Source: a virus
IMG/VR virus record: IMGVR_UViG_3300045988_166466
DNA: 36,479 bases
Reading direction: 5' to 3' (one strand)
Positions 1 through 36,479 of this stretch are shown piece by piece. The translations under genes and the position numbers were made by a program. How positions within the stretch are numbered: position 1 is the first letter of the stretch; every line of letters begins with the position of its first letter. The notes beneath the pieces are model-generated. The model made no database searches and was not told where the DNA came from. It saw only the letters and a program-made list of their open reading frames with translations.

Positions 1-95
1 AGGTACGGGAGCTTCAGGAGGAGGTGAGACGGGAGGAGAGGGTCAACCGCGAGCGACAGAGGCTCTACAGCGCGAAGCACAGGGCCAGAAAAAAG
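1..95. repeat. Terminal direct repeat, identical to 36385..36479; indicates a circularly closed or terminally redundant contig
   Basis: Exact 95-nt identity between the window start and end, read directly. Confidence 0.95.
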
Positions 96-110
96 CTCAA
101 AAAGTCGTGA
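1..110 (+). CDS. 3' end of a hypothetical Zn-ribbon/DNA-binding protein gene that starts at 36138 and wraps across the contig junction (stop TGA 108-110)
   Basis: The reading frame is continuous from GTG 36138 through the 95-nt overlap to TGA at 108-110. Confidence 0.5.
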   Translation, partial: VRELQEEVRREERVNRERQRLYSAKHRARKKLKKS

Positions 111-161
111 CACTTTCGTGACACCAAGTTGCAACTGCGGAAACGTAAGAAAGGAGAGAAC

Positions 162-443
162 GTGACCAAGCAAAAGAAATATCCGGGCACCCCCACCTAC
201 CACAGCACGAGCGCCCGGAACGGCCGACAGGCCGCGAACAGCGTAACACGCCAGACGCGCATGCCAGCGCATGTGATGCGCATCCCCGCCGAAATCCAGC
301 GGGAAAACCAGATGCGCGCCTTCAGGCTCGGCGTCTTGGTCGGCTTCGCCGCCACCGCTCTGGTGCTCGGCGCCGTCCTCTGGCTCTTGGTCATCCCAAC
401 GATGGACGCAGCGGTCGCGACCGCTCAGGGGATGGTCATGTGA
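162..443 (+). CDS. Hypothetical small membrane protein
   Basis: GTG start 6 nt after the RBS AAGGAGAG. The C-terminal part carries a hydrophobic helix (LGVLVGFAATALVLGAVLWLLVI). The supplied ORF extends to 129. Confidence 0.45.
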   Translation: MTKQKKYPGTPTYHSTSARNGRQAANSVTRQTRMPAHVMRIPAEIQRENQMRAFRLGVLVGFAATALVLGAVLWLLVIPTMDAAVATAQGMVM

Positions 444-448
444 GGAGC

Positions 449-775
449 ATGAAGCCGACCAGCGACCAGATGGCTCTCCCCGGCCTCGACGGCAAGGGCG
501 AGCAGCGCATGGCGGACGCACGTGCCTGGGTGGACGCCCACCCCGAGGAGTTCGGCTGGTACAAGGCCAACGCCCGCCGAGAGTGCGCCAAGACGCACGA
601 CGGCAAGGCCAGCCCCAACCGGTGCATCTACGGCATGCGCATCATGTTCGGCATCGAGCTCCCCAACCACCTCGCGCCCTATCTGGCGCGGATCGCGATG
701 GAGCAAGACCACTCCATCCGAATGAGGGTGGCAAGGAGCGACGCCGACCAGTACACGACGGCGAGGCTGTCATGA
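449..775 (+). CDS. Hypothetical protein
   Basis: ATG after GAGGAG. The frame is coding-like in GC-rich sequence, and its stop overlaps the RusA start (ATGA). GTG 440 is an alternative start. Confidence 0.5.
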   Translation: MKPTSDQMALPGLDGKGEQRMADARAWVDAHPEEFGWYKANARRECAKTHDGKASPNRCIYGMRIMFGIELPNHLAPYLARIAMEQDHSIRMRVARSDADQYTTARLS

Positions 776-1233
776 GCTGGAGGACCAAGAGGGTCGGCGC
801 CGCCGAGTGCGTCATGGCGTTCCCGGAGGTTCCCACAAAGCTGCGACCGAAGTTCGACACGCGCAGCTTCCGGACCTACACGCCGAGCAAGACGCAGCGC
901 TTCGAGAGGTCCATCAAGGCCCAGTGGCTCTCCGCCGTCGGCGACCGCTGGCAGGACTTCGATACCGAGGTGCGCGTCTACATCGAGGTCCAGCGCCCGC
1001 TCGCCAAGAGTAACCCGAAGTACTGGGCTGGGCGCCCCGACCTCATGAAGCCGGACGCGGACAACCTCGCGAAGGTTATATGCGACAGCCTCAACGGGCT
1101 TGCCTACCGCGATGACTGCCAGATCACGCAGCTCGGCGTGACGTTCGACCCAAGAACCCCGTACAGCGACGAGTGCCTCGTGAGGGTGCGCGTCGAGTAC
1201 TACAGCGAGAGATACGAGAAGGAGGCCAAATGA
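772..1233 (+). CDS. rusA: RusA-family Holliday-junction resolvase
   Basis: Carries the motif KPDADNLAKVICDSLNGLAYRDDCQI, typical of RusA. The ATG overlaps the upstream stop. The 583..771 extension in the track is non-coding-like. Confidence 0.8.
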   Translation: MSWRTKRVGAAECVMAFPEVPTKLRPKFDTRSFRTYTPSKTQRFERSIKAQWLSAVGDRWQDFDTEVRVYIEVQRPLAKSNPKYWAGRPDLMKPDADNLAKVICDSLNGLAYRDDCQITQLGVTFDPRTPYSDECLVRVRVEYYSERYEKEAK

Positions 1234-1535
1234 GCTCCACCACCATCAAGGCTCACTTCAAGCAGGCGACCGTCAAGGGCGGCGTGGCCGTGCTTCAGCT
1301 CGAGGTGCTCACGGACGCCGCAGGAGCGTTCGACGTCATCAAGCAGGCCGGTCGAACCGTTGTCCTGACCATCGAGAGCGAGCAGCAGGAACTCGACCTT
1401 GGCGAGTACGAGGCCGAGCCGCTTCCGCTTGACGAGGAACCAATCGAGCGCCCCGCGAACGTGGACGTCGAGACCGGCGAGATCTACGACCCCATCGAGG
1501 ACGAGTCCCACATGCTCACCGAAAGGAGCGAGTAA
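1230..1535 (+). CDS. Hypothetical acidic protein
   Basis: Strong RBS GAAGGAGG, and the ATG overlaps the RusA stop. Confidence 0.55.
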   Translation: MSSTTIKAHFKQATVKGGVAVLQLEVLTDAAGAFDVIKQAGRTVVLTIESEQQELDLGEYEAEPLPLDEEPIERPANVDVETGEIYDPIEDESHMLTERSE

Positions 1536-2017
1536 TGAACATCACCAAGGATGAGCAGCTTGCCCTGCTCGTTGCAATCGACAAGCGCGTCACCCCAGCG
1601 CTGAAGGACGCCAAGGACGAGGCACGCGCGGAGATCATGGACGCCTACGCCGAGAACGGCACCGACCGCAAGGCAATCCTCGTCGGCGGGGAGAAGGTGG
1701 GCGAGGTCGGCATCAGCTACTCCAAGCCCGCGCCGTTCATCTACGCCGAGCAGATGCCAGCGGCCCTCGACTTCCTGCGGCAGGTCGGCCTCGTGCAGGA
1801 GGCCCCGGCGAAGGGCTGGGAGAACCAGTTCGACCTCATCGGCGGTCAGGTCGTCTACAAGCCAACCGGCGAGGTAGTCGAGTGGGCCGGTTGGAACCCC
1901 AAGGCGGCAAAGACGGCGGCGGTGCGCGGCTGCAAGCCCGAGGACGTCATGCGAGCGTTCGGGCCGCGCCTCGCGTCCGTTGACGCCGTCGCCCTGATCG
2001 AGGGCGTGGTGGAGTAG
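1535..2017 (+). CDS. Hypothetical protein in the recombination module
   Basis: RBS AAAGGAGCGAG, and the gene sits directly before the ERF-like annealase gene. Confidence 0.6.
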   Translation: MNITKDEQLALLVAIDKRVTPALKDAKDEARAEIMDAYAENGTDRKAILVGGEKVGEVGISYSKPAPFIYAEQMPAALDFLRQVGLVQEAPAKGWENQFDLIGGQVVYKPTGEVVEWAGWNPKAAKTAAVRGCKPEDVMRAFGPRLASVDAVALIEGVVE

Positions 2018-2701
2018 ATGGCCGAGGAGACCAAGAGCCTCGCGACCCTCCTCGCCGAGGCGCAGGCCGAGATGCCCAACCCCAAGAAGAGCCGCGAGGG
2101 CCAGAGGGGCTACCAGAAGTACAAGTACGCGACGCTCGACACCGTCGTGGACATCATCAAGAAGCCGCTCAACTCGCGCGGGATCTTCCTCACCCAGCCG
2201 TGCGAGAAGACCGATGACGGAACGATGCGAGTGCGGACCGTGGTCATGCACGGCTCCGAGAGCCTCGTGCTCGACACGAAGCCCTACGAGTACGACAGCG
2301 ACCCGCAGGAGTTCGGCAAGCGCGAGACCTACGCGCGCCGCTACTCACTGCTCACCGCCTTCGGCCTCGCAGGTGAGGACGACACCGACGGCGACACCGG
2401 CCCCAAGCAGGCGCCGAGCAACTCCGGTCGCGCTGCGGCCAAGGCGACCGGCAAGGACAAGCCCGAGACGAGCCCGGAGGAGCGCCGCAAGAAGATGCTC
2501 GCCAAGTGCGCCCAGCTCGCGGCCAAGTGCATCGAGAACGGGGTGAGCGCCGGTACCACGGACACCTACATGGTTTCCACCTTCAACGTGCAGACCATGA
2601 ACGACCTGACCGACGAGCAGCTCGTGGAGTTCGGCAAGTACCTCCGCGACATGGAGAAGAAGAGCGCCGAGGAGAAGGCGCGCAAGGAGGCACAGCAATG
2701 A
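2018..2701 (+). CDS. ERF-family single-strand annealing protein
   Basis: N-terminal region QKYKYATLDTVVDIIKKPLNSRGIFL resembles the ERF signature. An acidic/low-complexity C-terminal half follows. The SSB gene is immediately downstream. Confidence 0.7.
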   Translation: MAEETKSLATLLAEAQAEMPNPKKSREGQRGYQKYKYATLDTVVDIIKKPLNSRGIFLTQPCEKTDDGTMRVRTVVMHGSESLVLDTKPYEYDSDPQEFGKRETYARRYSLLTAFGLAGEDDTDGDTGPKQAPSNSGRAAAKATGKDKPETSPEERRKKMLAKCAQLAAKCIENGVSAGTTDTYMVSTFNVQTMNDLTDEQLVEFGKYLRDMEKKSAEEKARKEAQQ

Positions 2702-3087
2702 GCATCAACCGAGTGACCATCAGCGGAAACCTCGGGCGTGACCCGGAGCTCCGCGCCACCGCGAGCGGGATGCAGGTGCTGAGCTTCTCGGTGTGCGTGA
2801 ACACCCGCGTGAAGCGCGGGGACGAGTGGCAGGACAAGCCCAACTGGGTGGACGTGACCATCTTCGGCCAGCGCGCCGAGAGCGTCAGCCGCTTCCTGAA
2901 GAAGGGCTCGCACGTCACCGTGGCCGGTCGCCTCAACCAGAACAGCTGGGAGACCAAGGACGGCCAGAAGCGCAGCAAGCTCGAGGTCATCTGCGAGGAC
3001 ATCGACTTCTCGGGCGGCAAGCGACCGGAGCAGCATCAGCAGGCCGACGATCCGGCGGACGTGTACGACGAGGACATCCCGTTCTAG
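2698..3087 (+). CDS. ssb: Single-stranded DNA-binding protein
   Basis: OB-fold pattern (ISGNLGRDPELR...VDVTIFG) and a C-terminal acidic tail DEDIPF. RBS AAGGAGG. Confidence 0.9.
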   Translation: MSINRVTISGNLGRDPELRATASGMQVLSFSVCVNTRVKRGDEWQDKPNWVDVTIFGQRAESVSRFLKKGSHVTVAGRLNQNSWETKDGQKRSKLEVICEDIDFSGGKRPEQHQQADDPADVYDEDIPF

Positions 3088-3095
3088 GAGGGACC

Positions 3096-3443
3096 ATGGG
3101 AAAGACCTACTCAATCGCGCACCTCGCCGCCATGTCCTACGTCAGGGACAAGGGCATGGGCGGGGAGCCGTTCTACAGGTACGTGTGCGACGAGGGCGCA
3201 GCCGACATCGTCGCGAAGGACGGGGACGCCACGGTCCTCATGGCCGTCACGGCCAAGCGCCAGCGCGGCGAGGCCAGGGCGCCGGAGTTCAGCGCCAAGC
3301 GCCTCCAGCGCATCGCCACGTGCTTCCTCGTGGAGCACCCCGAGGTGGACATGCTCCGCTTCGACGTGGTCGAGGCGCTCATCGGCACCGGCGCGACCGT
3401 CACCGTCAACGTCGCCGAGGGCGCGTACAGCTGGGAGCGTTAG
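3096..3443 (+). CDS. YraN/UPF0102-like endonuclease
   Basis: DIVAKDGDATVLMAVTAKR...RFDVVEAL matches the YraN-family pattern (DIIA.DG.TLVFVEVK.R...RFDV). ATG at 3096 after GGAGGG. Confidence 0.55.
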   Translation: MGKTYSIAHLAAMSYVRDKGMGGEPFYRYVCDEGAADIVAKDGDATVLMAVTAKRQRGEARAPEFSAKRLQRIATCFLVEHPEVDMLRFDVVEALIGTGATVTVNVAEGAYSWER

Positions 3444-3446
3444 GCC

Positions 3447-4064
3447 ATGACGGAAGCCAAGTTCACATGGTTTCCGAAGCTCACCGTCACGGTGGCCAAG
3501 GTCCCGGAGGATCAGCGAGGAGCAATCCTCTGGGCCTTGGCCCAGTACGGAACCTTCGGCGTCGAGCCGGAGCTCGAGTGGCCGCTCGACGCCATCTTCG
3601 AGGGCCTGCGCGAGGACATCGACAACTCCAAGCGCGCCATATCGAACGGTGGAACGGGGGGACGCGGAAACAAGAAGGGTGCTTCAAGCGACTCGAAAGA
3701 CCCCTTTGAGAACCGCGAAACCCCCCCTTCCGAGGGTTCAAACCCCGCTTGCGATGACATCGAGACGTGGGTTTCGGAAACCGAAAACGGGGGTTTGGAA
3801 GATGCCGAACCCAAACCAAACCATACCAAGCCAGACCATACCAAGCCAAAGAAGAGGTTCGTACCGCCCTCCGTCGATGAGGTTCGCGCCTACTGCGCGG
3901 AGAGGGGCTACACCTTCGACCCCGAGGCGTTCGTGGCCTTCTACGAGTCCAAGGGATGGAAGGTCGGGCGCAACCCCATGAGGTCGTGGCAGGCGGCCTG
4001 CACCACGTGGCAGAAGCGGCAGGGCGGGAAGGGGGCCAGCAATGACGAGTACTCGAATCTCTGA
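3447..4064 (+). CDS. Replisome organizer / replication initiator with a phage-conserved C-terminal domain
   Basis: The C-terminus VDEVRAYCAERGYTFDPEAFVAFYESKGWKVGRNPMRSWQAACTTWQKR resembles the TIGR02220-type domain. It sits upstream of the DnaC-like loader. A low-complexity linker carries DNA repeats. Confidence 0.6.
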   Translation: MTEAKFTWFPKLTVTVAKVPEDQRGAILWALAQYGTFGVEPELEWPLDAIFEGLREDIDNSKRAISNGGTGGRGNKKGASSDSKDPFENRETPPSEGSNPACDDIETWVSETENGGLEDAEPKPNHTKPDHTKPKKRFVPPSVDEVRAYCAERGYTFDPEAFVAFYESKGWKVGRNPMRSWQAACTTWQKRQGGKGASNDEYSNL

Positions 4065-4692
4065 CGCGCTCAAGGCCGTCGAGATCCCCGACGGCGTCAG
4101 GCCCTCCAAGCCCGTGCCCTTCGAGCAGACCGAGGAGTACCGGGAGACGTTGCGCCGGATGCGCGAGAGCCGCCTCCGCAAGGCTGGCCTCCGAGGAGCC
4201 TACATGAGCGCCCGCAGCGACGTGGGCGAGCGCGTGTGCGCCCTCATCGAGAGCGGGCGCGGCGCCTACCTCTGGGGAGAGCCGGGGCGCGGCAAGACCT
4301 ACGCTGCGGCCCATGCGGTGCGCGTAGCCGTCGAGCGCTCCAAGGGCTCCAAGCCGCCCGCGAAGCTCGTGAGCGCCAAGCAGCTGCTCGACAGCATCCG
4401 CGAAGGGTTTAACGGCGGGGACCGCGACGCCCTGAGAAGGGCCGAGGCCGTCCCGCTTCTTGCGCTTGACGACCTAGGGGCGGAGCGCCCCACGGACTGG
4501 GCCATCGAGACGCTCACGGGCCTCATCGACGCCCGCACCGCCGAGGGGCTGCCGACCATCGTCACGAGCAACTACAGCCTCGGGCAGCTGCGCGAGCTGT
4601 GGGGCGGCATGCCCGGTGCGCGCATCGCCTCGAGACTCGGCGGGGCTTGCGAGCGCATCGAGGTGACGGGGCCGGACAGGAGGCTCCGATGA
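4042..4692 (+). CDS. DnaC/IstB-like AAA+ helicase loader
   Basis: Walker A GEPGRGKTY, Walker B LLALDDLGAE, and the sensor region PTIVTSN. Confidence 0.85.
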   Translation: MTSTRISDALKAVEIPDGVRPSKPVPFEQTEEYRETLRRMRESRLRKAGLRGAYMSARSDVGERVCALIESGRGAYLWGEPGRGKTYAAAHAVRVAVERSKGSKPPAKLVSAKQLLDSIREGFNGGDRDALRRAEAVPLLALDDLGAERPTDWAIETLTGLIDARTAEGLPTIVTSNYSLGQLRELWGGMPGARIASRLGGACERIEVTGPDRRLR

Positions 4693-5153
4693 TCTCGATG
4701 GGGCAACTCAACGGACACTCGCTCGAGAGGGCGGAGCTCTACGGCAAGCCGCACGTCGGGGCGCGCTACACCGGCAAGGGCGCGAGGGACTACGAGCGCA
4801 CGCAGGAGTGGTGCTGCATCTGCGGGAGGCCAGCCCAGAGCTGCCACCACGTGATACCGAGGGGGCGCGGCGAGCGCTTCAACCTCGTTACGCCCAACGG
4901 TACGTGGAGCCTGCGTAGCCCGCTGTTCTCCCTATGCGGCTCCGGCACCACGGGGTGCCACGACGGGTTCCACGGCGGCGCGCGCTTCGTGCCCCGCTGG
5001 GTGTGGGACAACATCCAGTTCGAGCAGCAGTGGTGGGACGGGCTCCTGCTGAGGCTCTGCCCGCCGCACCACCCGGCGCTCTACGACTATGGGCGCTGGG
5101 AGATTGAGGACCGGCAGACCGGAAGAATCATCACCATCAGGGGAGGAATGTGA
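4689..5153 (+). CDS. HNH-motif nuclease-like protein
   Basis: CCICGRPAQSCHHVIPRGRG ... CGSGTTGCHDGFHGG (CxxC..HH..CxxxxC.H). Confidence 0.5.
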   Translation: MISMGQLNGHSLERAELYGKPHVGARYTGKGARDYERTQEWCCICGRPAQSCHHVIPRGRGERFNLVTPNGTWSLRSPLFSLCGSGTTGCHDGFHGGARFVPRWVWDNIQFEQQWWDGLLLRLCPPHHPALYDYGRWEIEDRQTGRIITIRGGM

Positions 5154-5154
5154 C

Positions 5155-5751
5155 ATGGAGATCATGACTTGCGAGCAGTACGTCCTCGCCGAGCTCGAGG
5201 ACGCCAAGAGGGAGAACGAGAGGCTTCTCGGCAGGATCGAGGAGCTCGAGAACGCCGCAGCCGACGCGGAGGCCAAGAAGGGCGAGAGCCCGGACGGCGA
5301 GGTCGAGCCGAGGCAGGTTCAGATCTTCAAGCTCAACGAGCCGTTCGAGACGGCGTACCTCAGCGTGAAGGACGTCTACGACTTCTGCCGCAGCGACAAC
5401 GGGCTCGGGCTAACCGCAGACGAGGCACGCGAGAAGTCGGCGAGCGAGGAGGGCCTGCGCGAGGTGGCCCGCATCAGGGTCGGATGGTGCCGCGAGGAGG
5501 CCATGATCGTTGAGACCCGCATCTGGCCGTGCCAGCTCCGCACCGGTACGCAGACGTTCGTCATGGACGTGTACGACAAGGGGCGCAATATCACCGAGGC
5601 GCGGGTCGAGAGGGACGGAGAGGAGGCGTGCAGCGGGAGGTACTTCCCGGCATACCGCGCTCAGGAGCTCGAGCAGCTCGGGCTCAGCCTTCTCAAGAAG
5701 CGGCTCCTCGAGTACGCGGACAAGCTCGACGCCGAGAAGGGCGGCGAGTGA
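5155..5751 (+). CDS. Hypothetical protein with an N-terminal coiled coil
   Basis: ATG at 5155 directly after the HNH stop, and a long open frame. Confidence 0.55.
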   Translation: MEIMTCEQYVLAELEDAKRENERLLGRIEELENAAADAEAKKGESPDGEVEPRQVQIFKLNEPFETAYLSVKDVYDFCRSDNGLGLTADEAREKSASEEGLREVARIRVGWCREEAMIVETRIWPCQLRTGTQTFVMDVYDKGRNITEARVERDGEEACSGRYFPAYRAQELEQLGLSLLKKRLLEYADKLDAEKGGE

Positions 5752-5756
5752 GGCCG

Positions 5757-5888
5757 ATGCGCGCTGCAATCGCCACCTTGCTCGTTGTGATGCTGGCCGT
5801 GCCCGCGCTCCTAGCGTGGATCTGCTACAGGGCGCTCCGGCTCATGGCAGCCGGGATAGTCCTCCTCATCCTGTGGGCAATCGGATGA
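5757..5888 (+). CDS. Hypothetical small hydrophobic protein (43 aa)
   Basis: Sequence MRAAIATLLVVMLAVPALLAWICYRALRLMAAGIVLLILWAIG. Its stop overlaps the next start. Confidence 0.35.
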   Translation: MRAAIATLLVVMLAVPALLAWICYRALRLMAAGIVLLILWAIG

Positions 5889-6127
5889 GATGGCAGCACG
5901 ACGGGAGCGTGTCGCCCGACCCGGACATGTGCATCTGGGGAGGCGGCAGTTTCGACGGCAAGCACGTGTTCTGCAAGCTGGCGAACGCGTGGACCAACTG
6001 CCTAGAGACCGGGTGCTTCGTGCGCCCTGACGGCGGGCTTTGCGCCGATGACAACAGCCCGGAGGCGTGCGAGAGGCGCCTCCGGGCCATGGAGAGGGAG
6101 ATGGAACCGAATGGGAATGAAGCTTGA
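5885..6127 (+). CDS. Small Cys-rich protein (8 Cys)
   Basis: The ATGA overlap begins a run of small Cys-rich ORFs. Confidence 0.45.
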   Translation: MRWQHDGSVSPDPDMCIWGGGSFDGKHVFCKLANAWTNCLETGCFVRPDGGLCADDNSPEACERRLRAMEREMEPNGNEA

Positions 6128-6302
6128 GATCTACCCCGCGTGCCTCGACTGCGCGTGGCGGGACCTACGCGTGGGCACCATCTACGCGTCGAGCGGCACC
6201 TACGATGTCGAGGTGTGCGACAAGGCGCCGGTGTGCAAGCTCATCGTCGGGCAGAGGATGATCTCGCCCGAAGACTACGCCGAGGGAGGCGAGAGCGAAT
6301 GA
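6111..6302 (+). CDS. Small Cys-containing protein
   Basis: RBS GAGGGAG. ATG 6111 or 6117. Confidence 0.4.
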   Translation: MGMKLEIYPACLDCAWRDLRVGTIYASSGTYDVEVCDKAPVCKLIVGQRMISPEDYAEGGESE

Positions 6303-6445
6303 GCCTGACCAAGGAGGAGTGGAAGATGGGCCTCACCGAGGAGTCCAAGCGGGACGGGTGCCTCGTGGCCGCGTCCTTGGCGCTCATGTGCCTCGCGACG
6401 GCGGCGGTGCTCGCACTGGCGCTCATCGCGGCGCTGTCCGAGTGA
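6299..6445 (+). CDS. Small membrane protein (48 aa)
   Basis: ATGA overlap. Hydrophobic C-terminus CLATAAVLALALIAAL. Confidence 0.4.
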   Translation: MSLTKEEWKMGLTEESKRDGCLVAASLALMCLATAAVLALALIAALSE

Positions 6446-6448
6446 GGC

Positions 6449-6652
6449 ATGGACATGAAGAAGGGTGAGAGCTGGGACGGGTGCCGCTTCATCCACGTGT
6501 GCTGCGACTACGGCGTGTGCCAGGACCAGATGCTGGACGAGCTTGGCACGACATGCGACACGGTCAGGTGCGCCGAGTGGATCAGCGACCACCTCATAGA
6601 CGAGCAGGACGAAAACGACGAGCTTTGCGAGGGATGCATATGGGACGCATGA
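6449..6652 (+). CDS. Small Cys-rich acidic protein (9 Cys)
   Basis: From the ORF track. Carries HVCCDYGVCQ...CEGC. Confidence 0.5.
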   Translation: MDMKKGESWDGCRFIHVCCDYGVCQDQMLDELGTTCDTVRCAEWISDHLIDEQDENDELCEGCIWDA

Positions 6653-6822
6653 GCGCAGAGGAGTACAGGACGAGGCGCCGGGAGATCATCGAGCGCTATC
6701 GCACCGAGATAGACGAGCACGAGTCCGCCGGGTGCTACGGGGACGCCGAGAACGCGCGCAAGTGGATGCGCATGGACCTCGAGACCCTAGACCGCGACTA
6801 CAACGAGGGACGTGATGCGTAA
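6649..6822 (+). CDS. Hypothetical small protein
   Basis: ATGA overlap. Confidence 0.4.
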   Translation: MSAEEYRTRRREIIERYRTEIDEHESAGCYGDAENARKWMRMDLETLDRDYNEGRDA

Positions 6823-7058
6823 TGTCCGAGAAGCTGATAGGTCAGGCAGAGCGAGACATGCTCGGCAACGACCTTTTCTGGAGGTTCCTGAAGTACGACG
6901 AAACCATGCCCGGGCACTTCATCGACCTGCGCTGGACCGGATACAACGACCACGACTGGTGGTCCAAGTGGTCAAAGGGATGCGAGAACGCGGAGCAGGG
7001 CGGGCGCAGGTTCCGCATCGACTTCGCGAACTGCAACGTGTACGAGGTGATCGACTGA
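6822..7058 (+). CDS. Hypothetical protein
   Basis: TAATG overlap. Confidence 0.5.
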   Translation: MSEKLIGQAERDMLGNDLFWRFLKYDETMPGHFIDLRWTGYNDHDWWSKWSKGCENAEQGGRRFRIDFANCNVYEVID

Positions 7059-7210
7059 TGGATTGCGAGAAGAGCTGCGAGTGGTGCGAGCACTGCCTCT
7101 ACATCGGAGATGGCGACTTCTGGTGCGACGAGAGGCACGAGATCATCGCGAGCGAGTTCGAGATTCACGGAAGCGAGACGTGCGAGAGGTACCGGGAGGT
7201 GGACTCATGA
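7058..7210 (+). CDS. Small Cys-rich protein (7 Cys)
   Basis: Sequence begins MDCEKSCEWCEHC... Confidence 0.45.
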   Translation: MDCEKSCEWCEHCLYIGDGDFWCDERHEIIASEFEIHGSETCERYREVDS

Positions 7211-7410
7211 GCGCGGTGGAGTACACGAGGTGCGACGGGGAGAACTGTGGGCGCGTCGATCCCGACGAGCCGTATGGGATGCACGAGACCGGCTGGGCGC
7301 GCGTCACGGTCTGGGGAGTAGGTGACTACGACCTCTGCCCCGAGTGCGCGCGCAGGGCGCTCGCCGCCGTGGGGATAGACGAGACGGAGGCGACGCGACA
7401 TGACCGCTGA
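7207..7410 (+). CDS. Small Zn-ribbon protein
   Basis: CDGENCG...CPEC. Confidence 0.45.
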   Translation: MSAVEYTRCDGENCGRVDPDEPYGMHETGWARVTVWGVGDYDLCPECARRALAAVGIDETEATRHDR

Positions 7411-7591
7411 GGAGGCCCGTGGCCGCGTGACGAAGGCCCGCCGCGCCCTCGACCGCGCCATGCGGGCGCTGTCGGTTCCGGGGCCGGACTGGGGGGCCGC
7501 CGTGGACGCGCTGCTCGACGCGTCGAGAGAGGCAAACGAGCTGGCGCTCCGATGCCTGGACGAGAAGGCGAGAAGGATGATTGCCAAATGA
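7400..7591 (+). CDS. Hypothetical small helical protein
   Basis: From the ORF track. Confidence 0.4.
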   Translation: MTAEEARGRVTKARRALDRAMRALSVPGPDWGAAVDALLDASREANELALRCLDEKARRMIAK

Positions 7592-7908
7592 GCGAGGGGC
7601 TGATGCCGTGCTTCTTCTGCGAATGTGACGAGGTTCGCGTCATCGTCGTGGACGAGGTGACCGACGCAGGGGCCGAGGAGGCGACCGTTCCGCTCTACGC
7701 GGCGAGCTGCCCGTACTGCGGCGCGCGCGGCCCGATGGCGCTCTCGGAGGACGAGGCCGTGGAGGCGTGGAACCGCCGCGCGGAGCGGACGTGCCGCATG
7801 GTCGACAACGGATGCGAGCTCTGCTGCTCTGCGTGCGACGGTCGAATCGAGTACGACTATGAACCCAACTACTGCCCCAGCTGCGGCGCGAGGGTGGTGA
7901 GCAAGTGA
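7588..7908 (+). CDS. Lar-family restriction-alleviation-like protein with an extra C-terminal zinc ribbon
   Basis: N-terminal LMPCFFCE and CPYCGARGP...SEDEAVEAWNRRAE match the Lar-family pattern (LKPCPFCG...eeAieaWNrRa). Confidence 0.55.
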   Translation: MSEGLMPCFFCECDEVRVIVVDEVTDAGAEEATVPLYAASCPYCGARGPMALSEDEAVEAWNRRAERTCRMVDNGCELCCSACDGRIEYDYEPNYCPSCGARVVSK

Positions 7909-8276
7909 TGGCCGATATGATCAAGCCGTGCCCGTTCTGCGGGCATCCGCGCTCTCGCCTCATGCACCGCAGCGAGTACCGAAGGAACGAGGCTGGGCTC
8001 ACGGCGTTGGAGTACGAGCCGTATGGCGGAGGCATTGAGTTCGAGATTCCAATGAAGGACTTCCGGCACGTCTTCTACCGCCGCTGCAACAAGTGCGGCG
8101 CTCGGTCGAGGCCCGTCAAGACCGACTGGCACGTGCGCACGCAGGATGAGGCCGACGACTTCTCGATCTACCAAGACCAGAAGAACAAGCAGTGGGGCTT
8201 CGACCCCGACAGCGAGTGGGCCAAGCCGTGGCGCGAGGAGGCGGACGCGGCGTGGAACGAGAGGGGCGGTAAATGA
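7908..8276 (+). CDS. Lar-family restriction-alleviation-like protein (second tandem paralogue)
   Basis: MIKPCPFCG... CNKCGARSRP ... EEADAAWNERG. A GTG at 7905 is also possible. Confidence 0.6.
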   Translation: MADMIKPCPFCGHPRSRLMHRSEYRRNEAGLTALEYEPYGGGIEFEIPMKDFRHVFYRRCNKCGARSRPVKTDWHVRTQDEADDFSIYQDQKNKQWGFDPDSEWAKPWREEADAAWNERGGK

Positions 8277-8419
8277 TCCGAGTGCTTGACCGTCTGCCCG
8301 AGGGCTGGCGATACCTCTACGGGGCCACCACCGCCCCGCTCGGCTACAGGTGGGCGTGCAATAACAAGTCGCGCTTCTGCGGGGAGTACCGCCACGCGCT
8401 GGTAAAGGAGGACGAATGA
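8273..8419 (+). CDS. Hypothetical small protein (48 aa)
   Basis: ATGA overlaps on both sides. Confidence 0.3.
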   Translation: MIRVLDRLPEGWRYLYGATTAPLGYRWACNNKSRFCGEYRHALVKEDE

Positions 8420-8694
8420 GCATCGAGAGGCTGCGCGACAAGTACCAGCAGAAGGCTGACTACTACTGGGAGTGCTACCAGATGGACGGGCAGGCGAGCG
8501 CCCTGCGCGCCCACGAGCGAAACGAGGAGCTGGCGGACGCGCTGACCAAGGCCATCAACGCAGCGCCAATCTCCGAGGAGCTGGCCGAGCTGAAGTGGCT
8601 CGTGCTCGACCTCGACCCGGACGACGAGCGCGGCGACCTCGTGACCGCCGTGAAGCGCCTCCAGAAGCGCGTGAGAGAGGGGAAGGTGATCTAA
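8416..8694 (+). CDS. Hypothetical protein
   Basis: Strong RBS AAAGGAGG. Confidence 0.5.
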   Translation: MSIERLRDKYQQKADYYWECYQMDGQASALRAHERNEELADALTKAINAAPISEELAELKWLVLDLDPDDERGDLVTAVKRLQKRVREGKVI

Positions 8695-9344
8695 TGGTTA
8701 CTGACACCGAGCGCCGCGAGGTGGCGCAGAACATGAGAGACGGCGTTAAGAGCAAGGCCGAGTACGAGCTGCTGTCTCTCAACGGAAGCAGCGCGGCGAT
8801 AAGGTGGCTCATCTCCTACGTTGTGTTCGGGGACAAGAAGTACCACAGCGGAGTGGATTTGATGAACCGACTCGCCGACCTCATAGAGCCGGATACGACT
8901 AGCGATACGACTAAGTCAGCCGAAGATACGACTAAAGCTCCGACAAGCTCTGACACTGCTTCGACAAGCTCCGGCGCTGCTCCGACACACACCGACGCCG
9001 CTGCGACGTGCGACGTGTCGCAGAGCCGTCGCGACACCGTCGCGTGCAACCCGACCGGGCGCGGCATCGACTCCATCTACGAGTGGTGCTTCGAGCGCCT
9101 CGAGGGCGCGGACGGGGCCGAGGACGAGCTCTACTGCTCCATCATGCGCGCCATCGAGGACTACCGGCACCCGGAGCTCGCGAACGCGCACACCGTGCGG
9201 CCCGCCGACCGCGAGGCACTGCTGGCGCTGGCGGACGAGATGGAAGAAGAGGGCGTCGGTAGATTCAGCACAACAGTAAGAGGCGGATGGCTTGTTGATA
9301 GCGCATACCGCATCCGCGAGGCTCTGGGGGTGGTGGAAGAATGA
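8694..9344 (+). CDS. Hypothetical protein with a Thr/Ser-rich low-complexity linker
   Basis: TAATG overlap. The segment DTTSDTTKSAEDTTKAPTSSDTASTSS is encoded by short DNA repeats. Confidence 0.5.
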   Translation: MVTDTERREVAQNMRDGVKSKAEYELLSLNGSSAAIRWLISYVVFGDKKYHSGVDLMNRLADLIEPDTTSDTTKSAEDTTKAPTSSDTASTSSGAAPTHTDAAATCDVSQSRRDTVACNPTGRGIDSIYEWCFERLEGADGAEDELYCSIMRAIEDYRHPELANAHTVRPADREALLALADEMEEEGVGRFSTTVRGGWLVDSAYRIREALGVVEE

Positions 9345-9580
9345 CTGACTGTCGAAACTGCCTGCACTTCACCGATTTCGGTGGCACGATCGGCAACGAG
9401 GTCGGTTGCTGCAACAACCCCGTCCTCTCTTGTGGCGGCGGCGCCGCTCCCGTTGGGAGCTACTTCATGTCGTGCGAGGAGTTCGAGTCGGCGTCTGGGC
9501 TCTGGGTGACGTGCCCACACTGCGGGATAAGGGTGTTCGTGACGGTCTGCGTCGAGGCGTGCGGGGAGCGGGCATCATGA
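9341..9580 (+). CDS. Small Cys-rich protein (12 Cys)
   Basis: ATGA overlap. Confidence 0.45.
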   Translation: MTDCRNCLHFTDFGGTIGNEVGCCNNPVLSCGGGAAPVGSYFMSCEEFESASGLWVTCPHCGIRVFVTVCVEACGERAS

Positions 9581-9966
9581 GCCGCACGCGCACCTACTGC
9601 CCGCACTGCGGTCGCATTGTACCGGCGGGCAAGCGATGCCCGTGCCGCCCGAGACCGAAGCGCAAGCCCACCGAGGGAGACCGCACGCGTGGGAGGCGCG
9701 AGCCGTGGCGCGGCAACTACTCCACCAAGGAGTATCAGGCCGCGAGGCAGAAGGCGATAGCTAGGACCAAGGGTAGGTGCTCGGCGTGCGGGAGGGCGTG
9801 CGCGTGGTTCGACGGCGCCAAGTGGAGGACGGCCGGGATGGGAGGGGAGGTGGACCACATCGTGCCGCTGTGCAAGGGCGGGACGAACGCGCCGGGAAAC
9901 CTGCAGCTGCTCTGCAAGAGCTGCCACGGCACCAAGGACGCAAGGCTCAGGAGGGAGACCCCCTAG
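9577..9966 (+). CDS. HNH endonuclease (packaging-associated type)
   Basis: EVDHIVPLCKGGTNAPGNLQLLCKSCHGTK. It lies last in the early operon, just before the packaging module. Confidence 0.85.
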   Translation: MSRTRTYCPHCGRIVPAGKRCPCRPRPKRKPTEGDRTRGRREPWRGNYSTKEYQAARQKAIARTKGRCSACGRACAWFDGAKWRTAGMGGEVDHIVPLCKGGTNAPGNLQLLCKSCHGTKDARLRRETP

Positions 9967-10113
9967 CCCCTCCGAAAACCAGAAACGCTTCCTCATACCC
10001 CGCGCGCCCCTCCCACGCATCTATCGCCACGAAATTGGAGGTCCGGGGGGTCTGGACGCGGGCGCAACGCTAAGAGGCCCGAAAACGCAACGCTAAATCT
10101 CACGGCCGATATA

Positions 10114-10145
10114 GCCTCCTTTCACACGCTGGAAGGAGGCTTTTT
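10114..10145 (+). terminator. Rho-independent terminator whose 3' stem contains the RBS of the next gene
   Basis: AGCCTCCTT-(10-nt loop)-AAGGAGGCT followed by TTTT and the ATG at 10146. Confidence 0.6.
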
Positions 10146-11240
10146 ATGCGAGAAACCGAGCTGAAAATCGAGGAAATCCCGATAGAAGAGCTGGTTCCGT
10201 ACGAAAACAACGCCAAGAGGCACACGCGCGAGCAGATCGCCGCCGTTGAGGCGTCAATCAGGGAGTTCGGCTTCCGCGCGCCCTGCATCGTGTGGCGCAA
10301 CGACGACGGGCGCCCCGAGGTGGTAGCGGGCCACGCCAGAATCACCGCCGCCAAGAACCTCGGCCTGAAGAAGGTGCCGTGCGTGTCGTGCGACGACCTC
10401 ACCGACGCCCAGCGCCGCGCCCTCACGCTCGCGGACAACCAGACCACGATGATGACCGGCTGGGACGATTCCATGCTCGCCTATGAGCTGGACACACTGT
10501 GCGGCGAGTTCAACATGGCGGACTTCGGATTCGGCGATTCCATCGACTTCTCTGACCTATCCTCCATGGCCGAGGACACCGAAGAGAGCCTTGCCTTCGA
10601 GGAGAAGTTCAAGCCGAAGAAGACAACCGATGACTGCTACACGCCGCCAGAGATCTACGAGGTCATAAAGGACTGGGCTTGCTCCGAATACAACATCGAC
10701 CCAGCGAAGGTAGTGCGACCGTTCTATCCGGGAGGCGACTACGAGAAGTTCGATTACAGCGGCGGCAAGGTGGTCGTGGACAATCCGCCGTTCTCCATCC
10801 TCACGCAGATATGCGAGTTCTACGTCGAGAACGGCGTCCCGTTCTTCCTCTTCTGCCCGACGCTGACAGGGTTCGGCTCCAGGCGTCTCGCGATGAAGAC
10901 ATGCCACCTGATATGCGGGTGCAAGATCATCTACGAGAACGGCGCGAGCGTGAACACGTCATTCGTGACGAGCTACGGCGGAGATGTCGTTGCAAAGACA
11001 GTCCCAGACCTTCGTGAGATCGTGGACGCCAAGGTCGATGAGATACGAGATCGCGAAACCACCGACCTGCCCAACTACGAGTATCCCGATGAGGTCATAA
11101 CCGCCGCCATGATGGGGCGATGGAGCAAGTACGGCGTTGAGTTCGAGGTTCGACGGTCAGACTGCCTGCCCATCTCAAAGCTCGACTCTCAAGAGGAATC
11201 AGGAGCGGCAATCTACGGGGGGGGGGTTGCTGCTCAGTGA
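10146..11240 (+). CDS. ParB-like nuclease domain fused to an N6-adenine DNA methyltransferase
   Basis: N-terminal ParB/Srx pattern (IPIEELVPYENNAKRH...GHARITAA). C-terminal DDCYTPPEIYEVI and the catalytic NPPFS (motif IV), resembling the phage Dam family. Confidence 0.75.
   Translation: MRETELKIEEIPIEELVPYENNAKRHTREQIAAVEASIREFGFRAPCIVWRNDDGRPEVVAGHARITAAKNLGLKKVPCVSCDDLTDAQRRALTLADNQTTMMTGWDDSMLAYELDTLCGEFNMADFGFGDSIDFSDLSSMAEDTEESLAFEEKFKPKKTTDDCYTPPEIYEVIKDWACSEYNIDPAKVVRPFYPGGDYEKFDYSGGKVVVDNPPFSILTQICEFYVENGVPFFLFCPTLTGFGSRRLAMKTCHLICGCKIIYENGASVNTSFVTSYGGDVVAKTVPDLREIVDAKVDEIRDRETTDLPNYEYPDEVITAAMMGRWSKYGVEFEVRRSDCLPISKLDSQEESGAAIYGGGVAAQ
11217..11226 (+). repeat. G10 homopolymer in the last codons of the methyltransferase gene
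   Basis: Read directly: GGGGGGGGGG. Confidence 0.8.
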
Positions 11241-11298
11241 GCGTGCAGCGGCAGAGCGTGCAGCGGCAGAGCGTGCAGCGGCAGAGCGTGCAGCGGCA
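11239..11298 (+). repeat. Four tandem copies of the 15-bp unit GAGCGTGCAGCGGCA
   Basis: Read directly. Lies in the intergenic region between the methyltransferase gene and the Zn-ribbon/TerS genes. Confidence 0.9.
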
Positions 11299-11347
11299 AC
11301 AAAATGGGAGCTCTCTCCCAGAGAGGTCGAGTTGGTGAGAAGCCTAG

Positions 11348-11647
11348 GTGATTAAGCGATGCGAGATATGCGGGCGGGAGTTCAAGGCCCAGCGAAGCAC
11401 GGCGCGGTACTGCTCCGCCACGTGCCGATCGCGCGCGGCCAGAGGCTACGCCTACACGGGCGAGCTTCAGGCGCCCGCCCCGTCCGCATCCATGACCGAT
11501 GACGAGGTGCTAGAGGTGGTCCAGCGCGCCCACGCCGTGGCGAGCGACCTCTCGCGCGCCTCGATGCTGACCACGGCGCCCCTGTGCCTCAGGCTCCGCA
11601 GGGCGGCGAAGAGGATAGAGGACGCGCTGAGGGGTGAGGAGCTGTGA
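11348..11647 (+). CDS. Hypothetical Zn-ribbon protein upstream of TerS
   Basis: GTG start. CEICG...CSATC. Confidence 0.5.
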   Translation: MIKRCEICGREFKAQRSTARYCSATCRSRAARGYAYTGELQAPAPSASMTDDEVLEVVQRAHAVASDLSRASMLTTAPLCLRLRRAAKRIEDALRGEEL

Positions 11648-12186
11648 AGGGCGCCAAGCCGAAGCACAACGCCATACGCCGGGGCCTCTCCGACTCCTAC
11701 GGGCTCGCCGCGCGGGACTCGTCAGGCGTCGTCATGCCAGCCGACATAGCCGAAGACCCCGTGCAGAGCGAGATATGGGCTTGGATTGCCCCGCCGGTGA
11801 ACAGCTTCACCGAGCAGGACATCCCGACGCTCAGGCTCCTCACCTACTGGCACGCCGTGGCGCATCAGGCGGAGCAGGCCATCCACTCCGAGGACGGCAA
11901 GATAGCGATATTCGACAAGATTGGCGTGAAGCCCTTCAAGACGCCGGACGGCCGCGAGGTGCCGCTGGTGCGCAAGAGCCCCGCGCTCACCATCCTCAAG
12001 GAGGCCAGCTCGGAGATTCGCGCGCTCTCGGACATGCTCGGCCTCTCGCCGCTTGCCCGCTCGCGCATCGGCCTCATGGATGCCACCGCGACCAAGACCG
12101 CAGCCGACACCGCCGCCATGTTCCGCTCCATCGACGCCGCCTACGAGCTGCCGGAGGTCGAGGTGGTAGTAGATGAGGAGGACTGA
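11644..12186 (+). CDS. Terminase small subunit, P27-family-like
   Basis: Position, size and N-terminal MKGAKPKHNAIRRG resemble the P27 family. It overlaps the TerL start. Confidence 0.6.
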   Translation: MKGAKPKHNAIRRGLSDSYGLAARDSSGVVMPADIAEDPVQSEIWAWIAPPVNSFTEQDIPTLRLLTYWHAVAHQAEQAIHSEDGKIAIFDKIGVKPFKTPDGREVPLVRKSPALTILKEASSEIRALSDMLGLSPLARSRIGLMDATATKTAADTAAMFRSIDAAYELPEVEVVVDEED

Positions 12187-13642
12187 GACCGCGTATTCGC
12201 GCGAGGGCCTAGTGATGGCCCGCGACTACGAGAGGTGCCTCTCATCGATGTGCCACCACGTGTCGAACGACTCCTACTACGGGAAGCCGTTCCTGCTCGA
12301 GCCGTTTCAGCGCGAGAACATCTGGAAGCCCATATTCGCGACCGGGAGCATGGAGGGCGGAAGGTTCAAGCGCCGGTTCCGCCGCGTGATAATCGGCCTC
12401 CCGTCCGGCTACGGCAAGACCGAGCTCGCGGCGGCCATCGTGCTCACCGTGGCCACGATGGAGGTCATACACAACGGCCAGTACGGCGTGGTTGCGTCGA
12501 GCAAGGACCAGGTGCGCAACATCTTCGAGAAGATTGCCACCATGATTAAGCTCAACGACACGTGGCGCGACCAGTGGGAGATAGGCAAGGACGTCATCAC
12601 CCACCGCGAGACCGGCGCCAAGATCATGGTGCTGCCGAACAAGCCGGACGCCCTTGAATCGTGGCACTTCAACGTTCTCGTATTCGATGAGCTCCACGTC
12701 TACAAGGACAACAGGGTGTGGGACGCCGGACTCAAGGGACAGAAGGTGCTCTGGAACCCGCTCTCCATCGGCATCACCACCGCAGCGGACGCGCGCGAGG
12801 GCTTCCTGTGGGAGACCTTGCAGAAGGCCGACGACGACCCCGGCATGTACCTCTACTGGCTCGGCCTCGATGACAAGGAGGACATCGACAAGCGCGAGAG
12901 CTGGGAGCCGCTCATGTGCGCCTCGTGGGTCACGTGGGAGAGCATCCAAGACCAGCGCGGCATGGCCACGTCCAAGAGGTCGTTCGAGCGCTACACCGCC
13001 AACCGATTCCCGTCGTACAGGGACGCGTACTCGTGCTTTACCACGGCGCAGCTCGACCGGTGCGAGCGCGGCGTCAACAGGCTCGACTTCGAGCGGCCCT
13101 ACACCATCGGAATCGACGGCGCCACGGCGGGAGACTCCTACGCGATAGTGGCCTATCAGGAGCGCCCGAACAAGAGCGGGAAGATGGTCGGCTACACCAA
13201 GAGCTGGATATTCGACACGCCGGACGAGGACACCGGGCACTACCCGCTGAACCAGATCATGGAGCTCATAGCCGGGGTGTGCCAAGAGCACTGGCCGGAG
13301 GTCGTTGGCATCGATCCGAACCGCATGATCGTCATGAGCAGCCAGCTCGAAGACGTGTACGGCATCGACACCGTCTCCTTCGTGCAGAACAACGCCACCA
13401 TGTGCCAGGCGACCTCCATCGTGATGAACCTCGTGAAGGACGGGCGCCTCAAGCTCAAGGGGCAGAGGAAGCTCCGCCAGCACTTGGAGAACACCGTCGA
13501 GGAGGAGCGCGAGCCCTACGGCACGCGATTCGGTAAGGACTCGCGAAAGTCCAAGATAGACGGCGCAATCGCCCTCGCGATAGCCGCCCTCGCCTACGAC
13601 AAGCTCGTGTCGGGGAGCGAGGACGCGCCGGAGATCTACTAA
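12173..13642 (+). CDS. Terminase large subunit
   Basis: Walker A GLPSGYGKTELAA, Walker B VLVFDELHV, and a C-terminal nuclease domain. ATG 12215 is an alternative start. Confidence 0.9.
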   Translation: MRRTETAYSREGLVMARDYERCLSSMCHHVSNDSYYGKPFLLEPFQRENIWKPIFATGSMEGGRFKRRFRRVIIGLPSGYGKTELAAAIVLTVATMEVIHNGQYGVVASSKDQVRNIFEKIATMIKLNDTWRDQWEIGKDVITHRETGAKIMVLPNKPDALESWHFNVLVFDELHVYKDNRVWDAGLKGQKVLWNPLSIGITTAADAREGFLWETLQKADDDPGMYLYWLGLDDKEDIDKRESWEPLMCASWVTWESIQDQRGMATSKRSFERYTANRFPSYRDAYSCFTTAQLDRCERGVNRLDFERPYTIGIDGATAGDSYAIVAYQERPNKSGKMVGYTKSWIFDTPDEDTGHYPLNQIMELIAGVCQEHWPEVVGIDPNRMIVMSSQLEDVYGIDTVSFVQNNATMCQATSIVMNLVKDGRLKLKGQRKLRQHLENTVEEEREPYGTRFGKDSRKSKIDGAIALAIAALAYDKLVSGSEDAPEIY

Positions 13643-13684
13643 TCTCACGCCGCCCGTACCATGCCGCCAGACGAAAGGGGCAGC

Positions 13685-14983
13685 ATGGGACGCTTCTACA
13701 ACATGTGGTACAAGCGCGGGGAGGAGCCCGACCCCTCCGACGTTGTGAGGGTCAACCTCCCTCCGGGCTTCGCGCCCACCCCGGCGGGCTACGGCGCCCT
13801 CATGTCCATCGACTACGCGGCGTGCGAGCAGACAAAGGCCCGCTCCATGGCGAGCCTCCCGTTCAGCGTCGTGAACCACCGCCGCAGCGGCTCCGAGCGC
13901 CTGAACAACCACGCTCTGGTGAGGCTCCTCAACGGCATGCCGAACGAGGAGATGACGGCACCGGCGCTCATGGCGTGGACGGTGCTCCGCCGCGACACAT
14001 TCGGCAACGCGTACTGGTTCATCGAGTGGGACCGTGGGCGCATCGAGGCCATCTGGCCTGTCACCGCAGCCGTCACGCACAACTACAACCCCGACGCCCC
14101 CAAGGGCAGGCGCACGACCTACACCGTCTCGGCCGGCGACAAGCACGTACCGGCAGGGACGTACTTCACGGACGAGATCGTGAACATCTCCACGCACGTG
14201 ACCAAGGACGGCATCAAGGGCTACTCGCTCGCGAAGATGGCCGCCGAGGAGATCGGGCTCTCCCTCGACCTCGAGCGCTTCTACCGCTCGATGCTCCGCA
14301 ACGGCAACCATCACCTCGGCCACGTCGAGCTGCCCGATGGCAACGCAATCAACGACAAGAAGAAGCTGGACGCCCTGCGCAGGGCCGTGGACATGAAGAG
14401 CGGCGTGGACGAGGCGGGGCGGGCGCCCATCTTCGGGTACGGCGCCAAGTGGGTCGCCGACCAGCAGACCATGAAGGACGCCTCGGTCATCGAGCAGCAG
14501 AAGTGGGTTCTGCATCAGGTGTGCCGAGCGTGCAACGTGCCGCCTTGGAAGGTCTACGACGGCGACCAGACCACCTACGCCGGTGGGCAGCAGTCGAGCA
14601 TCGACTACGTGACAGACACCATCATCCCGGACGTGCGCCAGATCGAGATGGCTCTCGTCCCGGTCCTCCGGGCGTGTGGGCTCCCGAACGCACAGGCCAA
14701 GTTCCGCACGCAGGGGCTCATGCGCGGCGACGACGCGGCGCGCACCCAGTACTACCGAGAGATGGGCTACCTCGGCGCCATCACGCGTCACGACGTGCGC
14801 GACCTCGAGGACTTCGACCCCATCGACGGAATCGACCTCCCGCTGTTCCCGCTCAACTACGGAACGGTCAACCCGGACGGCACGGTAAACGTCTTCAACG
14901 CCAGCAATCAGGAGAAGCCAACGGAGCCCGGGGACGGGAGCCAGACAGGGATTGGAGGCCCAAGTGTTCCAAATCAAGAATGA
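13685..14983 (+). CDS. Portal protein (HK97-like)
   Basis: About 430 aa immediately after TerL. RBS AAAGGGG. ATG 13661 is an alternative start. Confidence 0.8.
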   Translation: MGRFYNMWYKRGEEPDPSDVVRVNLPPGFAPTPAGYGALMSIDYAACEQTKARSMASLPFSVVNHRRSGSERLNNHALVRLLNGMPNEEMTAPALMAWTVLRRDTFGNAYWFIEWDRGRIEAIWPVTAAVTHNYNPDAPKGRRTTYTVSAGDKHVPAGTYFTDEIVNISTHVTKDGIKGYSLAKMAAEEIGLSLDLERFYRSMLRNGNHHLGHVELPDGNAINDKKKLDALRRAVDMKSGVDEAGRAPIFGYGAKWVADQQTMKDASVIEQQKWVLHQVCRACNVPPWKVYDGDQTTYAGGQQSSIDYVTDTIIPDVRQIEMALVPVLRACGLPNAQAKFRTQGLMRGDDAARTQYYREMGYLGAITRHDVRDLEDFDPIDGIDLPLFPLNYGTVNPDGTVNVFNASNQEKPTEPGDGSQTGIGGPSVPNQE

Positions 14984-15668
14984 GGCCCAGCGCGCCACGG
15001 TGTACCTCTACGGCACCATCGGCGCGGACTTCTGGGACGAGGACTCGAGCAACACCGCCAAGAACTTCGCGGCCACGCTCGACGCCCTGAGCCCTAAGCC
15101 GCTCGACGTCCGCATCGACTCGTGCGGCGGCGACGTATACGAGGGGTTCGCCATCGCCTCGGCAATCCAGCGCTACGAGGGCGAGACGACCGTCTACGTG
15201 GACGGCATCGCGGCCTCGGCGGCCTCCTACATCGCCGTCATGGCCGACAAGGTCATCATGAACGACTTCTCGCAGCTGATGATCCACGACGCGTGGACGT
15301 ACACCTGCGGCAACTCGGCGGAGCTCCTCGTGGCGGCGGAGCGCCTCGACGCCGTTGACGCCGCGATCGCGGGCATCATCGCCGCCCGCTCCGGCATGGA
15401 CATCGAGGACGTCCGAGCGGCCATGGACGCGGAGACGTGGTACGACGGCGCGGCGGCAGTGGAGGCGGGCCTCGCGGACGAGGTCATCGAGACCGACCAG
15501 CGCGTCGCCGCCTCCATCGACCGCGCCATCCTCGCCCGCTTCAAGCACGTCCCCGAGGGCATCTGCGGGGAGGCGGAGGACAAATCTCACGCCGCAAATA
15601 CCATGCAGCCGGACGAGGGGAGCCGCCTCCTCGTGCTGGGAAACAGGGTCTACCAGACAAAGGAGTAG
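14964..15668 (+). CDS. ClpP-like prohead maturation protease
   Basis: DSCGGDVYEGFAIASAIQ...GIAASAASYIAVMADKVIMNDFSQLMIHD (Ser-His catalytic context of the S14 family). GTG after GGAGG. Confidence 0.85.
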   Translation: MFQIKNEAQRATVYLYGTIGADFWDEDSSNTAKNFAATLDALSPKPLDVRIDSCGGDVYEGFAIASAIQRYEGETTVYVDGIAASAASYIAVMADKVIMNDFSQLMIHDAWTYTCGNSAELLVAAERLDAVDAAIAGIIAARSGMDIEDVRAAMDAETWYDGAAAVEAGLADEVIETDQRVAASIDRAILARFKHVPEGICGEAEDKSHAANTMQPDEGSRLLVLGNRVYQTKE

Positions 15669-15670
15669 AA

Positions 15671-16795
15671 ATGGCAGTCATCACTTCCAAGCAGCTCTGG
15701 CAGGAGCGCAACCGACTCGCCGAGGAGCAGCGCATCGCCGCCGACTCCGGCGACAAGGACAAGGCCCTCGTCATTCAGGGCCACATCGAGCAGCTCGACA
15801 TCACGCTCGAGCACGTCATCGACATGGAGGACGCGCTCCGCAACGCGCCCAAGCCCAAGCCGCAGAACGCCTCCTTCGCCGAGCGCATCTTCGGCGCCCG
15901 CGACGAGTTCCACGGCGTCGAGGTCGGCTTCAAGAACTCCGCCGAGGTCGGCCCGCGCAACGACGCCACCGTCGTCACCGTCGGCGCGCCCACCGAGATC
16001 GAGCTCGAGCTCCCGGCCAAGCCCGAGTCGCCGTTCCAGACCTTCGCGGACACCCTCCTCGAGGCCCCCGCAGCCGGTTCCGTCAGCTACAAGCAGCGCA
16101 GCACCCAGACCGGCTCCCCGGACACGTGGGGCGGCGTGACCTCCGGCAACTCCGCTACCAAGAGCCGCGTGCTCTACTCCTACAAGGACGCCGTGGCCAA
16201 CAAGGAGACCATCGCGGGCTACGTCCCCATCTCCAAGGAGTCCCTCAAGGACTACGACGAGCTGATGGACGTCACCAACCACGACCTCCTGCTCGACCTC
16301 GACATGAAGACCAACTCCAAGTACTGGACCGGCGACAGCTCCACCGGAATCGTGGGCATCACCAACGTAACCGGAATCCAGACCTTCGAGACCGCCATGG
16401 GCGGCAACTACTACGAGGCCATCCGCAAGATGCGCACCCTCGTCATGACGAACGGCCTCTGCATCCCCACGCACGTCGCCGTCTCGCCCGAGATCAAGGA
16501 GGTCATCGACCTCTACAAGACCGCCACGGGCCTCTACCAGACGCTCGGCACCAACATCTACTGGGGCATGCCCGTCGTGGAAGACCCCGACTGCCCCGGC
16601 ATCCTCGTGTACGACTCCTTCGCCGCCCGACGCCGCGCCATCCACGGCGGGGTCTCGGTGGAGATCGGCTACTACAACGACCAGTTCATCAAGAACGAGC
16701 TGTCCATCCTCGCCGAGTGGACCAAGGCGCTTCAGGTCCGCCGCCCCGACGGCTTCTGCTACGCCGAGAAGACCGACCTCGACAAGACCGCATAA
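15671..16795 (+). CDS. Major capsid protein (HK97 fold) with an N-terminal delta domain
   Basis: Position after the protease, a coiled-coil N-terminus, and the C-terminal pattern typical of HK97 major capsid proteins. Confidence 0.85.
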   Translation: MAVITSKQLWQERNRLAEEQRIAADSGDKDKALVIQGHIEQLDITLEHVIDMEDALRNAPKPKPQNASFAERIFGARDEFHGVEVGFKNSAEVGPRNDATVVTVGAPTEIELELPAKPESPFQTFADTLLEAPAAGSVSYKQRSTQTGSPDTWGGVTSGNSATKSRVLYSYKDAVANKETIAGYVPISKESLKDYDELMDVTNHDLLLDLDMKTNSKYWTGDSSTGIVGITNVTGIQTFETAMGGNYYEAIRKMRTLVMTNGLCIPTHVAVSPEIKEVIDLYKTATGLYQTLGTNIYWGMPVVEDPDCPGILVYDSFAARRRAIHGGVSVEIGYYNDQFIKNELSILAEWTKALQVRRPDGFCYAEKTDLDKTA

Positions 16796-16804
16796 GGAGG
16801 GGCC

Positions 16805-16969
16805 ATGTACACGAGCACCGAGAGGGTCACGCGCGACGGCCGCCTCGTCGCCTACAAGGGCGAGACCATGTCCGACGACGAGGCCCGCGAGCGCGGCCTC
16901 CTCAAGGAGGAGAAGCCCAAGGGCAAGGCGCCGCGCCGCAAGGCCAAGCCCGAGAACGAGGAGGAGTGA
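16805..16969 (+). CDS. Hypothetical small basic protein
   Basis: RBS AAGGAGGGG. Confidence 0.4.
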   Translation: MYTSTERVTRDGRLVAYKGETMSDDEARERGLLKEEKPKGKAPRRKAKPENEEE

Positions 16970-17727
16970 TGCTCGTAGCGCCGGACTCGACAACCCGCGT
17001 CGCGGCATCCGAGGCCATCACGCTCAAGCTAGAGGCCGACGCCTCGATCGACTCCGCGACCCTGCGCCCCCGCTTCGGCGGGGAGCAGGGTCTCCCCGTT
17101 GAGGACAACGCCGTCGAGCTTCCCGTGATGAAGGCCCCCGACCTCCTGCGCATCGACTGGAAGCTCGGCGGCGAGACCATGTTCTTCACCTACTGCGAGG
17201 TGGTCTCCCGCCACTACTTCCCGCTCGACGCGCTCAGGGGCTACGGCGACGGGCAGGACGACTTCGACAAGCTCAGCGAGGAGGAGCTGTTCCAGGCGCG
17301 TCAGGCGGCCACCGAGGTCATCGAGCGCAACGCCTGCCGCTCCTTCGTCACCCGCATCGGGCGCACGAAGGACTACGGGCGCGGTGCGTACCTCCAGCTC
17401 GACCACAACGACGTGAGCGAGCTGCTGACCGAGGGCTACCGGCTCGAGAGCGACTGTCAGGCGACGCGCACCGCGTGCCACCCCCTCCCGTGCTGGGTCG
17501 AGTACCTATACGGCTACGGCGAGGTGCCCTCTCAGGTGTCCCGCGCCGCCTTGGAGCTCGCTGCCTACATGCTCCGCCCGTCGAACCGCCCCATCGGGGC
17601 CACGGGCGAGAGCACGGACGCGGGATTCATCCGCTTCACCACGGCCGGTCAGGACGGCGCCACGGACATCCCCGAGGTTAACGCCGCCATCGAGCAGTTC
17701 GGGCGGGGGGCGAACTGCCTATGGTGA
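16969..17727 (+). CDS. Putative head-tail connector/adaptor protein
   Basis: Position only. Confidence 0.4.
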   Translation: MLVAPDSTTRVAASEAITLKLEADASIDSATLRPRFGGEQGLPVEDNAVELPVMKAPDLLRIDWKLGGETMFFTYCEVVSRHYFPLDALRGYGDGQDDFDKLSEEELFQARQAATEVIERNACRSFVTRIGRTKDYGRGAYLQLDHNDVSELLTEGYRLESDCQATRTACHPLPCWVEYLYGYGEVPSQVSRAALELAAYMLRPSNRPIGATGESTDAGFIRFTTAGQDGATDIPEVNAAIEQFGRGANCLW

Positions 17728-18194
17728 CGTTCCTTGCGGCGCGCGACGAGATCTACCGGCGCATGGCCAAGGTGGGCGACGCCTTCGCCGACCTCTACCC
17801 GGGCGTGCAGGAGCCGAAGGTATACGACGGGTTCCCCACGAGCGAGCCCCCGTTCTACATCGCCGTCGATTCCGTCGTGGACACCGCGGACATGGGCGGA
17901 CAGGCGACCAACGGCGCGGGCCAGCTCGACTTCACCGTCCACGTCCTCTGCTTCGCGCGCCACGCGGACCAGTCCACCGCCTCGGCGGCGCTCCTCTCCT
18001 ACGTGGACGCCGTGTTCAAGGCGGTCATGGCGGACCAGCGCCTCGCGAGGAGCGTTGACATCGCGTTCCCGTCCATCGAGGCGGCAGGGACGGCGCCCGA
18101 CAGCTCCAAGTACTACATGGCCGCTGCATCCGTGGGCGTGCAGTGCACCGTGTTCAGCAAGTGCCCGCAGGAGTTCAGGGAGGTAGTCAAGTGA
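17721..18194 (+). CDS. Putative neck/tail-completion protein
   Basis: Position only. Confidence 0.4.
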   Translation: MVTFLAARDEIYRRMAKVGDAFADLYPGVQEPKVYDGFPTSEPPFYIAVDSVVDTADMGGQATNGAGQLDFTVHVLCFARHADQSTASAALLSYVDAVFKAVMADQRLARSVDIAFPSIEAAGTAPDSSKYYMAAASVGVQCTVFSKCPQEFREVVK

Positions 18195-18349
18195 TCGCCA
18201 CCAAGGACGTCTCGGTGCTCTTCAACGGGCACCCGTATCGGTTCAAGAAGGGCGCTCAGGTCAAGGCGCCCGACGCCCTCGTGAGGGCGCTCAAGGAGCA
18301 GGGCGCGGTCAAGGCGTCCGCACGGAAGAAGGAGACCAGCGATGATTAA
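18191..18349 (+). CDS. Hypothetical small protein
   Basis: GTG overlapping the upstream stop. Confidence 0.3.
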   Translation: MIATKDVSVLFNGHPYRFKKGAQVKAPDALVRALKEQGAVKASARKKETSDD

Positions 18350-19355
18350 CGTTTCCATCGGCATGCTCGGCGTGGCGCTCAAGGACGGGGAGGCGCCGAG
18401 CACACCCACCATCAAGCACGGCCTCACCGGCGGCGGCCTCGTGAGCCCCGAGCGCAGCATCGACAACAAGGCCGTGGCGTGCGGCCTCCGCGCCAACGCG
18501 GCCAACGGCGCCTACGTCTCCGAGGTCAACATGGGCGTTGACTTCGAGACGCTCGCCTACGCCGACTCCTTCGCGCTCTACGCGCTCGCCGCCATGGGCA
18601 ACGTGGTCTCCACCCCCGTCGAGGGGAAGAGCGGCTACCACAAGCACGTCATCACCCTCGGCTCCGTCCTCCCCGAGCTGTCCTTCTGGGGCCAGATCGG
18701 CGACACCTCCGAGCAGACCGTGCACAAGGTTGACGGGTGCAAGGTGGACACGCTCGGCCTCTCCTTCGAGGGCAACGCCCCGCTCGACGTCAGCCTCACG
18801 GCCGCAGGAATCGACGCAACTCTCTTCCAGTCATGGAGCGACGTGGTGTCACCCTCCTGCTTCGACGGCTACTTCGTGCCCACGGACGGCACGTTCAAGC
18901 TCGACACCGCGAGTCAGACGCCCATCGAGGTCGTGGTCACGCAGGGCAACTTCGAGCTGTCCAACAACCTCGAGCCCAAGCGCGCCGCAGGTCAGGTCGT
19001 GCCGCGCCTCCTCGCCGAGGGCAAGCTCAACACCTCCGTCGCCATGACGGTCGTGCCGGAGGACTTCGAGCTCATGCGCAAGAACCTCACCGGCTCGGCG
19101 ACCGGCACCAAGGTCTCCTCGAAGATCGTCTACGGCTCCGCCGCGTGGCACTTCACGCACACCGACGACGAGAACTGCACGCTCGACGTCGAGTTCGGGA
19201 ACGTGCCGTGGAACTTCGAGATGCCCGAGGTAGACCCCGAGGGCAACGCCGCTGAGATCGAGTTCAGCGCAGATGACATCGGCATCGCCTCTGCGGACGG
19301 CACGCCCATCACCATCACCGTCGTAAACAAGGTCGAGTCCTACATCACCGAGTAA
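18342..19355 (+). CDS. Major tail (tube) protein
   Basis: About 337 aa, positioned before the chaperone and tape measure genes. RBS GAAGGAG. Confidence 0.65.
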   Translation: MINVSIGMLGVALKDGEAPSTPTIKHGLTGGGLVSPERSIDNKAVACGLRANAANGAYVSEVNMGVDFETLAYADSFALYALAAMGNVVSTPVEGKSGYHKHVITLGSVLPELSFWGQIGDTSEQTVHKVDGCKVDTLGLSFEGNAPLDVSLTAAGIDATLFQSWSDVVSPSCFDGYFVPTDGTFKLDTASQTPIEVVVTQGNFELSNNLEPKRAAGQVVPRLLAEGKLNTSVAMTVVPEDFELMRKNLTGSATGTKVSSKIVYGSAAWHFTHTDDENCTLDVEFGNVPWNFEMPEVDPEGNAAEIEFSADDIGIASADGTPITITVVNKVESYITE

Positions 19356-19365
19356 GGAGCACGAG

Positions 19366-19665
19366 ATGAAGTTCACCTTCAAGTTCACCCCCACCGACGG
19401 CGGCGAGGAGATCGTCATCCCCGGCGGGCGTCAGGCGCTTTGGGACGCACAGGACGAGGCGGTGGGCTGGCCCGAGCGCAAGACGAACCCGACGCGCCTC
19501 GACTTCGCGTGGGGCTACTTCGCGGCCAAGCGCGCCGGGAAGCTCGCCGAGCTCGGCGTCGAGGGCATGGAGGTCGAGGAGGCCATCGGCCATATCGCCG
19601 ACTACTTCGACATGCTCATCGATGACAACAAGCCCGACGCCCCTTTAGCCGTGAAGCCCGAGTAG
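19366..19665 (+). CDS. Tail assembly chaperone (gpG-like)
   Basis: About 99 aa, acidic, between the tube and tape measure genes. Confidence 0.5.
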   Translation: MKFTFKFTPTDGGEEIVIPGGRQALWDAQDEAVGWPERKTNPTRLDFAWGYFAAKRAGKLAELGVEGMEVEEAIGHIADYFDMLIDDNKPDAPLAVKPE

Positions 19666-19676
19666 CCCTGCTGGCC

Positions 19677-19847
19677 ATGGAGACGGGGTGCTCGCCGTAT
19701 GACCTAGCGAGGCTGTGCGACGAGTACCCCGTCGTGTTCGGCGAGTGGCTCGACCTCGTCATGGACGCCAAGGAGGGTCGGGCCAAGAAGGACGAGTGGG
19801 ACGCGCGCAGGGAGCGCGTCGGAAGGATATTCAGGCGCGGGAGGTAG
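19677..19847 (+). CDS. Small ORF in the -1 frame relative to the chaperone
   Basis: ATG 19677. The frame opens at 19650. Confidence 0.25.
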   Translation: METGCSPYDLARLCDEYPVVFGEWLDLVMDAKEGRAKKDEWDARRERVGRIFRRGR

Positions 19848-19849
19848 CG

Positions 19850-20281
19850 ATGAGGGGCGGTCTGCTCAGCATAGAGGCCAAGGGCCTCACCGAGACGATC
19901 AAGGCCCTCCGTGCCATCAACCGAGAGCTCCCTCGCGAGCTCAAGCGCGGCCTGAAGGAGGACGCCAAGCCCATCCTCGCCGACGCCCGCAGCAACGCCC
20001 AGTCCATCGCCTACTCGGGCGCGTACGCGTCGAGCATGGCCATGCGGGCCATGTCGAACGGCGTGCGCATCGTGAGCGACGACCCCGGCGCCGGGACCAT
20101 CGAGTTCGCGCACCGGGGCGCCTTCTACCTATCCGGGAGGCGCCGAGGCCTCCCGGTCGGCGTGCCCTCCGGCAACCCGCCCCGCGCCCTCGTGAGGGCC
20201 GTCCTCGACAACGAGGAGGACGTGAAGAGGGCCGTCGAGAGCCGCATCGAGCAGACCATAAGGAAGTACCTCAATGGGTAA
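19850..20281 (+). CDS. Hypothetical tail-module protein
   Basis: RBS GGGAGG. Confidence 0.5.
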   Translation: MRGGLLSIEAKGLTETIKALRAINRELPRELKRGLKEDAKPILADARSNAQSIAYSGAYASSMAMRAMSNGVRIVSDDPGAGTIEFAHRGAFYLSGRRRGLPVGVPSGNPPRALVRAVLDNEEDVKRAVESRIEQTIRKYLNG

Positions 20282-23200
20282 GGCAAGCATCTCCATCGCC
20301 ATATCCGGCTCCTACAACGGGTCGGCGGTAGAGCGGGCCGAGAAGTCGCTCGACCGGCTCGCGGTGAAGACCGCCGCCGCCGAGGGCTCGATGTCCAAGA
20401 GCTGGGTCGAGGCGGGCTCCAAGGCCGCAGAGCTGGGCGGCAAGATCTACAACCTCGGCGACTCGATGGAGCGGGCGGGCGACACGCTCACTCGCGGCCT
20501 GACGCTCCCGCTCGCGGCTGCGGGCGCAGGGGCCATCGCCGCCGCCACCGACTTCGACGCCGCAGGCTCCAAGATAGACGCCGCGTGCGGCGAGGCCACA
20601 AAGAGCGCCGAGGTGCTGAAGGAGGTCGGGAGCGGCCTCTACAAGGACGGGTGGGGCGAGTCGATGGACGCCATTGCGTCCTCGGCGATACGCGCGCGCG
20701 AGATCCTCGGCGACCTCTCGGAGACCGACATGAGCTACGCCATCGAGGGCGCGATGACCCTCGAGCAGGCGTATGGGAGCGACTTCGCCGAGAGCCTCAG
20801 GGGCGTGAACGTCCTCATGGACAAGTTCGGCCTCAGCGCGACCGAGGCGACCGACCTCATGGTCGCTGGAACCCAGCGTGGGCTCGACTACACCAAGGAG
20901 CTCGGCGACAACCTCTCGGAGTACTCCGGCCGCTGGGCCGACGCGGGCATGTCCGCGTCCCAGTACTTCTCGCTCCTCGAGGCGGGCGCGCAGGGCGGCG
21001 CGTACCAGCTCGACAAGGTCGGTGACTTCCTGAACGAGTTCCTGACCTCGCTCTCGGACGGGCGCATGGAGGAGGGCATCGCCCAGTTCTCGCAGGGCAC
21101 CCAGGCGACCTTCGAGTCCTTCAAGGAGGGCGGCGCCTCCGCTCAGGACGTGCTCAACGCCGTCGTGGGCGAGCTCGCCACCATGCCGGACGAGTACTCC
21201 AAGGCGCAGATAGCCTCCGAGCTGTGGTCCTCGCTCGGCGAGGACAACGCCATGTCCATGATCACGGCGCTCGCGGGCGTGGACGACACCTTCACGGACG
21301 TCGGCGGCGCGGCTCAGGACGCCGGTGACAAGATCAGCGACAACCTCGCGAACAAGGCGACCTCGGCGCTCAGGACTGCTCAGGAGGCGGCGCTGCCGTT
21401 CGCGTCCGTCGCTGTGGACGTCCTCGGCGACGTGGCCGACACCGCGAAGGGCGCCGCCGAGGGCTTCTCCGAGCTTGACGAGGGCACCCAGAACATGGTC
21501 GTGTCCGCAGGGCTGCTGGCTGCCGCCGCCGGTCCCGTCCTCTCCGTGGGCGGCCGCATCGTCAAGGGCGCTGGGTCGGTCGTGACGGCCTACGGCAGGG
21601 TCAAGCAGGAGATAGCGGTCTACGCGGACGCGCTCACCACCACCAACGCCGCCTCGCTCAAGGCGTATCAGGGCAACGAGAAGCTGGCGAAGGCCCTTGA
21701 GCGCAATCCCGCAGCCAAGGCGGCTGGCGGCGTGCAGCAGTACATCGACGCCGTCACCGACGCCAACAAGAAGACATCGGACTACAGCACGTCGGTCAAG
21801 AGGCTCGAGCGCGAGCAGCAGAAGGGCTCCAAGGCAAACACCGAGCTCGTAGAGAACCTCAAGAAGGAGGTCGCCGAGCGCAAGAGCGTGGCGGACGCGG
21901 CCAAGGGCACCGTCGAGGGCTACAAGGCATCGGCGGCGGCCGCGCAGACGAGCACCGCAGCCGTCACCGCCCAGAGCGTCGCCATGAAGGCCGCAGCGGT
22001 CGCCGGGACCGCGCTCAAGGCTGTCCTCGCGACCGCCATACCCGTGCTCGCCATCACCGCCATAACCTCGCTGGTCTCCTACTTCCAGCAGGCCGACGAG
22101 AAGGCGCGGACGTTCACCGCCGCGACCGAGGGCCTCACCTCGGCGACCGAGAAGGGCGTGAGCGCGTCCAACGCGGGGGCGGAGGCGCTTGAGGGCTACG
22201 GCCAGTCGGCTGGCGTCGCCAAGGTGGACGTCGATGAGATGCTCGAGTCCCAAGCACAGCTCGCCGAGACCATCAGCGACACCAACGTCTCCGCGTCAGC
22301 CCAGATGGCCCAGCTTCAGCAGGCGTACTCGACCATCCAGCAGTACGCAAACCAGTCCGACCTGTCCACCGACGCGCAGGCGCGCCTCAAGACCGCCGTC
22401 GAGACCGTGAACGACCTGTGCGGCACGCAGATAGAGGTGACGGACGCGGCCAACGGCGCCCTGTCCGACGAGAACGGCGCGATTCAGGACGTGACCGCGT
22501 CGCTCGGCGCGTACATCGACCAGAAGATGCAGCAGATCCAGATCGACGCGCAGCAGCAGAACCTCTCCGCGCTCTATCAGCAGCAGGCCGAGGACATCAC
22601 CGCGCTCACTCAGGCGCAGCAGGCGTACAACGACAAGCAGCAGGAGCGCGACGAGTACATCGAGAACTACATAAGCCGATACGGCCAGTACTCGCAGAAC
22701 GCCGAGGAGGCCGCAGAGCTCGCGTGGCAGAACGCCCTCGCCAACTCGGACGAGGCGAAGGCCGTGGAGGAGGCGCAGGCGGCGCTCGACGCGTGCAACA
22801 CCTCCATCGACAACGTCTCTTCCTCCATGAGCGCTCAGGCGGCGATAGCGGAGGGCAGCTCCACGAGCATGCGGAACATGGTCCTCGCGAGCTCGACGGT
22901 ATCCACGGCCATGAACGCCGTCGGCGGGGACATCAACGACTTCGCCACGGACCTGAGCAACGCGGGCGTGTCCGTGTCAACCTTCCGGAGCCTCAGCGAC
23001 GAGCAGCTCGCCCAGCTCGTGGCGTCTTGGGACGGCACCTCAGAGAGCATCGTCACGACGCTCGACGGCATGGGCGTGGAGATGGGGGACGCGGGGCTCA
23101 ACGCTGCCACCGCCCTCGCGAACGGCATGGCGAGCGGGCAGGTGGACGTGGACTCCGCCACGAGCATCCTCAAGGCCGCCGCAACGGGCGACTGGTCGAG

Positions 23201-24359
23201 CGTCTCGTCCCAAATGAGCAGCGCGGGCATCAGCCTCCCGCAGAGCGTGGCGGACGGCATCACATCCAACAGCTTCACCGCATCCGGCGCCACCAACACC
23301 ATGCTGTCCATGATCGCCCTACAGCTTACGGGCGGGGACGTCCCGGCCGCCGCGCAGCTGCTCGGCCACGACATCGACCAGGGCCTCGCCGACGGCATCG
23401 CCAACGGCACGCTCTCAGACGAGCAGGCGGCGCTCCTCGGCGAGGACGTCATCAACCGGGCCAAGGACACGCTTGAGTCGCACTCGACCTCTCAGGCCTT
23501 CTACCGCATAGGCTCGGACGTGGACGCGGGCCTGTCCCTCGGCATCAGCGGCAACACCTCCGGCCCGCTCGGGGCGATAGGGCAGCTCGGACAGTCCCTC
23601 ATCGATCGCATCAGCGGGCTCCCGGGAGAGGCGCAGGCGACCGGAAGCGGGGCGTCCGGCGGCCTGTCCGCAGGCCTCGCGGCGGGCGTCGGCTCCGTCG
23701 CCGCAAGCGCGCTGAGCCTCGCGAGCTCCGCGTCGTCTGGCGTCGCGGGGACTCCGTCCGACCTTTCCGGCAAGGGCCGCAGCGCATCCAGCAACTTCGC
23801 CAGCGGCATCGGCTCCGGCGTCGGCGCAACCCGCACAAGCGCCGACAGGCTCTCGAGCGCGGCCTCGAGCATGGGCGGCGGGGACTCGTGGACGTGGGGC
23901 TCGCACCTCGCGAGCAACTTCGCTAACGGCATCAGCGCCGGAATCAGCTGGGTCTCGAGCGCGGCCGCGAGCATCGCCCAGGCGGCGAAGAACGCCATCG
24001 GCTTCTCCGTCCCGAAGGAGGGGCCGTGGTCCGGAAGGGAGAAGGGCGGCGAGACCTCGGGCCTCCACCTCGCGCAGAACTTCGCGCGCGGCATGCTATC
24101 CGGGGCGCCCGCCGTCTCGTCGGCGGCGCGGGCACTCATGGGCAGCGCCGCGCTCACCGGCTCCGCGACATACGGCACCGCCGCGTCTCAGGCCCGGGCC
24201 ACCGGGCAATCTCGCGATGACGTTATCGTCCTGCTGACGGAGCTCATCGGCGAGGTGTCGGCCCTCCGGGCGGAGCTAGGCCCCACCATCGCCGACTACT
24301 CGCCCTCGTTCCCGACCGAGCGGCAGGCCAAGAGGAAGGTGCAGGAGTGGACTCGCTGA
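20274..24359 (+). CDS. Tape measure protein (1361 aa)
   Basis: Length, Ala/Gly/Ser-rich repetitive helical composition, and position. Confidence 0.9.
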   Translation: MGKASISIAISGSYNGSAVERAEKSLDRLAVKTAAAEGSMSKSWVEAGSKAAELGGKIYNLGDSMERAGDTLTRGLTLPLAAAGAGAIAAATDFDAAGSKIDAACGEATKSAEVLKEVGSGLYKDGWGESMDAIASSAIRAREILGDLSETDMSYAIEGAMTLEQAYGSDFAESLRGVNVLMDKFGLSATEATDLMVAGTQRGLDYTKELGDNLSEYSGRWADAGMSASQYFSLLEAGAQGGAYQLDKVGDFLNEFLTSLSDGRMEEGIAQFSQGTQATFESFKEGGASAQDVLNAVVGELATMPDEYSKAQIASELWSSLGEDNAMSMITALAGVDDTFTDVGGAAQDAGDKISDNLANKATSALRTAQEAALPFASVAVDVLGDVADTAKGAAEGFSELDEGTQNMVVSAGLLAAAAGPVLSVGGRIVKGAGSVVTAYGRVKQEIAVYADALTTTNAASLKAYQGNEKLAKALERNPAAKAAGGVQQYIDAVTDANKKTSDYSTSVKRLEREQQKGSKANTELVENLKKEVAERKSVADAAKGTVEGYKASAAAAQTSTAAVTAQSVAMKAAAVAGTALKAVLATAIPVLAITAITSLVSYFQQADEKARTFTAATEGLTSATEKGVSASNAGAEALEGYGQSAGVAKVDVDEMLESQAQLAETISDTNVSASAQMAQLQQAYSTIQQYANQSDLSTDAQARLKTAVETVNDLCGTQIEVTDAANGALSDENGAIQDVTASLGAYIDQKMQQIQIDAQQQNLSALYQQQAEDITALTQAQQAYNDKQQERDEYIENYISRYGQYSQNAEEAAELAWQNALANSDEAKAVEEAQAALDACNTSIDNVSSSMSAQAAIAEGSSTSMRNMVLASSTVSTAMNAVGGDINDFATDLSNAGVSVSTFRSLSDEQLAQLVASWDGTSESIVTTLDGMGVEMGDAGLNAATALANGMASGQVDVDSATSILKAAATGDWSSVSSQMSSAGISLPQSVADGITSNSFTASGATNTMLSMIALQLTGGDVPAAAQLLGHDIDQGLADGIANGTLSDEQAALLGEDVINRAKDTLESHSTSQAFYRIGSDVDAGLSLGISGNTSGPLGAIGQLGQSLIDRISGLPGEAQATGSGASGGLSAGLAAGVGSVAASALSLASSASSGVAGTPSDLSGKGRSASSNFASGIGSGVGATRTSADRLSSAASSMGGGDSWTWGSHLASNFANGISAGISWVSSAAASIAQAAKNAIGFSVPKEGPWSGREKGGETSGLHLAQNFARGMLSGAPAVSSAARALMGSAALTGSATYGTAASQARATGQSRDDVIVLLTELIGEVSALRAELGPTIADYSPSFPTERQAKRKVQEWTR

Positions 24360-25168
24360 CATACACCGGGTCGGGCGGCGCCCTGTCGTTCGACCTCGTG
24401 AAGCTCATACGCCTCGGAGAGGGAGACCCGCTGAGGTCGCGCGCGTGGTCGCGCACGCTCGGCTACCGCTCCCTCTCCAACCTCTCGCGGCCCGCCAAGG
24501 AGGTCACGATGCAGGTAAGCGCCACGCCCGAGGCTGCCGATGAGGCCCGCAGAGTGTTCGAGGCCGACATGGCCGCGAACTCCCCGGGCGTCATCGACCT
24601 CAACGGCTGGACGCAGCGCGCTCTCGTGCCTGAGTCCTCCAACGAGGTGCTCAGGCCGTCGCGCGTGCAGCTCACCCTCACCGTGGCCCTGCTCGACGGG
24701 GTGTGGCGCAGGGAGCACCTGACCCACTTCATGCCGCTCGACCTCCCGCTCGACACGGGAGAGGGCAAGGGCTACCCGCACGGCTACCCCTACGCATACG
24801 GCGTTGTCTCCACGCCCAAGAGCCTCACGCAGCCCGGGTACCTCCCGGCGCCCTGCAAGCTCGTCATCTTCGGGCCGGTCTCCTCGCCGTCCATCACGAT
24901 CGGCGGCAACGTGTACGCCTACGAGGGGGACGTGCCGTCGGGCGCCTACCTCACGATAGACGGCGTGGCCAAGACCGCCGTGCTCACATCGCAGCATGGC
25001 TCGTCCACCAACGCCATGCCCGGTCTCGTGCTCGGCACGGGCGAGGGCTCCGGCGAGTACGCCTTCGAGCCGGTGAAGCCGGGAATCCAGCCACTGAGCT
25101 GGAACGGCGCGTTCGGCTTCGACGCGTACCTGTACGAGGAGGAGGGAGAGGTGCCGTGCTGCTCGTGA
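24347..25168 (+). CDS. Distal tail protein (Dit-like)
   Basis: Position directly after the tape measure gene. GTG start. Confidence 0.55.
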   Translation: MDSLTYTGSGGALSFDLVKLIRLGEGDPLRSRAWSRTLGYRSLSNLSRPAKEVTMQVSATPEAADEARRVFEADMAANSPGVIDLNGWTQRALVPESSNEVLRPSRVQLTLTVALLDGVWRREHLTHFMPLDLPLDTGEGKGYPHGYPYAYGVVSTPKSLTQPGYLPAPCKLVIFGPVSSPSITIGGNVYAYEGDVPSGAYLTIDGVAKTAVLTSQHGSSTNAMPGLVLGTGEGSGEYAFEPVKPGIQPLSWNGAFGFDAYLYEEEGEVPCCS

Positions 25169-26121
25169 TCGCATCCACGGACATGACCAAGCGCCTCGCC
25201 ACCGAGGACTTCGAGCTGGACCTCGAGATGGGGCTCGGCACGGACAACGACTTCGAGCTGACCACGCCCGAGAGGGTCTACGGTATGGAGGCCGTGTTCT
25301 TCCCCGGCACTGAGTACGGCGGCGTCGTTGACGAGGACGAGCCGGTCATGGGCGACGGCGGCGAGAGCGTCTCCTACCACGGCGTCACGTGGACCGGCGT
25401 CCTCGACCAGAACGTCACGCGGCCGCCGAGCGGCCAGTCGCACCTCGCCGTCTCCGGCACCGCCGAGGAGTGCATCTCCGCGCTCCTCTCGTCGTGCGGG
25501 GTTGGCGCACCGTTCGCGGTCCCCGAGGGGGAGACGGGCTCGGTGTCCTACACCGTCCCGCGCTTCGCAACGCTCTACGAGGCCATCGTCGGCGCGCTCT
25601 CCTCGGCGGGCCTAGCCCTCGGGATGGAGTGCGCGGACGGCGAGGTGAGGCTCTACGCCAAGGCCCCGGCGACCATAGACGAGACGCAGGGCGTCGGCTT
25701 CGACGCCAAGCGCGGGTACCGGCCCGTCAACCACCTCGTGGTGCTGGGCAAGGGCGAGATGCAGGAGCGCGAGGTCATCGACCTGTACGCGGACGATGAG
25801 GGCAACGTCTCGACCACCCAGAGCATCTTCGGCCTCGCGCACCGCTCCGAGGTCTACGAGCTGTCAAGCAGCGAGGGCGACGAGCTCAGGTCTGGCGGCG
25901 AGAAGAAGCTCCGGGAGTATCAGGAACAGAGGGACTCCGTCAAGATCACCGTCCCGGAGGGCGTGGACGTCTCCATCGGCGACACGCTCTCGGCGACCTC
26001 TCCGAAGTACGGCATCCGTGCGAGCGCGAGGGTCACGGGCGTCGTGGTCGAGGCTTCGGCCGGTACGGTGTCGGTCACGCCGAGGACCGACGGCGACATA
26101 GAAGTGAAGGACTACGAATAG
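25156..26121 (+). CDS. Tail tip/baseplate (Tal-like) protein
   Basis: Position. GTG after GGAGGGAG. Confidence 0.5.
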   Translation: MLLVIASTDMTKRLATEDFELDLEMGLGTDNDFELTTPERVYGMEAVFFPGTEYGGVVDEDEPVMGDGGESVSYHGVTWTGVLDQNVTRPPSGQSHLAVSGTAEECISALLSSCGVGAPFAVPEGETGSVSYTVPRFATLYEAIVGALSSAGLALGMECADGEVRLYAKAPATIDETQGVGFDAKRGYRPVNHLVVLGKGEMQEREVIDLYADDEGNVSTTQSIFGLAHRSEVYELSSSEGDELRSGGEKKLREYQEQRDSVKITVPEGVDVSIGDTLSATSPKYGIRASARVTGVVVEASAGTVSVTPRTDGDIEVKDYE

Positions 26122-26129
26122 GAGTCGAA

Positions 26130-26357
26130 ATGGGAAAGATCGAGGGAATCACGGAGTGGGAGTGCGACCGCTGCGGCGAGAAGCACTTCGCGCCCAAGGG
26201 CGACAGCTACGTGAAGGAGTGGGGCCAGCCCAAGCGCATCAACTCGTCCCTTGACGAGGCGACGTGCACGCTCTGCCCGACGTGCCTGAGCGAGTACAAG
26301 ATGCTCGTGGCCGCGCACGACAAGGACTTCGCCAGCTTTCTGAAGGGAGAGAAGTAG
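26130..26357 (+). CDS. Small Zn-ribbon protein (CxxC...CxxC)
   Basis: RBS TAGGAG. Lies directly upstream of the receptor-binding protein gene. Confidence 0.45.
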   Translation: MGKIEGITEWECDRCGEKHFAPKGDSYVKEWGQPKRINSSLDEATCTLCPTCLSEYKMLVAAHDKDFASFLKGEK

Positions 26358-27152
26358 ATGGAGATCATCACCGCAGGGGACGGCACCGCCCACGTCAGCT
26401 CGGCGGACGACGGCACCATCTACGCAGGAATCGCGGGCAACGAGTGCTACGTGACCGGCGTCGGCGACAGGCTCTCGTGCACCATGCAGGGCGCCAACAC
26501 GGCTCTGTTGGGCACCGGCGTCGGCATCATGTACGGCCGCGCCTTCCGCGTGGCCATGCCCGAGGAGGTGACGATACAGTCCGGCACCCAGTCACAGCGC
26601 CGAAACGACGTGATCTGCGCCCACTTCACCACATCCTCCGAGGGCCACGAGTCCGGCGAGCTCGTCGTGCTCAAGGGCACGCCGACCTCCGGGCAGGAGG
26701 CGGAAGACCCCGAGATCCCGTCGGGCGACATCCTCGAGGGCGCGACCGAGGCGTACATGCCGCTGTGGCGCATCCCGCTCGACGGCATCAACGTGGGAGA
26801 GCCGGAGGCGATGTTCGACGTCCTCATGTCCATGAGCGAGCTTCAGGGTGAGATCGCTGAGGTCCGGGATTCCGTATCCCAGATGCGACGTGTGTTCTCG
26901 GGCTCGAAGGTCATCACGCTCAACAACGCAGGATACGGGACGTTCCTCACCGACTCTGAGTACCGCTCCGTGGTCGGAAGGAGCTTCGACCAGGCGTCCG
27001 ACTGCGTGTATGCGATGAACGGCGACGTCGACGCTGTGAACGCGCCGGTGAAGGGCACGAGCTACGTCCCGTCATCAAAGACCATAATCTTCTCCCTCGA
27101 CAGCGCGCGCTCGGGAAAGATCAGGATTAACTACCTAATCGTCGCACGATAG
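26358..27152 (+). CDS. Receptor-binding protein / tail fibre. Constant N-terminus (to about 26869) plus the currently expressed C-terminal cassette C0 (26870..27152)
   Basis: RBS GAAGGGAGAG and position after Dit/Tal. The in-frame crossover core TTCCGTATCCCA at 26870-26881 encodes ..D-SVSQ.. Confidence 0.65.
   Translation: MEIITAGDGTAHVSSADDGTIYAGIAGNECYVTGVGDRLSCTMQGANTALLGTGVGIMYGRAFRVAMPEEVTIQSGTQSQRRNDVICAHFTTSSEGHESGELVVLKGTPTSGQEAEDPEIPSGDILEGATEAYMPLWRIPLDGINVGEPEAMFDVLMSMSELQGEIAEVRDSVSQMRRVFSGSKVITLNNAGYGTFLTDSEYRSVVGRSFDQASDCVYAMNGDVDAVNAPVKGTSYVPSSKTIIFSLDSARSGKIRINYLIVAR
26870..26881 (+). repeat. Site R0: shufflon crossover core TTCCGTATCCCA inside the receptor-binding protein gene (in frame)
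   Basis: Exact 12-mer shared with R1, R2, R4, R5, R6 and R7. Confidence 0.85.
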
Positions 27153-27166
27153 CTTTCCGTATCCCA
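27150..27166 (+). repeat. Site R1: TAG-CTTTCCGTATCCCA
   Basis: The stop codon of the receptor-binding protein gene forms the first 3 nt. Confidence 0.9.
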
Positions 27167-27437
27167 ACAACCCAGAATCATCATCGGCACCGGCATATGG
27201 ACGGCCTCAGCAGGAAGCGACAGGCTCACGCTCTGGACGAGAGAGCAGTTCACGGATAAGTTCGGGGCGCCGTTCAACAACACATACGACTGCCTCGCCG
27301 CGATGAACGGAGACGCCGCCGCGCAGGGCAACGCGAAGGTGCTCGGATGCTGGTACGAATCAGGCACGATAGGATGCCACCTGAGTGGGCATGCTACCGG
27401 CGTCATCCGAATAAACTACGCCATATTCCTTCATTGA
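27153..27437 (+). CDS. Silent alternative C-terminal cassette C1 (promoterless, in frame after the site)
   Basis: Opens with LSVSQ and ends ..GVIRINYAIFLH*, paralogous to the tail of C0 (..IRINYLIVAR*). Confidence 0.7.
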   Translation, partial: LSVSQQPRIIIGTGIWTASAGSDRLTLWTREQFTDKFGAPFNNTYDCLAAMNGDAAAQGNAKVLGCWYESGTIGCHLSGHATGVIRINYAIFLH

Positions 27438-27454
27438 CGGCTTTCCGTATCCCA
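27435..27454 (+). repeat. Site R2: TGA-CGG-CTTTCCGTATCCCA
   Basis: Read directly. Confidence 0.9.
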
Positions 27455-27749
27455 TGAGATTGCACAAGGCTGCGTCTGTATGGCGACGGGGGCCATAGCC
27501 ACCGTGTGCGTCGACTTCGTTGCGTCAAACCCTGCAGGGTCGTATACCGCGCTCGGCACGCTGCCTGATGGCGTGGTCCCCGCAGAGACGGCTCTTGGCT
27601 CGTACAACGCCGCGCTGGCCTTCAGGGGCTCAGCATCAGGCGGCCAGTCGGGCATGATCACCGTTAACACAGAGACCCGCGGCGTGACGATATGGACCTC
27701 AACAGCCGATAAGTACTATACGGGCAGCGTGACATTCCCCGTGCGATAG
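27438..27749 (+). CDS. Silent alternative C-terminal cassette C2
   Basis: In frame after R2 and ends at TAG. Includes ORF 27480..27749. Its tail ..TIWTSTADKYYTGSVTFPVR is paralogous to C6. Confidence 0.7.
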   Translation, partial: RLSVSHEIAQGCVCMATGAIATVCVDFVASNPAGSYTALGTLPDGVVPAETALGSYNAALAFRGSASGGQSGMITVNTETRGVTIWTSTADKYYTGSVTFPVR

Positions 27750-27763
27750 CATTCCGTATCCCG
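27747..27763 (+). repeat. Site R3 (variant): TAG-CATTCCGTATCCCG
   Basis: 11 of 12 core positions are identical. Confidence 0.8.
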
Positions 27764-28070
27764 GATTGTCACCGGGACGGTGACCAAGAGCATAAAGCAG
27801 CCGAGCGGCACCGACTGGGCGTACATTACGTCCTGCCTGTCCTACGACGAGGTCGAGGACATACTCGGGCGCCCCTTTGACGTCACGAGGGACCAGTTCT
27901 ACGCGACGAACGTCAGATGGGAAGCGTGTCAGGTGATCGTGGTGCCGTTCGTCCAGAAGATGCCTCGGGGAGGAGTGCTCAACGCCGCCGCCCTCACGCC
28001 GACAGGGCAGGGCGGCGGCGGGCAGACCAAGAGCCTCACAATCGGTTGGACCATCATCAAGGGCTATTAG
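27750..28070 (+). CDS. Silent alternative C-terminal cassette C3
   Basis: Includes ORF 27780..28070. Confidence 0.7.
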   Translation, partial: HSVSRIVTGTVTKSIKQPSGTDWAYITSCLSYDEVEDILGRPFDVTRDQFYATNVRWEACQVIVVPFVQKMPRGGVLNAAALTPTGQGGGGQTKSLTIGWTIIKGY

Positions 28071-28084
28071 CTTTCCGTATCCCA
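28068..28084 (+). repeat. Site R4: TAG-CTTTCCGTATCCCA
   Basis: Read directly. Confidence 0.9.
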
Positions 28085-28466
28085 AGTTCAGGCAGACCTG
28101 CCCTCTGGGGCCAAGCGTATCACCGTGAGCGGGGTCACGGCGTCGTATAACGGCGGCACCGTCCAGTGTGACGCATGGAGGCTCAGCGGCCTCGGCATCG
28201 CCATCGTGCAGGTGCCCGTTAGCAAAGCTGGGAGGTCCCTCAGATTTTCCAGCCAGTCGGGCGGCATATGGCTTTCTGAGACCGTGACCGTCAATCTGCC
28301 GAGCGGGCTCGTCGCGAGCAACGAGGGCGTATGCTTCGGCGGCGTGCGGAACGGTCACGCATGGCTTGTCGCCTTCACCTTCAACGGCAGCTCCATCAGC
28401 TTTGCCGTCGCAACGACGGCTAAGGACCAGCAGCCGTATCAGCTGACGGTCGCCTTCAGCTGCTGA
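28071..28466 (+). CDS. Silent alternative C-terminal cassette C4
   Basis: Includes ORF 28125..28466. Confidence 0.7.
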   Translation, partial: LSVSQVQADLPSGAKRITVSGVTASYNGGTVQCDAWRLSGLGIAIVQVPVSKAGRSLRFSSQSGGIWLSETVTVNLPSGLVASNEGVCFGGVRNGHAWLVAFTFNGSSISFAVATTAKDQQPYQLTVAFSC

Positions 28467-28483
28467 CGGCTTTCCGTATCCCA
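28464..28483 (+). repeat. Site R5: TGA-CGG-CTTTCCGTATCCCA
   Basis: Read directly. Confidence 0.9.
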
Positions 28484-28814
28484 TGTTCTTTGGGAGGGCA
28501 GCGCATCCTCGCTCGATGTGGAGCTTCCGGGCCTGTCGCGGGCCAAGGTCCTGCTCTTCGATTTCTCCGTCAAGGGCAAGCACGTCGGCACGGGGGTCTG
28601 CGCCCCGCGCCAGGGGCAGAACGCCGCCATGGCGTGGGGAATCACCGAGAGCGAGAGGCTGACCATGGTGCGCTTCCGGCCCACGATCGACGGGGACCGC
28701 CTGAGCTTCTCCTACGGGTACTGCTCCTACTCGGAGTTCGCATACAAGCTGGGTGAGCCGCTGGTGTTCGTTGACGGCGTGGGTGCAAGCCTGACGAGGA
28801 TCGTCGCTCTGTAG
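28467..28814 (+). CDS. Silent alternative C-terminal cassette C5
   Basis: Includes ORF 28518..28814. Confidence 0.7.
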   Translation, partial: RLSVSHVLWEGSASSLDVELPGLSRAKVLLFDFSVKGKHVGTGVCAPRQGQNAAMAWGITESERLTMVRFRPTIDGDRLSFSYGYCSYSEFAYKLGEPLVFVDGVGASLTRIVAL

Positions 28815-28828
28815 CTTTCCGTATCCCA
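28812..28828 (+). repeat. Site R6: TAG-CTTTCCGTATCCCA
   Basis: Read directly. Confidence 0.9.
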
Positions 28829-29141
28829 AGCGATAGACGATTGGATCGCATGCATAAGGGTCGGCAAAATCGGAATCATCATCGCCGATAATATCGCGTC
28901 GGACAAGGCGAGCGGCTATACGACCTACACCATGCCGGACGGGATGGTGCCGGATGACTCTCTGCTGTCGGATTCGAGCAATACCGGGTTCTCCGCGCCG
29001 CTCTCCTATCGGGGGAAACCGTCTGAGGGTCAATCGGGCTTCATGTCCCTCACGAAGAAGAGCGGAGCATGGTATCTGGATGTCTGGACGTCCACGACGG
29101 CCAAATACTATCTTGGCGAGCTTGTGTTCCCGATCCGCTAG
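28815..29141 (+). CDS. Silent alternative C-terminal cassette C6
   Basis: Includes ORF 28932..29141. Its stop TAG lies inside the palindrome GCTAGC, shared with the stop of the inverted cassette C7. Confidence 0.7.
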   Translation, partial: LSVSQAIDDWIACIRVGKIGIIIADNIASDKASGYTTYTMPDGMVPDDSLLSDSSNTGFSAPLSYRGKPSEGQSGFMSLTKKSGAWYLDVWTSTTAKYYLGELVFPIR

Positions 29142-29509
29142 CCTACCGGGTAGCTCAGGGAGCCTGAGAAGACGCCCCATGTAGACGAGTCTCCCGGCGC
29201 GTAGAGCGAACCGATCTTGACGGCGCCCGCCGCATCGACCTCCATATAGAGCCACGAGCCGTCGTTCTTGGTGCCGAGCGGCTGCCTGTACGCCCTCGAC
29301 GGCCTGTGGCCCGCCTTGATGTGGCCCGCGACGGAGGGCGTCGCGAAGATGGTGGCAGTGCCGGACTGATTCCACCGCTCGACGGTCACGGTGACGATGC
29401 CCGCAATCTCATAGGCCGTCACGTCGATGTCATCCCACGTCTGGTCCTGCCTCACGCTCGTCATCTGTCCCAGGGCGGCGATGTCATCGGTGTTCTGGGA
29501 TACGGAAAG
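29138..29509 (-). CDS. Silent alternative C-terminal cassette C7 in inverted orientation
   Basis: On the minus strand, the site at 29512..29496 is followed in frame by LSVSQNTDD...SLSYPVG*. Includes ORF 29138..29464. Confidence 0.7.
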   Translation of the reverse strand, partial: LSVSQNTDDIAALGQMTSVRQDQTWDDIDVTAYEIAGIVTVTVERWNQSGTATIFATPSVAGHIKAGHRPSRAYRQPLGTKNDGSWLYMEVDAAGAVKIGSLYAPGDSSTWGVFSGSLSYPVG

Positions 29510-29512
29510 CTA
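29496..29512 (-). repeat. Site R7, inverted copy: TAGCTTTCCGTATCCCA on the minus strand. Its TAG is the stop codon of the tyrosine recombinase gene
   Basis: Exact reverse complement of the R1/R4/R6 sequence. Confidence 0.9.
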
Positions 29513-30385
29513 TGCAGCCGCAAGCATCGCCTCCTCATAGGCATCGGCGGCTCGACCCACGACCGTCCGGAAGCTCATCAAATAGTGCTGCACGCAGGTG
29601 TCCACGCCGGTGTGCCCGAGTGCAACCGCGACGTCCTCTATCGCCGCTCCCGCCTCAAGGGCTATCGTGGCCCATGAGTGCCTGAGGCAGGTCATGGGCA
29701 CCCACGGGAGGGCGAAGCGGCGGCAGAACCGCTGGAAGCGCCCCGCTATCTGATGGGGGGCGAGCGCGCCGCGCAGCCTCCCCGAGCGGAGGGCGCCGCG
29801 CAGCTGCCGGAGCCTTGAGAGCGCCCACCTCGGCACGCGCAGCCATCTGTCCGATAGCTTCGTCTTGGTGTCGTATTCCACCAGCTCCCCGCCTACCCAG
29901 TGCGCGCCCCGGCGCACGTGCACCCAGCCCCGGCGCCAGTCGAAGTCCGACCAGTCAAGCCCGCATGCCTCCGAGCGCCTGAGCCCTAGCGCGGCCTCGC
30001 ACAGAACGACGGCCTCCCACTCCTGCCCGCGTATGCCCCTGAGCGTCTCGCGCTCCTGCTCGGCGGTGAGCACCGGTCGGCGCCTCCTCGGCGTCTCGGG
30101 CAGCTCGATTCCCTGCGTGATGTCCCATATGCGCAGATGGGCCTTGCGGATGACCCACCTGTAGATCTGCCTGAAGGTCTTGAAGGCCTTCTCGGCGGCA
30201 CCGGCCATCTCGAACCCGTCCACCCACGCCTGAAGCTCGTCGTGCGTTATCCCTTCGACCTCGCGGCCCTCCCACGCGGGCATGAGATGTCTGTTTATAG
30301 CCGAGGCGTAGCCCTCCAACGTGTTGCCCCTGAGCCTCTTCGATTTGTCTTCCCAGTACTTCTCAACGGCGGTCTCGAACAGCAT
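29510..30385 (-). CDS. Tyrosine site-specific recombinase, proposed shufflon recombinase (Rci-like role)
   Basis: Motifs GLRRSEACGL (box I Arg), LRHSWAT (HxxR), LGH, and VQHY (catalytic Tyr). RBS GAAGGGA. TTG 30400 is an alternative start. Confidence 0.85.
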   Translation of the reverse strand: MLFETAVEKYWEDKSKRLRGNTLEGYASAINRHLMPAWEGREVEGITHDELQAWVDGFEMAGAAEKAFKTFRQIYRWVIRKAHLRIWDITQGIELPETPRRRRPVLTAEQERETLRGIRGQEWEAVVLCEAALGLRRSEACGLDWSDFDWRRGWVHVRRGAHWVGGELVEYDTKTKLSDRWLRVPRWALSRLRQLRGALRSGRLRGALAPHQIAGRFQRFCRRFALPWVPMTCLRHSWATIALEAGAAIEDVAVALGHTGVDTCVQHYLMSFRTVVGRAADAYEEAMLAAA

Positions 30386-30404
30386 CTCTCGTCCCTTCAA
30401 ACCG

Positions 30405-30458
30405 AAAAATCCCAGACGCGCGTTCTCGCGACGTCCTCTCTCATCGTCTGGGATTTTT
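30405..30458. promoter_or_regulatory. Perfect 14-bp inverted repeat AAAAATCCCAGACG/CGTCTGGGATTTTT with a 25-nt loop, between the divergent recombinase and lysis-cassette genes
   Basis: Read directly. Coordinates are ±1. Confidence 0.6.
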
Positions 30459-30516
30459 GCAATCTCACGCCGCGATTACCATCTCGCCGAACATCGCCGG
30501 AGGCATTGGAGGCCGA

Positions 30517-31041
30517 ATGGGAGACGAGCTTGCAGGGGGTTTCGAGGCGGCCGCCGTTGCCGAGCCGATAGCGGCGCTCCTCGCCTTCGTCGTGGTCGTC
30601 GTGTGCTTCGTGGTCGTCAAGTGGGGCATGCCGCAGCGCCGAGCCCTCAAGGAGAAGAAGCTCGAGAACGAGCGCGCCATCGAGGAGAAGAAGCTCGAGA
30701 TCGAGCGCTACCGAATCGAGGTTCAGGAGGCCGCCGACAAGGCCCTCGACTCACGCGAGCGCGAGCGCATCAAGACAACACAGCAGCAGGTGGCAGCGCA
30801 GAACGAGCAGACGCGCGTCATCGAGACGCTGTCGAACGGCCAGCAGGCGCAGACGCGAATCCTCGAGGTCCTATCGACGCAGGTGGGCGACTCCAAGGAT
30901 CGAAGCCACGAGATGGGAGGGCGCTTGGAGCGCACGGAGGTCGCGGCAGAGCGAATCGACACGACAACCAGCCACATGGCCAAGCAGCTCGATGAGGTTC
31001 ATGCAATCGTCGTGCGCCGGAAGGCGGCGTGCGATGACTAG
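30517..31041 (+). CDS. Membrane protein with one TM helix and a long coiled coil (first gene of the lysis cassette)
   Basis: ATG after GGAGG. TM helix IAALLAFVVVVVCFVVV. The track ORF starts at TTG 30457. Confidence 0.5.
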   Translation: MGDELAGGFEAAAVAEPIAALLAFVVVVVCFVVVKWGMPQRRALKEKKLENERAIEEKKLEIERYRIEVQEAADKALDSRERERIKTTQQQVAAQNEQTRVIETLSNGQQAQTRILEVLSTQVGDSKDRSHEMGGRLERTEVAAERIDTTTSHMAKQLDEVHAIVVRRKAACDD

Positions 31042-31058
31042 GAGAAAGGGGCTCCATT

Positions 31059-31292
31059 ATGACCAAGGAAAGCATCAAGAAGTGGTGCATCGCCGCAGGC
31101 GTCCGAGCGGTGAAGACCTCCGCGCAGACGGCCCTCGCAGCCATGGGTACGACCGTGGTCGCCATCACCGCTCTGGACTGGCCGCAGATCGCCGCACTTG
31201 CGGCAACGGCTGCGGTCGCCTCCGTGCTGACGAGCATCGTCGGCGTGCCGGAGGTCGAGGAGGGCACAAGCCCGCTCTCAAAGCAGCGGTAG
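31059..31292 (+). CDS. Holin (Gram-positive phage type)
   Basis: 77 aa with two hydrophobic segments and a charged C-terminus, directly upstream of the lysin genes. Confidence 0.6.
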   Translation: MTKESIKKWCIAAGVRAVKTSAQTALAAMGTTVVAITALDWPQIAALAATAAVASVLTSIVGVPEVEEGTSPLSKQR

Positions 31293-31303
31293 CGCTGCTC
31301 CTC

Positions 31304-31912
31304 GTGACCATCTTCCTCCTCGGCGCGCTCGCGGTCGCCACGCAGCCGCAGCCCGCCGTGGAGGAGCCGGAGGAGATGCCGGTCGTGTACGACACGCCCG
31401 CCCCGGACGTTCCGCCGCTCTACTACCAGGCGGACGAGCGGTGGGGCGGGCTGCCATACGCCGACGCGGACCTCGCCACATCAGGGTGCGGCCTCACGTG
31501 CGCGGCAATGGCTTGGGAGCACCTGTCCGGCGAGACGTGCACACCGGCGATGCTCCTCAACCTCGTCGGAAACTCATGCGTTCAGGACGGACAGAACTAC
31601 ATGCCGGGGTTCTGCGAGTGGATGGTGCAGCAGGACCGGTCGCTCGACTACACCGTCATGTACGAGGACCGGGAGCGCGCCATCGAGGAGTGCGCGCGGG
31701 GTCGCATGGTGTTCGGCTCCATGACCGGGAGGCTCACCGAGGATGGGGCGTCCTACGGGGGGCACATCGTGCTTCTCTGCGGCGTGGACGGGGACGAGAT
31801 CGTCATCCACGACCCGCGCAGCGTGACGGCAGTGATCATCGACAGAGCCCGGTTCCAAGAGGTGGACTGGGCCTACTTCATCTCTATAGGGAGGAGCGAG
31901 CAATGGCTCTAA
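31304..31912 (+). CDS. C39-like papain-fold peptidase domain protein with an N-terminal signal-anchor
   Basis: YYQADERWGGLPYADADLATSGCGLTCAAMAW, giving a Cys-His catalytic context. N-terminal TM segment TIFLLGALAVA. The start (GTG 31304) is uncertain. The 5' part of the track ORF overlaps the holin gene and is non-coding-like. Confidence 0.55.
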   Translation: MTIFLLGALAVATQPQPAVEEPEEMPVVYDTPAPDVPPLYYQADERWGGLPYADADLATSGCGLTCAAMAWEHLSGETCTPAMLLNLVGNSCVQDGQNYMPGFCEWMVQQDRSLDYTVMYEDRERAIEECARGRMVFGSMTGRLTEDGASYGGHIVLLCGVDGDEIVIHDPRSVTAVIIDRARFQEVDWAYFISIGRSEQWL

Positions 31913-32997
31913 ACGGAATCGACATCAGCAACTGGCAGAGCGGCATCGACCTCGACGTCGTACCCTACGACTTCGTCATCGCCAAGGCCACGCAGGGCAA
32001 GACCTACGTCTCGCCCGACTGCGCGCGTCAGGTCGAGCAGGCGCGCGCCCTGGGAAAGCTCTTCGGCGTCTACCACTACATCGACGGCTCGGGCGCCATC
32101 GGCGAGGCCGACTTCTTCATCGACAACATCAAGAACTGGGTCGGCGAGGGCATCCTCTGCCTCGACTGGGAGAGCAACCAGAACGCGGCATGGGGTAACG
32201 AGGACTACCTGCGTCAGGTCGCGCAGCGCGTCATCGACCGCACCGGCATACCTCCCGTCATCTACGTGCAGCAGAGCCGCATGGCTCAGGTGAAGAAGGT
32301 GGCGGACGCCCTCAACTGCGGCCTCTGGATCGCCCAGTACGCCGACATGAAGGCGACCGGCTATCAGGACGCGCCTTGGAACGAGGGTGCCTACTCCTGC
32401 GCCATCCGCCAGTACAGCTCGTGCGGGCGCCTGTCCGGCTACAGCGGCAACCTCGACCTCAACAAGTTCTATGGTGACCGCGAGGCGTGGGGTAAGTACG
32501 CCGACCCTAAAGGAGATGCTTCTTCCGGCAACGGGGGCGGCGCTTCAGACGGCGGCAGCTCCGGTTCTTCTTCCGCTTCTGGCTTTGGGGGCGTGACGCC
32601 CTCCGGCTCCACGCTCGACATCGTGTACCACATCGTCACGAACAACATCAACGGCGATGCGCGTAAGGACTACTGCGGAAGCCGTTACGACGAGGTCCAG
32701 GGCTTCATCAACGACACCCACGACGCATCCGCGTCCACGCTCGCCGAGTGGATCAAGGCCGGGAAGTACGGAAACAACCCGGTGCGGCAGACCGTCATCG
32801 AGGCGTGCGGCGGCAAGTATCAGGAGGCTCAGGGCATCATCAACGGCAAGGGCGGTTCCAAGACATACACCGTCAGGAGCGGCGACACGCTCTCGGGCAT
32901 CGGCGCCAAGCTCGGCGTCAGCTGGAAAGACATAGCGAGCAAGAACGGCATCCCGGCACCGTACACCATCTATCCCGGCCAGAAGCTCAAGTACTAG
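31903..32997 (+). CDS. Endolysin: GH25 muramidase with a C-terminal LysM domain
   Basis: GH25 N-terminus GIDISNWQSGIDLD. C-terminal LysM YTVRSGDTLSGIGAKLGVSWKDIASKNGIPAPYTIYPGQKLKY. RBS GGGAGGAG. Confidence 0.9.
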   Translation: MALNGIDISNWQSGIDLDVVPYDFVIAKATQGKTYVSPDCARQVEQARALGKLFGVYHYIDGSGAIGEADFFIDNIKNWVGEGILCLDWESNQNAAWGNEDYLRQVAQRVIDRTGIPPVIYVQQSRMAQVKKVADALNCGLWIAQYADMKATGYQDAPWNEGAYSCAIRQYSSCGRLSGYSGNLDLNKFYGDREAWGKYADPKGDASSGNGGGASDGGSSGSSSASGFGGVTPSGSTLDIVYHIVTNNINGDARKDYCGSRYDEVQGFINDTHDASASTLAEWIKAGKYGNNPVRQTVIEACGGKYQEAQGIINGKGGSKTYTVRSGDTLSGIGAKLGVSWKDIASKNGIPAPYTIYPGQKLKY

Positions 32998-33006
32998 GAG
33001 GAAGCC

Positions 33007-33210
33007 ATGCAGACGATCAACGCCAAGTACACCCCGACCAAGCAGAAGGGCGCTCAGGAGGTGAGCCTCTACATCGAGGGGCTCCCCGAGAGCGAGGTCA
33101 CGCAGGCCGACTACGTGGCCGACCCCGCCGGTGACACGCCGACCAAGGCCGAGTTCATCTCCCTGCGCGACGCCATGGTCACCGCTGGCGTCATGAAGCC
33201 CGCGAGCTAG
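33007..33210 (+). CDS. Hypothetical small protein
   Basis: RBS AGGAGGA. Confidence 0.4.
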   Translation: MQTINAKYTPTKQKGAQEVSLYIEGLPESEVTQADYVADPAGDTPTKAEFISLRDAMVTAGVMKPAS

Positions 33211-34694
33211 GCCGCGCGGCTGAAGCGCAGGTAGACGGCCCCGTTCAGGACGGCCATCATCGTTCGAGTATTTTTGCAAACGGGGCACCATTCGAATGAA
33301 GTACGAACCCGCGAGAGCCTCAACCTCGCGGGTTCGTTCTTTTCCGCGTCGAAGTTCATGGTCACGACGACCTCCTCATCGGAGACCATCACCTGATACA
33401 CGAAGCCCTGCAGGAGCAGATCGTCGGTGAGCGTGGCGCCGAACTGCAGGAACCGGGTGAAGTTCTCCACGCTGAACACCTTGCGGTCGTACATGGCGAG
33501 CTCGTGCTCGGCCCGCTCCTTCTGGGCCTCGAGCTCCTCCGCCCTCTCCTTGGTGCCCGGTACCACGATGCCCTGCTCCACGGCCTTCAGGATGTTGGAC
33601 AGGCCGGTCTCGGCCGCTCTCAGCGCCGCTGCGGCCTGCTTCCGGTGCTCGGCCACCTCCTTGGGCTCCCCGGCGCCGACGCACATCTCGGCTATCCTAC
33701 GAGCCTCATCGGGCTGGGAGAGCAGCTCGCGCAGGGCGTCAATGATGGAACCCTCAAGCCAGTCGCGGCGGACGGGCCTGACCTCCTTGCAGCTGCCGCA
33801 GGAGTAGTACTCGTACTTCCGATTGGAGGAGCCGCGCCCGGACACCCCGCGCATGTTGCGGCCGCACGCCGAGCAGATCACGCGACCGGAAAGGGCGAAC
33901 TCGCCCCACTCCTCGTTGCGGCGCTGCTTCTTGCTCTTGACCATCTGAGCCCTCCTGAACGTCTCGTCGCTCACTATCCTCGGCATGCCGTCCTTCTTGG
34001 TGACGCCGCCCCACGAGTAGATGCCCCGGTACTTCTCGTTGTGCAGCATGTGGTTCACGAACGTGTCCTTTATCGGGTTGCCAGCCCTCGACACCACGCC
34101 CCTCCGGCGAAGGTCCATCGCTATCGAGTTGACGGTCTCCCCGTGGACGCGGCGGCGGAACACCTCGCGGACTATCTCCGCCTCGTCGGGGTCTATCTCG
34201 TAGCGCCCGTCATCGCCGGTCCTGTAGCCGAAGCACCGCACGCCGTTCGTCCTGCACTTCATGGCGTTGGTGGTCATGTCCCGCTTGACGCGCACGGAGG
34301 TCTTGCGGGACTCGCACGCCGCTAGGCCCTCGAGAAGCTTCTCGTAGATGATGCCCTCGGGCGAGTCTGGTATGGCCTCGAGGGCGGAGACCAGCCTCAC
34401 GCCCCTCTTCTGAAGCTCGCGCTTGTATATGGGCGCGTCGAAGGGGTCTCGGCTGAACCTGTCCATCATGTAGACGAGCACGATGTCCGATTCACCGGCG
34501 TTGGCTATCATCTGCTGGAACTGCGGGCGCTCGTCGGTCGTACCCGAGATTGCATAGTCGCAGTACTCCGCGACGATGGCGTAGCCCTCGCGGGCGCACC
34601 AGTCGCGGCACACCCTGAGCTGGCCCTCGATAGACTCCTCGCGCTGCTTGGAGCACGAGAACCGCGCGTAGAGAACGGCGGTCTTCTGTGACAT
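33207..34694 (-). CDS. Large serine recombinase (phage integrase)
   Basis: Catalytic-Ser context AVLYARFSCSKQREE, plus a recombinase domain and a Zn-ribbon/coiled-coil C-terminus. 495 aa. Confidence 0.9.
   Translation of the reverse strand: MSQKTAVLYARFSCSKQREESIEGQLRVCRDWCAREGYAIVAEYCDYAISGTTDERPQFQQMIANAGESDIVLVYMMDRFSRDPFDAPIYKRELQKRGVRLVSALEAIPDSPEGIIYEKLLEGLAACESRKTSVRVKRDMTTNAMKCRTNGVRCFGYRTGDDGRYEIDPDEAEIVREVFRRRVHGETVNSIAMDLRRRGVVSRAGNPIKDTFVNHMLHNEKYRGIYSWGGVTKKDGMPRIVSDETFRRAQMVKSKKQRRNEEWGEFALSGRVICSACGRNMRGVSGRGSSNRKYEYYSCGSCKEVRPVRRDWLEGSIIDALRELLSQPDEARRIAEMCVGAGEPKEVAEHRKQAAAALRAAETGLSNILKAVEQGIVVPGTKERAEELEAQKERAEHELAMYDRKVFSVENFTRFLQFGATLTDDLLLQGFVYQVMVSDEEVVVTMNFDAEKNEPARLRLSRVRTSFEWCPVCKNTRTMMAVLNGAVYLRFSRAA
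33304..33344 (+). terminator. Rho-independent terminator at the end of the lysis operon, lying inside the 3' coding region of the convergent integrase gene
   Basis: GAACCCGCGAG-(9-nt loop)-CTCGCGGGTTC followed by GTTCTTTT. Confidence 0.6.
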
Positions 34695-34704
34695 AATGTG
34701 CTTG

Positions 34705-34720
34705 CCTCCTTTCTAGGAGG
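34705..34720. promoter_or_regulatory. Palindrome CCTCCT-TTCT-AGGAGG containing the Shine-Dalgarno sequence of the integrase gene
   Basis: Read directly. AGGAGG lies 7 nt before the ATG at 34694 on the minus strand. Confidence 0.5.
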
Positions 34721-34729
34721 GGTTTGCTG

Positions 34730-34769
34730 CCCCGGTGATGTGTCTTGGCGGACGCACCGGGGTTCTTTT
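34730..34769 (+). terminator. GC-rich hairpin CCCCGGTG/CACCGGGG followed by TTCTTTT, between the lipoprotein and integrase genes
   Basis: Read directly. The T-tract is on the plus strand only. Confidence 0.4.
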
Positions 34770-35502
34770 ATTCGGTCATAGGCCAGCCGCAGTCAACGTA
34801 GGCCTCAACGCTCGCATGCTCGGGAACCTCATGAGAAATCGTAGAGAACGGGGCCGTTGAGCCGGGGGCAAGCTCGCCGTTGACGTACGTGTACGTGCCT
34901 CCCACGATTCCGCCGTCGGCGTTGCGGAACACCACCTGCACGCGGGTGCCCGAGAAGGTTCCCTCTGTGTTGTTGGCGATCTCACCAGCAACGGTGGTCT
35001 CTCCCCACTCGTCAACGCTCTCGGTGATGTTCTCGATGGGAAGCTGGTCGTAGAAATCCTTCTGGGTTATGTCCTGCTTCGTCCAACCGCTCGAACCAAC
35101 CGAAGCGGTTACGTCCAGGCTCGCGGTGCTATCCGGTGCGCCCATGTCGCCGCAAATGGCGGTCTGACCGTCCGGGAACATCAGGGTGATGTAGTCGTCA
35201 AGCGTATCGACAACGTTGCCATCTGAGTCGCGAGCTGCAACGGTCACGTGTATGTTCTCCGCTGCCCACGATGAGTTCGGGTTGCTCACGATCGCTGCAA
35301 AGTGCGCGCTTCCGTACGAGTCGAAGTAAAAGCCAGACTCAACGACCTCAAGATCAATCGGCTCAGCCTCAGACACTGCATCTGTGGTTGCTGGCTCATT
35401 CACCTGATTCGAGCCCATTTCTTGCGTTTGGCCGGTGCAACCGGAAAGGCCCAGAAGGGCAGTTCCTGTTACGAAAACGAACTCTCTTCTCGTAAGGCTC
35501 AT
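34768..35502 (-). CDS. Secreted lipoprotein (moron; candidate superinfection-exclusion or lysogenic-conversion protein)
   Basis: RREFVFVTGTALLGLSGC combines a Tat-like RR motif with a lipobox LSGC. Co-oriented with, and overlapping, the repressor gene. Confidence 0.7.
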   Translation of the reverse strand: MSLTRREFVFVTGTALLGLSGCTGQTQEMGSNQVNEPATTDAVSEAEPIDLEVVESGFYFDSYGSAHFAAIVSNPNSSWAAENIHVTVAARDSDGNVVDTLDDYITLMFPDGQTAICGDMGAPDSTASLDVTASVGSSGWTKQDITQKDFYDQLPIENITESVDEWGETTVAGEIANNTEGTFSGTRVQVVFRNADGGIVGGTYTYVNGELAPGSTAPFSTISHEVPEHASVEAYVDCGWPMTE

Positions 35503-35714
35503 TGATCCTCCTCGTATGTCATCCGTGCCATCTCCTCAAGCGAAACACCTAGGGCATCTGCTATAGCCTTCGCCTTCCCCAGCGTTGGCTCCTTCGCCCT
35601 CCCCTTCAAAAGTGCATTGATAGTTGATCGCGGCGAGCCAATGGCGTGCGCAAGCTCAGCAGGCGTCATCCCCTTCTGCTCAAGGTAGTGCGCAAGCACG
35701 TCCCGGTACTTCAT
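35499..35714 (-). CDS. XRE-family HTH repressor (cI-like, 71 aa)
   Basis: MTPAELAHAIGSPRSTINALLKG forms a helix-turn-helix. Divergent from a Cro-like gene, with palindromic operators between them. Confidence 0.75.
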   Translation of the reverse strand: MKYRDVLAHYLEQKGMTPAELAHAIGSPRSTINALLKGRAKEPTLGKAKAIADALGVSLEEMARMTYEEDQ

Positions 35715-35730
35715 CTCACGCCTCTCTTAG

Positions 35731-35812
35731 AGTACAATTATTTACACGTACAAAGTATTGCACGGTGCAAAACTTTGTACAATACTAACAGGCGTACAAA
35801 GTTTTGTACGCG
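35731..35812. promoter_or_regulatory. Divergent promoter/operator region: a 33-bp palindrome at 35748-35780 (GTACAAAGTATTGCAC-G-GTGCAAAACTTTGTAC), an 18-bp perfect palindrome at 35793-35810 (CGTACAAAGTTTTGTACG), and an extra GTACAA half-site at 35732
   Basis: Read directly. Confidence 0.7.
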
Positions 35813-35827
35813 AGAGAAGGGAGAGAG

Positions 35828-36043
35828 ATGACCCTGCAAGAGAAGGTAGGCCAGTATGTCGAGGCCAACCAAATGACAATGGGCGCGTTTGCCGACAAGC
35901 TCGGGATGAGCCGCTCGTCGTTGTTTAACAAAATGCGCGGATCAAACGAGTTCAGCCTTTCCGAGGCTTTCAACATGTCGCGCATCCTCGGCATGTCGCT
36001 TGACGAGTTTTATCGCCTCGCGGTTATCCAGCAGGTTTGCTAG
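35828..36043 (+). CDS. Cro-like XRE HTH protein
   Basis: RBS AAGGGAGAGAG. HTH MGAFADKLGMSRSSLFNKMRG. Confidence 0.7.
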   Translation: MTLQEKVGQYVEANQMTMGAFADKLGMSRSSLFNKMRGSNEFSLSEAFNMSRILGMSLDEFYRLAVIQQVC

Positions 36044-36051
36044 GGCTCGCC

Positions 36052-36141
36052 ATGGAAATCAACGAGCGCATCGAGTACATGCGCGACTTCCTCACAGCGC
36101 TCTACCTGCAATGGCTCGAAGAAGGTGAGCCGGTCAGGTGA
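36052..36141 (+). CDS. Very small ORF (29 aa)
   Basis: ATG. Its stop overlaps the next GTG. Confidence 0.2.
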   Translation: MEINERIEYMRDFLTALYLQWLEEGEPVR

Positions 36142-36479
36142 AGTGGACTACCCGAGAAATCAAGTACCTCGAAGAGCACGCCGACGAAGGCGCCGAGGCG
36201 GTTGCTGCATCCCTTGGCCGCACCGTCCAATCCGTCAAGGCTCAGGCCAAGCGCTACGGACTCTCACTCCGCAGGGCGTGGCAGTGCCCGAAGTGCGGGA
36301 TGCGCGTGCACACGCCGCTATCGCCCAAGACGGGCTGGTGCGTCGCTTGCACCCGCGAGCTTCGCAACGAGCGGATCGCCGAAGAGGTACGGGAGCTTCA
36401 GGAGGAGGTGAGACGGGAGGAGAGGGTCAACCGCGAGCGACAGAGGCTCTACAGCGCGAAGCACAGGGCCAGAAAAAAG
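36138..36479 (+). CDS. 5' part of a hypothetical Zn-ribbon/DNA-binding protein gene that wraps across the contig junction (continues at 1..110)
   Basis: GTG start. WQCPKCGMRVHTPLSPKTGWCVAC. The frame runs off the window end and continues at the window start. Confidence 0.5.
   Translation, partial: MKWTTREIKYLEEHADEGAEAVAASLGRTVQSVKAQAKRYGLSLRRAWQCPKCGMRVHTPLSPKTGWCVACTRELRNERIAEEVRELQEEVRREERVNRERQRLYSAKHRARKK
36385..36479. repeat. Terminal direct repeat, identical to 1..95
   Basis: Exact identity. Confidence 0.95.

Follow-up and report, generated by a model that had tools for sequence, protein, structure and literature searches.

The Rin shufflon was described in Bifidobacterium prophages by Mavrich et al. 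2018 (PMC6109161). In the B. breve/longum phages Bb423phi1, Bl157phi1 and Bl30698phi1, a gene with a constant N-terminal part (Rc) of about 168-170 aa carries a short asymmetric crossover site (rix) in frame. Further sites stand 5' of each of the tandem start-less cassettes (Rv), which encode about 95-130 aa and are 6-37% identical to one another, and an armless tyrosine invertase, separate from the integrase, lies at the far end. Inversions at rix were detected in both prophage and virion reads of Bb423phi1. The same Rc/Rv/Rin layout is known from Eggerthella lenta prophages, whose hosts are high-GC Coriobacteriia and whose rix was given as ttccgtat (Buttimer et al. 2022, PMC8778435). The preliminary description of the locus studied here had taken such a system to be undescribed in phages, which was mistaken in view of these two reports.

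More distant systems share part of this logic. In the R64 shufflon (Rci, sfx, pilV tip adhesin), one tyrosine recombinase likewise performs multiple inversions between asymmetric sites that join a constant N-terminus to alternative C-termini, but it acts on the type IV pilus adhesin of a conjugative plasmid and at sites of another sequence. DNA inversion also gives phage host-recognition proteins alternative C-termini in the Mu Gin, P1 Cin, e14 Pin and p15B Min systems, the last of which likewise combines several crossover sites with a large number of isomers. However, these enzymes are serine recombinases, whereas Rin is a tyrosine recombinase, and they act on myovirus tail fibres of enterobacteria rather than on a receptor-binding protein of the baseplate whose fold resembles that of p2. 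In BV01-like Phocaeicola vulgatus phages (2026 preprint, PMC13596623), a tail-fibre gene overlaps at its distal end with a phage-encoded multi-cassette shufflon that has a recombinase alongside, and every configuration was found in reads; this shufflon differs from the present locus by its three cassettes, six isoforms, unrelated 10-bp motif (TGGGAGAACT) and Bacteroidota host.

We analysed a 36,479-nt stretch of viral DNA (IMG/VR record IMGVR_UViG_3300045988_166466; hereafter the window) from a gut phage whose host probably belongs to the Coriobacteriia. With a probability of roughly 0.87, the region 26358-30385 is a Rin-type shufflon in which multiple inversion changes the receptor-recognising head of the receptor-binding protein. 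The shufflon reading of the preliminary description is thus retained; it is supported by the anatomy of sites and cassettes, the receptor-binding-protein fold, the domains and class of the recombinase, its homology to published Rin, and natural isomers with breakpoints in the core.

Exact copies of the core TTCCGTATCCCA were found at 26870, 27155, 27443, 28073, 28472 and 28817 on the plus strand and at 29496-29507 on the minus strand. Together with the variant TTCCGTATCCCG at 27752 (plus strand), the window contains eight sites, seven direct and one inverted, with positions and orientations as initially reported, and all eight are perfect over the 11-bp core TTCCGTATCCC. When up to two mismatches were allowed, nine matches were obtained against 1.24 expected, and none of 100 shuffles gave nine; the ninth match (two mismatches, at 3768) is unrelated to the array. 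The in-gene site R0 (26866..26881, +) reads GGGA-TTCCGTA-TCCCA and encodes D-S-V-S-Q at the neck/head junction. While the right arm TCCC(A) is conserved among rix sites, the matching left arm GGGA occurs in the window at R0 only, producing a 4+7+4 dyad there; PMBT6, ctl617 and Bifidobacterium-type loci share this left flank at their in-gene sites. In front of each downstream site stands TAG-CT, TAG-CA or TGA-CGG-CT: R1 (27155..27166, +) follows TAGCT, R2 (27443..27454, +) follows TGACGGCT, and the variant R3 (27752..27763, +) follows TAGCA. The G at position 12 of R3 moves together with cassette Rv3 in three related arrays (L063, L068 and L071). R4 (28073..28084, +), R5 (28472..28483, +) and R6 (28817..28828, +) match the core. 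The sole inverted site, R7 (29496..29507, -), adjoins the stop codon of the recombinase gene, and an inverted site beside the recombinase was found in all related loci examined. The left flank of this recombinase-proximal site is TAGCT in the window, in contrast to GGGA in most Bifidobacterium-type loci examined.

All eight head cassettes start with a rix site of 11-12 bp coding for S-V-S-Q/H/R, and Rv1-Rv7 are devoid of a start codon. From the core onwards, each cassette has an open frame of 93-130 codons, with Ser as the first codon, and its stop lies 2 or 5 nt short of the core that follows. The head now expressed, Rv0 (26871..27152, +), comprises 93 aa plus stop. It is followed on the plus strand by six silent heads: Rv1 (27156..27437; 93 aa, 36-40% identical to Rv0), Rv2 (27444..27749; 101 aa, 37% identical to Rv6), Rv3 (27753..28070; 105 aa), Rv4 (28074..28466; 130 aa), Rv5 (28473..28814; 113 aa) and Rv6 (28818..29141; 107 aa). 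The inverted silent cassette Rv7 (29138..29506, -; 122 codons at 29506..29141, 122 aa) is convergent with Rv6, and the two stop codons overlap within GCTAGC. The stop 5' of each downstream core and the start-less reading frame behind it, both reported earlier, were confirmed by checking the sequence. The openings described as LSVSQ or LSVSH were correct except for the fourth cassette, which opens HSVSR. The core-to-core distances (285, 288, 309, 321, 399 and 345) are indeed each a multiple of 3, but the conclusion that this spacing causes in-frame fusion does not follow. Fusions are in frame because the core stands in one fixed phase to every cassette; the spacing is a by-product of cassette stops that all keep a fixed phase to the core behind them. 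None of the eight heads gave a Pfam match. H-type lectin heads, reported for E. lenta prophages (PMC8778435), were absent among the eight cassettes, whereas the sister locus L073 contains them.

The expressed tail gene encodes 264 aa with one rix site in frame. Its constant part Rc (26358..26869, +; residues 1-170) comprises a shoulder domain and the neck helix, and the N-terminus matches PHROG 9994/13141. Among 890 Rc homologues, many are at least 93% identical over residues 1-175 and have unrelated C-termini. Structure prediction, proposed earlier as a check, gave a receptor-binding-protein fold: the AlphaFold (AF2) model (pLDDT 87) has predicted shoulder, neck helix and head domains, and R0 codes for the junction of neck and head. 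The top Foldseek matches were structures of the lactococcal phage p2 receptor-binding protein (2wzp, 2bsd, 1zru; E ~2e-5), which is likewise 264 aa long and built of shoulder, neck and head. Sequence identity to p2 is, however, only 11-12%, the TM-score is ~0.39 for the monomer model, and the p2 protein is not phase-variable. Directly 5' of the gene lies an ORF for a putative zinc-ribbon protein of 75 aa (26130..26357, +; CxxC...CxxC; phrog_28750). Both Siphoviridae sp. ctl617 and Bifidobacterium phage PMBT6 (for the latter with 29% identity, E 1e-11) encode it in this place, and it is a conserved neighbour of the module.

The recombinase gene rin (29510..30385, -; alternative TTG start at 30400) encodes an Xer-like tyrosine recombinase of 291 aa without an arm-binding domain, and its TAG stop doubles as the stop preceding R7. 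Pfam domains Phage_integrase (PF00589) and Phage_int_SAM_3 (PF14659) were identified. The nearest solved structures are XerC-like and XerD, NCBIfam gave only sub-threshold Xer and integron-integrase matches, and no specific match to Rci models was obtained. In the family alignment, conservation extends to the catalytic residues R, K, R-H, H and Y. The canonical first catalytic His is Thr in Rin, and at this position other aligned family members, including recombinases beside published Bifidobacterium-site arrays, have Arg, Gln or Thr. A large serine recombinase, identified by domain search, is encoded separately (33207..34694, -), so that the distinction drawn earlier between this integrase and the tyrosine recombinase next to the inverted site holds. 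A hairpin with a 14-bp stem (AAAAATCCCAGACG...CGTCTGGGATTTTT; -24.5 kcal/mol, z = -5.6) at 30405..30458, some 20-25 nt ahead of the rin start, looks like a bidirectional terminator. Its arms contain ATCCCAGA, as do R0 and R7 in their right halves, and an equivalent hairpin with arms AAAA[A/T]CCCA[C/G]A occupies the same place in most Rin lineages examined.

The expressed gene consists of Rc and Rv0, with Rv1-Rv7 as a silent store. According to the proposed mechanism, Rin, whose gene lies at the opposite end of the array, would recombine R0 with an oppositely oriented rix, the intervening DNA would be inverted, and another head would come to lie in frame behind Rc. Since only R7 is inverted in the present isomer, a single inversion would lead to expression of Rv7, while the other cassettes would require two. 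Strand exchange must occur within TTCCGTATCCC, and its overlap is most plausibly the 7-bp TTCCGTA. We infer that Rin catalyses the inversions, and likewise the exact cleavage positions in the core; the heads presumably recognise different receptors.

The comparison with close relatives revealed that proteins with Rc at least 93-99% identical bear unrelated heads, joined exactly after DSVS. Heads that are silent in the window were found as expressed genes elsewhere: Rv7 (99% identical) behind Rc in protein P0012 of the sister phage L063 (NCBI GCA_048488335.1), Rv1 in P0002/L068 and P0127, and Rv6 in P0014, P0140, P0141 and L069/L070. The flanks of the L063 array are 97-99.6% identical to those of the window, whereas its order is Rc[7](6)(5)(3)(1)(4)(0)Rin, with six of the seven other cassettes reversed and reordered and with Rv0 inverted, silent and adjoining the recombinase. 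The R0 and R7 flanks are reciprocally exchanged between the two phages, and all breakpoints lie within the 11-bp core. In the window and nine related arrays complete from Rc to Rin, all direct sites come first and all inverted sites after them, a pattern closed under inversion between inverted sites. Rv6 and Rv7 form a convergent pair that inversion cannot separate, and they are adjacent in the window, L063 and L071. Unlike in R64, the topology of the array is one direct run, then one inverted run, with a single convergent point.

Inversion alone is not sufficient to relate the arrays of the window and L063, since at least five inversions plus the loss or gain of Rv2 lie between them; in L063, Rv2 is missing and the junction lies exactly at the cores of two direct sites. 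It is possible, albeit doubtful, that, alongside inversion, cassettes are also cut out, inserted or exchanged at direct sites in an integron-like manner, by Rin or by recombination at rix between co-resident phages. Such turnover would explain the other position of Rv4 in the same orientation by one excision and reinsertion instead of at least five inversions. It would also fit with the cassette content of phages with Rc at least 90% identical, which have 5-9 heads out of a pool of at least 32 head clusters, and with the mixed rix variants in single arrays (L116, L031, and L114 with a TTCCCTATCCC site). On the other hand, a circular cassette or an empty site was never directly observed, homologous recombination of related phages in flanking homology could swap blocks too, and the published model is inversion only (PMC6109161). 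Moreover, a recombinase without constraint would delete between the seven direct sites of the window; deletion must be rare, as such long runs persist, and the long-lived arrays of R64 and the window alike point to an inversion-only bias.

A second question was whether this strain switches so rarely, or never, that Rv0 is effectively the sole head. The exact Rin protein was found on five contigs of ~36.4 kb, and the two that were compared are 100% identical to the window and have the same isomer. The exact Rc variant (Leu51) was fused to Rv0 only, among the fusions found. Switching is thus perhaps rare, or one isomer is strongly favoured. A frozen or near-inactive array would also be in line with the single inverted site among eight, which leaves only seven possible inversions, with the strong terminator-like hairpin in the rin leader, and with degenerate relatives such as L075, which has a truncated rin. 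However, rin is intact with all family-conserved catalytic residues, every site is perfect over the 11-bp core, every cassette is open, and several rearrangements separate strains just 1-3% divergent. Furthermore, consensus assemblies hide minority isomers, and the variants of Bb423phi1 were visible in reads only (PMC6109161). We regard a frozen state as unlikely.

Far less probable is that the repeats are substrates of general homologous recombination (by RecA or a phage recombinase) and that the tyrosine recombinase serves integration or dimer resolution. The nearest sequence matches of Rin are of the Xer type, but identity over 11 to 17 bp is very little for homologous recombination to act on, breakpoints are limited to the core, the phage already has a serine integrase, and the recombinase gene adjoins the terminal inverted site in all lineages, at 38% to 100% identity. 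Hardly credible is a role of the repeats as transcription, translation or packaging signals between independent small genes: gene callers do place ORFs of 69-113 aa from internal starts inside the cassettes, but the frames reach back without a stop to the core itself, which is in frame within the expressed gene, the same cassettes are fused to Rc in other genomes, and no promoter-like site was found within the array.

In favour of the Rin-type shufflon, membership of the locus in the Rin family was tested and confirmed. The preliminary description had suggested searching related phages for loci with the repeat and a tyrosine recombinase, and such loci were recovered in PMBT6, ctl617 and IMG/VR. 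PMBT6 and ctl617 share the synteny of the locus, their site being TTCCGTAACCC. The published site TTCCCTAACCC, which matches TTCCGTATCCC at 9 of 11 positions and differs at two, is present in IMG/VR loci that contain 3-6 sites each; their recombinases are 38-41% identical to Rin over the full length and their Rc 30-47% identical to that of the window. Three other IMG/VR loci (L017, L035, L041) have the same 11-bp core, with 43% (Rc) and 44% (Rin) identity. The ttccgtat of E. lenta clade 1 prophages (PMC8778435) is identical to nt 1-8 of the core in the window, but these phages have another backbone and a tyrosine integrase, and in the best candidate loci for this group Rc and Rin are only ~43-44% identical to those of the window. 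Whereas inversion was seen in reads for the Bifidobacterium system, the window is known from assembled sequence. Altogether, the window locus is a large new example of the published Rin shufflon, and its differences from the published systems are modest: eight cassettes as compared with five Rv in Bb423phi1, a large serine recombinase as lysogeny integrase in place of the tyrosine integrase of the Bifidobacterium systems, and a host that is probably a member of the Coriobacteriia.

The 12-bp repeat TTCCGTATCCCA has exact plus-strand copies at 26870, 27155, 27443, 28073, 28472 and 28817 and one exact minus-strand copy at 29496-29507, with a one-base variant (ending in CCCG) at 27752. Motif search of the window thus placed these rix sites (R0 to R7) where the preliminary description had put them, and a chance origin was dropped since no dinucleotide-preserving shuffle of the window came near their number. 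The first copy, R0, lies in frame within the 264-aa ORF 26358..27152 of the receptor-binding protein and encodes D-S-V-S-Q; to its left stands GGGA in place of the cassette-type flank, which is TAG-CT, TAG-CA or TGA-CGG-CT. From every copy the reading frame stays open for 93-130 codons and is closed by a stop 2 or 5 nt ahead of the next copy. Both the in-frame first core encoding D-SVSQ and the start-less cassettes, opened by the core and ended just ahead of the next site, were as previously described. The multiples-of-three spacings between cores were also correct in value, but they are not what makes the fusions in frame; they arise because every cassette stops in the same phase relative to the core that follows it. 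The final cassette (Rv7) is located on the minus strand and converges on the seventh (Rv6), and the stop codons of the two overlap within GCTAGC (29137-29142 in the window, ~6879-6882 in the sister phage locus L063 and ~7470-7473 in the related locus L071). This junction resembles two left flanks (TAGC and GCTA) placed back to back without a core. At the far end of the array, the TAG of the recombinase gene rin (29510..30385, minus strand) is itself the stop preceding the inverted site R7.

When the eight cassettes (93-130 aa) were compared all against all, as had been proposed, pairwise identity was 14-37% and recognisable kinship was confined to Rv0/Rv1 and Rv2/Rv6. A Pfam search of the eight cassettes gave nothing meaningful and matched no family. 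The Rc-profile sequence search of PDB yielded one weak match, to a chain named receptor-binding protein (E 1.8e-4), so that a fold search was needed. The AlphaFold2 model, built with 40 homologues, had a mean pLDDT of 87. It showed an N-terminal domain rich in beta structure, extending to about residue 156, then a helix (159-176) and a compact C-terminal domain (179-262). Its best PDB fold matches were to the receptor-binding protein of lactococcal phage p2 (2wzp, 2x53, 1zru and 2bsd; E 2e-5 to 7e-5), which likewise has 264 aa and shoulder, neck and head domains. The shoulder-neck-head model, together with the location downstream of tape measure, Dit and Tal genes, points to a siphovirus baseplate receptor-binding protein of the p2 / TP901-1 / 1358 type. 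In this model, the repeat encodes the end of the neck and the exchanged unit is the head.

The first 95 bp of the window (1-95) are repeated exactly at its end (36385-36479), and the window therefore represents a circularly assembled complete phage genome of ~36,384 bp, with a G+C content of 65%. Identical sequence is present in other public assemblies (ENA ERZ1742747 and ERZ27229477), and samples with this phage also include the runs behind Logan contigs such as SRR14141747 and ERR13332239. The gene order around the locus starts with the tape measure (20274-24359), followed by a Dit-like protein (24347-25168), a minor tail protein (25165-26121) and a 75-aa zinc-ribbon protein of CxxC...CxxC type (26130-26357), whose stop codon directly abuts the ATG of the receptor-binding protein. 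After the receptor-binding-protein gene, the cassette array and the recombinase come an r1t-type holin, a GH25-LysM endolysin and, last, a large serine recombinase. Between holin and endolysin, an interval at about 31300-31912 in the window, related loci have a gene of ~200 aa with a weak Peptidase_C39_2 match. The zinc-ribbon protein occupies the same position in Bifidobacterium phage PMBT6 (29% identity, E 1e-11) and in Siphoviridae sp. ctl617, and appears to belong to the module of Rc, the constant N-terminal part of the receptor-binding protein. Among species-representative genomes, the closest locus was in an uncultured Atopobiaceae MAG (CAUWCN010000004.1) with an Rc 82% identical to that of the window, and the host is therefore probably a member of the Coriobacteriia; this placement is a loose one, as the single-protein scan returned that one locus. 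The MAG locus (6001-7727) is decayed, with three sites and a recombinase match spanning only residues 1-102.

Among 5.8 billion proteins searched, 890 were homologues of the receptor-binding protein, many of which were 93-99% identical over residues 1-175 and then continued, directly after DSVS, into unrelated C-termini. Three of these C-termini are silent cassettes of the window itself: Rc was joined to Rv7 in P0012 (99% identical to the window cassette; NCBI assembly GCA_048488335.1), to Rv1 in P0002 and P0127 (90%, scored for P0002/L068) and to Rv6 in P0014, P0140 and P0141 (95%, scored for P0014). Cassettes as independent genes were rejected, since the same cassettes are fused to Rc elsewhere and no promoter-like site turned up when the array was scanned for promoters and terminators. 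P0012 is encoded on contig L063, which shares 97-99.6% identity with the window to the left and right of the array. The L063 order is Rc[7](6)(5)(3)(1)(4)(0)Rin, as against Rc[0][1][2][3][4][5][6](7)Rin in the window, where round brackets denote inverted cassettes. The flanks are swapped reciprocally: Rv0 adjoins the Rc flank and Rv7 the Rin flank in the window, whereas in L063 Rv7 adjoins the Rc flank and Rv0 the Rin flank. Polymorphic bases limit the exchange to the 11 bp TTCCGTATCCC, as base 12 (G of Rv3) always moves with the cassette and bases -1 and -2 always remain with the upstream segment. In L063, L068, L071 and L069, cassettes shared with the window were reordered, flipped or fused to Rc with breakpoints inside this 11-bp core, and the close relatives L068, L071 and L073 have 5-9 cassettes each, again differently ordered and oriented.

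The pool of heads is large. The heads behind Rc sequences at least 90% identical fell, at 70% identity, into at least 32 clusters, which form about 18 sequence-related groups. Some heads of sister phages with Rc at least 94% identical contain an H-type lectin domain (PF09458; L073 8205-8711 and P0021), which was found in none of the eight cassettes of the window. A Rin protein identical to that of the window was present on five contigs of ~36.4 kb, two of which, when compared, showed 100% identity with the window across 5.9-9.9 kb, isomer included. The exact Rc variant of the window was found fused to Rv0 only. Because consensus assemblies hide minority forms, this lone isomer neither proves nor excludes switching in this particular strain.

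The shufflon interpretation given in the preliminary description is thus well supported by natural isomers with breakpoints in the core. Its claim that no such phage system had been described was wrong, as the architecture had been published for Bifidobacterium prophages in 2018 under the name Rin shufflon, with an Rc of 168 aa and variable Rv cassettes of 95-100 aa (PMC6109161). There, the rix site is an asymmetric 11-bp sequence, TTCCCTAACCC, Rin is an armless tyrosine invertase distinct from the integrase and called the first phage-encoded tyrosine-family invertase, and inversions at rix were observed in prophage and virion reads (PMC6109161). The same system was reported in 2022 for Eggerthella lenta clade 1 prophages, with H-type lectin heads and an 8-bp repeat, ttccgtat, corresponding to the first eight bases of the window core (PMC8778435). 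A further tail-fibre shufflon is found in BV01-like phages of Bacteroidota (2026 preprint; PMC13596623).

We compared the window with these systems by searching IMG/VR with the published site and its flank, which returned many multi-site arrays. The window core TTCCGTATCCC agrees with the Bifidobacterium TTCCCTAACCC at 9/11 positions. Residues 1-175 of the window Rc were 30-47% identical (tblastn, E 1e-18 to 1e-40) to the Rc of IMG/VR TTCCCTAACCC loci and 40% identical to that of PMBT6, and Rin was 38-41% identical over its full length to the recombinases beside TTCCCTAACCC arrays. A rix site stands 5' of every Rv and in frame in the full-length gene, eight sites in all, the eight cassettes of about 100 aa are dissimilar and start-less, and inversion end-points between related genomes fall in rix. 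In PMBT6 and ctl617, found in the search for related phages suggested earlier, the synteny is that of the window (zinc-ribbon gene, Rc, cassettes and a reverse-oriented "integrase"); their site is TTCCGTAACCC, with a TGGGA flank at the in-gene copy and TAGCT at the cassette copies. All testable defining features of the Rin shufflon are therefore present, and the window locus is a member of this family.

Rin has 291 aa with a core-binding (PF14659) and a catalytic (PF00589) domain and no others. Twelve aligned Rin proteins shared the catalytic residues Arg, Lys, Arg-His, His and Tyr, and the position of the first canonical catalytic His (R-3 of the LRH motif) was occupied by Thr in the window and by Arg, Gln or Thr in the other members. 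Searches against NCBIfam gave nothing beyond generic Xer and integron-integrase matches below threshold, and the matches to solved structures were likewise Xer-like and sub-threshold. A tyrosine recombinase adjoining the inverted site, with a separate serine integrase, had been described correctly, as judged by domain search. A role of Rin as lysogeny integrase was rejected, since the phage has a complete large serine recombinase of 495 aa (33207-34694, minus strand; Resolvase, Recombinase and zinc-ribbon domains) and Rin lies next to the array in every lineage. The serine recombinase, 3 kb away, is the sole Resolvase-domain protein in the window; the enzyme beside the array has tyrosine-recombinase domains, unlike the serine invertases Gin, Cin, Pin and Min. 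The R64 system (Rci, with sfx sites of 19 bp) acts on pilV, whereas the target in the window is a phage receptor-binding protein, and no Rci-specific match of Rin was found in NCBIfam or Pfam, the comparison being made through these models alone.

The rix site would consist of a left arm, a 7-bp overlap (TTCCGTA) and a right arm (TCCC(A)). Two positions vary between lineages, the fifth of the overlap (G or C) and the first of the right arm (T or A). In the window, a left arm mirroring the right arm (GGGA) is confined to the in-gene site, the cassette sites having (TA)GCT; in most Bifidobacterium-type loci examined, GGGA was also present at the Rin-proximal site. This left-arm asymmetry is likely to underlie orientation control and the persistence of long runs of direct sites. 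In the R64 Rci/sfx system, taken as the analogy, orientation control is of this asymmetry-based kind.

Every array that was whole from Rc to Rin (the window and nine others, including two pairs of near-duplicate contigs, with three site variants) showed a block of direct sites and then a block of inverted ones, converging at one point only. We checked that this pattern survives any inversion between oppositely oriented sites and that no inversion can part the two cassettes meeting at that point, in agreement with the adjacency of Rv6 and Rv7 in the window, L063 and L071. Starting from the window isomer, Rv7 is one inversion away and all other heads two, and all eight are thus attainable by successive inversions as previously proposed. 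The L063 order requires at least five inversions after removal of Rv2. This cassette (window 27443-27763) is absent at L063 7859, where the left flank of R2 meets the right flank of R3 at a junction placed precisely within two direct-site cores, which reads as the footprint of a deletion or insertion between direct sites. Taken together, the at least five inversions and the gain or loss of Rv2 at direct cores imply non-inversion events, or many inversions, in the lineage.

Site variants were mixed in some arrays: L116 (5881) has four TTCCCTAACCC and one TTCCGTAACCC, L114 (14046) has one TTCCCTATCCC, and L031 is also mixed. An overlap differing from the in-gene site should block recombination with it, and the mixed arrays therefore suggest, from the site sequences, cassettes recently imported from another lineage.

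A hairpin with a 14-bp stem, AAAAATCCCAGACG...CGTCTGGGATTTTT, was located at 30405-30458 (-24.5 kcal/mol, z -5.6) in the rin leader, ~20-25 nt upstream of the rin start, leaving no room for a promoter in between. The promoter/terminator scan missed it, its loop being large. By its sequence the hairpin looks like a bidirectional terminator, and rin is probably expressed at a low level. A counterpart with similar arms was found at the same place in most Rin lineages examined (L063, L071, L073, L048, L067, L031 and about 25 Bifidobacterium-type loci), and the inverted repeat AAAA[A/T]CCCA[C/G]A...T[G/C]TGGG[A/T]TTTT is kept across lineages in which Rin is only 38-44% identical. The arm sequence resembles the right arm of rix, and the covariation of the two is imperfect, with ctl617 and L031 as exceptions. 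The hairpin is not mentioned in the 2018 Rin paper (PMC6109161). The inverted repeat may be an attenuator of rin or a Rin-binding site.

Two readings would go beyond the published model, which is one of inversion only. In one, single cassettes are in addition excised, inserted or exchanged between phages at rix in an integron-like manner; in the other, the rin-leader repeat sets the switching rate. If real, cassette excision, insertion or exchange would explain the gain or loss of Rv2, the relocated Rv4 and the 32 or more head types shared behind a near-identical Rc; we regard these readings as unlikely.

As a large member of the published Rin family, the window locus is no new kind of system, and its value is confirmatory and comparative. 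It differs from the described loci in having eight cassettes, a site with two bases changed from that of Bifidobacterium, a serine integrase and a probable Coriobacteriia host. Minor points that may be new are the inversion-proof orientation pattern and the convergent pair that it keeps linked for good, the gain or loss of cassettes precisely at direct sites, the large shared head pool, and the conserved rin-leader hairpin and zinc-ribbon neighbour. To our knowledge, Rin shufflons are known from two genomic papers, with no biochemistry for any of them. With eight heads, the locus is among the largest intact examples and extends the family to a serine-integrase phage with a probable Coriobacteriia host, and together with the sister genomes it offers clean natural before/after isomers in which strand exchange is held to 11 bp. 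One near-invariant shoulder and neck is paired in nature with dozens of heads at a fixed D-S-V-S-Q junction, a finding directly useful for engineering chimeric receptor-binding proteins and for host prediction of gut actinobacterial phages.

Follow-up and report, generated by a model that had tools for sequence, protein, structure and literature searches.

In the viral DNA studied here (IMG/VR record IMGVR_UViG_3300045988_166466; the whole stretch of 36,479 nucleotides is called the window), a tyrosine recombinase gene ends on a TAG that is also the first triplet of a short crossover site, and beyond this stop the reading frame continues, without a start codon, into an inverted cassette. What is the role of a stop codon in such a place? 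An earlier note, made from the letters alone, had proposed that the stop is a conserved part of the site, that it caps whichever upstream cassette is currently expressed, and that it insulates the silent cassettes from read-through. Our results show that the stop against each silent site is real and common to a whole family of loci, yet each such stop belongs to its own cassette and is no general cap.

Rin shufflons have been described in the Bifidobacterium prophages Bb423phi1 and Bl157phi1, with a recombinase gene (rin), a constant part (Rc), variable parts (Rv), an 11-bp rix, TTCCCTAACCC, and inversions seen in reads (Mavrich et al. 2018, PMC6109161), and in Eggerthella lenta clade 1 prophages, where an 8-bp repeat, ttccgtat, lies 'just after a stop codon' (PMC8778435). 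The locus in the window belongs to this type: it is a Rin shufflon carried by a temperate siphovirus, a Collinsella-type prophage of Collinsella/Coriobacteriaceae.

The locus and its parts

The locus is built from a Xer-like invertase, the constant N-terminus of a receptor-binding protein (RBP), eight head cassettes and the 11-bp rix TTCCGTATCCC. Along the window its features are:

26358..26864, plus strand: Rc, constant N-terminal part of the RBP, upstream of the expression site, residues 1-169
26865..26880, plus strand: expression-site rix (E), CGG GAT TCC GTA TCC C, in frame (R-D-S-V-S), no stop
26871..27152, plus strand: C0, the Rv cassette for the currently expressed head domain, 93 codons, stop TAG 27150-27152; adjoins rin in isomer L193
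27150..27165, plus strand: silent rix S1, TAG CTT TCCGTATCCC
27156..27437, plus strand: C1, silent cassette, 93 codons, stop TGA 27435-27437
27435..27453, plus strand: silent rix S2, TGA CGG CTT TCCGTATCCC, stop one codon farther upstream
27444..27749, plus strand: C2, silent cassette, 101 codons, stop TAG 27747-27749; missing from isomer L193
27747..27762, plus strand: silent rix S3, TAG CAT TCCGTATCCC
27753..28070, plus strand: C3, silent cassette, 105 codons, stop TAG 28068-28070
28068..28083, plus strand: silent rix S4, TAG CTT TCCGTATCCC
28074..28466, plus strand: C4, silent cassette, 130 codons, stop TGA 28464-28466
28464..28482, plus strand: silent rix S5, TGA CGG CTT TCCGTATCCC, stop one codon farther upstream
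28473..28814, plus strand: C5, silent cassette, 113 codons, stop TAG 28812-28814
28812..28827, plus strand: silent rix S6, TAG CTT TCCGTATCCC
28818..29141, plus strand: C6, silent cassette, 107 codons, stop TAG 29139-29141
29138..29506, minus strand: C7, silent cassette, 122 codons, stop TAG 29140-29138
29497..29512, minus strand: rin-proximal rix (R7), TAG CTT TCCGTATCCC, its TAG (29512-29510) being the recombinase stop
29510..30385, minus strand: rin, armless Xer-like tyrosine recombinase, the shufflon invertase, 291 aa

The rin product carries the Pfam domains Phage_integrase and Phage_int_SAM_3 and is without an arm-binding domain; the nearest solved structures are XerA (4a8e) and XerD (1a0p). 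An armless XerD-like tyrosine recombinase at one edge of the RBP array is a feature of Rin shufflons, and here the gene abuts the array at 29510. Kinship to the Bifidobacterium-type recombinases was found as well: against the IMG/VR loci L128-L191 and the Bifidobacterium phage PMBT6, Rin shows 38-47% identity (tblastn) to recombinases whose genes lie directly against TTCCCTAACCC sites. Y268, the tyrosine that is invariant among aligned rin products, is presumably the nucleophile, and since it lies only 23 residues from the C-terminus, Rin has no extra C-terminal domain. Relatives of rin occur in dozens of Collinsella, Olsenella, Slackia and Eggerthella genomes, and gut metagenomes hold several hundred homologues of the recombinase at E <= 1e-10. 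Scanning IMG/VR with the single rin protein gave no matches; an alignment used as the query succeeded. Recombinase matches at 22-35% identity (L043-L063, L100-L125) were rejected as ordinary integrases, with no rix-like array near the stop codon, and a DNA search with the locus among 50,697 GenBank phages found no match.

A siphovirus tail module surrounds the locus and comprises, in order, the tape measure gene (20274-24359), a Dit-like gene, a minor tail protein gene, a 75-aa gene and the 264-aa gene. The second recombinase of the window, a 495-aa large serine recombinase (33207-34694, minus strand; Resolvase, Recombinase, Zn_ribbon_recom), is also found among the tabulated genes of L126, an identical phage, and is likely to be the prophage integrase, separate from the invertase rin; an invertase distinct from the prophage integrase is again a feature of Rin shufflons. 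A scan of 26000-31100 for promoter and terminator consensus sequences returned nothing informative. Upstream of rin there is a hairpin with a 14-bp stem and T-runs, the folding energy of which is ordinary in comparison with shuffled sequences (z = -0.41).

The RBP gene in its expressed form is the ORF at 26358-27152 on the plus strand (264 aa; PHROG 9994/13141). A sequence search against the PDB gave no match for this protein, and a fold search was needed: the AlphaFold (AF2) model (pLDDT 86) has an N-terminal beta domain, a neck helix (159-173) and a C-terminal beta head (179-262), and among PDB folds it comes closest to the RBP of lactococcal phage p2 (2bsd, 2wzp; E = 4e-5). Confidence in the model is lower at residues 171-180, the block that holds the site-encoded DSVSQ between helix and head. 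Homologues of Rc are 93-99% identical over residues 1 to ~175, and their C-termini differ. The constant Rc with start-less variable Rv cassettes that characterizes Rin shufflons is present here, Rc spanning residues 1-171 and being followed by eight cassettes of 93-130 codons, each open from its site.

Crossover sites and the stops beside them

The 15-mer GCTTTCCGTATCCCA, allowing up to two mismatches, occurs in eight copies between 26867 and 29510, seven on the plus strand and one on the minus strand; a ninth match, with three mismatches, lies outside the locus at 3768. Shuffled sequence contains a mean of 0.54 such matches, and none of the shuffles reaches nine. A short asymmetric rix is thus found before every Rv cassette and once within the RBP gene, and is rare elsewhere, as in Rin shufflons. 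The spacings from site to site along the plus strand (285, 288, 309, 321, 399 and 345 nt) are all multiples of three.

At the recombinase end, the minus strand reads ...AYEEAMLAAA-TAG, and this TAG (29512-29510) is, as the earlier note had it, the first triplet of TAGCTTTCCGTATCCCA. The start-less frame that leads from it into C7 is equally real (CTT TCC GTA TCC CAG AAC ACC, LSVSQNTDD) and stays open for 122 codons up to the TAG at 29140-29138. C7 is the sole cassette co-oriented with rin in the window isomer, and lies tail to tail with C6, their stops overlapping in CTAG (29138-29141). The further claim that every other cassette is preceded by the same arrangement has to be qualified. All six other silent sites do carry a stop in the frame of TCC-GTA-TCC, one or two codons ahead of it; at two of the seven, however, the stop stands one codon farther upstream, and the expression site (26865-26880) is free of stops. 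A stop in either of the two codon slots before a site is expected at 3.8% of window positions, so that stops at seven of seven silent sites would arise by chance with a probability of ~1e-10.

The stop codon across the family

About 130 related loci were compared, ~75 of the Coriobacteriia type and 64 of the Bifidobacterium type, the latter found by means of the published rix sequence. Numbering positions from the T of TCC, TAG occupies -6..-4 in 185 of the 248 unique silent sites of the Coriobacteriia type, whose consensus is TAG-CAT-TCCGTATCCC. When each cassette ORF is followed from its site to its own stop, the first base of that stop falls precisely on -6 of the following co-oriented site for 167 of the 234 unique pairs (165 TAG, 2 TGA). 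In Bifidobacterium-type loci the same holds for 100 of 105 pairs, all with TAG. The stop is therefore a conserved companion of silent sites in both types, as the earlier note had supposed. The TAG-N3 layout is kept in L041, which has a Rin of only 34% identity and a core that reads TTCGGTAGCCC, and in the isolated Bifidobacterium phage PMBT6 (TAGCTTTCCGTAACCC). TAA was found in the -6 stop slot at none of about 265 unique junctions; in a crude count, ordinary ORFs of the window end in TGA 17 times, in TAG 13 times and in TAA 4 times. The expectation that stop and site would be coupled in homologous loci is thus borne out as a frequent arrangement family-wide, and is not borne out as a rule: ~12% of the cassettes stop more than 12 nt short of the following site or in a different frame, which makes the coupling frequent and not obligatory.

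The left arm of the site differs between expression and silent sites. The 46 unique expression sites form a dyad, GGGAT-TCCGT-ATCCC: the left half, with GGG at -5..-3 followed by AT at -2..-1, is the mirror image of ATCCC at +5..+9, and both GGG and ATCCC are nearly invariant. The codon at -6..-4 of these sites is GGG in 36, CGG in 8 and TGG in 2, so the amino acid varies (G, R or W) while two Gs stay fixed, which argues for a constraint at the DNA level. G at -4 is present in 46/46 expression sites, in 223/248 silent sites and in 38/63 silent sites without TAG. Silent sites retain G(-4), A/T(-2) and T(-1) and have A at -5; position -3 is C or T, not G, in 179 of the 185 that bear TAG, a preference that falls outside the 'stop plus G at -4' argument. 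Conservation spans -6..+9 only, and the sequence beyond +9 varies with the cassette. The exclusive use of TAG can be understood from the fixed G at -4, which admits no other stop (NGG -> TAG, one change). The pattern of conserved positions suggests that Rin contacts G(-4) and the left arm.

Could the arrangement be explained by descent and compaction only? In such a history, which we consider unlikely, the modules were duplicated from one ancestral core-cassette-TAG-CAT unit by unequal exchange at rix, and TAG persists only for want of a stop, its bases having no part in recognition by Rin. Phage genomes are compact, the identical junction is seen in very different lineages, and the cassettes of the window include related pairs (C0/C1, with ends ...RINY..., and C2/C6, with ends ...KYY.G..FP.R), all of which would fit such a history. 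However, no position in the silent-site flanks (-15..-7) is comparably conserved, and published Rv cassettes share ~6-30% identity (PMC6109161). Descent only also has to account for the missing TAA, a single neutral transition away from TAG, and for a G(-4) that is invariant in expression sites, where there is no stop and the amino acid is variable. We infer that the stop is kept in place by selection rather than by descent alone.

Exchange region and natural isomers

Site pairs with the same right flank and different left flanks (n=246), and those with the same left flank and different right flanks (n=412), revealed which part of the site travels with which neighbour. Positions -6..-2 track the left flank and +7..+9 the right flank; -1..+6 are uninformative because they are nearly invariant. 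Exchange therefore takes place inside TTCCGTAT (-1..+6), and in consequence a stop remains linked to the cassette (or rin) that precedes it and serves no other cassette.

Natural isomers show the same. One of them, the MAG contig L193 (GCA_048488335.1), carries the phage of the window at ~99% identity. In L193, Rc-C7 is expressed, joined at the site (P0132, 293 aa, 99% identity), and there is the reciprocal junction rin-TAG-CT-core-C0, in which C0 follows the left arm of rin, gcggctgcaTAGct; that left arm is joined to another cassette in L003 as well. The silent order in L193 is C0, C4, C1, C3, C5, C6, and the ends C0->C4, C4->C1 and C1->C3 keep their own stop and spacer. C3 is preceded by a different left arm, TGACGGCTT, in L001 and L193. 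In L194 the expressed form is Rc-C6 (P0134, 95-98% identity), and in P0122 a related Rc continues from residue 172 into C1 (90% identity). Alternative full-length RBP genes made by inversion at rix, as expected of a Rin shufflon, are thus present, the isomers being contigs from different samples rather than members of a single clone. The absence of C2 from L193 suggests that events other than inversion (deletion, gain) occasionally occur. Several contigs end at or just past the rin-proximal site (L002, L003, L014, L069, L085, L091), since population heterogeneity at an invertible site breaks assemblies.

Of 45 unique loci, 44 order their array in a simple form, >^a <^b: the sites co-oriented with rin come first, those co-oriented with the expression site second, and the two blocks meet at exactly one tail-to-tail junction. 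Flipping any stretch between a site of one block and a site of the other restores the same form, which is therefore preserved by inversion between inverted sites. The window, >^1 <^7, is an extreme member of this form, and its seven direct sites and one inverted site, considered as an anomaly, need no explanation of their own. The junction pair C6/C7 is never separated and stands tail to tail in L193 as it does in the window; the order of L193 can be reached from that of the window by the flip between rin site and expression site, four more junction-spanning inversions and the loss of C2.

These data bear directly on the proposal that the stop has a function within the site, where it caps any upstream cassette and insulates silent ones, with a continuity of frame between rin and cassette that exists by design. 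An in-frame stop within two codons at all seven silent sites of the window, and a TAG at -6 conserved across the family, speak for this proposal. Nevertheless we think it unlikely, because the upstream partner of a stop never changes: the stop segregates with its upstream flank, in the relatives as in L193, and so cannot cap 'whichever' cassette arrives. Nor does insulation from read-through call for a special function. Any stop codon would provide it, and for silent cassettes that are start-less at the site, the ordinary stop of the preceding ORF is enough.

The end of the recombinase gene

If continuity of frame between rin and C7 were a matter of design, it should recur among relatives. Of 67 unique rin 3' ends of the Coriobacteriia type, 62 have a stop that begins 4-11 nt before the core T(0), in various forms: TGATTCC in 30, where the stop overlaps the arm, TAGGGCATTCC in 10, TAGGATTCC in 6, TAGCTTTCC in 3 (the lineage of the window), and others. 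Among these 62 relatives, the rin stop is in the cassette frame in 15 and in the other two frames in 32 and 15, so that the frame is shared no more than by chance. A functional shared frame of rin and C7 is ruled out by this distribution, and with it falls the notion that the recombinase and the cassette share a frame as a general feature. In some relatives, moreover, the rin stop is out of frame, and the rin-proximal cassette may lack a nearby upstream in-frame stop (25 open codons in L009 and L067), which also counts against insulation. Similarly, the Bifidobacterium-type rin genes end in TGA or TAG 0-7 nt before the GGGAT arm, in varying frames, and in PMBT6 the rin stop is a TGA one base before an out-of-frame TAG that is still part of the repeat.

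The rin gene thus always extends into the terminal site's left arm; the adjacency is conserved, and the continuity of frame is not. The in-frame continuation from rin into C7 is a peculiarity of this sub-lineage. Whereas most relatives have a TGA or TAG against a GGGAT-type arm, in any frame, the rin-proximal site of the window's sub-lineage has a silent-type left arm, and as a result its rin stop is the TAG of the 17-mer.

A model for the Rin module

We consider it probable, taking the parts as one joint reading, that this Rin shufflon is made of modules with private stops, the TAG being pinned at -6..-4 by two overlapping constraints. Rin would recombine the 11-bp rix cores, one of which lies inside the RBP gene, at the hinge between neck helix and head, and the others before the seven promoterless, start-less head cassettes. 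Strand exchange takes place inside the region mapped above: on its left, the spacer of 3 nt and the stop stay put together with the cassette or rin before them, and on its right everything travels with the cassette. A module accordingly consists of a half core, a head cassette, the cassette's own stop, 3 nt and a half core, with no non-coding DNA in between, and rin is the last 'upstream unit', its ORF entering the terminal site from the left. As the first constraint, the left arm of rix may be regarded as a degenerate mirror of the right arm, with G(-4) kept in all site classes, so that TAG alone would fit the slot. The stop would be pinned three ways, by the site downstream, by the C-terminal residues of the head that are needed upstream, and by the next cassette, which is in frame: loss of the stop would lead to read-through into that cassette, and an upstream shift would truncate the head domain.

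A different design would take in the C/T preference at -3. By analogy with the asymmetric sfx sites of Rci (bioRxiv 10.1101/2024.10.25.620183), the degenerate arm with its stop might control the choice of partner or the directionality. There might be two classes of site, a dyad expression site and a silent site with a deliberately degenerate left arm (TAG-C(A/T)T), the stop acting as an arm-weakening element that would bias Rin towards expression x silent inversions and away from silent x silent exchange or direct-repeat deletion. We regard this idea as unlikely; if true, it would answer the puzzle of directionality for an armless invertase raised in the 2018 paper (PMC6109161), and the C or T at -3 would be part of the same design.

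Two other accounts fare much worse than the module model. That the small ORFs are independent genes with internal ATG or GTG starts, the repeats being intergenic signals, might be read from the ORFs of 69-113 aa that gene callers list inside each cassette; it is very improbable, as every cassette is open from its site onwards rather than from the start that was called, the distance between site and called start differs among the cassettes, and the same cassettes are found in other samples fused to Rc exactly at residue 172, fusion proteins that contradict the independent translation named in the earlier note as grounds for refutation. That TAG is recoded or read through late in infection to give concatenated head domains, as cassettes in frame and mostly separated by a single TAG might suggest, is rejected as next to impossible, given that the window has no tRNA gene, that its long structural genes are uninterrupted and many ordinary ORFs end in TAG, and that two of the boundaries use TGA.

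Comparison with known systems

Inversion of the C-terminus of a host-recognition protein by a phage-borne enzyme is shared with Min (p15B), Gin (Mu), Cin (P1) and Pin, and Min has multiple crossover sites too. These, however, are serine invertases that depend on Fis and an enhancer and use other sites, whereas Rin is a tyrosine recombinase of the Phage_integrase family, and the only serine recombinase nearby is the large, integrase-type one, 3.7 kb away.

Tyrosine recombinases also drive inversion at short coding repeats, with one expression site and silent, start-less partial genes, in the vsa and hsd loci of Mycoplasma pulmonis and in the pneumococcal hsdS locus (CreX/IvrR). The recombinase clades, targets and repeats of these shufflons are unlike those of Rin, and to our knowledge no rule that places a stop within the site is known for them.

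The R64/IncI shufflon (Rci, sfx, pilV) is alike in several respects: a tyrosine recombinase performs multiple inversions, adhesin C-termini are swapped, the recombinase gene adjoins the array, and the sites are asymmetric, with a conserved core and one conserved arm, the other arm being poorly conserved. Rci has an extra C-terminal domain, and its 31-bp sfx comprises a 12-bp left arm, a 7-bp core and a 12-bp right arm (bioRxiv 10.1101/2024.10.25.620183). The present locus is set apart by this description, since Rin lacks the extra domain and its site is conserved over -6..+9. In R64 the left arms are simply variable and the target is a pilin; the Rin system has a recombinase of 291 aa, ~16 bp of conserved site, silent arms of the form TAG-C(A/T)T, a dyad expression site and a phage RBP as target.

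The closest systems are the published Rin shufflons (PMC6109161, PMC8778435), which share the armless Xer-like invertase by the RBP locus, Rc with several Rv, a short asymmetric rix before each Rv and once within the gene, a separate integrase and isomers; in a full-text literature search, they were described only for Bifidobacterium (PMC6109161) and E. lenta (PMC8778435). The window core, TTCCGTATCCC, contains the E. lenta ttccgtat and differs from the Bifidobacterium TTCCCTAACCC at 2 of 11 positions. The published shufflons differ in having 5 cassettes, against 8 in the window and ~16 at most in its relatives, and the host here is Collinsella/Coriobacteriaceae. In that work rix is defined as the bare 8 or 11 bp, and the adjacency of a stop codon or 3' end is mentioned in passing (PMC6109161, PMC8778435). 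The TAG-N3 rule, the dyad of the expression site, the mapped exchange region and the entry of the rin stop into the terminal arm appear to be undescribed, and are incremental.

What, then, do these rules add? They provide a testable definition of rix: a silent site of 16-17 nt in the form TAG-N3-core, exchange inside TTCCGTAT, a dyad expression site and a single tail-to-tail junction in the array. Such rules would aid annotation, as callers label rin 'integrase' and the cassettes hypothetical, and assemblies break at the sites; they would also aid the use of Rin as a compact shuffling tool, and they reveal no new kind of system. Rin shufflons are widespread and can be large, so host-range switching through RBP heads is probably common among phages of gut Actinomycetota. 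The window is a large new Rin shufflon from a Collinsella-type prophage, a new member of a system that is itself known.

Discussion

The shufflon of this phage (window 26358-30385) is matched at 99% identity by the corresponding region of a natural inversion isomer found in another sample (L193, 5001-8719), except that cassette C2 is missing there. Since C2 is absent from the isomer, the comparison of the two sequences implies that either a deletion between direct rix crossover sites or the gain of a cassette would have taken place on top of the inversions. Within the cassettes (window 26871-29506), the C-terminal ends show C0 to be related to C1 (...IRINY...) and C2 to C6 (...KYY.G..FP.R), and the head of one homologue, P0141, is an H-type lectin domain (PF09458). 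The convergent cassettes C6 (plus strand) and C7 (minus strand) meet with zero bases between their tails, their stop codons sharing the palindrome CTAG at window 29138-29141, and the isomer retains this same tail-to-tail pair.

Outside the array, a 14-bp inverted repeat, AAAAATCCCAGACG...CGTCTGGGATTTTT (window 30405-30458), with a 26-nt loop and T-runs on both strands, stands in the divergent intergenic region, 20 nt upstream of the start of the invertase gene rin. This element resembles an operator or a terminator that acts in both directions; comparison of its folding energy with that of shuffled sequences revealed nothing unusual. Far from the shufflon, a match to the site with 3 mismatches, GGTTTCCGAAACCCA (window 3768-3782, minus strand), is most likely due to chance. 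The phage also codes for a large serine recombinase of 495 aa (window 33207-34694, minus strand) that adjoins HTH regulators and has the domains Resolvase, Recombinase and Zn_ribbon_recom, as annotated in an identical phage (L126). This protein is probably the prophage integrase, so the phage would carry a serine integrase together with a tyrosine invertase.

In Bifidobacterium phage PMBT6 (MK932884, 4462-6380), the gene labelled 'integrase' is a Rin-type invertase gene. Its neighbours are three TAGCTTTCCGTAACCC-type sites and a gene resembling that of a receptor-binding protein (RBP), which contains GGGATTCCGTAACCC. The copy of the site nearest to rin is degenerate (TTCCGTAATC), and the ORF that follows it spans only about 27 codons. 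Three other related loci (L035, 1115-3060; L036; L093, 7001-8790) have a truncated rin, with the match confined to residues 1-177 or 1-233, and every remaining rix site is oriented like the expression site within the RBP gene; they look like frozen shufflons in which inversion would no longer be possible. The arrangement of sites in two blocks, co-oriented first with rin and then with the expression site, is breached in only one of 45 loci, L039 (><><<), which may reflect a false site call or a true rearrangement other than inversion. Finally, the arrays of two Collinsella genomes, with about 16 (L076) and about 12 (L072) rix sites, far exceed the published Rin shufflons in size.
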